A stretch of 25,684 nucleotides of DNA from UHGV virus genome UHGV-0106419; one strand, 5' to 3'. Origin of the DNA: a virus. Shown here one piece after another: positions 1-25,684 of the stretch. How positions within the stretch are numbered: position 1 is the stretch's first letter; the number at the start of each line of letters is the position of its first letter. The translations under genes were made by a program, and so were the position numbers. The notes below the pieces were generated by a model. The model had not been told where the DNA came from. It saw only the letters and a list, made by a program, of their open reading frames with translations, and did not search any database.

Positions 1-12
1 ACTAAACATATT

Positions 13-38
13 ATCTGCCCCGTTTTATCGGGGCAGAT
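13..38. terminator. Perfect 10-bp inverted repeat hairpin (ATCTGCCCCG / CGGGGCAGAT, 6-nt loop) just 3' of the ygaQ-like frame; possible bidirectional terminator
   Basis: Inverted repeat read directly at 13-22 and 29-38; lies immediately past the TAA at 50-52 of the minus-strand frame. The flanking U-run is weak. Confidence 0.35.
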
Positions 39-49
39 ATAACATTAAA

Positions 50-2302
50 TTATAAATAGAGATAGTTCGGCGGTTCTCCTGTTTTCCCTAAAAGAAGAGC
101 GCTACGCCCAGGAATATTGATATTTAGAGTTCCGCCTCTAAGCGTAAATACTTTACCAGGGGGGATAATTTTTCGGGTATTATTAATAATAATGTTAACG
201 CTATTACTCCCCATGTTTTTGTATATTCCAGGTTGCAATTTGTTAGGCCAGGTACCTTCAACTTCTTCGTTTCCTTTATTTATTATAACTAGTCCATCAT
301 GAGGAGAGTGATTAATGTTCACAGAATCCCCACGACTAAAGGCCAGAACGTTTTTAGTTGCAGATACACCCTCAAATGCGCTCCATATTCCTGCTTTATC
401 TATATATAATGCGTGGAATTCATTGTAGAGCTGCTGATAGGTAGAGCAACCTTTATTAAGCTACGCCTCACCGCCGACACGCGTGGACCCATCATAATTT
501 TTAATTTCAGTCGTTGATTTTAATACTTGGCCATCCCAGTAAACTAAAGGCCTGCTGAACGGCAGAGCGGCTATATATGCCATTGCTAATTGTTCATCTT
601 GTTGATGGTTAAATAGAAAGTCATTGAAAAGATTACCATTGTTAGGAAAATCGTGGTTAATGTTAATCAATATCCGTCTTTCTGATGGGATACTTGAGAT
701 TGTGGAACCCGGTTTTGATGCAAGGGTTTGAAGATCTCCACCAAATGAAAAGGCTTTTATCGTTTTCATGAGCAATGAAAAATCAATGGCGCTTAAATCA
801 TCTCTTTCATAAAGCAGTGATGACATTTGTTGTTCATCCAACTGACAAGTTACCAGATATTCCATGTAATTCATAACGGCTTTTTTATGATATTTTGGGT
901 TAAATAAGTTAGTATTGTGTAACCGCTCATTATAATTTTTAAGCGGTGGGGTTATTGATCTTTCTATTTGTTCATGTTTTGAGTGTTTTGCCGCATCATA
1001 ACGTAAACCTCGTACGCCATATTTTCGCATTTCACGAACGTATTGATTTTGCAACATAATAACCTGGTCACTTTTGGGTGTTGTTTTAGGCATTCCATTT
1101 AAACGCTTTTCTTTTAATGCATGGAGGTTTTCCCATTCATCCTTAGAGATGTTATCTTTACTTGCTTCGAAGTCTTTTGCAGTGAGATGTATATCTTCTG
1201 GATGGATTTGTTTACGTTCTTTTGTTACTGGATCTTTAATGAATGGAATCAAAACCTGACCTTGCTAATAGCCAGGGATACCACCTTCTATATCTTTACT
1301 GATCTTCGCTCGTATATCAGCAGAGGGATAATCCAGGTCATTTTTACCACTACCCCCAATTCCCATAAAGTTAAAGGTATAATCAGGAATGATATCGATA
1401 CCAAATTTTTTAGCATCTTTAACCAATGCAATAAAATCCTGCAAATCTCCCATTGGATTATGGATGGTACAAAGATCTTCGGGTTGATAAGCATGAAACC
1501 AGTAACCCTTTTCTTCTTCGGGAGTTTCTGGTCCGTCGGCGCGGAAAGTTGTCACTGGAGGGATTTGTATATACCCATAATGGCAACGTGCAAATTCAGA
1601 CATATTTTCTCTGATCTGCTGGTAGGTGGCATTAAAAGCATGAAGAATCGCTTCGCCAGGTTTTTTGGGGGTGATGATTTCACATTGTGATTTCTGAACA
1701 GCAGTAAGAGATTTACGCTCAAGTGTTTGCCGTAGATGTTCTAGATTGATTAATATTTTAAATGTTTCTTGCTGTCCGGAAGGTGACGTCACGTTAATAT
1801 TATATACATCGGCTGCCAGCTCATAGTCAGGAATGTTAATAGCATATGCAACATATTTATCTTTTGGGGAAGGTTTGTCAGATATAATGTGGGTGAAATG
1901 TTCAGCACGACCATACTGATAAACACCGCTGTTATCACCTCTTTCAATCATTGTATCTCGTTGATAAAACTATGTTTTTCTTTCTCCTATCCTGTCTGGC
2001 GCTGTAATGCTACGCTGTGCTGCTTTATTCAACTCTCGGTAAGTTGTATCTGGAGAAAGGGAAATTTTATAATCGTTTTTTAACAGATCATTAATAACTT
2101 TTTCTGCGTGAAAAGTTGATATAATTTCTCTGTCTTTTAATCCTTGAGGGTAAACTCCACAAGAATTAATAATATTTGTTATACAGTTTAGATATTCTAA
2201 TGTATTTAATTTGGAATTTAGATCCCCGTCAGTAATGTTCCATGATAACAATGTGGGGTTGTCGATAGGTAAATTTCTGGGTCCTGGTTTTATAGAAAAC
2301 AT
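50..2302 (-). pseudogene. ygaQ: GH13 alpha-amylase-like gene (ygaQ-like), about 750 codons, interrupted by three in-frame TAG codons
   Basis: Four minus-strand ORFs (1970..2302, 1265..1951, 461..1252, 50..322) share one reading frame and are separated only by single stop codons. The 228-aa segment has GH13-like catalytic motifs (GIDIIPD, YGYIQIPPVT). GAGGA RBS sits upstream of the ATG at 2302. Position next to ileY matches K-12 ygaQ. Confidence 0.65.
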
Positions 2303-2861
2303 AATAAAGTTCCTCTAATGGTAGAGTAATATGATGTATACGGAAACATAAAAATGTTTAATTGTTGTGAAAGTAATTGCAAACAGATGTCCTACTTTTA
2401 TCCAATATTTATATGGAAAAGGATAATGCTTAAATCTGTTTTATTAATTATCGATGTGGTCTGGAGAGGCAACTGTCAAAAATCGCTCATACGAAACTAA
2501 TGATTAGCAGAATAAGATCTATGAAAGAATATATTGCTATACGAAGTTTATTTTTATGGAGTGAAAAGTAACAGATATCATAATGATGCGAAAACTCTTC
2601 AGCTAATGTAATAAAGTTATATTATTAGATACAAAATCATTACAAAGTATCATTGAATCGATGATAACTATAGATAGTGCTAATTATTAACATTTGCTTG
2701 TTGACTGCGAGTATCGACTTTGCGAATGGAGGCGGTGTCGGGTTTTATGTCGCGTGTAATCACGACCCAAGGTGAATGGGAACGCATAAAAATCTGTTAT
2801 TTACATCATATGATCATCATGTTTATTGCGTGGTTTATAAGTATTGTTATTGCACACTCAA

Positions 2862-2937
2862 GGCCCTTTAGCTCAGTGGTTAGAGCAGGCGACTCATAAT
2901 CGCTTGGTCGCTGGTTCAAGTCCAGCAAGGGCCACCA
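2862..2937 (+). tRNA. ileY: tRNA-Ile2 (anticodon CAU, lysidine-type), 76 nt with encoded CCA
   Basis: Cloverleaf readable: acceptor GGCCCTT/AAGGGCC, D-arm AGCTCAGTGGTTAGAGC, anticodon loop CTCATAA (CAT at 2895-2897), T-arm GGTTCAAGTCC. Sequence matches the E. coli ileX/ileY type as recalled, rather than initiator or elongator tRNA-Met. Confidence 0.85.
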
Positions 2938-3687
2938 AATCATTATTTACGTATCAGGAAGAGTTAAGGGTACAAGGGGTACTCGATGGCGGTCTATATT
3001 TCATGACTAACGCCATTTCAAGGAAGAAGTGCGGTGGGTGGTTTCGAATGAGGGCTGGTGTTTTGGTACGTGGCACGCCACTGCAATGTATTTATCCATC
3101 AGTACTCATTCAAAAGTACCTGGAAAAAATGCCTGCTATGCCAAGCGGGCAAATTGCTTACATGTGGAATTAAGTAATTAACGATAAAGCCAGAGTATTA
3201 TCATTTATTATACCCCTTCATTTAATCAGGTTAATTACTCAAATCACTGAACTATTCTCTGTTCGCTCACTGATGATAAGTGAGTACCACAACCAATGTA
3301 TGTAGAACAATGCCGTAGAGTAAGGATGAAATGTCTCTGCCACGCCTTAAACATCTACTACTGACCAGAACACCCGCCGCAGGCAGATGAGTTTTGTGAG
3401 CGTTACAGGAGCGTGGCTATGCTCATTAACCAACGCTATTGAGATATAAATTTCTAACACTTGAAAAACGATTTTCACTAATAAATTATAACGGTTTTTT
3501 TTATCATACAGCGAAATAACCTTTTGTTTATTAAATTTAACATTCCTGTGCTAATTTAATTAAAAGTTCCATGCGTAGCAAGTGAAGCAGTTAATGTCAG
3601 TAATTGTCTCAAATGAGCGTTTTTTTATAGTGACAAACAGTAATAACATTAAAAATAGCCATGTAGACATTAATTGAGGAATAGACA

Positions 3688-4170
3688 ATGTTAGTTAGTA
3701 AAAGCAACGGATTTAACGCTAGCGCAGTTTTGGGTAGTGGAAGTTATAATGAAAATAAATCTTCTAAACACATGGAGCTACTAGCTCATAGTATTTTAAA
3801 ATTAATTTGTAAGGAAGCTGCATCAGAGACGTATCGCGGTGCTCTTGAAACTTTACAAAAAATGATGTCTGAATGTATATATCAAGAAGGCAACGCCTTT
3901 GTCATTATGGGAGCTGGAGAACAATTAAAACGTATTAAATATGAAGTTGGTGAAAATAACTTAAAGGTATTCAACGTACACTTTAATAATAATCACGAGT
4001 TAGTTAGTTCTGGTGAGCCTGACGTAATATGTTTAAGCAAGCAGGTCTGGGAAAATCTTCTCATTAAACTAAAGCTGGAAAACAATGAAAATGTGTTTTC
4101 TGAAACTAAAAAATTATCGAATAAAAATAATGCCGATCAGTTTTTTGAATGCGCTAAAAGAAATGAATAG
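3688..4170 (+). CDS. Hypothetical protein (160 aa) in the slot occupied by ypjC in K-12
   Basis: Intact ORF in AT-rich DNA with no recognisable domain; assignment rests on synteny only. Confidence 0.4.
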   Translation: MLVSKSNGFNASAVLGSGSYNENKSSKHMELLAHSILKLICKEAASETYRGALETLQKMMSECIYQEGNAFVIMGAGEQLKRIKYEVGENNLKVFNVHFNNNHELVSSGEPDVICLSKQVWENLLIKLKLENNENVFSETKKLSNKNNADQFFECAKRNE

Positions 4171-4269
4171 AACCTTTTCGATAATATAAGAAAAAGTGAT
4201 TTTCATGTTGGTTTACTTAAGCCAAGTAGTACGCGTAGTGTTATTTTAGAAACGCCGCCAAATGTCTGT

Positions 4270-5061
4270 ATGGAATCACGTAATTCATATGAAAACAAAA
4301 TAGATGAGATTTCATCTTTGTCAGAGTCAAAGGAACACCCCATAGATATTCAAGAAAAAAAAGATGCGTTTGTGAATGAGTTCAAGGGGGTATTATTTGA
4401 TAAAAATACAAGGTCTTCAGAGCTTCTGTTTAATTTTTATGAGTGTTGCTATAAGTTTTTACCAAGAGCTCAGCCTCAAGATAAAATCGATAGCTATAAT
4501 TCAGCACTGCAAGCTTTTTCCATTTTTTGTTCATCTACGTTGACACATAATAATATAGGCTTTGATTTCAAATTATTTCCTGAAGTCAAGCTGTCTGGAG
4601 AACATCTTGAAACGGTATTCAAATACAAAAATGGCGATGATGTCCGGGAGATAGCCAAAATTAACATTACTCTCCAAAAAGAAGAGGGTGGTTTATATAA
4701 TTTACGTGGATTGGATTTTAAGGGGTGCTTCTTTTCTGGACAGAACTTCAGTAACTATGATATTCAATATGTGAACTGGGGAACGTCATTGTTTGATGTT
4801 GATACTCCGTGTATTTTTAATGCGCCTGCTTACAACAAGAGTAATGAAAAATCATTAAAACCTGTGAGCGAAAACGGTTTAAGTGGAGTATTGACTGATC
4901 GTAATAATAAAATAAAACTCATCACGGGCGTGGCACCATTCGATGATATTTTATTTATGGATGATGACTTTGATGATAGTTCCTCTGAGGATGATCCCGT
5001 TGAGAATAGTCCTGTTGTGACTAGTCCCGTTGTATCAAGTTCTAAAAGCAGTTTTCAATGA
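4270..5061 (+). CDS. ypjB: Uncharacterised protein YpjB-like (263 aa), acidic Ser/Asp-rich C-terminus
   Basis: Intact 263-aa ORF with ATG start; size and position between ileY and ypjA match K-12 ypjB as recalled. Confidence 0.55.
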   Translation: MESRNSYENKIDEISSLSESKEHPIDIQEKKDAFVNEFKGVLFDKNTRSSELLFNFYECCYKFLPRAQPQDKIDSYNSALQAFSIFCSSTLTHNNIGFDFKLFPEVKLSGEHLETVFKYKNGDDVREIAKINITLQKEEGGLYNLRGLDFKGCFFSGQNFSNYDIQYVNWGTSLFDVDTPCIFNAPAYNKSNEKSLKPVSENGLSGVLTDRNNKIKLITGVAPFDDILFMDDDFDDSSSEDDPVENSPVVTSPVVSSSKSSFQ

Positions 5062-5339
5062 TTAATAAATGGCAATTTTTACAAAGAGATAATAACGTAG
5101 ATTGAAACAATATGTATTATTGATTGAGTAAACGGGATTATTCTTCACACTACATCCATTTTAGTGTCACTACCAAAGAAAAAGGGGCTACGTTTTCATG
5201 TAACCCCTTGATTTATTTGGTGGGCTGGCAGTGACTGAATTGGTGCTGTAATTGGTTGAAATATTTCATCTAATGTCTGGTTCAACTTTCCTTAGCTGCC
5301 TGAAAGTTTTTTGATCTTACCCAGCAATAACAGCGTTAC

Positions 5340-5468
5340 GGTGCACCACGCCTGACTGAAGAACTGCGTGCTCAGGGTTACCACTTCAACGTAAAACCGT
5401 GGCAGGAGGTCCGGACTGAAAAAACTGGTCAGGACATCATCGGCAGGGAACGCACTGCTAGTCTGTAA
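5340..5468 (+). mobile_element. Decayed IS3-family transposase fragment
   Basis: Short frame translating to ...[17 protein letters not shown]..., which resembles the RRLTAEL-ARG--VNRKRV segment of IS3-family OrfB. No inverted repeats or intact ORF. Confidence 0.3.
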
Positions 5469-5469
5469 A

Positions 5470-5634
5470 CTGAACCGACTGGGGCGCAGTATGTGGCATC
5501 TTGTCGTGCTGTTGGAGGAGCTGTGCGAACGTGGTATTAACTTTCGTGCTCTGGCCCAATCTATATTTGCCCAACAATGGGGGGACGAATGCTGTAAAAG
5601 TAAAACAATCTGCGATCTCAAAGTTATTGTGTGA
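5470..5634 (+). pseudogene. pinH: Serine-invertase (Pin/Hin family) C-terminal fragment, pinH-like remnant
   Basis: Translation LNRLGRSMWHLVVLLEELCERGINFRALAQSIF aligns with the Pin motif [34 protein letters not shown]. No N-terminal catalytic domain is present. Confidence 0.55.
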
Positions 5635-5972
5635 TTTTTATGTGAGCAGAAGATATTCATCAGAAACGATTATGTAAATCATTTTATTTTGCCAACGGCC
5701 TCATTGTCGAAAGAAAAGAATACGCCCGTATTTCCTGAATGGATTGACTTTTTTATCCAACCACACTTCAGCGCACTGCGTTTAAAAAATGCCTCATTCT
5801 TATGCGGAATATCATCATTTCATCATGATGTCTTTGATGAGCGGTGAACACAATACACTTGCGCTGTCTCTTCAGGATGAATCCCCTGGTCTGGTGCCTG
5901 TGGGCTGATGTTGCAGCAAAGCTAAGGTCGCTTAAACGCTACTCAGTATTCACTTTTCAGAGGATGAAATTT

Positions 5973-8900
5973 ATGAACAGGACCAGTCCCTATTATTGTC
6001 GCCGCTCAGTACTTTCCTTATTGATATCTGCCTTGATATATGCCCCGCCCGGGATGGCTGCCTTCACTACTAATGTTATTGGTGTGGTAAACGATGAGAC
6101 TGTAGATGGCAACCAAAAAGTGGATGAACGAGGTACAACAAATAACACTCATATTATCAACCATGGCCAGCAGAATGTTCATGGCGGGGTATCTAATGGA
6201 AGTCTTATTGAATCTGGTGGATATCAAGATATAGGAAGTCATAACAATTTTGTGGGGCAGGCTAATAATACAACCATTAACGGTGGCAGACAGTCGATTC
6301 ATGACGGGGGTATTTCCACAGGTACGACAATCGAGAGTGGCAATCAGGACGTTTATAAAGGGGGTATCAGCAATGGAACGACAATTAAGGGCGGTGCTTC
6401 ACGCGTAGAGGGAGGGAGTGCGAATGGAATACTCATTGATGGTGGTAGCCAGATAGTAAAAGTTCAAGGGCATGCTGATGGTACAACGATAAATAAGTCT
6501 GGCTCTCAGGACGTAGTACAAGGAAGTCTGGCAACGAACACAACCATAAATGGTGGTCGACAGTATGTTGAACAGAGCACAGTAGAAACAACAACCATTA
6601 AAAATGGCGGTGAGCAAAGAGTATATGAGAGCCGTGCGCTGGACACGACGATTGAAGGCGGAACTCAGTCTCTGAATAGTAAGTCAACGGCAAAAAATAC
6701 GCATATCTATTCTGGTGGCACGCAAATTGTTGATAACACCAGCACCTCGGATGTTATTGAAGTTTATTCTGGTGGCGTGCTTGATGTTAGTGGTGGTACG
6801 GCAACAAATGTTACCCAGCACGATGGTGCAATTTTAAAAACTAACACTAACGGTACGACGGTGAGCGGTACGAATAGTGAAGGTGCATTCTCCATCCACA
6901 ATCACGTGGCAGACAATGTGTTGCTGGAAAACGGTGGTCATTTAGACATAAACGCATATGGTTCGGCAAACAAGACGATTATTAAAGATAAAGGAACAAT
7001 GTCAGTTTTAACCAATGCTAAAGCTGATGCGACCCGAATAGATAATGGCGGGGTTATGGATGTTGCAGGAAACGCGACAAATACCATAATTAATGGTGGC
7101 ACACAGAATATTAATAATTATGGCATAGCCACAGGCACCAATATCAACAGCGGAACGCAAAATATCAAAAGCGGCGGGAAAGCTGACACAACAATTATAT
7201 CCTCCGGGAGCCGGCAGGTTGTTGAGAAAGATGGTACGGCAATTGGCAGCAATATTAGCGCCGGAGGCTCGCTGATTGTCTATACCGGCGGTATTGCACA
7301 TGGGGTTAACCAGGAGACGGGCAGTGCTTTAGTTGCCAACACGGGTGCAGGGACTGATATCGAAGGATACAACAAGCTCTCTCACTTCACTATTACCGGA
7401 GGGGAGGCTAATTATGTTGTGCTGGAAAATACCGGCGAACTGACGGTAGTGGCTAAAACCTCGGCGAAAAATACTACCATTGATACTGGCGGTAAGCTGA
7501 TTGTCCAGAAGGAGGCTAAAACAGATAGCACCAGACTTAATAATGGCGGCGTTCTGGAGGTTCAGGACGGTGGTGAGGCTAAGCATGTTGAGCAACAATC
7601 CGGCGGCGCATTAATTGCTTCCACGACCTCCGGAACACTTATCGAAGGAACCAACAGTTATGGTGATGCTTTCTACATCAGGAATTCAGAAGCTAAAAAT
7701 GTAGTGCTGGAAAACGCTGGCTCATTAACAGTCGTCACTGGTTCCCGCGCAGTTGACACGATTATTAATGCCAACGGCAAAATGGATGTTTATGGAAAAG
7801 ATGTTGGCACTGTACTCAATAGTGCTGGCACCCAAACAATATATGCCAGTGCCACTTCTGATAAAGCAAATATCAAAGGTGGCAAGCAAACGGTATATGG
7901 TTTAGCCACTGAAGCAAATATCGAAAGTGGTGAACAAATTGTTGATGGTGGGTCAACAGAGAAAACACACATCAATGGTGGCACGCAAACCGTTCAGAAT
8001 TATGGTAAGGCAATCAATACCGATATCGTCTCTGGCCTACAACAAATTATGGCAAACGGGACAGCGGAAGGTTCCATTATTAATGGGGGTTCACAGGTAG
8101 TTAATGAGGGCGGTCTGGCTGAAAACTCGGTGCTTAATGACGGCGGCACACTCGATGTGCGGGAGAAAGGCAGCGCAACGGGGATACAGCAGAGTAGCCA
8201 GGGCGCTTTGGTTGCAACCACCAGGGCGACGCGGGTCACAGGAACACGCGCGGATGGCGTCGCGTTCAGCATCGAGCAGGGTGCGGCGAACAATATCCTG
8301 CTGGCAAATGGCGGCGTGTTAACCGTGGAGTCAGACACCTCTTCTGACAAAACACAGGTCAATATGGGCGGACGGGAGATCGTCAAAACAAAAGCCACTG
8401 CGACAGGCACGACGCTCACCGGCGGTGAACAAATTGTCGAGGGTGTGGCGAATGAGACAACAATTAACGACGGCGGAATACAAACAGTTTCAGCTAACGG
8501 AGAGGCAATAAAAACAAAGATCAATGAAGGCGGTACGCTGACAGTCAACGATAATGGCAAAGCGACAGATATCGTCCAGAACAGCGGTGCCGCTCTCCAG
8601 ACGAGCACGGCTAACGGTATTGAAATCAGCGGTACTCACCAGTACGGTACTTTTTCCATTTCCGGCAATTTAGCGACCAATATGTTGCTGGAAAATGGCG
8701 GTAATTTATTGGTATTAGCAGGTACCGAAGCTCGCGACTCCACGGTTGGCAAGGGTGGGGCAATGCAAAACCTGGGTCAGGACTCCGCCACAAAGGTTAA
8801 CTCTGGCGGGCAATATACCCTTGGGCGGTCAAAAGATGAGTTTCAGGCTCTGGCCCGGGCAGAAGATCTCCAGGTCGCTGGCGGTACGGCAATCGTCTAC

Positions 8901-10553
8901 GCAGGTACGCTGGCGGATGCATCGGTCAGTGGCGCGACAGGAAGCCTGTCGTTAATGACGCCACGGGATAATGTTACGCCAGTTAAACTCGAAGGGGCGG
9001 TCCGGATTACCGATAGCGCGATATTGACTCTGGGAAATGGCGTCGATACCACGCTTGCCGACCTGACGGCTGCCAGCCGGGGCAGTGTCTGGCTTAACAG
9101 CAATAATTCCTGTGCAGGTACCAGCAACTGCGAATATAGAGTAAACAGTTTGCTACTCAACGACGGTGATGTTTATTTGTCAGCACAAACAGCAGCGCCT
9201 GCCACAACTAACGGTATCTACAATACGCTGACAACCAATGAACTTTCCGGTAGCGGTAATTTCTACCTGCATACCAACGTTGCAGGCTCCCGGGGCGATC
9301 AACTGGTCGTCAACAACAACGCCACTGGTAATTTTAAAATCTTTGTTCAGGATACCGGCGTCAGCCCACAGTCTGACGACGCGATGACGCTGGTGAAAAC
9401 AGGGGGAGGGGATGCTTCGTTTACGCTGGGCAATACCGGCGGTTTCGTTGATCTTGGGACCTATGAGTATGTCCTGAAAAGTGACGGCAACAGCAACTGG
9501 AACCTGACCAATGATGTCAAACCCAACCCGGACCCCATCCCAAATCCAAAGCCAGACCCAAAACCCGATCCAAAGCCAGACCCAAATCCAAAACCAGACC
9601 CTACTCCCGATCCAACGCCGACACCCGTTCCGGAGAAACGCATTACGCCTTCTACGGCAGCCGTACTCAATATGGCAGCAACATTACCGTTGGTATTTGA
9701 TGCTGAGCTAAACAGTATTCGCGAGCGGTTGAACATAATGAAAGCGAGTCCACACAACAATAATGTCTGGGGGGCGACGTATAACACCCGTAATAATGTC
9801 ACCACCGATGCGGGTGCCGGGTTTGAGCAGACGCTGACCGGAATGACAGTGGGGATCGACAGCCGTAATGATATTCCTGAAGGAATTACCACGCTAGGCG
9901 CTTTTATGGGCTATTCCCATTCACATATCGGTTTTGATCGCGGAGGACATGGCAGTGTGGGCAGTTATTCTCTGGGCGGCTATGCCAGTTGGGAACATGA
10001 AAGTGGTTTCTATCTGGACGGTGTCGTGAAGCTGAACCGTTTTAAAAGTAACGTAGCAGGTAAAATGAGCAGCGGTGGAGCCGCCAATGGCAGTTACCAC
10101 AGCAACGGGCTGGGCGGTCACATTGAAACCGGGATGCGATTTACCGATGGTAACTGGAACCTGACGCCGTATGCATCGTTAACGGGGTTCACCGCTGATA
10201 ACCCCGAATATCATTTATCCAATGGCATGAAATCGAAATCAGTCGATACCCGCAGTATATATCGTGAACTGGGCGCAACGCTGAGTTACAACATGCGTCT
10301 GGGGAACGGTATGGAAGTTGAGCCGTGGCTGAAGGCGGCTGTGCGCAAAGAATTTGTCGATGATAACCGGGTGAAAGTGAATAGTGACGGTAATTTCGTC
10401 AATTATTTGTCGGGCAGACGTGGAATATACCAGGCAGGTATTAAAGCCTCATTCAGCAGTACGTTAAGCGGGCATCTTGGGGTGGGGTATAGCCATAGTG
10501 CCGGTGTGGAATCCCCGTGGAACGCGGTAGCTGGTGTGAACTGGTCGTTCTGA
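5973..10553 (+). CDS. ypjA: AIDA-I-type adhesin-like autotransporter (1526 aa): signal peptide, repetitive passenger domain, proline-rich linker, C-terminal beta-barrel
   Basis: Start chosen at MNRTSPYY... (ATG 5973), giving 1526 aa. Signal peptide SVLSLLISALIYAPPGMAA. Degenerate ~19-residue GG-x-Q-x-V repeats across the passenger domain. C-terminus ends ...AVAGVNWSF (aromatic terminal residue). The ORF-track start at 5844 is a GTG extension. Confidence 0.85.
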   Translation: MNRTSPYYCRRSVLSLLISALIYAPPGMAAFTTNVIGVVNDETVDGNQKVDERGTTNNTHIINHGQQNVHGGVSNGSLIESGGYQDIGSHNNFVGQANNTTINGGRQSIHDGGISTGTTIESGNQDVYKGGISNGTTIKGGASRVEGGSANGILIDGGSQIVKVQGHADGTTINKSGSQDVVQGSLATNTTINGGRQYVEQSTVETTTIKNGGEQRVYESRALDTTIEGGTQSLNSKSTAKNTHIYSGGTQIVDNTSTSDVIEVYSGGVLDVSGGTATNVTQHDGAILKTNTNGTTVSGTNSEGAFSIHNHVADNVLLENGGHLDINAYGSANKTIIKDKGTMSVLTNAKADATRIDNGGVMDVAGNATNTIINGGTQNINNYGIATGTNINSGTQNIKSGGKADTTIISSGSRQVVEKDGTAIGSNISAGGSLIVYTGGIAHGVNQETGSALVANTGAGTDIEGYNKLSHFTITGGEANYVVLENTGELTVVAKTSAKNTTIDTGGKLIVQKEAKTDSTRLNNGGVLEVQDGGEAKHVEQQSGGALIASTTSGTLIEGTNSYGDAFYIRNSEAKNVVLENAGSLTVVTGSRAVDTIINANGKMDVYGKDVGTVLNSAGTQTIYASATSDKANIKGGKQTVYGLATEANIESGEQIVDGGSTEKTHINGGTQTVQNYGKAINTDIVSGLQQIMANGTAEGSIINGGSQVVNEGGLAENSVLNDGGTLDVREKGSATGIQQSSQGALVATTRATRVTGTRADGVAFSIEQGAANNILLANGGVLTVESDTSSDKTQVNMGGREIVKTKATATGTTLTGGEQIVEGVANETTINDGGIQTVSANGEAIKTKINEGGTLTVNDNGKATDIVQNSGAALQTSTANGIEISGTHQYGTFSISGNLATNMLLENGGNLLVLAGTEARDSTVGKGGAMQNLGQDSATKVNSGGQYTLGRSKDEFQALARAEDLQVAGGTAIVYAGTLADASVSGATGSLSLMTPRDNVTPVKLEGAVRITDSAILTLGNGVDTTLADLTAASRGSVWLNSNNSCAGTSNCEYRVNSLLLNDGDVYLSAQTAAPATTNGIYNTLTTNELSGSGNFYLHTNVAGSRGDQLVVNNNATGNFKIFVQDTGVSPQSDDAMTLVKTGGGDASFTLGNTGGFVDLGTYEYVLKSDGNSNWNLTNDVKPNPDPIPNPKPDPKPDPKPDPNPKPDPTPDPTPTPVPEKRITPSTAAVLNMAATLPLVFDAELNSIRERLNIMKASPHNNNVWGATYNTRNNVTTDAGAGFEQTLTGMTVGIDSRNDIPEGITTLGAFMGYSHSHIGFDRGGHGSVGSYSLGGYASWEHESGFYLDGVVKLNRFKSNVAGKMSSGGAANGSYHSNGLGGHIETGMRFTDGNWNLTPYASLTGFTADNPEYHLSNGMKSKSVDTRSIYRELGATLSYNMRLGNGMEVEPWLKAAVRKEFVDDNRVKVNSDGNFVNYLSGRRGIYQAGIKASFSSTLSGHLGVGYSHSAGVESPWNAVAGVNWSF
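9518..9635 (+). repeat. Tandem repeat block encoding the P-N/K-P-D-P linker of the autotransporter
   Basis: Two near-identical 24-bp units (TCCAAAGCCAGACCCAAA...) at about 9546 and 9570, flanked by degenerate copies; translates to PNPDPIPNPKPDPKPDPKPDPNPKPDPTPDPTPTP. Confidence 0.6.
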
Positions 10554-10562
10554 CCATCAACG

Positions 10563-10590
10563 AAAAAGCCCACATCTGTGGGCTTTCATG
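10563..10590 (+). terminator. Putative rho-independent terminator downstream of ypjA
   Basis: Hairpin AAGCCCACA...TGTGGGCTT followed by TTT, 10 nt after the ypjA stop. Confidence 0.45.
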
Positions 10591-10713
10591 TTACCAGGAG
10601 CCGCGGCTCCTTTGCGTATCCTTTTATGTCTCCTCACCGTCTGGTCGGTGTTTTGCTGAGACTTCTAACTTCCTGTTTTTGTTGGTGTTGTCCTTACACC
10701 GTCCAATCATGAT

Positions 10714-10745
10714 TGGTGGGCTGGCGGGAGTTGAACCCGAGTCCG
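10714..10745 (-). other. tRNA-like 3'-end fragment (T-arm, acceptor and CCA only) resembling the 3' end of tmRNA/ssrA; putative prophage att core
   Basis: Minus strand reads CGGACTCGGGTTCAACTCCCGCCAGCCCACCA. Upstream sequence is AT-rich and not tRNA-like, so it is a partial copy. It lies between chromosomal ypjA and the prophage cargo and integrase. Confidence 0.5.
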
Positions 10746-10817
10746 TATTTTTATAATTAGCTGAAATAAAACGATTAATACTAACCATTTTATTCTGCGG
10801 ATCTTTTGCGGCTCCTT

Positions 10818-11717
10818 TTATGTCTGGATGTGGTCGTCAACACATCCTCTTTTAAATACAGGCGCTTTTACCTTAGTTGGATCATCTGTTTTAAAGATTT
10901 TCAATCGTTCACTGAAGAACATTACCTCAGATCCTTTGTACCGATCTTGAGCACTGTAGTTTATTCCATATACTAATGATGATGTCTTATACATAGCTTG
11001 GATCTCAGGAGTGTTATCGTAAGAAACAATCCAAGGTGTTTTAATATTATTCTGTACGACTTTTGCAACCCTAACATGATCATCATGATTATAATGGTTG
11101 ATATATAAACCTTTACCTTTTATGTAATAAGGTGGATCCAAATATGTTAATGAGTTTTGTGGCAATTGAATAACTATTTTTTTAATGAAATCAATTGCAT
11201 CCATGTTATATAAATCTATTCTGTGACGATTTTCTGATATTTTATGGATTCGAGAAATCAAATCACTCTTATTATAGCGAGCGTCAAGCTTCCATTTCCC
11301 TTCTTGATTTTTACCGCCAATTACTCCACCTTTTAATATTCCAGAACGATTTGTTCTATTGAGAAAAAAGGTTGAGAAACCAATTGTTAAAAGATCATGG
11401 TCTTTAGGATTATTAATTATATCTTTCTGCCTAAACCATTCATCCATTGTAACTTCAGTTCTTTCAATTAAAGAACATAATTGATCTGCATGATTTAATA
11501 CACTGTGCCAAAAAGCATAAACAGAAATATTAATATCATTAAGGATGATTTTTTCAGCTGCATTTAGATGTAACAGTTTCAATGCTAAACCAGCACCCCC
11601 AGCATATGGTTCGGCATAATGTATAGGCGAAAGATTATTTTCTTCAATAAGCCGAAGCATGAAATTTGCAAGCTTGCCTTTACCGCCAGGATAGCGAAGT
11701 GGGGTGTTAAAACGCAT
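10818..11717 (-). CDS. D12-class (Dam-family) N6-adenine DNA methyltransferase, 299 aa
   Basis: Motif I YAEPYAGGAG near the N-terminus and motif IV DPPYY at about residue 185, the alpha-class order. AGAGG RBS 7 nt upstream of the ATG. Confidence 0.8.
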   Translation of the reverse strand: MRFNTPLRYPGGKGKLANFMLRLIEENNLSPIHYAEPYAGGAGLALKLLHLNAAEKIILNDINISVYAFWHSVLNHADQLCSLIERTEVTMDEWFRQKDIINNPKDHDLLTIGFSTFFLNRTNRSGILKGGVIGGKNQEGKWKLDARYNKSDLISRIHKISENRHRIDLYNMDAIDFIKKIVIQLPQNSLTYLDPPYYIKGKGLYINHYNHDDHVRVAKVVQNNIKTPWIVSYDNTPEIQAMYKTSSLVYGINYSAQDRYKGSEVMFFSERLKIFKTDDPTKVKAPVFKRGCVDDHIQT

Positions 11718-11750
11718 ATGATACCTCTAAATGTCAGATCTAAAGTATAT

Positions 11751-11790
11751 CAAAAAAAGGGCTTTGTGGCCATCACATAAAGCCCTTTTT
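11751..11790 (-). terminator. Hairpin (AAAGGGCTTT...AAAGCCCTTT) with flanking T/A runs between the ATPase and MTase genes
   Basis: 10-bp stem read directly; U-run on both strands. Lies 7 nt downstream of the ATPase stop. Confidence 0.5.
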
Positions 11791-11796
11791 AATCAA

Positions 11797-13581
11797 TTAG
11801 TTATCTGACAGATATGATGAGATGGTAGCAGAATCGACACCATGTCCACTTGTCATAATAACTTTAAGACTCTTTATTAGTTCATTCTTGAAGCTATCCG
11901 ATTGCACAGGATTTTTCTCGACCCAATATCGATATGGGTTATCTTTAACTCGCCCTTTTACTTGGGCCTGAAATTGAGTCGTATGTGCAAAATCTTTAAA
12001 CAGTTTTCTAACTATCCCGCCATGGTTTTTGTTAACTTTTTTATAATTATCTATAAGGATTTTTAAATCAATCGGAGCGTTACCAATCTTTAGCGTTGCA
12101 ATTATGTCTTTAGCTGTTTTCATAAAAACAGCTTTTGTAAATTTATTTTTATTTTCCCAATATGCATCATCAGGTGGTAAATTATATAAAAACTCAAAAA
12201 TCATTTGGTCTGGAGGTAAGGTGCTTGGAAGCAAACATAAGTTTTTTTCTTTTTTGGCTTTTTTTGCATTAGCACTATTGTCGTGAACAACATCACCGTC
12301 TAAGACGATCAAGCTTTTAGCTGTAAATTCTGGTATTTTTCTTGCCATTAAGTCAAGCATGGCAGAGCAGCTAATATTTATATTCCCTAATGGATTTAAT
12401 ATTTTATTTATTTTTCGATCTGTTATCAATTGTTTGAAAAAGTCGAAACCTTCTTTGTCTTCAAAATATACATTTGCCTTTGGAAGACAAATGTCATCAT
12501 TAATTTTTACAGTTTCAACATGTAAATCAGCGTGGATATCTGTCCATGAAAGATTATTCTTTGTTTTAATATCTCCATATGTGTCTGTAAGATATATTGT
12601 TTTAAAGCTATCACTATCTTGTTTTGAACGATTATAGATATCCTCTATTATTAATGGAGAGTGCGAGGTCATGATTATTTGCAGATCGTATTGTTTTGCT
12701 GCTTTAGTTAGAATATTAATTAGCTCTAACTGTGCAGCAGGGAAAAGACCTGCATCGGCTTCATCAATTAACAATATTCCGCCATGATAATCAGAATAAG
12801 TTTCCTTCAATCTTTTAAATGAAAAAATTGCTTGGATTAATTGTCCAACATTATCTTCACCAACAGATACTGATTGGTGATCATAATTGTCACCATGGAC
12901 AACCATTGAATCGATAGTACCTTTTGTTGCTGTTACTGAGCTTCCATTGTTTTTTAGTAAGAGTTGGTTACTCATCATTCTAATTTCATCAGAATTTTCA
13001 TTGATGTACTGAACATCCCGTGTTGAGTAATCAGTCCTTAATGTAATAGGAAGAAGTCGTGCTAAGCTTAAAAAAATAACAGGATGAGTAACGTTTCTAC
13101 TTTGGTTTTTTTCCGGTATTGAATCATTTCCCCTGACTACAGGCCTTGATTTATCTCTGTCACTGTAGCTGTATAAACCTAATGTTAGTTTTTCAAGATG
13201 TTTGTTCGATGCACCATCATAGACACTAATTTTGACGTCCATTGAACCAGGAACATCAAATTGTTCTGAAAGCCTAAAATGTTCGCTGAAAGCTGACTTG
13301 AAGCTGCCATTTGTTAATGTTTTATATTGTGTTAAATCAGTCTCAGGGTTTTTGGTAAAGTCCTTTGTAAAGCTAAATATTTGGGCGATAATGCCAAGAA
13401 TTGTGGATTTAGATGTGCCATTTTTACCACAAATAACAGTTAGGCGAGAACCAAACTCGATGTTTATATTTTTCAGTCCGCGAAACTTCACAACATTTAT
13501 ATTTTTTAGTTTGGTAATTTGATTTGCCATGTTTCTATCTTGCTCCGTAAAATGGCCACAAATTGTGGCCAATAGTTTCAT
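11797..13581 (-). CDS. ABC-type ATPase with C-terminal TOPRIM-like domain (OLD-family-like nuclease); candidate defence/abortive-infection protein
   Basis: Walker A GKNGTSKST, Walker B ILLIDEADAG, H-loop MTSHSP. C-terminal YFEDKEGFDFF and IVLDGDV about 55 aa apart resemble the TOPRIM Glu and DxD motifs. An alternative start at 13530 (MANQ...) gives 577 aa. The first ATG is only 8 nt past the integrase stop. Confidence 0.65.
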   Translation of the reverse strand: MKLLATICGHFTEQDRNMANQITKLKNINVVKFRGLKNINIEFGSRLTVICGKNGTSKSTILGIIAQIFSFTKDFTKNPETDLTQYKTLTNGSFKSAFSEHFRLSEQFDVPGSMDVKISVYDGASNKHLEKLTLGLYSYSDRDKSRPVVRGNDSIPEKNQSRNVTHPVIFLSLARLLPITLRTDYSTRDVQYINENSDEIRMMSNQLLLKNNGSSVTATKGTIDSMVVHGDNYDHQSVSVGEDNVGQLIQAIFSFKRLKETYSDYHGGILLIDEADAGLFPAAQLELINILTKAAKQYDLQIIMTSHSPLIIEDIYNRSKQDSDSFKTIYLTDTYGDIKTKNNLSWTDIHADLHVETVKINDDICLPKANVYFEDKEGFDFFKQLITDRKINKILNPLGNINISCSAMLDLMARKIPEFTAKSLIVLDGDVVHDNSANAKKAKKEKNLCLLPSTLPPDQMIFEFLYNLPPDDAYWENKNKFTKAVFMKTAKDIIATLKIGNAPIDLKILIDNYKKVNKNHGGIVRKLFKDFAHTTQFQAQVKGRVKDNPYRYWVEKNPVQSDSFKNELIKSLKVIMTSGHGVDSATISSYLSDN

Positions 13582-13588
13582 GCTTGGA

Positions 13589-14755
13589 TTATATTGTTAT
13601 CTTCTTCAAGCTTGTTTGTCCATCATATTCCTTCAGATATGAGCCATAGTGCCTGAAAAGCATCTCAGGCCCTTTATGCCCCATTTGAGCTGCAAGCCAA
13701 AACAGGTTTGCTCCCCGGCTGATATGTCTGGTGGCGAATGTATGCCTGGTTTGATATGGGTTTCTGTAACGAATACCTGCTTTTCGCAATGTTGGCACCC
13801 ATGCTTTTTTCCTAATTGCATCAGCACTTGCCCAGGGTTTATTGGTCTTTGGATCTTCAAAGACAGTAGCATCCTTCATGAATGTAAATGGCTTCTGGTT
13901 TATCAACGCCAACATTGCTTCTTCAGTCAGTTCAACTTTACGGGTACCGGCTTTTGTCTTTGTTCCTTTGATAACTCCGACAACACTTGCGCTCTGAACA
14001 TGGGCTGTTTTTCCAACAAAGTCGATATCATGCCATCGTAGGGCACATAATTCAGAACTACGCAGGCCTGTATGTATGGCGAACCGGAACAGATTTTCCC
14101 ATTGTTTGTTTCCGGCTGCTGCTAGTAATGCATCAACTTCTGCTGGTGATAGCGGATCAACCACATAGCTGCTTTCTGCTTCTGACTTATCACTTTGGTA
14201 GCGCGAAGCAGTTACCAACGATACGGGGTTAATTTGAAGTACCCCATCGGTTACGGCTTCATCAAGTGCTGACCGCAGGAAAGATAACTGGTTGCGAATT
14301 GTTTTTAAGGTCGTTTTCTGGCTTTGAATCCACGCTTTCAGGATTGCTGGTGTTAATTCACTTGCAGGGCAAATGTGGAGTGAGGCTAACGCACTACGGC
14401 ATTTTTTATAACCACCAATCGTAGATGGTGAAAGTTTTCTCGTTTCGCAGATTTCAAGGTATTCGTCCAGGTACATTTTTACCGTTTTGCCTGCAGCAGC
14501 ATTACCAAAAATTTTCAAACGAGCAGAACGGGGAAAATATTCCGCATAAATGAATGTTCCCCTTTCGATCTTATTATGAATTTCGCCGAGTGTGCGCTCG
14601 GCGTATTTAATGTTCTTTGGTGTTACTTCCAGATTGGAAAGAGGCTCACGACATTTAACGCCTTTGTAGGTGAAAGTTATATTGATCGTTTCGCCCTGGC
14701 GGTGTTTCCTGATTGTTACGCCGCGCGGTAGTTTGAGCAGTTTTGTCTGGCCCAT
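13589..14755 (-). CDS. Phage integrase (tyrosine recombinase), 388 aa
   Basis: C-terminal catalytic region ...RHTFATRHISRGANLFWLAAQMGHKGPEMLFRHYGSY (R/H/Y residues) and N-terminal arm-binding-type domain. Overlaps the upstream xis-like ORF by 40 nt. Confidence 0.85.
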   Translation of the reverse strand: MGQTKLLKLPRGVTIRKHRQGETINITFTYKGVKCREPLSNLEVTPKNIKYAERTLGEIHNKIERGTFIYAEYFPRSARLKIFGNAAAGKTVKMYLDEYLEICETRKLSPSTIGGYKKCRSALASLHICPASELTPAILKAWIQSQKTTLKTIRNQLSFLRSALDEAVTDGVLQINPVSLVTASRYQSDKSEAESSYVVDPLSPAEVDALLAAAGNKQWENLFRFAIHTGLRSSELCALRWHDIDFVGKTAHVQSASVVGVIKGTKTKAGTRKVELTEEAMLALINQKPFTFMKDATVFEDPKTNKPWASADAIRKKAWVPTLRKAGIRYRNPYQTRHTFATRHISRGANLFWLAAQMGHKGPEMLFRHYGSYLKEYDGQTSLKKITI

Positions 14756-14934
14756 TTTGCAACCTCACTAAGATCAATCCACCTCTCCTTAACGCCTTCA
14801 ACCTTTAAAACCTGAACACCTTCACGCCAAACACCGCGCTGTACACGTTTGTTTATTGCTTCAGGAGTTTCGCCAGTTTCTTTGCAATAAGTTGAGATAG
14901 GAACACAATCGAGGTTCAGCATATGTTTCTCCAC
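14716..14934 (-). CDS. Putative excisionase/Xis-like small DNA-binding protein (72 aa)
   Basis: Position immediately upstream of and overlapping int; small basic protein. Family assignment is from position and size only. Confidence 0.45.
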   Translation of the reverse strand: MEKHMLNLDCVPISTYCKETGETPEAINKRVQRGVWREGVQVLKVEGVKERWIDLSEVAKWARQNCSNYRAA

Positions 14935-14981
14935 TTAGCCCGCTGCACATGGGCAGTAATATCAAATTCCAGTCCTGATAA

Positions 14982-15197
14982 TTAATTTTGTTCTCTGGTT
15001 GCTACTTGTTTTATTGGCCTGATGCTGTCCAGGAGCAGACGGCGGCGCATGTTTGGCGCGCCCCAACGGTAACCAGTCTTTTTGTCGTAGGATTCACAAC
15101 GTCCGACAACCCAGGAGGTTTCAGTGGAATGTAATTTCATCCGCTTTTCACCGTCTCGGGTGATAACAATTCCTGTATGAGTTTTTATCACGCTCAT
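14982..15197 (-). CDS. Hypothetical phage early protein (71 aa)
   Basis: ORF in the early-left operon, 4-nt overlap with the upstream gene. Confidence 0.45.
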   Translation of the reverse strand: MSVIKTHTGIVITRDGEKRMKLHSTETSWVVGRCESYDKKTGYRWGAPNMRRRLLLDSIRPIKQVATREQN

Positions 15198-15556
15198 TTT
15201 TTATTCTCCGGTGCTTTCGGCATTACTGCCCAGTGGGTAATATTGACGTTTTCAAGGTCCCCGACCTGAAATGTCCACTGCCATTCTCCGGTTTCTTTTT
15301 GCCCCCATGTGTACCAGAGAGAACGCCAGCCAATCAGCCAGCCTTCTCCATTAGCATCAAATAACAGAACACTTTCATGTGCTGGCGGCAGTTCAGCTGA
15401 CACTGGTATTACTTTGTTTTCCAGTGCTGCACATTTAGCTTCAAGCGCATCGAATTTACGTATCAGGTATTCAGCATCCGTTTCATTCACTTTCAGATCT
15501 CGCGGTACACATTTCCCGCGAAGAAACCCTTCCATTTCGAAAACATTCATGCGCAT
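15194..15556 (-). CDS. Hypothetical phage early protein (120 aa), Trp-rich C-terminus
   Basis: ORF in the early-left operon overlapping the HD-hydrolase gene end; no motif recognised. Confidence 0.45.
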   Translation of the reverse strand: MRMNVFEMEGFLRGKCVPRDLKVNETDAEYLIRKFDALEAKCAALENKVIPVSAELPPAHESVLLFDANGEGWLIGWRSLWYTWGQKETGEWQWTFQVGDLENVNITHWAVMPKAPENKK

Positions 15557-16083
15557 TTGCGTAACTCCGATAACTCGTTGAAGCGCTCAATAAACATCCC
15601 GTAGGCATGGCTCGGTGCCAGTGGAATCACGTTGAACATCTCTGTTGCCGGGATACCTTCCAGTACAGGCCAGAAAGAGCCATCATCAAGCCCGAGATCG
15701 CGGCGTTCGGTTGCCAGCATGATGAGATCGGCATATTTCACAGGCGTGCTCATAACCGTGGGTAACCCGTATTTCTCACGGATTACGGCGTCTATTTTTT
15801 CTTCCATCCGTTTATAGTCGGGAAGAAGGCGTTTCAGTGGCGCGGGGATGTCCTGGCAATACGCTTCTGTCGCATCATGCATTAACGCTTCAAAAGCAAA
15901 TTCCTGCGGTACCAGCTGGCTGCAAAGCACCGCATGTTGGGCGACGCTGTAGAAGTGTGAAAGATGGCCGGCAAAGCGACAGATATTTGAAAGGGAAACC
16001 GCGATATCGTTAATATCGATGTTGTCTTTATTTATCCTGTCATAATAAAAATGCTTCCCGGAAAAAGTTTTAATAAATGACAT
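15547..16083 (-). CDS. HD-domain phosphohydrolase (YfbR-like 5'-deoxynucleotidase family), 178 aa
   Basis: H...HD metal-binding pattern (SVAQHAV ... ALMHDATEAY). Start placed at MSFIKTF (ATG 16083) with GGAGAA RBS; the ORF-track start at 16143 is an unsupported extension. Confidence 0.65.
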   Translation of the reverse strand: MSFIKTFSGKHFYYDRINKDNIDINDIAVSLSNICRFAGHLSHFYSVAQHAVLCSQLVPQEFAFEALMHDATEAYCQDIPAPLKRLLPDYKRMEEKIDAVIREKYGLPTVMSTPVKYADLIMLATERRDLGLDDGSFWPVLEGIPATEMFNVIPLAPSHAYGMFIERFNELSELRKCA

Positions 16084-16564
16084 TTTGTTCTCCACGTTAT
16101 ATGCGCTGCACCGCGCTGAATTCGGGTAAAAGGAAGCCCTCACCGTCCGGCGATTATTGAGTCAATTACATTTCCATAAATGCCCCCGTAGGGGCGGTTA
16201 GTTTCTCCACAAAACAGAGAAGAACACCTGCGGTGGCAGCCGCCCGGATGGATTGGGTTATGAGCCCGTCGTCCGATGATGCTCTTCTCTGTTTTGTAAA
16301 AAGGACGGTACCAGCCGGAAGCAAGGGTACAAGCTGGTACCGCCAAGACAACACACAGCATAAAGTTGTGGTGCCGGGTGCCTCCCGGTGCCTGGCGAAG
16401 GTTGTACACCAGACGGGTGGGTATCCACAGAAGGTCGACTGTCAGCCTTAACCTTAACCCGCGTGCGCTGAGCCGCATTCACCACAACGCTAAGGATTCT
16501 CTCTGGTTGAAAATACTTAGCTGTTATGTGCCTGCTTTTAGCCACATCAGGCGAGGTGGACCTG

Positions 16565-16600
16565 GTTATTCCCCAACAACAAGGATTCGGTATAATCTGG
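16565..16600 (+). promoter_or_regulatory. Candidate promoter for the micro-ORF/SieB-like operon (consensus -10 TATAAT at 16591-16596)
   Basis: Exact TATAAT about 33 nt upstream of the first micro-ORF; the -35 is poor (TTATTC). Confidence 0.3.
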
Positions 16601-16628
16601 ATATCCCAACAACAGGTAGGAAGGAAAT

Positions 16629-16712
16629 ATGTACGTAGATAGCAATGAAAAATTTCATGTTCCGGTAAATCAGAGACCAGCACCGATCCCTGAGCCGAAA
16701 CCTGAAATGTAA
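16629..16712 (+). CDS. Micro-ORF A (27 aa): MYVDSNEKFHVPVNQRPAPIPEPKPEM
   Basis: ATG preceded by AGGAAGGA RBS; shares the H-x-P...RP-x-P-x-PEPKP motif with micro-ORFs B and C; ends 10 nt before the SieB-like start. Confidence 0.4.
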   Translation: MYVDSNEKFHVPVNQRPAPIPEPKPEM

Positions 16713-16722
16713 GGGAATAGAG

Positions 16723-17202
16723 ATGACTCGAGACGATCTAGCATTCGATATTCATTATTCTTTCTTTCTTGAGAAAATGAATTACACCCTTTTAAATCGG
16801 ATAGACAAGAGCATAACTCTTGTTCTCATTGTCTTGGGCTTTTCTGTTTTTGCGCCATATAGCAATATGTTTATTTTTGGCGCATCTGTAGCTATTTTGT
16901 CGGTGCTTCAATTGGTATACCAATTTGGGCAGGAAGCTGGCTTATCAAAGGAACAGATGCGACAGTATAAAAGGTTGATTGTTGAGTTTTCCTCCCTTTC
17001 TGATGACGAACTACGCACTCGGTTTTTAAAGGTTCAAGACGCTGATAGTAATCCATGGAGATCTTTACAAGATGCTGCGTTCAAACGGACCTGTATTGCG
17101 CTGGGACGTGTTGATGAGTCAGAAATATCATTCATGCATAGCGTTATCGCATGGTTTGCTGGAGATTTGCCTCGGTCAAAAAGGTGTAATAATGACAAAT
17201 AG
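16723..17202 (+). CDS. SieB-like small membrane protein (159 aa), putative superinfection exclusion
   Basis: Two adjacent hydrophobic segments (ITLVLIVLGFSVFAPY, MFIFGASVAILSVLQLVY). Encoded opposite to the pL operon next to the cI-like repressor, as sieB is in lambda and Rac. AGGGA RBS. Confidence 0.45.
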   Translation: MTRDDLAFDIHYSFFLEKMNYTLLNRIDKSITLVLIVLGFSVFAPYSNMFIFGASVAILSVLQLVYQFGQEAGLSKEQMRQYKRLIVEFSSLSDDELRTRFLKVQDADSNPWRSLQDAAFKRTCIALGRVDESEISFMHSVIAWFAGDLPRSKRCNNDK

Positions 17203-17308
17203 AATTCCCATAATCCCTAACCATGTACCTCCAAAGCCCAGACCACCATCACCAAAGTCACACAGGCTTTATGAGTATGAATTAATAATGGATTCTATAT
17301 TGAGATGA
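17192..17308 (+). CDS. Micro-ORF B (38 aa): MTNRIPIIPNHVPPKPRPPSPKSHRLYEYELIMDSILR
   Basis: Overlaps the SieB-like stop in another frame; shares the proline-rich motif. Confidence 0.35.
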   Translation: MTNRIPIIPNHVPPKPRPPSPKSHRLYEYELIMDSILR

Positions 17309-17312
17309 CCAA

Positions 17313-17402
17313 ATGAATGCATTTATATATACATGGAAAGAGGATCATATACCCTTAAAACCTCGTCCTTCACCGCCAGAACCGAAGCCAAAATCCCGTT
17401 AA
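17313..17402 (+). CDS. Micro-ORF C (29 aa): MNAFIYTWKEDHIPLKPRPSPPEPKPKSR
   Basis: Starts 5 nt after micro-ORF B; shares the motif HIPLKPRPSPPEPKPK. Confidence 0.35.
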   Translation: MNAFIYTWKEDHIPLKPRPSPPEPKPKSR

Positions 17403-17537
17403 GTGTTGGGGATCTCCAGATTGTTAAAGAGCGAAGCGTCCTATAGGGCGCTTTTTTGTTGCTAACGAATCATCCTGGACTTCATATGCCCCAGGCGGCT
17501 ACTTCGTGGGCGTCCTACCTGTTCGTTGTTTCTCTTG

Positions 17538-17570
17538 GGTACATTATGTATCTCAAAGGTACATTGTCAA
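17538..17570 (-). promoter_or_regulatory. pL-like promoter with overlapping operator half-sites (GGTACA / TGTACC)
   Basis: On the minus strand: -35 TTGACA (17565-17570), 16-bp spacer, -10 CATAAT (17543-17548); GGTACA half-sites at 17538 and 17559. Confidence 0.4.
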
Positions 17571-17573
17571 GTA

Positions 17574-17597
17574 TAAAAAAACCTGCCGAAGCAGGTT
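17574..17597 (-). terminator. Rho-independent terminator downstream of the cI-like gene
   Basis: Minus strand reads AACCTGC-TTCG-GCAGGTT followed by TTTTTTT; 13 nt after the repressor stop. Confidence 0.55.
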
Positions 17598-17609
17598 CAT
17601 AAACATTGA

Positions 17610-18284
17610 TTAGGCTTTGATTTTGTATCTTCTTGGTTTTCCTGAGAAAATCACTGTACCAATTATAGAGCAATTACCGTTGATCTTAATGTAAGGTTCA
17701 GGCCAGTTTGGGTTTAATGCTTTGAGGTAACGCTGTGTTCCATCTTCTATCAACCGCTTGAAGGTGGTTTCGCCTGTATCGTGCATCAATGCAATAACGT
17801 CGTCACCGTGGCAGGCAGGGACTTCAGGATCAACAAAAATCATGTCTCCCGGGCGGTACTCATCAATCATTGAATCACCAATCACCCGCAAGATATAAGT
17901 CATTTCGCCACAGGGTACAGGGCAGGGGTAAGTTTCTGCTGTGCTCAAATCAACCTCAGAATAGCCAACTTCTTTCCATGCTCCGGCCTGTACCCATGAT
18001 ATGACAGGGACTAACGTTATTTGTTTGTTAGTGATTGAAACATCAGGTTTTTTTGTGATGTTCGTGGTCTGGTGTTCTTGATCAAGCCATCCGACAGGCA
18101 GGTCGAAACATTTTTCGATGTGCCGCGCCATGCTGTCACCGATATTTTTAGTAGCACCATCTCCCATAAACCTGCTGGTCTGGGTTGGCTCGCGATCAAT
18201 CATAGTGGCAAAGGAAGAATTCCCGCCAACACCATCTCTCAGTTTTCTGGCGTTAGACCGCCGGATGTCATGGATTGTTTTCAT
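17610..18284 (-). CDS. cI-like prophage repressor (N-terminal HTH, C-terminal S24 LexA-like peptidase domain), 224 aa
   Basis: S24 motifs GDSM (Ser nucleophile) and downstream Lys (FKRL); divergent from the cro-like gene; operator repeats on both sides. Confidence 0.8.
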   Translation of the reverse strand: MKTIHDIRRSNARKLRDGVGGNSSFATMIDREPTQTSRFMGDGATKNIGDSMARHIEKCFDLPVGWLDQEHQTTNITKKPDVSITNKQITLVPVISWVQAGAWKEVGYSEVDLSTAETYPCPVPCGEMTYILRVIGDSMIDEYRPGDMIFVDPEVPACHGDDVIALMHDTGETTFKRLIEDGTQRYLKALNPNWPEPYIKINGNCSIIGTVIFSGKPRRYKIKA

Positions 18285-18298
18285 AACGAAATTAAAAC

Positions 18299-18369
18299 CC
18301 TTGTACCGTTAAGGTACAAGTATCTTGAAGGTTCATTTTAATCATGTAATATGTACACCGGAGGTACAT
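18299..18369. promoter_or_regulatory. OR-like operator/promoter region between the cI-like and cro-like genes
   Basis: Palindromes CTTGTACC-GTTAA-GGTACAAG (18299-18319) and ATGTAC-ACCGGAG-GTACAT (18351-18369); candidate PR -35 TTGAAG (18325-18330) and -10 TAATAT (18347-18352), 16-bp spacer. Confidence 0.5.
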
Positions 18370-18374
18370 ATTGT

Positions 18375-18575
18375 ATGAAAGCGTATTGGGACTCTTTAAC
18401 CAAAGAACAGCAGGGCGAGTTGGCCGGAAAAGTTGGCTCAACACCTGGCTACTTACGGCTGGTTTTCAATGGCTATAAAAAAGCCAGTTTTGTGCTGGCT
18501 AAAAAACTTGAGCAATGCACGTCAGGTGCAATTACGAAATCTGACTTAAGACCGGATATCTATCCGAAAGATTAA
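18375..18575 (+). CDS. Cro-like / YdaS-family small DNA-binding protein (66 aa)
   Basis: Start at MKAYWDS (ATG 18375) with GGAGG RBS; small HTH-type protein divergent from the repressor; resembles YdaS-type proteins as recalled. Confidence 0.55.
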   Translation: MKAYWDSLTKEQQGELAGKVGSTPGYLRLVFNGYKKASFVLAKKLEQCTSGAITKSDLRPDIYPKD

Positions 18576-18606
18576 CAGAACACCTTCAATTTTTAACCAC
18601 AGAACG

Positions 18607-19170
18607 ATGAGGCTAACCGTGGGTAAGTATCACTGGAAAGTAGAAAAACAGCCTGAGTGGTACGTGAAAGCTGTCAGAAAAACTATCGCAGCGTTGCCGG
18701 GTGGTTACGCTGAAGCAGCTGACTGGCTGGATGTAACAGAGAACGCATTATTTAACCGCCTTCGTGCCGATGGCGATCAGATTTTCCCGCTGGGATGGGC
18801 AATGGTTTTACAGCGCGCGGCTGGCACTCACTACATTGCGGATGCTGTCGCACAGTCTGCTGGTGGGGTGTTCGTATCGCTTCCTGAAATTGAGGAAGTA
18901 GAGAACGCCGATATAAACCAGCGCCTGCTGGAAGTCATCGAACAGATCGGGAATTACTCAAAGCAGATTCGTTCGGCAATCGAAGATGGGGTCGTGGAGC
19001 CACACGAGCAGACAGCAATTAATGATGAGTTGTATCTGTCAATTTCGAAGCTCCAGGAACATGCAGCACTGGTCTACAAAATCTTTTGCGCTCCAGAAAA
19101 GAGTGACGCCCGCGAGTGTGCAGCTCCGGGCGTCGTGGCGTTTTGTGTCTGTGGAGAAACTAACGCATGA
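18607..19170 (+). CDS. YdaT-like / CII-like regulatory protein (187 aa)
   Basis: Position immediately after the cro-like gene, as in Rac ydaS-ydaT; family assignment from memory. An alternative GTG start at 18619 has a better RBS. Confidence 0.45.
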   Translation: MRLTVGKYHWKVEKQPEWYVKAVRKTIAALPGGYAEAADWLDVTENALFNRLRADGDQIFPLGWAMVLQRAAGTHYIADAVAQSAGGVFVSLPEIEEVENADINQRLLEVIEQIGNYSKQIRSAIEDGVVEPHEQTAINDELYLSISKLQEHAALVYKIFCAPEKSDARECAAPGVVAFCVCGETNA

Positions 19171-20003
19171 ACAGTTTAACGGCAAATAACCGTTTGTCGC
19201 AACAGCTGGTGGTCAGTGTCGCTGAACACCTGTTGTTACGGCATGAATGCAGATTACCAAATCTCCTGGCTGTAAGTAACCACAGAGAACTTTACCTGAC
19301 TGTGGGGGGCGAGTTGTGCAGGAACTTAACCGCTGGTTTCGTGACGGAAGAGGACTTTATGTTCATGTTATTCGTTGGGAGCCAGAAACACAGCGCGTTA
19401 TCTATCTTCGCAAAGACTACCCGCATGAGTGCTTTAGTCCTTTGTGGAAATTCAGGCGTGATTTTGTTGAGTGTGAAGGACCACCAGCACATTGATTCTG
19501 CCATTCCGGGACGTTACACTGTTCAGGCACCTTATAAAGCGGGTGCCGGGATTGGCGTCCTGGAATTGATCAAGGCGATATATGACGCGCCAGCGTCTTT
19601 TTTATCGTCCGCATTTGCTCACATCAAAGTTATGGTGGGCTGGGCGGGGGCATCGAAAGATGCGCCGGTTTCCTTGATCACCGGTTACGCCAACCCCGTT
19701 CAGTTCACCACCAGCGAAATTGGCGTTTCCGGTGGTGGAAGTATTTCACCGATCAAGGAGGCTGCCATCATGGCTACTGTCCCAGCCCTCACTCGTCTGA
19801 ATGATGAAGACTTACATAAACTCAGTTATGTAACAACTGCACTACGTGCTCTGCGCAAGGTAACTCTTTCGGATCCGCAGGCACATCAGGTTCTGGTAGA
19901 AACCCTTCTTAACTTGCAAGCTGAACGTATTCGTCTGGCGGATAAGGCTAATTTTCATATTCACCGTCTCCTGAATATCAGCGGAGGGCATCGTCATGCT
20001 TAA
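19167..20003 (+). CDS. Hypothetical phage protein (278 aa) in the replication module
   Basis: ATGA start/stop overlap with the upstream gene; no motif recognised. Confidence 0.5.
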   Translation: MNSLTANNRLSQQLVVSVAEHLLLRHECRLPNLLAVSNHRELYLTVGGELCRNLTAGFVTEEDFMFMLFVGSQKHSALSIFAKTTRMSALVLCGNSGVILLSVKDHQHIDSAIPGRYTVQAPYKAGAGIGVLELIKAIYDAPASFLSSAFAHIKVMVGWAGASKDAPVSLITGYANPVQFTTSEIGVSGGGSISPIKEAAIMATVPALTRLNDEDLHKLSYVTTALRALRKVTLSDPQAHQVLVETLLNLQAERIRLADKANFHIHRLLNISGGHRHA

Positions 20004-20232
20004 TCCGTTGATCCTCAATATTTGCCGTTTGCTTCAGCGTAAAAAAACATCAATTCCTACAGTTGGGCAGTGGTACACCACGCCTGCAGGGCATGTTCTA
20101 CGTGTTAGCCTGGTTGACCGTGAATGCCAGAAGGTGATTTGTGAACCGCTGGGCCGTAATTACCGCGTCAGTATGCCGCTTATAGCCTTTCGCTCCGGAA
20201 AAAACATGAAGCATCTCGGAGGTGCAGCATGA
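19996..20232 (+). CDS. Hypothetical small phage protein (78 aa)
   Basis: 8-nt overlap with the upstream gene and ATGA overlap with the downstream gene. Confidence 0.4.
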   Translation: MLNPLILNICRLLQRKKTSIPTVGQWYTTPAGHVLRVSLVDRECQKVICEPLGRNYRVSMPLIAFRSGKNMKHLGGAA

Positions 20233-21047
20233 GTATGGAGCTGATGGTTAAAGCGATGAAAATTCGAGTGGGTAATCCATTGCGAAAACTGGTTCTGATC
20301 AAGCTGGCTGATAATGCCAGCGATCAGGGTGAGTGCTGGCCCAGCTACCAGCATATTGCTGACCAGTGCGAAATTAGCAAACGTTCTGTGATGAATCATA
20401 TTGCGGCCCTTTGTGAGTCCGGGCTGGTAAAAAAAGTCACCCGGAAAGGTGAAAAAGGTAACTCAAGTAATATCTATCTCCTTCATCTGGATGGTGCAGG
20501 AGATTCACTAGGGGGTAGTGCAAATAATTCACTATCTGGTGCAGCAAATTCACCAGGTAGTGCAGGAGTTGCACCAGGGGGTAGTGCAGGAGATTCACCC
20601 AGAACCAGTCACTCTTTTGAACCAGTCAAAGAACCAGTCAATGAACCAATAGCTGTTGGTGCATCTGCTGATGAGTCTGTGCGAGTTCGTTCAAACCGAC
20701 CGGAATACTCTCCGGAGTTTGAGCAGGCATGGCTGGCATACCCCAAACGTGCTGGTGGCAATTCAAAATCTGCAGCCTTCAAAGCCTGGAAAGCCCGTTT
20801 GAATGAGGGGGTAAAACCCGAAACCATGCTGGAAGGTGTGAAACGCTACGCGGGCTGGGTATCTGCGATGGGTAACAGCGGCACACAATTTGTGAAACAG
20901 GCTGTCACGTTCTTTGGCCCGGATCGTCATTTCGAAGAGTCCTGGGAAGTTCCTGCGGTATCTGCAGCCAGACGCGAGGACCCGTACTTCAAAGCCAGTT
21001 ACGACAACGTGGACTACAGCCAGATCCCGGCAGGATTCAGGGGGTGA
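20229..21047 (+). CDS. Putative replication initiator (N-terminal winged-HTH, Gly/Ser/Ala-rich linker, C-terminal domain), 272 aa
   Basis: N-terminal HTH-like region (SYQHIADQCEISKRSVMNHIAALCESGLV); the low-complexity linker is encoded by iteron-like DNA repeats, as in the lambda O/ori arrangement. Confidence 0.5.
   Translation: MSMELMVKAMKIRVGNPLRKLVLIKLADNASDQGECWPSYQHIADQCEISKRSVMNHIAALCESGLVKKVTRKGEKGNSSNIYLLHLDGAGDSLGGSANNSLSGAANSPGSAGVAPGGSAGDSPRTSHSFEPVKEPVNEPIAVGASADESVRVRSNRPEYSPEFEQAWLAYPKRAGGNSKSAAFKAWKARLNEGVKPETMLEGVKRYAGWVSAMGNSGTQFVKQAVTFFGPDRHFEESWEVPAVSAARREDPYFKASYDNVDYSQIPAGFRG
20493..20640 (+). repeat. Iteron-like direct repeats inside the replication gene; candidate origin
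   Basis: Five ~21-24-bp units (consensus GGTAGTGCAGGAGATTCACC) at 20493-20600, followed by three GAACCAGTCA copies at 20602, 20619 and 20631. Confidence 0.45.
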
Positions 21048-21049
21048 TC

Positions 21050-21535
21050 ATGAGTCTGTTAAATGACGTTCAGAAATTCATTGAAGCCCATCCGGGGTGT
21101 ACTTCCGGAGACATTGCGGATGCTTTTGCAGGTTACTCACGGCAGCGCGTTCTGCAGTCAGCAAGCAAGTTACGTCAGAGTGGGCGTGTGGCTCACCGTT
21201 GTGAAGGAGATACACGCAGACATTTCCCACGCCTGACTGAGAGAGCGCAGGAGCCGGAACCACAACCAGTTCGTGAAACCAGACCTGTGCGCAATTTCTA
21301 TGTCGGCACTAACGATCCCCGGGTGATTTTGTTGACCCGCCAGGCGGAAGAACTGGAGTCCAGGGGCTTATACCGTCGTGCTGCAACGGTGTGGATGGCG
21401 GCATTCCGTGAAAGCCACTCCCAGCCAGAACGAAACAATTTTCTGGCGCATCGTGAGCGGTGCTTACGGAAAAGCAGCAAGCGCGCTGCATCGGGTGAAG
21501 AGTGGTATCTGTCAGGGAATTACGTGGGGGCTTAA
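21050..21535 (+). CDS. Hypothetical phage protein (161 aa), Arg-rich
   Basis: ORF overlapping the upstream stop; start placed at ATG 21050 rather than GTG 21044. Confidence 0.45.
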   Translation: MSLLNDVQKFIEAHPGCTSGDIADAFAGYSRQRVLQSASKLRQSGRVAHRCEGDTRRHFPRLTERAQEPEPQPVRETRPVRNFYVGTNDPRVILLTRQAEELESRGLYRRAATVWMAAFRESHSQPERNNFLAHRERCLRKSSKRAASGEEWYLSGNYVGA

Positions 21536-22188
21536 TGAGTAATAAATATTGCCAGGCGCTGGTGGAGCTGCGGAACAAACCAGCCCATGAACTGAAGGAA
21601 GTGGGCGATCAGTGGCGCACGCCGGACAACATTTTCTGGGGAATTAACACCCTGTTTGGCCCGTTTGTTCTGGATCTGTTTACTGATGGTGATAACGCCA
21701 AATGTGCCGCTTATTACACTGCGGAAGACAACGCGCTGGCGCATGACTGGTCAGAACGTCTTGCGGAGCTTAAAGGTGCTGCCTTTGGTAATCCCCCGTA
21801 CAGCCGCGCCAGTCAGCATGAGGGGCAATACATCACCGGCATGCGTTACATCATGAAACATGCCAGTGCTATGCGTGATAAAGGCGGGCGCTATGTTTTC
21901 CTGATCAAAGCTGCCACCAGCGAAGTGTGGTGGCCGGAAGATGCAGACCATATTGCTTTTATTCGCGGGCGTATTGGTTTTGAACTGCCAGCCTGGTTTA
22001 TCCCGAAGGACGAGAAGCAGGTGCCGACAGGCGCTTTCTTCGCTGGTGCTATTGCTGTTTTCGACAAGACCTGGAAGGGACCGGCAATCAGCTACATCGG
22101 GCGCGATGAACTTGAGGCATGTGGTGAGGCCTTTCTGGTGCAGGTTCGCCAGCAGGCGGAAAAACTGGTCAGGGAGATGGCGGCATGA
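21536..22188 (+). CDS. Phage-type DNA N6-adenine methyltransferase (217 aa)
   Basis: NPPY catalytic motif (FGNPPYSR); ATG at 21536 directly abuts the upstream TAA; size and motif fit the small phage Dam family. Confidence 0.7.
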
Positions 22189-22508
22189 CGACATTAACTC
22201 AATGCCAGCAGCAGGTGCTGGATATGCTGATTTCTTACCAGAAAGAACGTGGCTTCCCGCCAACCAATCAGGAGGTGGCAACCATGCTGGGATACCGTTC
22301 AGTGAATGCAGCAGTGGAGCATCTTCGCGCACTGGAGAAAAAAGGCGTCATCACGATAAAGCGTGGCGTGGCCCGGGGGATAACGCTTCATACCGCGGTG
22401 AAGGACGACAGCGAGGCGGTCGGGATTATCCGCTCACTGCTTGCCGGTGAGGAAAACGCAAGGCTGCGTGCAACCCACTGGTTACATGAGAGAGGCCTGA
22501 AAGCATGA
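22185..22508 (+). CDS. LexA-N-terminal-like DNA-binding domain protein (107 aa)
   Basis: Resembles the LexA winged-HTH domain (QQQVLDMLISYQKERGFPPTNQEVA); ATGA overlap. Confidence 0.45.
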   Translation: MTTLTQCQQQVLDMLISYQKERGFPPTNQEVATMLGYRSVNAAVEHLRALEKKGVITIKRGVARGITLHTAVKDDSEAVGIIRSLLAGEENARLRATHWLHERGLKA

Positions 22509-22894
22509 AGCTGATCCTGCCTTTTCCGCCCAGCGTGAACACGTACTGGCGACACCCCAACAAAGGGGCGTTTGCAGGTAAGAGCCTGATAAGCGCGGCG
22601 GGGCGAAAATTCCAGAGCGCGGCGTGTGCAGCAATAGTTGAGCAGTTACGTCGTCTGCCAAAACCAACGTCGGCACCTGCTTCAGTGGAGATCGTGTTGT
22701 TTCCTCCGGATAACCGGATCCGCGATCTGGACAACTATAACAAGGCGCTGTTTGACGCCCTGACCCACGCGGGTGTGTGGGAGGACGACAGTCAGGTGAA
22801 AAGAATGCTGGTGGAGTGGGGACCGGTTATCCCGGAAGGGAAGGTCGAGATCACTATCAGTAAGTACGAGAAAACGGCGGGTGCAGCCGCCTGA
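22505..22894 (+). CDS. rusA: RusA Holliday-junction resolvase (129 aa)
   Basis: Conserved RusA motifs: LPFPPSVNTYWRH, DLDNYNKALFDALTHAGVWEDDSQV. Confidence 0.8.
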   Translation: MKLILPFPPSVNTYWRHPNKGAFAGKSLISAAGRKFQSAACAAIVEQLRRLPKPTSAPASVEIVLFPPDNRIRDLDNYNKALFDALTHAGVWEDDSQVKRMLVEWGPVIPEGKVEITISKYEKTAGAAA

Positions 22895-22913
22895 TTAAGA
22901 GGAGAAACGAAGT

Positions 22914-23723
22914 ATGAATAATCTGATGGTCATTGATGGTATTGAAGTTCGTCGTGATGCTTATGGGCGTTACAGCCTGAACGATCTGCATCGCGCAGCA
23001 GTAGCATCTGGTGCAAATGCCAGAACCAAGGAGCCGGGAAAGTTTCTTTCCAGCCAACAAACTGTTGAGCTTGTTCATGAATTGACCAACACCCAGAATT
23101 TGGGTGTTGACCCGGTGAGTGTGATTCATGGGGGAAATGAACGGGGAACGTATGTCTGCAAGGAACTGGTGTATGCCTATGCAATGTGGATCAGCCCGTC
23201 ATTCCATCTGAAGGTGATCCGTACTTTCGATATGGTAACCAGCGCACCGGAAAAATTATCCGGACAGGCTGCTGACAAGATGCAGGCTGGCGTGATCCTG
23301 CTGGACTTTATGCGCCGGGAGTTAAACCTGTCTAACTCTTCAGTGCTTGGTGCCTGTCAGAAACTCCAGGAGGCTGTTGGCTTACCGAATCTGGCACCGC
23401 GCTATGCCATTGATGCTCCTGCTGATGCACACGATGGCTCAAGTCGCCCGACACTGTCACTGAGTGCACTGCTGAAACAGTATGGTATCCGCCTGACGGC
23501 TAATCAGGCATATCACCAGATGGTGAAACTGGGGATCGTCGAGCAGCGCGAACGATACAGCCGTACCGCGATTAACAACATCAAAAAATTCTGGTCGCTG
23601 ACAGCGAAAGGTTGCATGTTCGGCAAGAACATCACCAGTCCCGCAAATCCGCGCGAGACGCAGCCGCATTTCTTCGAATCCCGATTCCCTGAGCTGTTAA
23701 AGCTGCTCGATACCGTTCATTGA
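22914..23723 (+). CDS. KilA-N-like domain protein (269 aa), possible antirepressor/regulator
   Basis: N-terminal pattern resembles KilA-N/Bro-N-type DNA-binding domains; GAGG RBS. Weak assignment. Confidence 0.4.
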   Translation: MNNLMVIDGIEVRRDAYGRYSLNDLHRAAVASGANARTKEPGKFLSSQQTVELVHELTNTQNLGVDPVSVIHGGNERGTYVCKELVYAYAMWISPSFHLKVIRTFDMVTSAPEKLSGQAADKMQAGVILLDFMRRELNLSNSSVLGACQKLQEAVGLPNLAPRYAIDAPADAHDGSSRPTLSLSALLKQYGIRLTANQAYHQMVKLGIVEQRERYSRTAINNIKKFWSLTAKGCMFGKNITSPANPRETQPHFFESRFPELLKLLDTVH

Positions 23724-23724
23724 G

Positions 23725-24720
23725 GTGACCGTGAGAGCACTACTGACCCCTGAAATTGCCCCGCGTATGGGGATCGTATTGTTCAGGCCAGGTTCAGAGC
23801 TGATGCCCCTGTTTATGCAGGGGCGTGTCCTGCTGGAGCCTGAGCCGGAGCGTTATTCATCTTTCGCCAGTGGTGCCGTTCCGGCGGCATCACAACCGCT
23901 GGCGGATGATCCTGCCGTTCGGGCCGTGTTCCGCAATGAGGCAGTGATCCGTCGTGCTGGTGGCGTGGAATGTCTTGAAAGCTGGTTACTTCGTGAAAAA
24001 GGCTGCCAGTGGCCTCATTCCGACTGGCACAGCGAGAACATGACCACAATGCGACACGCTCCGGGTGCAATCCGTCTGTGCTGGCACTGCGATAACCAGC
24101 TGCGCGATCAGTTCACGGAACGGCTGGAATCAATGGCAACGGATAACTGTGCCCGCTGGGTGTTGTCTGTTGTGCGTCGGGATCTCGGTTTTGATGACAG
24201 TCACGTTGTGACAATGCCGGAACTGTGCTGGTGGCTGATTCGTAATGATCTGGCGGATGCCTTACCGGAAAGTGCAGCCCGTAAGGCACTGAGATTACCG
24301 AAGCCTGTTGTGCCGTCTGTTACCCGGGAAAGTGACCTTGTGCCTTCGGTTCCTGCCACCAGCATCATCCAGGATAAGGCGAAAAAGGTGCTGGCGCTGA
24401 AAGTGGATCCGGAGTCGCCGGAGTCTTTTATGTTACGCCCAAAACGTCGCCGCTGGGTTAATGAAAAGTACACGCGCTGGGTTAAGACACAGCCGTGTGC
24501 ATGTTGTGGAAAGCCCGCTGATGATCCCCACCACCTGATAGGTCACGGTCAGGGTGGAATGGGAACAAAAGCGCATGACCTTTTTGTGTTGCCTTTGTGC
24601 AGAAAGCATCACGACGAGCTGCATGCGGATACCGTGGCATTTGAAGAGAAGTATGGCTCCCAGCTGGAGCTGATATTTCGTTTTATCGATCGTGCGCTGG
24701 CAACTGGCGTGCTGGCCTGA
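23725..24720 (+). CDS. DUF968-like phage protein with C-terminal Cys/His-rich (HNH-like) motif, 331 aa
   Basis: C-terminal CACCGKP...[10 protein letters not shown]...[17 protein letters not shown]. Start could be GTG 23725 or GTG 23731. Confidence 0.5.
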
Positions 24721-24737
24721 TTTTGTGGAGAACGTTG

Positions 24738-25103
24738 ATGCGTGATATTCAAATGGTTCTTGAACGTTGGGGGGCATGGGTGGCAAATAATCACGAGGAT
24801 GTCACTTGGTCGTCTATTGCTGCAGGATTTAAAGGACTAATCCCTTCAAAAGTAAAATCCCGCCCGCAATGTTGTGACGATGACGCGATGATCATTTGTG
24901 GATGCATGGCTCGCCTGAAAAAGAACAACAGCGATTTGCACGATTTATTAGTGGATTATTATGTAGGTGGTATGACGTTTATGGCGCTTGCCCGTAAACA
25001 TGGGCGTTCTGATTGCTGGGTTGGGCGTTTATTGCAAAAGGCTGAAGGTGTAGTTGATGGCATGTTAATGATGTTAGAAATTGAGCTAGAGATGGATCGT
25101 TAG
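24738..25103 (+). CDS. Q-type late-gene antiterminator (QuuD/phage-82-Q-like), about 121 aa
   Basis: [22 protein letters not shown]... closely matches recalled QuuD-type proteins; ATG 24738 preferred over the TTG-initiated extension at 24723. Confidence 0.7.
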
Positions 25104-25145
25104 AAGACCTCTTATTGAGGGGGTAATTGAATCAGTTTAATGTGT

Positions 25146-25176
25146 GGGGAGTCGATTTATTCTCCCCATTTTATTT
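25146..25176 (+). terminator. Hairpin (GGGGAG...CTCCCC) followed by a T-rich run, downstream of the Q gene
   Basis: 6-bp GC stem, 10-nt loop, then ATTTTATTT; candidate -35 TTGAGG / -10 TAATGT just upstream (25115-25143). Confidence 0.35.
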
Positions 25177-25187
25177 AATTAATTTAC

Positions 25188-25634
25188 TTAAGGTTTTAAT
25201 TCATCAAGACGTTGTTGGATAGTGTTTTTGCTTGCGTTGTCTGTTATAGCCATTTGTTGTACTTGCCCCATTGCCATTTGAGTTTCCATCCACATATCGA
25301 CCCACACTTTTGTATCGTTATTAACTTGAGCGATAGTAAATCTGACTTTTGATACCGGGGTTGTTGAATAGGCATTGCCGATTAACATTTGTCCAAAAAC
25401 GGCAGAGCCGCCTTCCAGTTCTTTACCACATATAACACTGCTGTTATCCGCGTTGTAAATTATCAACCCTCTACTATTGCAGTAATTCACAAGGGCATCT
25501 TTGACTTTATCTTTTGTCGTATTTTGATAAACCCCCTCAGGTTTTCCTGATTGAGTTTTCTTTATCAATGGTACGGAAGAAGTACAACCTGAAATGATAG
25601 TTGCGCTAAGTAATAGTACAGTTATTTTATTCAT
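25188..25634 (-). CDS. Putative lipoprotein (148 aa), prophage moron
   Basis: Signal peptide with lipobox (LLLSATIISG-C); opposite orientation to the late operon, immediately downstream of Q. Confidence 0.6.
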   Translation of the reverse strand: MNKITVLLLSATIISGCTSSVPLIKKTQSGKPEGVYQNTTKDKVKDALVNYCNSRGLIIYNADNSSVICGKELEGGSAVFGQMLIGNAYSTTPVSKVRFTIAQVNNDTKVWVDMWMETQMAMGQVQQMAITDNASKNTIQQRLDELKP

Positions 25635-25684
25635 GTTTCTGGTGATGCTGCCAACTTACTGATTTAGTGTATGATGGTGTTTTT

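Follow-up and report, generated by a model that had tools for sequence, protein, structure and literature searches.

A probable attR junction of a PhiNP/LLS-type lambdoid prophage in ssrA of a K-12-like Escherichia coli, with candidate arm-type integrase sites

Elements described at ssrA

In E. coli K-12, the right end of the P4-like element CP4-57, annotated as psaA (b4645), carries a displaced and defective 3′ end of ssrA. Excision of CP4-57 moves this defect into ssrA, which loses T357, and tmRNA without U357 is inactive (PMC10107115). The same paper cites CP4So, an ssrA prophage of Shewanella oneidensis whose excision deletes one ssrA nucleotide and which is called a 'phage regulatory switch'; the switch predicted for the locus reported here is alike in this description, the host and the element being unrelated. 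The Citrobacter rodentium phage PhiNP (OR565852) integrates in the 25-bp 3′ end of ssrA, also in K-12, as demonstrated by junction sequencing; the published work on PhiNP reports the 25-bp att identity alone and does not describe trailer homology of ~150 bp or arm repeats (PMC6456863). The Escherichia phage LLS (PQ299149) is a free phage genome with an annotated 'tmRNA pseudogene'/attP, in which the P arm is followed by the 3′ end of ssrA, with CAGCTCCACCA intact, and then by a trailer and a terminator.

We analysed a stretch of 25,684 nucleotides (the window), whose last position, 25684, lies inside a prophage. The locus shares with the K-12 psaA/CP4-57 attR its position (between the ssrA island and ypjA), its host arm and the loss of T357. 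By contrast, the occupant is a lambdoid phage of ~45 kb, the ssrA homology at the junction is 32 nt long (14 nt in psaA), the integrase gene is located at the ssrA-distal end, whereas intA directly follows ssrA in CP4-57, and this phage type supplies a host-homologous trailer, while the P′ arm of CP4-57 is unrelated. A relative of this phage is PhiNP (Int 93% identical), which has the same order of int, AAA ATPase, MTase-like DNA (the MTase is unannotated in OR565852) and att, and the same 11-mer pair in its P′ trailer; it differs in its host, its mosaic genome and the lack of a missing-T scar. In LLS (Int 86% identical), another gene separates int from att and the P-arm 11-mers are degenerate; its site is a virion attP, not a prophage junction.

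The junction, its host side and its phage side

Window positions 10554-10830 very probably constitute the attR (P-O-B′) left where a lambdoid prophage of the PhiNP/LLS type entered the 3′ end of ssrA in a K-12-like E. coli (Table 1). A displaced 3′ fragment of the target gene lies at the element boundary without the gene body, one flank is collinear with the unoccupied site while the other is element DNA, and a cognate tyrosine integrase, of a family known for the ssrA site, is encoded near att.

Table 1. Coordinates of the features at the ssrA junction (window positions)
Feature	Position	Strand	Remarks
ypjA	5844..10553	+	host gene flanking the site as in K-12
Host arm B′, native ssrA trailer	10554..10713	-	identical to K-12 downstream of psaA
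Terminator hairpin	10563-10586		shared back-to-back with ypjA
Palindrome GGAGCCGCGGCTCC	10597-10610		in host trailer
B′-arm 11-mer pair, AAAGGATACGC + AAAGGAGCCGC	10603..10624	-	repeat copy 1; homologous to phage-family P′-arm sites
ssrA 3′-end fragment, attR core (O)	10714..10745	-	T-stem, T-loop, acceptor 3′ strand, CCA
Probable strand-exchange region CGGGTTCAACTCCCGCCAGC, T-stem/T-loop	10720..10739	-	5′ bound, phage-specific T; 3′ bound, first host-variable position
Phage P arm of attR	10746..10830	-	AT-rich spacer and candidate arm-site pair; 100% identical in six E. coli genomes
P-arm 11-mer pair, AAAGGAGCCGC + AAAAGATCCGC	10797..10818	-	repeat copy 2; candidate arm-type sites
Cargo between int and P-arm sites	10818..13581	-	MTase and ATPase
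D12-class DNA adenine methyltransferase (MTase)	10818-11717	-
AAA_15/AAA_21 ATPase	11797-13581	-
Tyrosine integrase (int)	13589..14755	-	PF12167 Arm-DNA-bind_2 N-terminal, SAM-like domain, PF00589
Small ORF overlapping int start	14716..14934	-	excisionase position; homologue annotated xis in PhiNP and LLS

The minus strand from 10745 to 10714 reads CGGACTCGGGTTCAACTCCCGCCAGCCCACCA; these 32 nt repeat the 3′ end of ssrA and depart from E. coli ssrA (...CGGACGCGGGTTCAACTCCCGCCAGCTCCACCA) in exactly two places. The preliminary description of this DNA had read the same letters exactly and had given two or three mismatches to ssrA. One of the two is a G to T change at window position 10740. The other is the absence of one T between 10720 and 10719, which corresponds to T357 of ssrA, the U of the G:U acceptor pair. 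The DNA 5′ of the fragment is an AT-rich phage arm, in which ARAGORN found no tmRNA or tRNA body (its sole prediction in the window is a tRNA at 2862-2937). The Rfam tmRNA model scored 12.2 bits, against a gathering score of 47, with a match to the 3′ part alone that was flagged as 5′-truncated. Both programs agree with the earlier reading of the fragment as an att-type partial duplicate of the ssrA 3′ end, with no tRNA body upstream. A tmRNA/tRNA-like gene or a small RNA at the junction was also considered and rejected, as the Rfam matches stayed below threshold and owed their scores to the T-arm and ACCA (22.5 bits for Tymo_tRNA-like, whose gathering score is 40); neither the full tRNA-like domain nor the mRNA-like tag frame of a functional tmRNA was found at 10714..10745 by ARAGORN and Rfam.

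The host side is that of K-12. Window positions 1-10735 share 99.925% identity with K-12. Window 10727..10554 matches, without a difference, the 14-bp pseudogene annotated in K-12 as psaA and the 160 bp between it and ypjA, which places the junction where CP4-57 ends in K-12, as had been proposed. The att homology totals ~190 bp and continues past the CCA into the ssrA trailer, which also holds hairpins. The segment 10713..10563 (~150 bp, comprising the trailer hairpins, GGAGCCGCGGCTCC and the terminator) is duplicated at the other prophage end in relatives, with ~90% identity. In empty-site genomes, ssrA is joined straight to the same trailer: the comparison with empty-site strains suggested earlier yielded ssrA with T357 plus an identical trailer in many E. 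coli genomes, and ssrA, trailer and host flank are contiguous in ~2,250 of 5,426 complete E. coli genomes. This contiguity, together with host alleles that track the chromosomal context, does not support the ~150-bp trailer being purely a fossil of phage DNA in the host. The phage trailer copies are diverged homologues (84-92% identical), each with its own terminator. The host-side arm of 20AR1039 and the phage P′ arm of JJ1886 are 96.7% identical, suggesting that P′-to-B′ replacement happens.

On the phage side, 300 nt of the P arm were 100% identical in six E. coli genomes, while the host arms of these genomes differed (87-100% identity) and were followed by ypjA or glaH. The first variable position at the junction across the six genomes is T357. 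The missing T is assigned to the host side because identical phage arms occur with either allele, and for the same reason a phage-borne origin of this difference was discarded; T357 is intact next to the same phage arm in A2, ETEC4088, 20AR1039 and JJ1886. Judged from these alignments, the G to T change at 10740 belongs to the phage P arm, and the missing T357 belongs to the host arm, being the same scar as in K-12 psaA beside CP4-57. The preliminary description was correct about the fragment and its reading, but it had missed the ~190-bp extent of the duplicated stretch, the separate origins of the two mismatches and the probable identity of the repeats discussed below.

The integrase harbours the PF12167 Arm-DNA-bind_2 domain at residues 10-77 (E=5.5e-23). 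As anticipated, int is located at the ssrA-distal end of the prophage, with two cargo genes between it and att. The small ORF overlapping the int start had no Pfam match; its position and the annotation of its homologues make it a putative excisionase. The cargo does not represent a complete PD-lambda-5 system, as the MTase alone matched (PD-Lambda-5_B, E=5e-124) and the best PADLOC matches of the ATPase were generic PtuA/AriA/GajA-type ATPase models (E~1e-20).

The attL of this prophage would lie at ssrA, to judge from relatives with the same phage arm. In A2, JJ1886 and 2017-02-2CC (100% identical over 300 nt), an intact ssrA is found 43-46 kb from the junction, at the tail-fibre end. In the sister genome 2017-02-2CC, T357 is present in attL and absent in attR; the window attR likewise lacks the T. 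The defective acceptor in attR was thus seen in the window, and the T357-bearing attL in 2017-02-2CC alone. The proposal that a different lambdoid prophage occupies the ssrA site is borne out by the PhiNP/LLS-type phage arm and integrase found in place of CP4-57. Every component of the junction is of a known kind, and the earlier observation is accounted for base by base with known biology.

Tandem 11-mers in both arms

The attP of lambda consists of a core and of the arm-type sites P1/P2 and P′1-P′3, which are bound by the N-terminal domain of Int. The locus resembles lambda in having a heterobivalent tyrosine integrase and short adjacent tandem repeats in both arms, tens of bp from the core. 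It differs in its PF12167 arm domain, in the sequence of the sites and in a core that lies inside an RNA gene; moreover, the arm sites of the window are candidates.

The imperfect direct repeats noted earlier on either side of the fragment match at 26 of 31 positions (10601-10631 and 10795-10825, 194 bp apart). The second copy overlaps the MTase stop codon, as described; the first base of the P-arm pair is the last base of that codon. The window holds three such local repeats, this pair included, and no comparable repeat appeared in 60 first-order Markov simulations; chance was rejected as their origin on this basis. A target-site duplication was rejected as well, since one copy lies in phage DNA conserved in free phages and the other in the native host trailer. 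Each arm carries one repeat copy, which consists of two 11-mers in tandem (AAAGGANNCGC), and the four 11-mers are found nowhere else in the window (the pattern was derived from them).

The position of the pairs is conserved. The B′-arm pair lies 114 nt from the T-arm, a distance fixed in 67 of 78 loci, and an unbiased search for the best match between P and P′ returned offsets of -81/+114 from the T-loop in the window, in PhiNP and in the reconstructed attP; controls with a foreign P′ arm gave no match between P and P′. In LMessi, whose Int is 68% identical, the -81/+114 offsets are occupied by another motif (an ATGCAC pair). Among 61 junctions, the P-arm pair was found with PhiNP-type integrases only, and with the subgroup of integrases of 66-69% identity, both arms carry another pair at these offsets. 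The 11-mers are read as arm-type sites because their position is kept across the phage family while their sequence differs between integrase subfamilies. With an arm-binding domain at the N-terminus of the integrase and a two-arm motif that keeps its positions and changes with the integrase subfamily, the 11-mer pairs are most likely arm-type binding sites for this domain.

The repeats might alternatively be non-functional, either a chance likeness or a fossil of the duplicated trailer passively carried in the phage arm. This is improbable in our judgement, although the B′-side copy is a plain part of the native host trailer at empty sites and the P-arm copy of LLS is weak (15/22 positions, not significant alone). 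Chance would have to produce what none of the 60 simulated windows contained. A passive fossil sits poorly with a P-arm offset that is kept though the surrounding arm and the neighbouring gene differ: the neighbour is the MTase in the window and int in Kp4866-6, which lacks the MTase and has the same P-arm motif directly after int, and in L043, where int lies directly beside the pair, and PhiNP keeps the pair too. Nor would it explain the swap to a different pair in both arms of the 66-69% subgroup, or the arm-binding domain of the integrase.

Strand exchange, origin of the scar and effect of excision

Comparison of attL and attR in JJ1886 confined the crossover to CGGGTTCAACTCCCGCCAGCTCCACCA, a stretch of 27 nt that includes T357 and CCACCA. 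Within it, we infer a crossover in the T-stem/T-loop, 5′ of T357, because of where the P-arm homology starts and by analogy with T-loop-type tRNA integrases. In all family members, the homology of the P arm to ssrA starts just 5′ of the T-stem, and attP homology normally starts there relative to the crossover. The two halves of the T-stem, read from the sequence, form an inverted repeat, as expected for core-type sites around a 7-nt overlap.

According to the proposed mechanism, the phage attP brings in a substitute 3′ end for ssrA together with a trailer of ~150 bp and a terminator, and the integrase would swap strands in the T-stem/T-loop of ssrA. Integration would leave an intact ssrA ~45 kb away, completed by phage DNA, and would displace the host 3′ end and trailer to the junction. 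At the far end, smpB-ssrA with CAGCTCCACCA would be expected, and after it a trailer of phage type, ~90% identical to 10713..10563, with a terminator of its own. The predicted attP reads P arm, then CGGACTCGGGTTCAACTCCCGCCAGCTCCACCA, then phage trailer, and the predicted attB is an ssrA ending ...GGACGCGGGTTCAACTCCCGCCAGC-CCACCA, followed by the K-12 trailer. Precise excision from the window would generate an ssrA with CAGCCCACCA, that is, without T357. An ssrA rebuilt in this way would therefore specify an inactive tmRNA, so that loss of the prophage would probably disable tmRNA. The simplest history would be that a CP4-57-bearing ancestor gained the missing-T scar and that the lambdoid phage then replaced CP4-57. 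The phage could have integrated in tandem, with CP4-57 excised afterwards, or CP4-57 could have been lost before a lysogeny that repaired ssrA. In the Kp4866-6 and phi467 records, phages of this type stand in tandem with CP4-57-like elements. If the missing-T allele was delivered by CP4-57 excision, its host-side position reflects the crossover of CP4-57 and not that of this phage.

A host-side defect is favoured by the allele pattern and by the 5′ limit of the P-arm homology, while the direct comparison leaves 27 nt including T357. A crossover 3′ of T357, or no excision at all, would make the fragment an inert scar and leave ssrA intact on prophage loss. The width of this 27-nt interval, which reaches through CCACCA, is compatible with such a crossover, as are the reported identity block of PhiNP, which spans the whole 25 bp, and the presence of only part of the prophage in the window. 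We nevertheless regard it as unlikely: the part of the P arm that resembles ssrA starts immediately 5′ of the T-stem throughout the family, identical phage arms are found with T or missing T according to the host allele, and the T-stem halves form a core-type inverted repeat. The crossover 5′ of T357 is retained here.

The scar itself could be older than the prophage or independent of CP4-57. That the fragment is an old decayed ssrA relic, the K-12 psaA scar, unrelated to the present prophage, whose true right end would be elsewhere, is hardly credible. Its host-side 14 nt and missing-T defect are indeed the same as in psaA and older than the phage. However, psaA consists of these 14 nt alone. 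A further 18 nt of ssrA homology (10745..10728) and the G to T change go with the phage arm; this arm shows 100% identity across six genomes and stops exactly at the junction. In JJ1886, glaH-side DNA with T357 intact lies next to the same junction, and the attP sites of LLS and PhiNP are laid out alike. A loss of the T within this lineage, or its arrival with the phage, instead of descent from a CP4-57-bearing ancestor, is less far-fetched, yet still quite improbable. Acceptor remnants that lack the T or are shorter still were found beside elements of several types, and also in Citrobacter and Atlantibacter, which indicates that acceptor deletions of this sort recur. Against an independent loss, the 160-bp host arm differs from K-12 at no position and lies within a 10.7-kb flank of 99.925% identity, the same phage arm accompanies an intact T357 in the four genomes named above, and experimental PhiNP lysogeny of K-12 yields the required tandem intermediate.

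On balance, we lean slightly towards the T357 scar being a host-side allele that is handed on when elements are swapped at ssrA. Here it would have passed to an unrelated and apparently complete lambdoid prophage, which alone would now provide the cell with a functional 3′ end and terminator for tmRNA, and whose excision would switch off trans-translation. The mildly new point is that the displaced, defective end of ssrA known from K-12 here accompanies a lambdoid phage instead of CP4-57. The prophage boundary is now exact, which aids the annotation of attR, the host trailer, the phage arm and the insertion point of the cargo. If they are what we propose, the 11-mer pairs would define arm-type sites for the first time in the PF12167 family of ssrA-targeting integrases; the proposed sites provide a concrete attP map, and this family is of potential use as an ssrA-targeting integration tool. 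If excision proceeds as predicted, curing would turn tmRNA off and ribosome rescue would shift to ArfA, as with CP4-57 (PMC10107115), and the CP4-57 switch would extend to inducible lambdoid phages. To judge from this locus, scars on the host side of ssrA outlast the elements that come and go there, and decayed displaced ends would then make any element at ssrA costly to lose.

The ssrA fragment and the two prophage ends

The sequence at 10745..10714 (minus strand) reads CGGACTCGGGTTCAACTCCCGCCAGCCCACCA and contains the T-stem, T-loop, acceptor 3' strand and CCA of ssrA. Aligned with the 3' end of E. coli ssrA (...CGGACGCGGGTTCAACTCCCGCCAGCTCCACCA, taken from JJ1886, A2 and K-12), it showed exactly two differences, confirming the closeness to tmRNA noted in the preliminary description. 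The absence of a tRNA body upstream was also borne out: ARAGORN detected a single tRNA in the window (2862-2937, plus strand) and no gene body upstream of the fragment, and the Rfam tmRNA model matched the 3' part only (12.2 bits, gathering score 47), flagged as 5'-truncated. The tRNA was called tRNA-Met(cat), and is ileY by position and K-12 annotation; ileY is a tRNA-Ile(CAU) whose identity requires lysidine modification.

Window 1-10735 was 99.925% identical to K-12 MG1655 (alignment of 10,736 nt). In the K-12 annotation, the cryptic prophage CP4-57 runs from within ssrA to the 14-bp pseudogene psaA (b4645, CCGCCAGCCCACCA), 160 bp before ypjA. Window 10727..10554 is identical to psaA plus the next 160 bp, missing T included, which places the fragment where CP4-57 ends in K-12, as had been proposed. 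Empty sites in which ssrA runs straight into trailer and host flank were found in 1,474 genomes (ypjA context) and 775 genomes (glaH context), some of them 100% identical to a synthetic site (ssrA with T357, K-12/window trailer and ypjA). The window trailer is therefore native host flank.

The window stops inside the prophage, and the far (ssrA) end was read from genomes sharing the junction. The ypjA gene, fragment and methyltransferase (MTase) gene were contiguous in three complete E. coli genomes (A2, ETEC4088 and 2017-02-2CC); many ST131 genomes, e.g. JJ1886, have the same phage end beside glaH-side DNA, without ypjA or ileY. In A2, JJ1886 and 2017-02-2CC, an annotated and intact ssrA was found 43-46 kb from the fragment, where the lambdoid prophage has its tail-fibre end. 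This supports the earlier suggestion of a lambdoid occupant with int at the ssrA-distal end. The site is attR of a lambdoid phage that integrates in ssrA, a kind already known, in a host resembling K-12. The preliminary description holds in what it observed and in how it read it; added here are a homology of about 190 bp, separate origins of the two mismatches, probable arm-type sites and a predicted tmRNA-inactivating excision.

Features of the window around attR (genes to the right of the fragment all lie on the minus strand)
Feature	Position	Strand	Remark
ypjA	5844-10553		large ORF
Host-arm 11-mers	10624..10603	-	AAAGGATACGC and AAAGGAGCCGC
Difference 2	between 10720 and 10719		one T lost (T357, U of the acceptor-stem G:U pair)
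Difference 1	10740		G to T
P-arm 11-mers	10818..10797	-	AAAGGAGCCGC and AAAAGATCCGC
D12-class DNA adenine methyltransferase (MTase)	10818-11717	-	
AAA_15/AAA_21 ATPase	11797-13581	-	594 aa
Tyrosine integrase	13589-14755	-	Arm-DNA-bind_2 domain
Small xis-position ORF		-	overlaps the int start
Lambdoid early genes		-	including Peptidase_S24 repressor, CII-like gene, DnaD/HTH replication gene

Origin of the two differences and the duplicated trailer

Over the 300 nt upstream of the core, the phage arm was 100% identical in the window, 2017-02-2CC, A2, ETEC4088, 20AR1039 and JJ1886. The T at GGACT was present in all six, so the G-to-T change belongs to the phage P arm, an imperfect ssrA copy. The first position varying among the six genomes was T357, which the window and 2017-02-2CC lack and the other four retain; from that base onward the sequence tracks the host allele (trailers 87-100% identical to that of the window). 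The missing T is thus host-side, and in the window it accompanies a host arm identical to that of K-12. In JJ1886, attL and attR differ right after CCACCA and at the GGAC[G/T] position, indicating strand exchange within CGGGTTCAACTCCCGCCAGCTCCACCA. All family members have P-arm homology to ssrA that starts immediately 5' of the T-stem, and the 7-nt T-loop is flanked by T-stem halves that are inverted repeats of each other. We infer from these sequences that the strands cross over in the T-loop region, on the 5' side of T357. If the allele came via CP4-57 excision, the host-side position of the missing T would reflect the crossover of CP4-57, not that of the lambdoid phage.

At attL of JJ1886, A2 and 2017-02-2CC, the bases after CCA run ATCATGATTGGACGG... 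and lead into the palindrome GGAGCCGCGGCTCC and a terminator hairpin, a stretch about 90% identical to window 10713..10563. The att homology is about 190 bp, longer than the fragment first described. The record of the free phage LLS (integrase 86% identical to that of the window) has an annotated 'tmRNA pseudogene' and attP, the latter consisting of P arm, ssrA 3' end (intact CAGCTCCACCA), homologous trailer of about 150 bp and its own terminator. Phage PhiNP of Citrobacter rodentium, with a 93% identical Int, is organised in the same way, the AAA ATPase gene following int and MTase-like DNA preceding att; this indicates that PhiNP/LLS-type phages carry a replacement ssrA end, trailer and terminator.

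Folded as RNA, the trailer gave several hairpins and a terminator with a 10-bp stem and a U-run after it. Two hairpins (window 10635-10700) stay paired despite both-side changes in LLS (L006), PhiNP (L008) and the related ssrA phage LMessi (L011): in LMessi, CACCGaccagaCGGTG is replaced by CACTGaccagaCAGTG, and in LLS, GGTGT...ACACC by GTGCT...AGCAC. A GGACnG motif is repeated 11 nt apart directly after CCA. The hairpins and the motif may act in ssrA 3' processing or as sites for proteins (Xis, IHF). At the attR of 20AR1039 (L013), the host-side arm was 96.7% identical to the phage P' arm of JJ1886 attL and was followed by an unrelated hypothetical gene; this may be a former phage trailer turned 'host' arm, or a tandem array at the site.

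The P'-arm motif (28 nt) had exact matches in 19 species-representative genomes, spanning Escherichia to Erwinia and Mixta, as well as in >120 viral contigs. Among loci with a T-arm, its distance to the T-arm was fixed at 114 nt in 67 of 78, after a full tmRNA gene or after a fragment. The missing-T allele occurred beside at least four unrelated P arms. At P4-like (CP4-57-type) right junctions, 1-8 nt were missing right after CCGCCAGC in 15/15 sampled, phylogeny being uncontrolled (L016, L020, L024, L029, L032, L037, L048, L062, L068, L083, L087, L091, L096, L101 and L109). Acceptor states comprised the missing T, CCAATCATG, CAATCATG, AATCATG, CATGATTGG and others, and the loss extended to Citrobacter, Atlantibacter and Mangrovibacter. 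By contrast, the acceptor was intact in 18 of 23 T-arm-type viral-contig junctions, a phylogenetically uncontrolled sample. Acceptor loss at P4-like junctions could be recurrent decay, selection or an integrase property.

Candidate arm-type sites and the int-cargo module

The imperfect direct repeats said to flank the fragment were confirmed: 10601-10631 and 10795-10825 match at 26/31 positions, a quality reached by three local repeats in the window and by none in 60 simulated windows. Each copy consists of two tandem 11-mers; the window holds no further copy of their consensus, a pattern derived from the same four copies. We also searched without bias for the best direct match between P and P' arms, with offsets measured from the T-loop anchor. 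It lay at about -81 and +114 in the window (19/22), PhiNP (17/22) and the reconstructed attP (18/22). LMessi (Int 68% identical) had the same offsets with another motif (ATATGCACTTAAAATGCACTTG vs ATATGCACGTGAAATGCACGTG, 19/22), the best match in LLS was weak (15/22), and two controls with the P' arm of another element gave nothing.

The P-arm pair could have been a by-product of the MTase gene; this was ruled out, as the pair directly follows int in Kp4866-6 and the IMG/VR locus L043. Among 61 junctions not after an ssrA body, from two collection scans, the pair occurred in L043 only, the one locus where an integrase of 89% identity lies immediately upstream. L094, which has a 97% identical Int and cargo in the int-att interval, had only a degenerate remnant, most loci with 66-69% identical integrases had an ATGCAC-type pair, and the 56 junctions without a related integrase had other repeats. 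Given the Arm-DNA-bind_2 domain of the integrase and these conserved, integrase-linked repeats, the direct repeats are probably integrase sites of the arm type, the host arm having its copy through the homology of host trailer and phage P' arm.

The cargo between int and the P-arm sites comprises two genes (10818-13581, minus strand). The MTase matched PADLOC PD-Lambda-5_B over its full length (E=5e-124), and the ATPase matched generic PtuA/AriA/GajA-type ATPase models only (E~1e-20). The cargo may be a methylase-linked defence module with a partner unlike that of PD-lambda-5. The int-att interval of PhiNP holds an ATPase and then unannotated MTase-like DNA, whereas int adjoins the arm sites directly in Kp4866-6 and L043.

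The window prophage is mosaic relative to those of A2 and JJ1886: its int-cargo module matches theirs at 98% identity over 5.4 kb, but they gave no nucleotide match to the immunity region (repressor/cro) or to part of the early region (16196-18590, 19578-20064). Rfam placed isrK (64 bits) directly beside C4 antisense RNA (82 bits) at 19527-19715 (plus strand), inside an ORF (19167-20003) carrying an Ash-family domain; the locus looks like a P1/P7-type antisense immunity module in a lambdoid early region. The HTH_36/DnaD_N replication-initiator gene (20229-21047) contains an iteron-like array (20490-20650, plus strand; period 21-24 nt, about 2.5 copies) together with a 12-nt repeat (20619-20648). 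The array is probably the phage origin, placed within the initiator gene as the lambda ori is within gene O.

Proposed replacement of CP4-57 and predicted effect of excision

Junction sequencing placed PhiNP integration in the 25-bp ssrA 3' end GGTTCAACTCCCGCCAGCTCCACCA, both in C. rodentium and in several derivatives of E. coli K-12, with intact ssrA regenerated (PMC6456863). When the phage lysogenises K-12, a phage-CP4-57 tandem array must result; similar arrays occur in the records of Kp4866-6 (phage junction, then a CP4-57-type P' arm) and phi467 (phage junction, then intA). Excision of CP4-57 in K-12 deletes T357 of ssrA, and tmRNA without U357 has no tagging activity, rescue moving to ArfA (PMC10107115).

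The simplest account would be that a K-12-like ancestor carried CP4-57, that T357 was lost from the displaced ssrA end, and that a lambdoid phage replaced CP4-57. The phage could have integrated into ssrA before CP4-57 excised, or could have lysogenised a CP4-57-cured cell without T357, thereby repairing ssrA. Either route would yield exactly the window hybrid of phage P arm, T-arm, missing-T acceptor and K-12 trailer. In strain 2017-02-2CC the whole arrangement can be seen: attL carries T357 and attR lacks it. If the crossover lies 5' of T357, precise excision of the window prophage would rebuild ssrA without T357, and the predicted result would be an inactive tmRNA.

Follow-up and report, generated by a model that had tools for sequence, protein, structure and literature searches.

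An OLD-like ABC ATPase gene and a D12 methylase gene of the PD-lambda-5 type form a conserved pair in a defence hotspot of Escherichia coli prophages

Introduction

The anti-phage system PD-lambda-5 is composed of a ParB/HEPN protein and a methylase, provides broad protection and needs a host deleted for mrr (Vassallo et al. 2022, PMC9519451). Its authors termed it a compacted prophage RM+Abi system, and its methylase family belongs to a system that was selected directly for phage resistance (PMC9519451). ABC ATPases of the OLD family, on the other hand, have been assigned to four classes, P2 Old/Ts OLD (Class 1), GajA (Class 2), retron effectors (Class 3) and PARIS with AriA and AriB (Class 4). 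A methyltransferase as obligate partner does not appear in this published scheme. The OLD-type systems characterised so far (P2 Old, Gabija, PARIS, the retron effectors and HEC-04) are triggered by phage proteins or by the state of infection, and not by a lack of methylation. HEC-04, a fused ABC ATPase-Toprim protein of approximately 494 aa, is encoded by a single gene within type I restriction loci, and a methylase partner has not been described for it. It defends on its own, and mutation of E319/D375/D377 abolished this defence (Payne et al. 2024, preprint, 10.1101/2024.01.29.577857). Here, we describe a prophage locus in which an OLD-like ATPase gene is combined with a methylase gene of the PD-lambda-5 type.

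Results

The window, i.e. the whole stretch of DNA analysed, comprises 25,684 nucleotides of the UHGV virus genome UHGV-0106419. An ORF check found both reading frames on the minus strand where a sequence-only reading of this DNA had placed them. They occupy the variable cargo slot that extends from int to the end of an E. coli prophage of the lambdoid (ymf/e14-like) type, bearing out the position at the int end given in that reading. The following elements were seen:

13589..14755, minus strand: int, prophage tyrosine integrase, hotspot marker (Pfam Arm-DNA-bind_2 and Phage_integrase)
13553..13571, no strand: perfect palindrome TGGCCACAAtttGTGGCCA, located after the int stop and before the ATPase start
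11797..13530, minus strand: ATPase gene, 577 aa, OLD-like ABC ATPase followed by a Toprim-like domain and, C-terminally, a helical domain (ORF, RefSeq, Pfam)
11752..11790, minus strand: intrinsic-terminator-like hairpin, 15-bp stem and U7, between the ATPase and methylase genes
11744..11772, minus strand: promoter-like site overlapping the hairpin, TGGCCA, 17 nt, TG-TATACT (consensus scan)
10818..11717, minus strand: methylase gene, 299-aa alpha-class D12 DNA methyltransferase of the PD-Lambda-5_B family (Pfam, PADLOC)

The open frame of the ATPase gene extends to 13581 (11797-13581, 594 aa). The start was taken at 13530 because it is the one annotated in RefSeq (WP_001603287.1, 577 aa) and because the N-termini of the homologues align to it in the family alignment. 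This conserved start is located 58 nt past the int stop (13589), not 8 nt as previously supposed. Due to this gap and the palindrome within it, co-transcription of the ATPase gene with int in lysogens, which had been deduced from the shorter distance, is not established. A 9-mer of the palindrome is found once more further downstream, at 11764-11772, in the loop region of the hairpin. The hairpin itself, proposed earlier as a terminator between the two genes, proved to be real, with a folding energy of -26.1 kcal/mol and a z-score of -4.4, and none of 200 shuffled sequences folded as well. It is limited to the enterobacterial lineage, while in most other loci only 2-3 nt separate the genes. 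The promoter-like site is a pattern match, and such sites are no more frequent in this region than expected from shuffling; as a candidate promoter it could drive the methylase gene independently of the ATPase gene.

The int gene was found in 412 E. coli genomes, approximately 85 of which contain the ATPase-methylase pair. Among 5426 complete genomes of E. coli, the pair is present in about 85, ST131 strains such as JJ1886 included. In sister prophages sharing this int, AbiL occupies the same spot, and in about 20 loci the pair is positioned between an SNF2 helicase gene and type III mod/res genes. In view of AbiL and of these type III restriction islands, the cargo slot beside int is a defence hotspot.

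The ATPase has a complete ABC core, as the sequence-only reading had stated for a protein of approximately 580 aa. Walker A, Walker B, signature and H-loop, by which the N-terminal ABC ATPase of the OLD family is recognised, were all present (577-aa numbering) and invariant among the aligned homologues:

12556..13530, minus strand: ABC ATPase head, residues 1-325
13405-13428, minus strand: Walker A GKNGTSKS, residues 35-42
12841-12867, minus strand: signature-like SVGEDNVGQ, residues 222-230
12754-12774, minus strand: Walker B LLIDEAD, residues 253-259
12655-12669, minus strand: H-loop, residues 288-292

In Pfam, both AAA_15 (3.8e-15) and AAA_21 (4.1e-12) matched, and the AlphaFold model of the protein had a pLDDT of 85. 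The head is of the OLD/PtuA/AriA type and, like members of the OLD family, the gene is carried by a phage. By contrast, the C-terminal half differs from this family in that neither Pfam nor NCBIfam OLD or Toprim models match it and in that it ends in an additional helical domain some 130 aa long. The following elements were delimited in this half:

12196..12498, minus strand: Toprim-like core, residues ~345-445
within 12451-12468, minus strand: putative metal-binding E357/D358 (Glu motif YFEDKE)
within 12289-12303, minus strand: putative metal-binding D411xD413 (DxD motif)
12205-12219, minus strand: invariant LPPDQ motif, residues 438-442, in the terminal part of the Toprim-like core, just upstream of the helical domain
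11800..12195, minus strand: C-terminal all-helical domain, residues 446-577 (family alignments)

Between E357 and the DxD motif (D411, D413) there is a distance of 54 residues, and neither varied when 24 and when 38 homologues were aligned. The spacing of about 55 aa noted earlier is therefore correct, while its description as a hallmark of TOPRIM nucleases received weak backing from the fold and profile searches. Pfam Toprim, OLD-like Toprim and DUF4435 did not match the C-terminal half in any of 38 family members at E ≤ 1, nor did they match 10 more distant relatives. When the isolated C-terminal model was compared with PDB structures by Foldseek, nothing significant was obtained, and a profile comparison with an AbiLii/RloB protein from one of the loci (L092) was not significant either (E 0.67). 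The only PADLOC model that matched the isolated domain was HEC-04. Five of eight homologues gave matches (E 1e-5 to 7e-3) spanning the region with the EDD metal site, while the domain from the window scored nothing. By this weak match, E357, D411 and D413 would fall roughly where E319/D375/D377 of HEC-04 lie in the profile, suggesting a correspondence of the individual residues. Overall, these data point weakly to a divergent Toprim-like metal-nuclease domain. The helical domain, whose invariant residues include W458, R508, F511, K512, P532 and W536, is not matched by more distant relatives of 500-545 aa, which match the Toprim-like core only.

The methylase was confirmed as a 299-aa alpha-class D12 enzyme, the class being assigned because motif I precedes DPPY:

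11589-11612, minus strand: motif I EPYAGGAG, residues 36-43
11127-11138, minus strand: DPPY, residues 194-197

Pfam MethyltransfD12 matched residues 9-249 (2.2e-19). Its assignment to the Dam family is correct only as far as the D12 class is concerned. With the Dam model TIGR00571 of NCBIfam the protein scored 54.1 bits (cut-off 114.85), and E. coli Dam, T4 Dam and DpnM were not among the PDB matches at E ≤ 0.01, so that a GATC Dam paralogue was rejected. The only PDB match at this threshold was M.CbeI (7M6B). This nearest solved relative modifies N4-cytosine, and the base modified by the window methylase may be adenine or cytosine, a point that is counted against the mechanism discussed below. 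In PADLOC, the methylase matched PD-Lambda-5_B (PDLC04018) with 5.1e-124 (residues 1-282 on profile positions 1-283 of 291) and MTase_II with 3.7e-107. It is conserved over its entire length and a hypervariable recognition region is absent, which fits a fixed specificity.

To determine how widespread the combination is, 80 loci from other species were gathered with the ATPase alone, 78 of them complete and two cut by contig ends. They range over Proteobacteria, Bacteroidota, Mycobacteria, Listeria and Acidobacteria, and the pair is located on mobile elements or islands in every case. All 78 complete loci possess a methylase homologue; there was none with the ATPase alone. The methylase gene follows the ATPase gene directly and on the same strand in 73 of these 78 loci, and the spacer has a length of 2-3 nt in about two thirds of 43 measured loci with adjacent genes on the same strand. 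Across 75 loci, the pairwise identities of the ATPases correlate with those of the methylases (Spearman 0.81), and the adjacency of the genes was retained through rearrangements. Neighbour clustering of the 80 loci revealed neither a universal third gene nor a conserved helicase partner; SNF2, type III mod/res and RhuM genes were lineage-specific only. In one complete genome (Diaphorobacter aerolatus KACC 16536, locus L058) the ATPase is intact and the neighbouring methylase is frameshifted, which under strict restriction-modification logic would be lethal unless it is a sequencing error; it is also counted against the mechanism discussed below.

Because of its presence in all complete loci across phyla, the mostly very short spacing and the correlated divergence, the methylase is an obligate partner of the ATPase. 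The other possibility that had been considered, an independent orphan, does not apply. ATPase and methylase very probably constitute a conserved functional module. Alternatively, a stand-alone OLD-like gene (Class 1 or HEC-04-like) and an orphan phage methylase that shields phage DNA from host restriction could be mere neighbours among the cargo. The hairpin and the promoter-like site separating the genes in this window would be compatible with two such modules, as would the ability of HEC-04 to defend alone and the abundance of orphan D12 methylases in prophages. Since the hairpin is confined to the enterobacterial lineage, whereas the pair persists across phyla and through rearrangements with proteins diverging in step, this explanation is very improbable and largely refuted by the conservation of the pair.

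The relation to PD-lambda-5 was analyzed on the basis of both components. While the methylase and the B component of this system are members of one family, PD-Lambda-5_A was absent among the 25 best PADLOC matches of the ATPase; genuine PD-Lambda-5_A proteins score 4e-74 to 5e-168. PD-lambda-5 proper was therefore rejected. The effector in the window combines an ABC ATPase with a Toprim-like domain in 577 aa, whereas that of PD-lambda-5 is a ParB/HEPN protein of approximately 460-500 aa. Both are two-gene modules in prophage hotspots, and in four three-gene loci the ATPase and PD-Lambda-5_A occur together around a single methylase. Methylases partnered by true PD-Lambda-5_A are 51-53% identical to the window methylase and nest within the tree of the ATPase-paired methylases. 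Effectors have thus been exchanged around one methylase family and, judged by these comparisons, the pair is a relative of PD-lambda-5 in which the ATPase takes the place of the ParB/HEPN protein. The pairing had not been recognised as a named system. Its methylase half already bears a name (PD-Lambda-5_B), and for the pair no published name was found.

Discussion

Other systems with related components differ from the pair in their composition. OLD Class 1 proteins are stand-alone, which does not agree with a methylase in 78 of 78 complete loci. Gabija is distinguished by the UvrD-like helicase GajB. In the window, the neighbours of the ATPase gene are int and the methylase gene, and neither a helicase nor a reverse transcriptase gene adjoins the pair. 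As no retron RNA was detected by Rfam and the window is devoid of a reverse transcriptase, a retron effector was rejected as well. PARIS has a separate Toprim gene, ariB, whereas here the ATPase and the Toprim-like domain form one protein. The PADLOC matches to PtuA, AriA and GajA cover the ATPase motifs only (50-70 bits), by which canonical Gabija, PARIS, Septu and retrons were discarded; the view that the locus is neither canonical Gabija nor linked to a reverse transcriptase was thus upheld. HEC-04 shares the fused architecture, but the match of the whole ATPase to its model was partial (57.7 bits, E 2e-16). This score indicates a separate family, and the obligate methylase partner also sets the protein apart from HEC-04. 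WonAB and PA1939/PA2735 are unrelated to the pair. In the literature searched for the protein accession, for OLD-plus-methyltransferase pairing and for the follow-up of PD-lambda-5, the pair is not described; Krishnan et al. 2020 (NAR 48:10045), outside this coverage, may list such neighbourhoods.

A resemblance to type II restriction-modification systems consists in a solitary alpha-class methyltransferase, possibly with separate expression, beside a putative nuclease that was never found without it. By contrast, this putative nuclease is large, ATP-dependent and OLD-like and not of the PD-(D/E)xK, HNH or GIY-YIG type, and known restriction enzyme families did not match the ATPase. On balance, we favour the view that the pair is a compact, restriction-modification-like anti-phage system that is ATP-dependent and gated by methylation. 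The methylase would mark host and prophage DNA at a fixed short motif. The ATPase-nuclease would clamp DNA as an ATP-dependent dimer, like other ABC/OLD proteins, and would cut or nick DNA without the mark. Nuclease activity, methylation gating and phage protection are what we infer for the pair. A domain reading methylation or DNA sequence was not identified in the ATPase, which counts against the gating, as does the fact that the characterised OLD-type systems react to infection and not to unmethylated DNA.

PrrC guards EcoprrI, and PARIS senses Ocr. Following the same logic, the ATPase-Toprim protein could be a latent suicide effector which is held by the methylase or monitors it and which fires when a phage anti-restriction factor, e.g. 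a DNA mimic, disables the methylase. PrrC-EcoprrI and RloC are similar to the pair insofar as an ABC ATPase effector is genetically tied to a DNA modification enzyme, so that RM+Abi logic could apply. On the other hand, PrrC and RloC are anticodon nucleases associated with a complete type I system, while the ATPase here has no partner other than a small type II-like methylase and carries a Toprim-like effector domain. Abortive infection would agree with the characterised OLD-type ABC ATPase systems, all of which act as infection sensors or abortive-infection effectors, and with the interpretation of PD-lambda-5 as RM+Abi by Vassallo et al. Restriction could be the task of PD-Lambda-5_A in the four three-gene loci, with the ATPase as its back-up, and the approximately 20 pairs inside type III restriction islands are placed like known back-up effectors. 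However, 74 of the 78 loci are without another restriction gene in the module, and the guarded methylase would thus be solitary and have no defence role itself. Moreover, the spacing of 2-3 nt and the missing ATPase-only loci fit a dependence on modification equally well. We therefore regard such a guard as rather unlikely.

Restriction-modification pairs can also act as addiction modules. It is conceivable that the pair stabilises its mobile element by post-segregational killing or that it processes DNA in a methyl-directed way, like a strand-discriminating nickase of the MutH type. Its constant location on mobile elements or islands and an ATPase that never occurs without the methylase would be in line with this. 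A non-antiviral function is nevertheless most unlikely considering AbiL in the allelic slot of sister prophages, the embedding of the pair in restriction islands and the membership of the methylase family in a system selected for phage resistance. Furthermore, addiction and defence can coexist and are not mutually exclusive.

Returning to the methylation-gated system favoured above, it is tentatively proposed that the pair might represent an unclassified class of OLD-type nucleases gated by dedicated D12 methylation, in other words a minimal ATP-dependent Toprim restriction-modification system. The methylase might then be a platform for the ATPase-Toprim protein, PD-Lambda-5_A and a 459-aa protein, singly or together. 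If the ATPase-Toprim protein reads methylation, the infection sensing and abortion typical of OLD/ABC-ATPase defence would be joined to the epigenetic self/non-self mark of restriction-modification, and the OLD scheme would gain a class defined by its methyltransferase partner. With the methylase as a reusable module, this would also open a mechanistic approach to PD-lambda-5, for which a mode of action has yet to be described. The need of PD-lambda-5 for a host deleted for mrr suggests that methylases of the PD-Lambda-5_B family may create Mrr-sensitive DNA. In E. coli, the pair could affect the host range in phage therapy and DNA uptake. As to the designation of the methylase, the locus-tag numbering of JJ1886 suggests that M.Eco1886ORF14565P may be a likelier name than M.EcoMIV of EC958.

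Conservation of the ATPase-methylase module

A scan for the motifs of the large OLD-like ATPase, in which each species was represented by one genome, yielded 80 loci from Gamma-, Beta-, Alpha- and Deltaproteobacteria, Bacteroidota, Mycobacteria, Listeria and Acidobacteria. A homologue of the methylase (38-89% identity, tblastn with the window's methylase) was detected in 78 of them; in the remaining two, the contigs stop directly after the ATPase gene. The methylase gene lies directly downstream of the ATPase gene on the same strand in 73 loci, and in approximately two thirds of the 43 adjacent same-strand loci with a measured spacer, only 2-3 nt separate the ATPase stop from the methylase ATG. 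Pairwise identities of the two proteins are correlated (Spearman 0.81, 2775 pairs). Both genes are intact in 74 loci and both broken in two (L002, L080), while one locus (L073) has a broken ATPase gene beside an intact methylase gene and another (L058) an intact ATPase gene beside a frameshifted methylase gene. The apparent frameshift in L058 (Diaphorobacter aerolatus KACC 16536, 7712-8601) is located near the N-terminus; unless it is a sequencing error, this locus contradicts a strict restriction-modification logic. No universal third gene was found among the clustered neighbouring ORFs of the 80 loci. The ATPase and the methylase are one module, and the conservation of the pair counts against independent functions of the two proteins, which are essentially excluded. 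The best reading is a putative methylation-gated, ATP-dependent restriction-like system, in which the methylase would mark resident DNA and a dimer of the OLD-like ATPase would cut DNA devoid of this mark.

The ATPase family is rare but broad. A search of 185,579 species genomes gave 101 confirmed relatives, and the C-terminal domain gave 195 cluster representatives (E <= 1e-3) out of 1.84 billion. None of the OLD classes published so far (1, stand-alone; 2, Gabija; 3, retron; 4, PARIS) is linked to a methyltransferase, and PADLOC 2.0.0 contains no model specific to the ATPase family of the window. Full-text literature searches gave no description of the pair, which may nevertheless have been mentioned before.

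The methylase and its other partners

The methylase belongs to the D12 class (Pfam 2.2e-19), and its motif I precedes DPPY, the order of alpha-class enzymes, as read from the sequence before. An assignment as Dam equivalog was rejected (54 bits, cut-off 114.85). Over its full length the protein matches the PADLOC models PD-Lambda-5_B (5.1e-124) and type II methyltransferase (3.7e-107). [quoted passage not shown] Therefore, the term "adenine" is an annotation and not a result, and judged from sequence the family product may be m6A or m4C. The even conservation along the methylase, including the stretch between motif I and DPPY, argues for a single fixed specificity.

PD-lambda-5, a system selected from ECOR7 for lambda resistance, consists of a ParB/HEPN protein (PD-Lambda-5_A) and a methyltransferase, acted on nine of ten phages tested and required an mrr-deleted host for cloning (Vassallo et al. 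2022, PMC9519451). Members of the window's methylase family occur with this and other partners.

Partners of methylase homologues at further loci, and three-gene clusters
L085, Pseudomonas phage OQ658368: genuine PD-Lambda-5_A (4e-90)
L088, E. coli 2014C-3599: genuine PD-Lambda-5_A (4e-74)
L089, P2-like prophage of E. coli 3359: genuine PD-Lambda-5_A (5e-168)
L084, Vibrio phage ValB1MD-2: more distant ABC ATPase
L083, Streptococcus phage Javan645: more distant ABC ATPase
L086, Vibrio prophage: 459-aa protein
L087, e14-like prophage of E. coli GF131 at icd: divergent member of the window's ATPase family (hhalign 1.5e-48)
L010, 6001-10559: three-gene cluster, PD-Lambda-5_A 8e-97
L078, 5986-10028: three-gene cluster, PD-Lambda-5_A 7e-136
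L035, 2996-7671: three-gene cluster, PD-Lambda-5_A 3e-130
L003, 3231-7689: three-gene cluster, PD-Lambda-5_A 68% identical to the L089 protein

With the methylase of the window, those of L088 and L089 share 53% and 51% identity; together with the L085 enzyme, they nest inside the tree of the ATPase-partnered methylases. Four of the five rearranged loci are three-gene clusters, in which the ATPase and a genuine PD-Lambda-5_A are accompanied by just one methylase, which suggests one modification enzyme common to two effectors. These clusters, together with the way in which other OLD-type systems are known to behave, also keep alive the main rival to methylation-gated restriction, in which the pair would follow a guard or abortive-infection logic like that of PrrC or PARIS. 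We rate the pair as a putative system of the PD-lambda-5 or restriction-modification-like type whose effector is OLD-like. In L086 (Vibrio phage 10N.286.54.E5_PE002, 4866-8428), the methylase homologue is convergent with the gene of the 459-aa protein, which has no match in Pfam or PADLOC; genes for a P-loop NTPase and a HerA-like helicase come next. These genes may be a further effector set for the methylase family.

Domains of the ATPase

Every ABC motif was found in the large protein, confirming the complete ATPase core proposed earlier. Pfam returned ABC-type ATPase families only (AAA_15, 3.8e-15; AAA_21, 4.1e-12; AAA_23), and the matches to PtuA, AriA, GajA, NsnB and HEC-04 in PADLOC and NCBIfam (45-70 bits) are partial and cover merely the nucleotide-binding motifs.

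Residues 331-577, modelled in isolation (pLDDT 93, pTM 0.89), are predicted to fold in the order beta-1, helix, beta-2, helix, beta-3, helix, beta-4, which in the model is the Toprim order. The invariant E357/D358 close beta-1 and the invariant D411xD413 closes beta-3; the chain then continues into an all-helical domain of ~130 residues. A Foldseek search of the model against the PDB gave no significant hit (best E 0.29; the highest probability, 0.28, fell to Ts OLD), none of 38 family members matched Pfam Toprim or DUF4435 at E <= 1, and the window's own isolated domain had no PADLOC match. Five of nine isolated C-terminal domains, all from homologues, matched HEC-04 and no other model (profile positions 313-406, E 1e-5 to 7e-3). 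HEC-04 is a fused ABC ATPase-Toprim protein with demonstrated defence, which is lost in an E319A/D375A/D377A mutant (10.1101/2024.01.29.577857). Calculated from the offsets of this weak alignment, E357, D411 and D413 would fall at about profile positions E319, D375 and D377. The E...DxD signature of the earlier TOPRIM claim stood, and the C-terminal domain is likely to be a divergent Toprim, though not proven.

Organization of the locus

The integrase gene and the pair are consecutive:
13589-14755, minus strand, integrase gene (int), first
11797-13581, minus strand, ATPase ORF, second
10818-11717, minus strand, methylase ORF (299 aa), third

In RefSeq, E. coli loci almost identical to this one have the ATPase start at 13530 (577 aa, WP_001603287.1), and 24 aligned homologues share this methionine as their first residue. 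Thus, the gene starts 58 nt past the int stop, and not 7-8 nt. The spacer holds a perfect 8+8 palindrome, TGGCCACAAtttGTGGCCA (13553-13571), a 9-mer of which is found again at 11764-11772 within the hairpin that precedes the methylase gene. The two sites could form a shared operator; with at most one mismatch allowed, this 9-mer occurs in the window no more often than expected by chance. The hairpin itself, predicted previously between the two genes, is terminator-like (dG -26.1 kcal/mol, z -4.4) and overlaps a promoter-like site with an extended -10 element (pattern match only), an arrangement found solely in the enterobacterial lineage. Owing to these signals the methylase could be made separately from int and the ATPase, which would suit a modification enzyme.

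The G+C content is 0.30-0.37 across 11000-13500 compared to 0.42-0.55 on both flanks, as expected for acquired cargo. To the right of the pair lie the lambdoid early genes ymfK, ymfT, ymfL, rusA and the Q antiterminator gene, and its left neighbour is a YpjA/EhaD-type autotransporter gene (1569 aa, 5844-10553). The 215 nt left of the methylase gene (10602-10817) contain several terminator-like hairpins and are kept with the element, at 99% identity, in the other chromosomal context of JJ1886, where the same prophage end directly adjoins glaH without the autotransporter island. Since this stretch moves with the element, attL must be at or left of ~10602.

The integrase is present at >=90% identity in 412 complete E. 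coli genomes, only ~85 of which carry the pair. In int-positive genomes without the pair, similarity ends in the final 15-55 nt of int, followed by other cargo. Between int and the prophage end, this prophage family has a variable cargo hotspot, with the break near 13589-13644 (int 3' end) and leftwards (L090, L091, L092).

Cargo of the slot in genomes without the pair
O103:H2 CEC12044: AbiLi (4e-101) and AbiLii (5e-29)
ATCC 11775: three uncharacterised genes, one with a STAS-like domain
Strain p4A: one uncharacterised 259-aa gene

The uncharacterised genes of ATCC 11775 and p4A are candidate defence genes. At ~20 loci in other phyla, the pair has an SNF2 helicase gene on one side and type III mod, RhuM and res genes on the other. 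It seems to lie within a type III restriction-modification locus. The recurrent order of these islands is SNF2 helicase, ATPase-methylase pair, type III Mod, optional RhuM and type III Res (L031, L036, L039, L044, L053 at 3083-13650 and ~15 more).

Upstream of the autotransporter gene, a tRNA with a CAT anticodon (2862-2937) was called Met by ARAGORN versus tRNA-Ile in the corresponding RefSeq record. At 19527-19715, Rfam placed isrK (64 bits) next to C4 antisense RNA (82 bits), an arrangement inside the lambdoid prophage that resembles a P1/P7-type ant-immunity region.

Follow-up and report, generated by a model that had tools for sequence, protein, structure and literature searches.

The window, a stretch of 25,684 nt from the virus genome UHGV-0106419, is an E. 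coli lambdoid prophage of the SfV/SfII/e14 type. The block considered here (16084-16628) is located, according to the ORF list and annotation, between the yfdR-like gene that heads the leftward run of genes and a pair of rightward genes, with the repressor gene further right (Table 1). In Pfam and PHROG searches the 159-aa protein of the rightward pair has no Pfam family and a single match, phrog_6315, whose function is unknown; the label "SieB-like", given to this operon in an earlier sequence-only reading, thus finds no confirmation. A hydrophobic 30-aa ORF (16566-16658, minus strand) overlaps the 27-aa ORF on the opposite strand, and the orientation of neighbouring ORFs, taken from crude calls, was uninformative. 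Further to the left, a DNA adenine methylase gene and an AAA-family ATPase gene (window ~10818-13530) are flanked by two integrase genes (intA on the upstream side, the one at 13589..14755 on the other), an arrangement suggestive of a small island or of two elements integrated side by side. A tRNA gene scoring 74 bits is found at 2862-2934 (+).

The GC content is 0.52-0.575 over 16100-16500, with flanking values of 0.42 (left) and 0.36-0.44 (right), and the ORF list shows ORFs overlapping on both strands, in agreement with the sequence-only reading. Both repeats that it pointed out are present and both can be lengthened: the 15-nt perfect inverted repeat ACAAAACAGAGAAGA (16209-16223, with its complement at 16283-16297) to 25-nt arms with 84% complementarity (16209-16233/16273-16297), and the 10-bp hairpin CGGTACCAGC/GCTGGTACCG (16306-16315/16333-16342) to the 13-bp stem of the terminator T1 (-23 kcal/mol, z -4.8). 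On the minus strand the segment 16180-16530 (351 nt) reaches -152 kcal/mol (z -7.3, none of 100 shuffles being as good), compared with -145 kcal/mol (z -4.7) on the plus strand. The functional strand of the block is the minus strand.

The description of 16084-16628 as one block holds for its structured core and fails at its margins, as ~16560-16628 is a rightward promoter-like site with an RBS and 16084-16196 is an ordinary 5' UTR. The TTCCCC-16-TATAAT sequence, read by eye and below the threshold of the promoter scan, is a putative promoter of the rightward operon. The segment 16084-16196 shows no excess fold stability in the shuffle comparison (z +0.4), and in the alignment it is common only to SfII-type phages.

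Table 1. Features of the block and its surroundings (positions in the window)
Feature	Position	Strand	Remarks
Integrase gene	13589..14755	minus	end of the leftward run, with an excisionase-like ORF
yfdR-like 5'-deoxynucleotidase gene	15547..16083	minus	first gene of the leftward run; annotation in an identical strain
5' UTR of the yfdR-like gene	16084..16196	minus	gene start ATG at 16083; small GC hairpin 16182-16195
RBS-like module end UGUGGAGAAACUAAC	16197..16211	minus	different phages carry different first genes downstream
89-nt hairpin	16297..16209	minus	20-bp outer stem, three-way junction at the tip; 3' arm ends UUUUGU
Intrinsic terminator T1	16298..16344	minus	13-bp stem 16344-16332/16316-16304, then U5 (16302-16298)
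Single-stranded linker UUUAUGCUGUGUGUUGUCUU, 20 nt	16345..16364	minus	between domain and terminator
STnc100-superfamily domain, 124 nt	16488..16365	minus	multi-helix with pseudoknot; Rfam, own model, covariation
P1	GUUGUGGUG 16488-16480/CACCACAAC 16373-16365	minus	closing helix
P2 hairpin	16476-16461	minus	
Pseudoknot 5' strand AAGGUU	16455-16450	minus	pairs with the P4 loop
P3 region	between the pseudoknot 5' strand and P4	minus	variable
P4 hairpin	16414-16390	minus	loop AACCUU (16403-16398) pairs with 16455-16450
P5 hairpin CCGGG-AGGCA-CCCGG	16388-16374	minus	
Invariant 22-mer CACCGGGAGGCACCCGGCACCA	16390-16369	minus	exact in the window
Upstream leader	16489..16560	minus	kept in SfV, SfII, e14 (alignment); hairpin CUAAG...CUUAG abuts P1 (MFE fold)
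Promoter-like TTCCCC-16-TATAAT (~16569-16596) and RBS AGGAAGGA	16561..16628	plus	rightward small ORF and 159-aa gene
27-aa ORF	16630-16713	plus	strong RBS AGGAAGGA; precedes the 159-aa gene
159-aa gene	16723-17202	plus	second gene of the rightward pair
LexA-like repressor gene	17610..18284	minus	Peptidase_S24; a CII-like gene also lies further right of the block

The STnc100-superfamily domain

The 124-nt domain in the core of the block is homologous to the small RNA STnc100 (RF02076) and is a divergent member of the STnc100/PasD superfamily. An Rfam scan, one of the checks proposed together with the sequence-only reading, gives a minus-strand match to STnc100 at 16518..16295 with 40.4 bits (E 3.5e-7, permissive scan of a 901-nt search), which is below the RF02076 gathering threshold of 47 bits. 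Matches at the same position, also sub-threshold, are found in SfV (39.5 bits), phiES15 (40.6) and ST64B (35.1), and the e14 copy of K-12 has no Rfam match at E <= 0.01. ARAGORN finds no tRNA or tmRNA in the block. The domain itself folds with -52.3 kcal/mol (z -2.4).

IMG/VR was scanned for a shared 18-mer, yielding 116 unique stretches. The covariance model R1 consists of 23 canonical STnc100 domains and contains no window-type sequence; the six of its source loci that were tested are each confirmed as RF02076 at 69-132 bits. With R1 the window is detected at 16487..16366 (65 bits, E ~6e-14, by a rough calibration), and e14, ST64B and phiES15 score 51, 63 and 71 bits, respectively. All R1 helices pair in the window without non-canonical marks, and in P2 the window has GCGGC/GC.CGC instead of the canonical CCCCC/GG.GGG, a fully compensatory swap with the loop type kept. 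The mEp460 and L205 types of the unit are missed by R1 at E <= 1, so the superfamily is wider than either model, that of Rfam or R1.

In comparison with STnc100 (including EcOnc27/sRNA103 downstream of stx2), the window has the same P1 UGGUG/CACCA followed by AAU, the P2 hairpin with a YNNGC loop, the P4 hairpin, the same P5 and the exact 22-mer, then a linker and, within 20-60 nt after the domain, an intrinsic terminator; the location in a prophage is also shared. Besides the Rfam score and the replaced P2 sequence, the differences are that no promoter abuts P1 in the window, that its unit lies in the early-left leader while canonical copies are late-region neighbours of tRNA, Q, stx or lysis genes, and that the window adds the 89-nt hairpin and the RBS-like boundary. 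STnc100 copies are expressed in EHEC lysogens, one of them being confirmed by Northern blot (PMC5331693), and EcOnc27, an sRNA bound by Hfq, overlaps the copy that lies downstream of stx2 (PMC12711010). PasD, detected by Hfq RIL-seq, is related to STnc100; PasD1 and PasD2 of EPEC are, like the window unit, prophage-encoded and, by their description, structurally STnc100-related, differing in context (Q antiterminator and lpxR) (bioRxiv 10.64898/2026.05.13.724894). The sRNAs svsR (PMC12803456), C0293 and PasB were considered as the identity of the block and rejected, being different loci.

The helices covary across 55 family members. Standard pairs are formed in 92.5% of cells (78.7% in shuffled alignments), 22 of 30 base pairs are changed on both sides (shuffled mean 15.0), and the covariation score is 0.394, compared with 0.140 for shuffled alignments (0 of 500 reaching the observed value) and 0.035-0.10 for slid controls; the alignment (A4) was fitted to the model helices, which inflates pairing for those helices and not for the pseudoknot. 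The latter is formed by the strand just after P2 and the loop of P4, and all six of its pairs covary. About 30 different pairings are found in this position across the family (e.g. CCAGUC/GACUGG and CUGGUG/CACCGG, with AAGGUU/AACCUU in the window), and the complementarity of the two strands, measured free of register, averages 6.98 nt against 4.87 nt in swapped controls (maximum 5.37 in 500). The pseudoknot is absent both from the model and from the consensus line of RF02076, and is a well-supported addition to the structure of the STnc100 family.

Distribution and coding status

The DNA of the block is identical or nearly identical in many E. coli genomes, and part of it is present in 2776 of 5426 complete genomes. 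Its most widespread piece is query 101-263 (window 16184-16346), comprising the terminator, the long hairpin and the boundary. The unit is always located directly upstream of the first early-left gene, whichever that gene is, as seen in SfV, SfII, mEp460, Stx2a_1447, ST64B, phiES15 and e14; in the window this gene is yfdR-like, and in e14 xis-int follow directly. The mEp460/Stx2a_1447, L173/L191 and L205/L226 types have different interiors but retain P1, the linker or T1, and the hairpin, only ~43 nt being left inside P1 in L205.

This DNA has been annotated as protein-coding. The K-12 homologue (88% identity) is ymfH (b1142), just upstream of xisE-intE in e14, the SfII homologue is SfII_35, and the PGAP annotation of a strain with the identical sequence has a frameshifted pseudo-CDS (window 16166-16485). 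Moreover, an expression clone of ymfH (K-12 e14, L002 5070-5381) triggered the retron-Sen2 toxin RcaT in a screen (bioRxiv 10.1101/2020.06.22.160242). All this would agree with a protein-coding gene of a YmfH family, inactivated here by a frameshift, but such a gene can hardly be reconciled with the pattern of changes. Substitutions are distributed evenly over the codon positions of the 112-aa frame (21/20/19 in e14 and 960/1172/1177 over all variants), with no excess in third positions, and 1-nt indels are frequent among the variants. An intact protein gene in the homologues, named by the sequence-only reading as evidence against an RNA, is not what they contain: the 112-aa ORF is intact in only ~7-10 of 77 variants, frame and length are unconserved, and the other variants have unrelated ORFs. 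The ORF matches no Pfam or PHROG family, and the covariation of the RNA accounts for the same DNA. As the ORF shows no coding constraint, the retron-triggering effect of the clone may come from the RNA, which could equally produce the phenotype seen in the screen.

The "structured ncRNA" of the sequence-only reading is therefore borne out by the STnc100 homology, the covariation and the lack of coding constraint, and the DNA annotated as ymfH, SfII_35 or the PGAP pseudogene is most likely a non-coding RNA unit misannotated as a protein gene. Hence a sequence found at least partly in about half of complete E. coli genomes, under the name of a hypothetical protein or ymfH, would be a structured RNA, and the STnc100/PasD family is extended to the early-left leader of SfV/e14/ST64B-like phages.

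The same reading had also offered the decayed remains of an inserted element as an explanation. A remnant of a mobile element, or functionless filler, would be consistent with the mosaic nature of the block, in which query 101-263 occurs with several different upstream domains, and with a GC content unlike that of the flanks. It is nevertheless improbable, since the sequence retains 95-99% identity in thousands of genomes and compensatory changes keep the structure in diverged phages, such conservation extending over about half of complete E. coli genomes and phages of Salmonella, Cronobacter and Klebsiella. No transposase, terminal repeats or target duplication were seen in the ORF list and the repeat search.

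Linker, terminator and long hairpin

Though differing in their terminators, e14, ST64B, phiES15 (from Cronobacter) and L205 share the linker core UGCUGUGUG(U/A)AGUCUU, and the linker (including UGCUGUGUGUAGUCUU) is a candidate seed or Hfq-proximal segment. A search of the phage DNA analysed for targets of such a seed gave no convincing target, only the trivial antisense self-match. The T1 stem is replaced compensatorily by GUCGGCGUC/GACGCCGAC in ST64B and by GGUGCC/GGCACC in L173 and L211. After the stem, the variants always have C(C/U)CUUUUUAC, and both ST64B and L173 continue with the same CCUUUUUAC.

The 89-nt hairpin that follows folds with -42 kcal/mol. Across 48 variants it is 97% paired, and its 20-bp outer stem 99% paired. 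Three of its pairs change on both sides and the covariation is 0.069 versus 0.048, with 0 of 500 shuffles reaching it, the number of independent changes being small in an alignment that is 91% identical. In particular, GAGAAG/CUUCUC becomes GAAAAG/CUUUUC in ST64B and GACAAG/CUUGUC in L205, and the tip helix has three different sequences among the variants. The outer stem has the length of near-continuous duplex (~20 bp or more) of an RNase III substrate, and the hairpin is a candidate RNase III site and/or second terminator, judging by its predicted fold.

Long inverted repeats and a conserved module ending at a sharp recombination boundary could also belong to an element acting as DNA, i.e. 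a cruciform, a palindrome bound by a protein, an origin or a recombination site. G-U cells in the hairpin, however, outnumber A-C cells 71 to 18, which favours minus-strand RNA: two stem positions are mostly G-U on the minus strand, and would be A-C mismatches in DNA or in plus-strand RNA. Moreover, a pseudoknot and covariation of several helices are features of a single strand, and a role as DNA is very improbable.

At the end of the module the variants diverge exactly after GGAGAAAC(Y)AA(Y). A 15-mer identical to the RBS-like end is found at 19150-19164 (+), in the Shine-Dalgarno region of ymfM/orf37-type genes, and from sequence comparison we read this coincidence as marking a module boundary rather than a regulatory pair. 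In particular, a nut- or put-like pair was rejected, as the two copies vary independently (in mEp460 one has C and the other T).

Transcription of the unit and its possible role

Canonical STnc100 genes have sigma-70 promoters (of the TTGACA-17-TAAATT type), with the start 5-8 nt before GGUGAAU. The promoter scan and site comparison revealed no such promoter 5' of P1 in the window, ST64B, phiES15, L019 and L095, and judging by these sites the window-type copies form a promoter-less STnc100 subfamily in the leader of the early-left operon. Given that the window has no canonical sigma-70 promoter, the RNA might exist only within the pL transcript rather than as the product of an independent sRNA gene. 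The best leftward promoter in the scan is TTGACA-16-CATAAT at 17570..17543 (-), just after the terminator of the repressor gene; on either side of it are GGTACA repeats of the kind present at the rightward operator. As the subfamily has no promoter at P1, transcripts reaching the unit probably start at this repressor-controlled site; they would cross the 159-aa gene in antisense and arrive at the unit after ~1 kb.

Just downstream of this promoter there is a ~65-nt leader (AACAGGUAGGACGCCCACGAAGUAGCCGCCUGGGGCAUAUGAAGUCCAGGAUGAUUCG, 17466-17530, minus strand), conserved in SfV, e14, SfII and ST64B, the last having different operators. It is present in 49 phage records (Yersinia, Pectobacterium, Pantoea, Citrobacter, Klebsiella), where it is never annotated, and covariation is seen in its hairpin (CCUGG/CCAGG, CCGGU/ACCGG, CCCGGU/ACCGGG). 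Neither an Rfam match nor similarity to HK022 was found, and by its sequence and position the leader may be considered a candidate nut/put-like element. A hairpin at ~17419-17454 (-), which is the terminator of the rightward gene read backwards, is followed by CGCUCUUUAACAAUCU, which resembles the rrn/lambdoid boxA. This boxA-like sequence (CGCUCUUUAAC, ~17434..17419, minus strand) lies outside the block and may be due to chance, since it is absent from SfV, e14 and ST64B. No N-like ORF is present in the ORF list between 17540 and 16630 on the minus strand, and no boxB was identified.

Taken together, we consider the block to be a module of an Hfq-type sRNA and its terminator embedded in the leader of the early-left operon, with a probability of about 60%. 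Most leftward transcripts would end at T1, releasing an RNA of ~200 nt, or a processed form of it. With its 5' domain structured, its linker exposed and its terminator ending in a U tail, such an RNA would have the standard build of an Hfq-dependent base-pairing sRNA. The early-left genes would then be expressed only by RNA polymerase reading through both T1 and the hairpin, and the long duplex is a possible target of RNase III, whose cleavage here would detach the downstream mRNA or lower its stability. If the RNA acts in trans, it is a widespread and unstudied regulator, present also in K-12.

A considerably less likely, though serious, explanation is that the unit acts purely in cis as an attenuator, the domain, T1 and the hairpin forming a tL1-like transcription barrier in the pL leader. 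Such a barrier would be passed only by polymerase modified upstream, e.g. at the ~65-nt element after pL, and the RNA released by termination would have no function in trans, being a by-product. The lack of a promoter at P1 in the subfamily, the constant position before the first early-left gene, the succession of two terminator-like hairpins and the conserved, covarying leader element right after the pL-like promoter (49 phage records from many genera) all agree with it. On the other hand, neither the pseudoknotted domain of 124 nt, with its invariant 22-mer, nor the conserved linker is needed for a plain barrier, while the canonical relatives are stand-alone units, from promoter to terminator, that accumulate as sRNAs (PMC5331693). 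A riboswitch-type switch is also unlikely, as the variants, read by eye, showed the invariant 3' strand of the domain in no conserved alternative pairing with the varied terminator stems. As for the sequence-only reading, which had proposed a regulatory or antitermination element of the pL operon, a regulatory role is plausible given the position in the leader and the strong terminator, while antitermination by the block itself is unsupported and disfavoured, since the family has discrete terminated sRNAs.

More speculatively, the P1-closed, cloverleaf-like pseudoknotted domain might be more than an sRNA scaffold and specifically bind a partner, be it a protein, the ribosome, RNA polymerase or enzymes of tRNA processing. 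In the promoter-less subfamily, the domain, T1 and the long hairpin would jointly form a regulated gate in the pL transcript, on which expression of the early-left genes (xis-int in e14) would depend. Canonical copies adjoin phage tRNA genes and sometimes form tandem arrays. Gating of early-left transcription by the unit would bear on excision and early-gene control in N-less lambdoid prophages. Among the loci L017 2265-3380, L026 342-1038, L011 8044-8560 and L110 2498-2812 there are arrays of canonical STnc100 genes (four copies in L017, three in L026) and genes immediately adjoining phage tRNA genes (with a gap of 38 nt in L110).

Among the known leaders, that of lambda pL contains the tL1 terminator, an RNase III site in the N leader and nutL, and read-through is needed for expression. 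In the window, too, pL is separated from the early-left genes by a terminator and a long duplex that would have to be read through; the differences are that no N-like gene or boxB was identified and that the sole boxA-like sequence is window-specific and outside the block. The put RNA of HK022, a cis-acting antiterminator, is likewise a structured RNA in the early operon of an N-less lambdoid phage. Unlike put, which has paired copies close behind pL and pR, the unit is present in one copy only, with none in the pR operon, and ~1 kb away from pL; moreover, members of its family terminate at their own terminators. Homology to put was rejected, as no sequence similarity to HK022 24000-31000 was found.

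SfV is said to have a "transcription-termination-mediated immunity", reportedly described by Roberts et al. in 2007. The block was rejected as the element responsible, since the SfV "immunity region", orf37, coincides with isrK and C4 RNA in the pR operon and not with the block. Downstream of the CII-like gene in the pR operon, the window has isrK (64 bits) at 19527-19603 (+) and the C4 antisense RNA (82 bits) at 19628-19715 (+). The pair is also present inside SfV orf37, in ST64B and in Stx2a_1447, and probably constitutes the immunity system based on RNA that has been reported for SfV.

What the first reader, a model, noticed from the sequence alone, without database searches (positions are those of the whole stretch)
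16565..17402. Three paralogous proline-rich micro-ORFs bracket a SieB-like membrane protein in a lysogen-oriented operon
Three small ORFs (27, 38 and 29 aa) share a motif: HVPVNQRPAPIPEPKPE, HVPPKPRPPSPKS and HIPLKPRPSPPEPKPKS. The DNA encoding it uses different codons in each copy (AGA vs CGT for Arg, CCG/CCA/CCT for Pro), so conservation is at the peptide level, which argues for selection on the peptides. They flank a two-TM 159-aa protein in the sieB position, on the strand opposite to pL. Possible roles: ribosome-stalling leader or regulatory peptides (PP/PRP motifs are EF-P-dependent stall sites), or secreted/ribosome-targeting peptides resembling proline-rich antimicrobial peptides. I do not recognise this as a described module.
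Basis: partly seen in the sequence, partly recalled or inferred. Interest (0 to 1): 0.7.

Follow-up and report, generated by a model that had tools for sequence, protein, structure and literature searches.

The report
Proline-rich micro-genes around a prophage membrane protein
Three tiny, unannotated proline-rich genes flanking a two-transmembrane prophage protein are real and conserved, and are found only with that protein family, forming an undescribed gene module beside the phage repressor whose mechanism is still unknown.

Summary
The window is an SfV/CPS-53-like lambdoid prophage of E. coli. A self-contained cassette lies just downstream of pL/OL and antisense to it. It consists of a -10 box, micro-ORF U (27 aa), a 159-aa two-TM protein (PHROG 6315, function unknown), micro-ORFs D1 (38 aa) and D2 (29 aa), and a terminator.

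Across 46 distinct variants of the 2TM protein (about 25-100% identity; Enterobacterales, Morganella, Vibrio), 44 have a Pro-rich micro-ORF ending 8-12 nt before the 2TM start, against 7.6% of control ORFs. The Enterobacterales clade adds 0-3 downstream copies. Each copy has an ATG and a Shine-Dalgarno sequence. Substitutions fall on third codon positions (pN/pS 0.2-0.3, like the 2TM gene).

In IMG/VR the back-translated core H-[VI]-P-P-x-P-R-P-P occurs next to this gene in 41 of 52 hits; the other 11 are chance frames in contigs of 54-73% G+C. One lineage fuses the motif in frame to the 2TM C-terminus.

The ORFs are therefore translated small genes dedicated to this protein, not fragments. 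Their role is not resolved. I favour cytoplasmic polyproline-II ligands or gates of a membrane effector. An EF-P-dependent leader or translational throttle is a close rival. SieB and SLATT membership are not supported by sequence. I found no description in the libraries or the literature searched.

The parts
16566..16617 (+). Conserved hotspot leader: direct repeats CCCCAACAACAAGG (16571-16584) and CCCAACAACAGG (16606-16617) flank a perfect TATAAT (16591-16596). This is the presumed cassette promoter and 5'UTR.
   Evidence: Sequence. The same leader precedes different cargo genes in PhiR29_1, SfIV and Klebsiella phage Kp4882-1 and is recognisable in most related loci. The consensus scan found no matching -35, so promoter function is inferred.
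16629..16712 (+). Micro-ORF U, 27 aa (MYVDSNEKFHVPVNQRPAPIPEPKPEM). It has a strong SD (GGAAGGA). Its stop lies 10 nt before the 2TM ATG, and the 2TM SD abuts that stop.
   Evidence: The upstream Pro-rich ORF is conserved in 44 of 46 2TM variants, against 7.6% of control ORFs.
16723..17202 (+). 159-aa two-TM protein with both termini predicted cytoplasmic, a long helical hairpin, four short C-terminal helices, and conserved QDADSNPW and AW.AGDLP motifs. It belongs to PHROG 6315 (unknown function).
   Evidence: The family has 245 clusters at 50% identity.
17192..17308 (+). Micro-ORF D1, 38 aa (MTNRIPIIPNHVPPKPRPPSPKS...). It has an AAGGTG SD, and its ATG overlaps the 3' end of the 2TM ORF in the +1 frame, which suggests translational coupling.
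   Evidence: The core motif is exclusive to this module in IMG/VR.
17313..17402 (+). Micro-ORF D2, 29 aa (MNAFIYTWKEDHIPLKPRPSPPEPKPKSR). It is a U-like paralogue that starts 4 nt after the D1 stop.
17409..17422 (+). Right arm of an inverted repeat (GGGATCTCCAGATT) complementary to 16594-16607 (AATCTGGATATCCC). It marks a cassette boundary that is conserved with other cargo.
   Evidence: 14 nt, 93% complementary. Conservation of the right end is shown.
17433..17460 (+). Intrinsic terminator that closes the cassette: a 9-bp stem followed by a T run.
17527..17570 (-). Context: the pL-like promoter (TTGACA-16-CATAAT) with two operator-like sites (OL). It transcribes antisense through the cassette towards yfdR and int.

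Best explanation
The region is a four-gene, lysogen-expressed moron cassette. It sits in a cargo-exchange hotspot between pL/OL and the early-left genes of an SfV/CPS-53-like prophage.

The core is a two-TM membrane protein (PHROG 6315) with a SLATT-like helical hairpin architecture. It is always preceded by a translationally coupled Pro-rich micro-gene (U). In Enterobacterales it is also followed by 0-3 coupled paralogues (D).

Shown:
- The micro-ORFs are under peptide-level purifying selection.
- They keep their own ATG and SD.
- They are found essentially only with this protein.
- The motif can be duplicated in tandem or fused to the cytoplasmic C-terminus of the 2TM protein.

Inferred:
- The peptides are made in the cytoplasm as short polyproline-II, mostly basic micro-proteins.
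- They dock on the cytoplasmic C-terminal domain of the 2TM protein and gate or restrain it, as an antitoxin-like subunit or a sensor adaptor.
- The 2TM protein acts as a membrane-perturbing exclusion or abortive-infection effector in the lysogen.
- pL transcription across the cassette silences it when the prophage itself goes lytic.
For: - Coding and selected: third-codon-position entropy is 1.64 bits against 0.53 bits at positions 1 and 2. pN/pS is 0.22-0.30, and 0.28 for the 2TM gene itself. ATG plus SD is conserved in 39 variants.
- Dedicated partnership: 44 of 46 variants have the upstream ORF against a 7.6% background. It persists in 25-40%-identity relatives in Morganella and Vibrio. 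Of 52 IMG/VR hits to the back-translated motif, 41 lie next to the 2TM gene, and the rest are chance frames in contigs of 54-73% G+C.
- The same hotspot leader drives other cargo without such ORFs, so the ORFs belong to the 2TM gene and not to the site.
- Physical link: there is an in-frame fusion of the motif to the 2TM C-terminus in Pectobacterium (P0022), and D-D fusions in L002, L072 and L081.
- In the AF2 model of the fusion, the last 10 residues of the tail reach pLDDT 79 with no alignment support.
- Non-proline positions are conserved: His, one aliphatic residue, basic residues, and DYEE[KR]H in U.
- The window's own U has no consecutive prolines yet keeps the xPxP pattern.
- The topology places the C-terminal domain in the cytoplasm, and the peptides have no signal or TM segment.
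- Context: the cassette is always counter-oriented in prophage immunity or early regions and lies antisense to pL.
Against: - There is no direct evidence of translation, of peptide stability or of binding.
- In distant relatives only the Pro/basic run of U is kept (PPP to PPPPP), which fits a stalling leader as well as a ligand.
- No defence-system model matches, and no phenotype is known.
- SLATT membership is not confirmed by sequence.
- Free Pro-rich peptides of 21-38 aa as specific protein ligands in bacteria have little precedent.
Confidence: 0.38

Rival explanations
1. Cis-acting translational control. U is a leader ORF whose Pro-Pro or poly-Pro codons slow or stall ribosomes in an EF-P-dependent way. 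Because the 2TM SD abuts the U stop codon, ribosome flux through U throttles or gates synthesis of a potentially toxic membrane protein. The D ORFs are duplicated copies with a similar local effect, such as mRNA protection or queueing. The peptides themselves have no role.
For: - U is the ancestral, nearly universal element and always ends 8-12 nt before the 2TM ATG.
- In remote relatives only the Pro run and basic C-terminus persist, often as the strongest stall motifs: PPP, PPPP and PPPPP.
- All ORFs overlap or abut each other, which favours coupling.
- Precedents from my own knowledge: the mgtL/mgtP proline-codon leaders and EF-P-dependent CadC. Sequence context modulates poly-Pro stalling (PMC4176338, listed).
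Against: - The window's own U (100% identical in 52 E. coli genomes) has no consecutive prolines.
- The leader RNA has no significant structure that could switch (z=+0.56).
- The distance from the last PP to the 2TM ATG varies from about 16 to 37 nt, so there is no fixed occlusion geometry.
- ORFs downstream of the regulated gene have no obvious cis role.
- Conserved His, aliphatic and basic positions, and the in-frame fusion to the protein C-terminus, are not needed for stalling.
Confidence: 0.3
2. The peptides are the active agents. They are endogenously made PrAMP-like inhibitors that bind the ribosomal exit tunnel or DnaK. They shut down translation or chaperone function during infection, or act on neighbours after lysis. 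The 2TM protein serves as an accessory, for release, immunity or a trigger.
For: - Local alignments to apidaecin, pyrrhocoricin, Bac7 and metalnikowin score above composition-matched shuffles. Of 56 pairs, 14 reach p<=0.02.
- Cores such as PKPRPPSPK against PQPRPPHPR, and PRPRPP against oncocin PRPRPP, illustrate the match.
- D peptides are basic (net +2.6 to +2.7).
- Api occupies the tunnel like a nascent chain and is active when expressed inside E. coli (PMC11549390).
Against: - The Api-family defining C-terminus PRPPHPRL, with its Arg-Leu-COOH warhead, is not kept. The micro-ORFs end 2-16 residues after PRPP in K, R, G or acidic residues.
- U peptides are acidic or neutral.
- Constitutive expression of a translation inhibitor in a lysogen would be costly.
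- There is no export signal.
- Much of the similarity reflects a shared PxP/basic periodicity.
Confidence: 0.1
3. The ORFs are not genes. They are chance open frames, remnants of a larger frameshifted gene, or a by-product of a selected C-rich RNA or DNA element.
For: - One lineage has the motif fused in frame to the 2TM protein.
- The D1 frame is open for 78 codons upstream over the 2TM 3' end.
- RefSeq annotates none of the three ORFs.
Against: - The motif count is 3 against 0.043 in shuffles.
- Separate ATG plus SD is conserved in 39 variants.
- Variation is concentrated at third positions and pN/pS is 0.2-0.3.
- The reading frame is preserved across 25-100% identity of the neighbouring gene.
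- No DNA repeat links the copies.
Confidence: 0.03

Closest known systems
SLATT (SMODS and SLOG-associating 2TM) effector domains of CBASS-, retron- and DRT-type defence systems
   Same: - Small protein built on a two-TM helical hairpin with flanking cytoplasmic helices.
- Some homologues are named SLATT by UniRef.
- The top BFVD fold matches are SLATT-annotated proteins with probability 0.96-0.99.
- It occurs in mobile, conflict-related loci.
   Different: - No Pfam SLATT model matches any of 54 members tested.
- Foldseek E-values are only 0.07-0.5.
- No nucleotide-synthase, SLOG, TIR or RT partner is nearby.
- The partners here are Pro-rich micro-ORFs.
SieB of lambda/P22 (and RexB): lysogen-expressed membrane proteins in the immunity region that abort superinfecting phage
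   Same: - It is a membrane protein expressed from its own signals next to pL/cI, counter-oriented to pL.
- That lambda sieB is likewise counter-oriented to pL is from memory, not checked here.
- It is carried as a moron.
   Different: - There is no sequence match to the SieB family at E<=1.
- It is 159 aa with 2 TM segments; SieB is about 192 aa (from memory, not checked here).
- To my knowledge, SieB has no Pro-rich companion ORFs. From memory, its self-immunity comes from an internal start (Esc).
- No function was tested here.
Proline-rich antimicrobial peptides (apidaecin type II; oncocin, Bac7, pyrrhocoricin type I)
   Same: - They are short, Pro/Arg/Lys-rich, PPII-type peptides with PRPP or PRPRPP cores preceded by an aromatic or His residue plus an aliphatic residue.
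- The similarity is above composition controls.
   Different: - These peptides are bacterial and phage-encoded, cytoplasmic and unprocessed.
- They lack the conserved PRPPHPRL-COOH pharmacophore.
- U copies are acidic.
- The resemblance is convergent, with no homology shown.
Proline-codon and arrest leader ORFs (mgtL/mgtP, SecM, TnaC) and coupled leader-toxin pairs (mok/hok)
   Same: - A short ORF lies immediately upstream of, and coupled to, a membrane or toxic protein gene.
- PP/PPP runs are expected to depend on EF-P.
   Different: - No alternative RNA structure is present.
- Extra copies lie downstream of the regulated gene.
- The window's U has no PP.
- The motif is also found fused to the protein.
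Type II toxin-antitoxin operons
   Same: A small upstream gene is translationally coupled to a potentially toxic downstream gene on a mobile element.
   Different: - The small products are 21-38 aa, with no DNA-binding fold.
- There are several paralogous copies on both sides of the larger gene.
- Toxicity of the 2TM protein is not demonstrated.

Membership tests
SieB (Pfam SieB family) | Sequence match to the SieB family profile | tested here: not met
   A Pfam scan of the 159-aa protein at E<=1 returned only a spurious Ion_trans_N hit.
SieB (Pfam SieB family) | Lysogen-expressed gene in the pL region, next to the repressor | tested here: met
   pL/OL lies at 17527-17570 on the - strand, and the cassette is on the + strand between pL and yfdR. 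The same context is seen in about 40 related loci. The lambda comparison is from memory.
SieB (Pfam SieB family) | Aborts superinfecting phage development | not testable with these tools
   This needs phage challenge of lysogens with and without the cassette.
SLATT 2TM effector | Match to a Pfam or NCBIfam SLATT model | tested here: not met
   There is no SLATT hit for the window protein, for 3 close homologues, or for 50 remote members.
SLATT 2TM effector | Two-TM helical hairpin flanked by cytoplasmic helices | tested here: met
   AF2 gives H3-43 and H50-87 plus four short helices, at pLDDT 77-83. Hydropathy and the positive-inside rule agree.
SLATT 2TM effector | Fold similarity to SLATT proteins | tested here: inconclusive
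   The top BFVD hits are SLATT-annotated (probability up to 0.99), but with E 0.07-0.5 and TM 0.3-0.58. PDB searches are non-specific.
SLATT 2TM effector | Genomic association with a SMODS, SLOG, TIR or RT sensor/enzyme | tested here: not met
   The neighbours are phage repressor, cro, yfdP/Q/R, ParB-like and replication genes only.
Type II PrAMP (apidaecin family) | Conserved C-terminal PRPPHPRL with penultimate Arg and terminal Leu carboxylate (PMC11549390) | tested here: not met
   PRPP is frequent, but the C-termini vary (…PGK, …APKG, …RPR, …KSR, …KDEDD) and none ends in RL.
Type II PrAMP (apidaecin family) | Secreted, processed from a pre-pro-polyprotein | tested here: not met
   Each ORF stands alone with ATG plus SD and has no signal peptide or hydrophobic segment.
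Type II PrAMP (apidaecin family) | Traps release factor on the ribosome, or inhibits translation | not testable with these tools
   This needs toeprinting or in vitro translation with synthetic peptides.
EF-P-dependent poly-proline leader / arrest ORF | Consecutive prolines (PP/PPP) in a short ORF upstream of the regulated gene | tested here: inconclusive
   This holds for nearly all U variants, up to PPPPP. It is absent from the window's own U (RPAPIPEPKPEM).
EF-P-dependent poly-proline leader / arrest ORF | Stall linked to an RNA switch or to fixed occlusion of the downstream RBS | tested here: not met
   The leader fold has z=+0.56. The PP-to-ATG distance varies from about 16 to 37 nt.
Known anti-phage defence systems (PADLOC-DB v2) | Match of any component to a defence-system model | tested here: not met
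   There are no hits at E<=1 for the 2TM protein or the three peptides.

The most novel reading that the evidence does not exclude
The Pro-rich micro-ORFs form a translation-linked sensor or effector layer of a prophage defence. One version: they are endogenous PrAMP-like peptides that engage the ribosome exit tunnel or DnaK. The other version: they act as an EF-P/ribosome-state gate that decides when a pore-forming 2TM protein is made. Either would be a bacterial or phage counterpart of animal proline-rich antimicrobial peptides, or a new class of arrest peptide wired to abortive infection.
Probability: 0.15. Interest if true: 0.85.

Novelty: new variant of a known kind. Interest (0 to 1): 0.62.

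Why it matters
Small ORFs are routinely missed; none of these three is annotated in RefSeq. Here a whole family of micro-genes of 21-38 codons shows clear purifying selection. It has a strict partnership with one widespread phage protein family (245 clusters at 50% identity; PHROG 6315, 'unknown function'). It also occupies a fixed place in prophage immunity regions of Enterobacterales and Vibrionales.

This gives a function-unknown phage orthologous group a defined multi-gene architecture. It also gives a concrete set of cheap experiments: tagging, delta-efp reporters, toxicity rescue and phage challenge.

If the peptides gate a membrane effector, this would be a new type of regulator for 2TM defence effectors. 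If they act through the ribosome, EF-P or DnaK, they would link proline-rich peptide biology to phage-phage competition.

Tried and rejected
- Pfam, NCBIfam, PADLOC and PHROG scans of the three peptides gave nothing.
- Pfam and NCBIfam scans of the 2TM protein and of 50 remote members gave no SLATT or SieB hit.
- The afdb50 fold library was unavailable.
- RNA-switch idea: the leader region 16600-16800 folds no better than shuffles.
- Frameshift or fragment idea: rejected on conserved starts and SDs and on codon statistics.
- DNA-repeat origin of the motif: no direct repeats link the copies.
- A protein-database search for the peptides failed. The D1 alignment was too short, and a 49-aa natural D1-D3 fusion found only itself.
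- Five literature searches found no description: SLATT/prophage/proline-rich; polyproline/leader peptide/EF-P/phage defense; superinfection exclusion/small protein; accession WP_000196297; uORF/toxin/prophage.
- The genome-contig scan returned only 3 loci.
Full report
**1. What is in the window**

The window is a lambdoid prophage of the SfV / CPS-53 (KpLE1) type.
- yfdR-like 5'-deoxynucleotidase: 15547-16143 (-).
- S24 LexA-like repressor: 17610-18284 (-).
- cro: 18351-18575 (+).
- C4 and isrK RNAs lie further right.

Between yfdR and the repressor lies a compact + strand unit.
- A perfect TATAAT (16591-16596) flanked by two CCCAACAACA repeats.
- Micro-ORF U (16629-16712, 27 aa), with a strong SD.
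- A 159-aa ORF (16723-17202).
- Micro-ORF D1 (17192-17308, 38 aa). Its ATG overlaps the end of the 159-aa ORF by 11 nt and is preceded by AAGGTG.
- Micro-ORF D2 (17313-17402, 29 aa).
- An intrinsic terminator (17433-17454).

The motif occurs 3 times, against 0.043 expected in dinucleotide shuffles. No DNA repeat links the copies.

**2. Orientation and site**

Just right of the terminator, on the - strand, sits TTGACA-16-CATAAT (17570->17543). It is overlapped by two 17-bp sites, TGTAyC...GGTACA. These recur three times between the repressor gene and cro. They are OL/pL and OR.

The cassette therefore lies immediately downstream of pL and antisense to it. That is the expected layout for a gene expressed in the lysogen and silenced when pL fires.

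The cassette (16560-17460) is 99.9-100% identical in 52 complete E. coli genomes, including strain 042. There only the 159-aa CDS is annotated. It is absent from the phage collection. Related phages (PhiR29_1, SfIV, SfV, SfII, Klebsiella Kp4882-1) share the flanks, including the leader and the terminator side, but carry other cargo genes without Pro-rich ORFs.

This is a cargo-exchange hotspot, and the micro-ORFs travel with the 2TM gene, not with the site.

**3. The 159-aa protein**
- It has two hydrophobic segments with a short loop. Basic residues lie on both sides, so both termini should be cytoplasmic.
- AF2 gives a long helical hairpin (3-43, 50-87) followed by four short helices (pLDDT 77; 83 for a homologue).
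- Conserved motifs are QDADSNPW and AW.AGDLP near the C-terminus.
- It matches PHROG 6315, 'unknown function'.
- It matches nothing in Pfam, NCBIfam, PADLOC or PDB.
- Some homologues carry the UniRef name 'SLATT'. The best BFVD fold hits are SLATT-annotated proteins, with weak statistics.
- An exhaustive profile search finds 245 clusters at 50% identity, all about 150-180 aa.

'SieB-like' is valid for position only.

**4. Conservation of the micro-ORFs**

I collected 87 loci with close-to-moderate relatives (39 distinct proteins with usable flanks, 45-100% identity).
- In every one the gene is counter-oriented next to a prophage repressor.
- Essentially every locus has an upstream ORF with ATG and SD, ending 8-20 nt before the 2TM ATG. 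Its consensus is ..DYEE[KR]H[ML]P..[KQ][RK]PPAPPKPK[DE]...
- Two apparent exceptions turned out to be a P->T variant and a shortened MPPEPK... ORF.
- Downstream ORF counts across the 39 variants are 0 (2 variants), 1 (18), 2 (15) and 3 (4).
- The downstream types are recognisable: MS[KR]PIEPFH[VI]PP[KR]PRPP.PGK; MSKP.PIIPNHVPPKPRPPAP....H.HVP..PRPPAPP.K; and ..EGPRPDS[QH][IV]PP[KR]PRP.PRPR.
- Some downstream ORFs are fused to each other (L002, L072, L081).
- In Pectobacterium the motif is fused in frame to the 2TM C-terminus.

Remote relatives (25-40% identity) in Morganella, Vibrio and metagenomes sit in prophage early regions too. Most keep one upstream Pro-rich ORF at the same spacing and have no downstream copies. 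Examples:
- MKYINSCGERRDYQPPRPRPTPPPK
- MIHLFAVGDGPTPNKKGGSNGRPPPPKK
- ...HVSPRPAPPPPPTKQK
- MIRYEERQIPKKPAPAQKPDGQVPRRPAPVPKPPQK

Overall, 44 of 46 distinct variants have a Pro-rich frame abutting the start codon, against 7.6% of 906 control ORFs. U is therefore ancestral, and the D copies are a lineage-specific expansion.

**5. Coding or not**
- For the H.PP.P[RK]PP core (32 distinct DNA versions), entropy is 0.53, 0.53 and 1.64 bits at codon positions 1, 2 and 3.
- pN/pS is 0.30 there, 0.22 for two other sub-families, and 0.28 for the 2TM gene itself.
- A scan of 2.9 million viral contigs with the back-translated core found 52 sites. Of these, 41 lie next to the 2TM gene. The other 11 are out-of-context frames in contigs of 54-73% G+C.

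The ORFs are selected protein-coding genes dedicated to this protein family. The 'frameshifted larger gene' refutation fails.

**6. Mechanism**

Two readings remain close.

(a) Trans-acting micro-proteins.
- The conserved His, the single aliphatic residue, the basic residues and the DYEE[KR]H head are not needed for mere stalling.
- The motif is repeatedly duplicated, which suggests multivalency.
- It is fused to the cytoplasmic C-terminus of its partner, a Rosetta-stone argument.
- The fused tail gains pLDDT 79 in AF2 without alignment support.
- The window's U has no consecutive prolines.

(b) Cis-acting EF-P-dependent leader.
- U is universal, tightly abuts the 2TM RBS, and in distant relatives keeps little beyond PPP to PPPPP plus Lys.
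- Against (b): the leader is unstructured, the PP-to-ATG distance varies (about 16-37 nt), and the downstream copies have no cis logic.

A third reading, PrAMP-like inhibitors, rests on similarity that beats composition-matched shuffles. It fails the apidaecin-family C-terminal pharmacophore test.

I commit to (a) at 0.38, with (b) at 0.30. The two could combine, with U acting as both a coupling leader and a ligand. The role of the 2TM protein as an exclusion or abortive-infection effector is inferred from context only.

**7. Novelty**

The libraries (Pfam, NCBIfam, PADLOC, PHROG annotation, PDB, Rfam) and five full-text searches hold no description of this module. The kind of thing is known: a lysogen-expressed membrane moron next to the repressor, with a SLATT-like architecture. 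The dedicated Pro-rich micro-gene partners are new. I rate it a new variant of a known kind, with interest 0.62.

Noticed in passing
window 16594-16607 and 17409-17422: A 14-nt inverted repeat (AATCTGGATATCCC / GGGATCTCCAGATT, 93% complementary) brackets the cassette. The left arm lies between the -10 box and the U SD; the right arm lies just before the terminator. The flanking stretches at both ends of the cassette are conserved in phages with other cargo. The repeat could pair the 5' and 3' UTRs of the cassette mRNA, or mark cassette-exchange junctions.
   Followed up: partly
window 16571-16617 (also L144-L150 upstream regions): Two direct repeats (CCCCAACAACAAGG and CCCAACAACAGG) flank the TATAAT box. 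The layout 'repeat, -10-like box, repeat, SD, U' recurs with different repeat sequences in Morganella (CCCCAACAAACA x2) and Vibrio (ACCAATAGA x2; GCCACTAAG x2) loci. This may be a regulator-binding or Hfq (ARN)n-type site. No -35 match was found.
   Followed up: no
window 16150-16560, - strand: This is a highly structured, non-coding-looking stretch on the pL transcript. Its MFE is -166 kcal/mol, z=-6.4 against shuffles. It includes a long near-perfect hairpin at about 16208-16298. Positions 16295-16518 match Rfam STnc100 at 40.4 bits, below the gathering score of 47, with E=6e-7. It is conserved in SfV, SfII, SfIV, ST64B and Stx2c phages. In E. coli 042 it is annotated as a frameshifted hypothetical gene. 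It is a candidate pL-leader, antitermination or sRNA element.
   Followed up: partly
window 17527-17570 and 18302-18369: The operator-like 17-bp sites TGTAyC..N..GGTACA occur twice over a strong leftward promoter and three times between the repressor gene and cro. This defines OL/pL and OR of this prophage.
   Followed up: yes
window 19527-19603 and 19628-19715, + strand; 2862-2934: Rfam matches above the gathering score are isrK Hfq-binding RNA, C4 antisense RNA (P1/P7-type immunity RNA) and a tRNA gene.
   Followed up: no
L015 3001-3561 and L064 (Enterobacter-type loci): In these variants the 2TM ORF has lost its stop and runs on for about 30 codons in another frame across the D1 micro-ORF. 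The result is a 186-189-aa protein with a non-Pro acidic tail, while D1 stays intact in its own frame.
   Followed up: no
L142 (IMGVR_UViG_3300008070_000005): One remote family member lacks any Pro-rich companion ORF. It does not sit next to a repressor; an ORF that I guess, without checking, to be a baseplate/spike-type structural gene follows it. The partnership is therefore frequent but not obligatory across the whole family.
   Followed up: no

Follow-up and report, generated by a model that had tools for sequence, protein, structure and literature searches.

Comparative sequence analysis indicates that the segment at positions 20494–20652 is very probably the replication origin of a lambdoid prophage, lying inside the gene for its own initiator protein. 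The repeats in this segment are real, are conserved at the level of DNA and covary with the recognition helix of the encoded protein, which belongs to a phage replication-initiator family. The initial annotation had read the gene as containing the origin to which its product binds. That reading is supported by conservation across 191 loci, by a motif that is read in two frames, by covariation with the recognition helix and by the helicase and loader genes that neighbour the initiator gene in relatives.

The initiator gene and its prophage context

The window, by which we mean the whole stretch of 25,684 nucleotides, contains the left part of a lambdoid E. coli prophage, as judged from its open reading frames and their profile annotation. 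The initiator gene takes the position of O, after cI, cro and cII. On its 3' side the next gene is PerC/YfdN-like, and genes for Dam, a protein with a LexA DNA-binding domain, RusA and KilA-N lie beyond. The genes concerned are:

13589–14755, minus strand: integrase
17610–18284, minus strand: cI-like repressor
18351–18575: cro-like gene
18607–19170: CII-like gene
19167–20003: Ash-domain protein
19996–20232: 78-aa open reading frame
20229–21047, plus strand: replication initiator gene, 819 nt, 272 aa (open reading frame, phrog_270, HTH_36)

Profile searches with the 272-aa product gave matches to phrog_270, ‘replication initiation protein’ (E 1.4e-88), and, over residues 17–67, to Pfam HTH_36 (PF13730), with 44.1 bits against a gathering threshold of 25. 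The match of the protein to Pfam DnaD_N is sub-threshold; to our knowledge, DnaD does not recognise origins by binding to iterons. NCBIfam holds no model for the protein. In an AlphaFold2 model, a single winged-helix domain is predicted with confidence at residues 1–88 (block-mean pLDDT 72–93), residues 91–157 are disordered (pLDDT < 50), and helices at residues 162–170, 180–193 and 197–214 form a small C-terminal domain (block-mean pLDDT ∼58–78) for which no Pfam or PDB sequence match was found.

The gene shares 97.9–99.4% DNA identity with its copies in phages 1720a-02, SfV, cdtI, mEp460 and several Stx2 phages, among them Stx2a_WGPS2, and 88.8% with sb42 of ST64B. Its counterparts are SfV orf39, ST64B sb42, cdtI orf46 and the ‘Eru6’ HTH protein of Stx phages. 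Of 5,426 complete E. coli genomes, 897 contain most of the gene; relatives of the initiator are found further in Pseudomonas, Aeromonas, Shewanella, Vibrio and other phages. No helicase or loader gene lies beside the initiator gene in this prophage, which we therefore presume to depend on host DnaB–DnaC. In relatives, the initiator gene is found directly upstream of genes for a DnaC/IstB-like AAA+ loader and/or a DnaB-family helicase (loader and helicase at loci L039 and L053, helicase at L047 and L005, loader at L052). These neighbours support the replication-initiator assignment independently of annotation.

The iteron array, its conservation and its covariation with the protein

Five in-frame repeats of 21, 24, 18, 24 and 21 nt (GGTGCAGGAGATTCACTAGGG, GGTAGTGCAAATAATTCACTATCT, GGTGCAGCAAATTCACCA, GGTAGTGCAGGAGTTGCACCAGGG and GGTAGTGCAGGAGATTCACCC respectively) lie within the initiator open reading frame, 20229–21047. 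Each contains a near-palindromic 15-bp iteron, GTGCA-N5-TKCAC. The iterons start at 20494, 20518, 20539, 20560 and 20584, giving start-to-start spacings of 24, 21, 21 and 24 bp, and the array spans nucleotides 266–370 of the 819-nt gene. Repeat finders also recovered the repeats. Copies of GAACCAGTCA follow at 20602, 20619 and 20631, with a degenerate fourth (GAACCAATAG) at 20643. The earlier description of five direct repeats plus three GAACCAGTCA copies, placed inside a 272-aa initiator reading frame, was correct in every particular when checked against the sequence, with repeat finders and by pattern count. The elements of the gene are:

20229–20492, plus strand: N-terminal winged-helix domain, aa 1–88, presumed iteron-binding (AlphaFold2 model)
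20373–20420, plus strand: predicted recognition helix, codons 49–64 (ISKRSVMNHIAALCES); helix 51–64 in the model, covaries with the iterons
20455–20490: A+T-rich patch directly left of iteron 1, the most A+T-rich stretch of the gene (G+C windows)
20494–20508: iteron 1, GTGCAGGAGATTCAC
20518–20532: iteron 2, GTGCAAATAATTCAC, arms kept, centre diverged
20539–20553: iteron 3, GTGCAGCAAATTCAC
20560–20574: iteron 4, GTGCAGGAGTTGCAC, arms perfectly symmetric; the pattern matches on both strands
20584–20598: iteron 5, GTGCAGGAGATTCAC, 24 bp after iteron 4
20598–20652: family-wide core CCCAGAACCAGTCACTCTTTTGAACCAGTCAAaGAACC, which this phage extends by a further 12-bp unit; candidate site of unwinding or helicase entry
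20706–20873, plus strand: small helical C-terminal domain, aa ∼160–215, exchangeable module (predicted model; C-terminal cluster C1)
21018–21044, plus strand: C-terminal nonapeptide SQIPAGFRG, which matches the last nine residues of E. coli DnaT (SQIPPGFRG) at 8/9 positions

When both strands of the 25.7 kb were searched with the pattern GTGCANNNNNTKCAC, the five iteron sites alone matched, with 0.10 matches expected and none of 100 shuffles reaching five. The relaxed dyad GTG[CA]A-N5-T[TG]CAC matches on both strands at every iteron and nowhere else in the window. One further iteron-like site, at 21201 (GTGAAGGAGATACAC, two mismatches), was rejected as a chance match; it is absent in ST64B and fails the dyad pattern. 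An explanation in terms of an RNA or single-stranded DNA hairpin was also dropped, the folding of 20485–20665 giving an unremarkable z of −1.8.

The repeat stretch encodes residues 89–141 (GAGDSLGGSANNSLSGAANSPGSAGVAPGGSAGDSPRTSHSFEPVKEPVNEP), the Gly/Ser/Ala-rich linker that had been recognized at the outset, and these fall largely within the predicted disordered segment. We believe that DNA elements can be tolerated within the reading frame because the linker that they encode between the two domains is disordered. For annotators, this means that a Gly/Ser/Ala ‘linker’ may have been shaped by a function of its DNA.

We collected 80 loci from distinct bacterial species by means of protein patterns that lie outside the repeats (GECWPSYQ and GTQ[FY]VKQA), and added at least 120 viral contigs; 191 loci that bear the region, from Escherichia to Pseudomonas, Aeromonas and Shewanella, were analysed. 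In these homologous loci the repeats lie at the same position in the gene, usually in 4–5 copies, which is the comparison of repeat number among relatives that the initial annotation had proposed. Spacings are confined to 20–25 bp (21 bp, 238 cases; 22 bp, 78; 23 bp, 68; 24 bp, 255), and for the last spacing 177 of 179 loci have 24 bp. In 79 of the 191 loci, one or more of the spacings cannot be divided by three, and one DNA motif is then read in two frames within one protein. In a Pseudomonas example (‘...GVVQEIHQGSAAGSPPSAADSLGGSAGAAP...’), VQEIH and SAGDS-like peptides are both encoded by GTGCAGGAGATTCAC, and in the Pseudomonas copies the frame shift introduced by a 23-bp step is undone by the next 22-bp step. 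Because the motif is kept across two reading frames, it is the DNA that is conserved and not the peptide. The motif is also retained in Pseudomonas loci despite surroundings of ∼60% G+C.

Iteron copy number is variable among close relatives, ranging from ∼1 to 9 in proteins that are >90% identical, and we attribute to this variation the range of protein length, 242–302 aa, and hence of gene length. The largest cluster by a wide margin, at 2,852 member sequences, is the 272-aa form with five iterons. A 66-bp duplication has raised the number of iterons to eight in phage cdtI, and the 12-bp GAACCAGTCAAn unit is present in one copy more or fewer between phages. Natural variants with only 1–2 repeats, or lacking the core (P0042, P0030 and P0039), may be defective, or may be a sign that fewer sites suffice. 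In an alignment of the window with ST64B, the 54 aligned bp that precede the repeats show no difference, the iterons and core hardly any, and it is in the last, degenerate core unit that the two sequences begin to diverge.

In other lineages the repeats differ in sequence but keep their position and spacing, and the type of repeat tracks the predicted recognition helix (residues 49–58). Helix x[KR]RS[VA][MIV]xH pairs with GTGnA-N5-TnCAC (113 loci), xRSTVKxH with GGGGC...CC (17 loci), [DN]RSTVRxH with TGTAGGCCCAGAAAGCA (14 loci) and xK[ST][AT]VRxH with TGCC...GCA (22 loci). With four helix types and four iteron types, helix class matches iteron class in 166 of 169 loci, although the correlation is partly phylogenetic and the raw counts are inflated because the sequences are related. 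An internal control is provided by the many-to-many pairing of iterons and C-terminal domains in the same sequences, iteron type being freely combined with seven unrelated C-terminal clusters (type T1 occurs with C1–C7, and cluster C1 with T1–T4). Within the first type, a change from MNH to MRH in the helix accompanies a change from GTGCA..TKCAC to GTGAC..GTCAC in Erwinia/Izhakiella, and the same paired change is seen in a separate Pseudoalteromonas protein with a different helix background. Lambdoid O proteins combine a specificity module, consisting of the DNA-binding domain and the iterons, with an exchangeable partner-binding module. To judge from the sequences compared here, the winged-helix domain with its iterons is likewise a specificity module joined to an exchangeable, putatively partner-binding one. 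The family offers a clear natural case of co-evolving protein–DNA specificity, in which four iteron types and four helix types share a core.

The variable copy number in proteins that are otherwise >90% identical, the cdtI duplication, the ±12-bp variants and the predicted disorder of the linker could all be accommodated if the repeats were a by-product of slippage in a low-complexity Gly/Ser/Ala linker, with copy polymorphism reflecting instability and with no function at the level of DNA. We give this reading hardly any weight, and the comparative data contradict it: the motif outlasts a change of peptide frame in 79 of 191 loci and persists in the G+C-rich Pseudomonas loci, the spacings are limited to 20–25 bp with paired 23 + 22 steps and a fixed last spacing of 24 bp, and the repeat sequence covaries almost one-to-one with the recognition helix.

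The core element and the proposed initiation mechanism

Directly to the right of the last iteron lies an element of ∼38 bp, CCCAGAACCAGTCACTCTTTTGAACCAGTCAAnGAACC, that is near-invariant across iteron types and hosts. It is present, with no more than four mismatches in a 17-nt anchor, in all 79 loci whose retrieval relied on protein patterns alone, and in viral contigs it was found inside the initiator family alone, among the at least 120 matches listed. Its codons AGA, AGT, CAC, TCT, TTT and GAA are 100% identical in sequences that encode the majority residue, whereas at N-domain residues conserved in at least 90% of the same loci the commonest codon averages only 0.58. The core is therefore fixed at synonymous sites.

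For an adjacent AT-rich element, the search for which had been suggested as a check on the origin reading, the G+C content gave a mixed picture. In 38 Pseudomonas loci the core is the G+C minimum within 400 bp on either side (0.44–0.47 vs 0.55–0.65), but in this window its G+C content, at 43%, is only modestly low. The patch to the left of iteron 1 is more A+T-rich, with 24–29% G+C in 21-nt windows 135–120 nt left of the core; in the Pseudomonas copies it is a weak trough of 0.51–0.53 G+C. No DnaA box or IHF consensus was recognized by eye in the core and flank. The local G+C minimum in the Pseudomonas copies makes the core a candidate for unwinding or helicase entry and, by analogy with the A+T-rich region to the right of the lambda iterons, we infer that this would be its part in initiation.

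We infer that the N-terminal winged-helix domain binds the five dyad-symmetric 15-bp iterons, probably as a dimer at each site. Since the iterons are about two helical turns apart, the bound proteins would all lie along the same face of the DNA, forming an O-some-like nucleoprotein complex. This complex would destabilise or mark the adjacent core of ∼38–55 bp (20598–20652), at which the replicative helicase would be loaded, and the exchangeable C-terminal domain with its DnaT-like tail would presumably recruit host DnaB–DnaC.

An origin role does not follow from binding alone. The covariation shows that the winged-helix domain and the repeats have co-evolved, not where replication starts, and in iteron plasmids the same sites are used for control. 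The repeats could accordingly bind the initiator and yet act chiefly in regulation, through autoregulation, as a roadblock for downstream early genes or in copy control by handcuffing, with replication starting elsewhere. We consider this unlikely: nowhere else in the 25.7-kb window did we see a cluster of repeats or a candidate origin, an invariant core with a G+C trough of the kind typical of unwinding regions always accompanies the array, and in lambda this very layout is that of the origin. Moreover, the sites lie ∼265 nt inside the open reading frame, at a great distance from the region of the early promoter near cro, and no sigma-70-like promoter was found within or near the repeats, including the core. 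A different doubt concerns the ∼38-bp element, which coincides exactly with the point at which one C-terminal module gives way to another, and at whose right edge the divergence between ST64B and the window starts. It might be a recombination linker, a patch of homology for the shuffling of N- and C-terminal modules with no role in an origin. This we regard as very improbable, as eight of its codons are 100% identical across genera, against 0.58 in the adjacent N-domain, and a patch of homology alone would not be under purifying selection; its codons are, in addition, less G+C-rich than their Pseudomonas surroundings, of which they form the local minimum. The two roles are compatible: a functional core that coincides with a module junction would also act as a crossover point, and the core may do so here in addition to its proposed part in the origin.

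Returning to the reading of the element as part of an origin, we put forward, tentatively, a wider possibility that may well be wrong: that the ∼38-bp element CCCAGAACCAGTCACTCTTTTGAACCAGTCAAnGAACC is an undescribed, portable ‘origin core’, a sequence-specific site of unwinding or helicase loading that serves all iteron classes and all C-terminal, helicase-recruiting modules. It would be recognized either by an invariant part of the N-domain, such as the GECWPSYQ surface, or by a host factor common to the Gammaproteobacteria. If this were true, the origin core and the simple helix-to-iteron code would together amount to a toolkit, provided by nature, of orthogonal origins built on a common core.

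Comparison with known replication systems

We found no experimental study of this initiator family in the literature and no description of its origin. The iteron and core sequences occur in no paper that we found, the review ‘Bacteriophage replication modules’ (Weigel and Seitz, 2006) lying outside the coverage of the search; nothing relevant was found on SfV, ST64B, orf39 and iterons, and the SfV record carries no ori annotation. The kind of origin is already known, and what would be new is the occurrence of a lambda-like origin plan in a widespread HTH_36 initiator family. The helix-to-iteron code and the sequence-specific, family-wide core are the parts most worth following up.

The same replication region has been met in Shiga toxin phages. 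The ‘Eru6’ region (Llarena et al., 2022; PMC8951638) has as its type phage Stx2a_WGPS2, whose copy of the initiator gene is 98.5% identical in DNA sequence, and shows the same arrangement of a Rha/Ash protein and an HTH_36 protein as the window. That work classifies gene content and describes no origin or iterons, and it reports that nothing is known about the Eru replication proteins (PMC8951638). The Eru1–3 types (Llarena, 2021) were also considered and show no correspondence to this module. The location of the probable origin provides a concrete target for the replication, and hence for the toxin-gene amplification, of Stx phages that are not of the lambda type.

This gene is labelled DnaT in some phage records. 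In the comparison with DnaT the last nine residues match (8/9, E 0.01, in a single comparison), and an hhalign profile comparison gave E 0.36; homology of the C-terminal domain to DnaT beyond these nine residues is not supported, and the profile of that domain found no match in the PDB.

Iteron plasmid Rep proteins (pSC101 RepA, F RepE, R6K π and RK2 TrfA) likewise combine a winged-helix initiator with direct repeats about two turns apart and an adjoining unwinding element, and the initiator has a weak fold similarity to 4pql and 5kbj. These Reps have two winged-helix domains, whereas one is predicted here, in a phage early operon and with no DnaA boxes seen. The RepA_N genes of Gram-positive plasmids also carry their origin internally; the initiator has no Pfam match to Rep_3 or RepA_N.

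The closest likeness is to lambda O/ori, as the initial annotation had proposed. In the annotated ori-lambda, four iterons lie 349–433 nt into the 900-nt O gene, spaced by 20, 24 and 23 bp and followed by an A-rich tract, and the plan of the present gene is the same. Here as in lambda and its lambdoid relatives (phi80, 82 and P22 gene 18), the origin, a probable one in the present gene, lies roughly one-third to one-half of the way into the initiator gene. Like lambda O/ori, the present gene has 4–5 dyad-symmetric iterons of ∼15–19 bp placed 20–24 bp apart, with a region directly to their right that is less G+C-rich, though in this window only modestly so; both have an N-domain that forms the specificity module with the iterons and a C-terminal domain that is exchangeable, and both genes lie to the right of cII in the early-right operon. 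The systems differ in that a P-type loader gene follows O in lambda, whereas the next gene here is PerC/YfdN-like, and in that the right flank is rich in A-tracts in lambda and is here a sequence-specific core of ∼38 bp with GAACCAGTCA 10-mers.

Membership in the lambda O family is a separate matter. The initiator has no match to PF04492 (Phage_rep_O) at E ≤ 0.01, and hhalign against lambda O gave no N-terminal alignment. An HHpred analysis (Brezellec et al., 2017; PMC5509034) has, nevertheless, placed HTH_36 at the N-terminus of lambda O, so that a remote relationship between the two proteins is possible. The same study describes DopC, a domesticated O-like protein with an HTH_36 domain and a DnaT-C-like domain, whose loci reportedly lack iterons (PMC5509034); the present initiator gene has five. 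We conclude that the comparison supports an initiator that would work in the manner of lambda O/ori, the likeness being one of layout, whether or not the protein belongs to the lambda O family.

Iteron and core DNA in frameshifted and shortened initiator genes

The homologous initiator genes of Pseudomonas bharatica (locus L037) and Erwinia rhapontici (L033) each carry a frameshift within or directly after the iteron array, which leaves products of 133 aa and 218 aa; despite these frameshifts, the iteron DNA and the conserved core element to its right are intact. The frameshifts may reflect decaying prophages or assembly errors, and the two loci are additional cases in which the DNA, rather than the peptide, is retained. 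In E. coli, natural variants of the initiator protein (P0030, P0039 and P0042) either keep just one or two iterons (242–250 aa) or are missing the last iteron together with the entire core (247 aa).

At all loci, the spacer preceding the last iteron contains three additional bases, located within a run of five G or five C residues (20556–20583 in the window), and the final iteron spacing is therefore invariant at 24 bp. The spacer sequence is C(C/T)AGGGGGT in the majority of lineages; others, for example Erwinia, Shewanella and Izhakiella, have CCACCCCCT.

Genes near the initiator and beside the integrase

Two small genes lie near the initiator gene:

19996–20232: 78-aa ORF, phrog_1153, of unknown function
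22185–22508: 107-aa protein, essentially a LexA DNA-binding domain only (PF01726, E = 2.8e-19)

The 78-aa ORF and the initiator gene overlap at ATGA, which contains the initiator start codon, and the same ORF lies upstream of the initiator gene in SfV (orf38), cdtI (orf45) and PhiR63_1; its product could be a replication accessory protein. The LexA-type protein, which is too short to contain the LexA cleavage/dimerisation domain, is also found in SfV (orf42) and cdtI (orf48).

Further to the left lie two larger features:

10818–13581, minus strand: methyltransferase and ATPase pair, from PADLOC and domain matches
5844–10553, outside the prophage: AIDA/pertactin-type autotransporter adhesin, 1,569 aa

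The D12-class methyltransferase matches PADLOC PD-Lambda-5_B (E = 5e-124) and is adjoined by a 594-aa AAA_15/AAA_21 ATPase with PtuA/GajA/AriA-like matches. Because both genes lie directly beside the prophage integrase (13589–14755), they probably constitute an anti-phage defence pair carried by the prophage.

Within the autotransporter gene, tandem CCAAAnCC(A/C)GA repeats with periods of 6, 12, 18 and 42 occupy 9539–9619. They overlap a stretch, positioned between the pertactin and beta-barrel domains, in which residues 1222–1283 give a weak, below-threshold PARP-repeat match.

Relationship of the initiator to known replication proteins

Residues 1–138 of the initiator are ∼56% identical to the 'replication protein O' of Min27, Stx2a_F451 and phiXuzhou21 (H76–H78), which places these proteins in the HTH_36 initiator family, and not with true lambda O. 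The 'O' annotation in such Stx2 phage records is thus potentially misleading.

The C-terminal end of the initiator, SQIPAGFRG (21018–21044), may be a short motif that recruits host replication-restart or helicase-loading proteins. Elsewhere in the initiator family, C-terminal variants have different endings. The last nine residues of DnaT, a primosomal protein of E. coli, are SQIPPGFRG; this sequence is identical to that of the initiator at eight of nine positions and, as in the initiator, lies at the extreme C-terminus.
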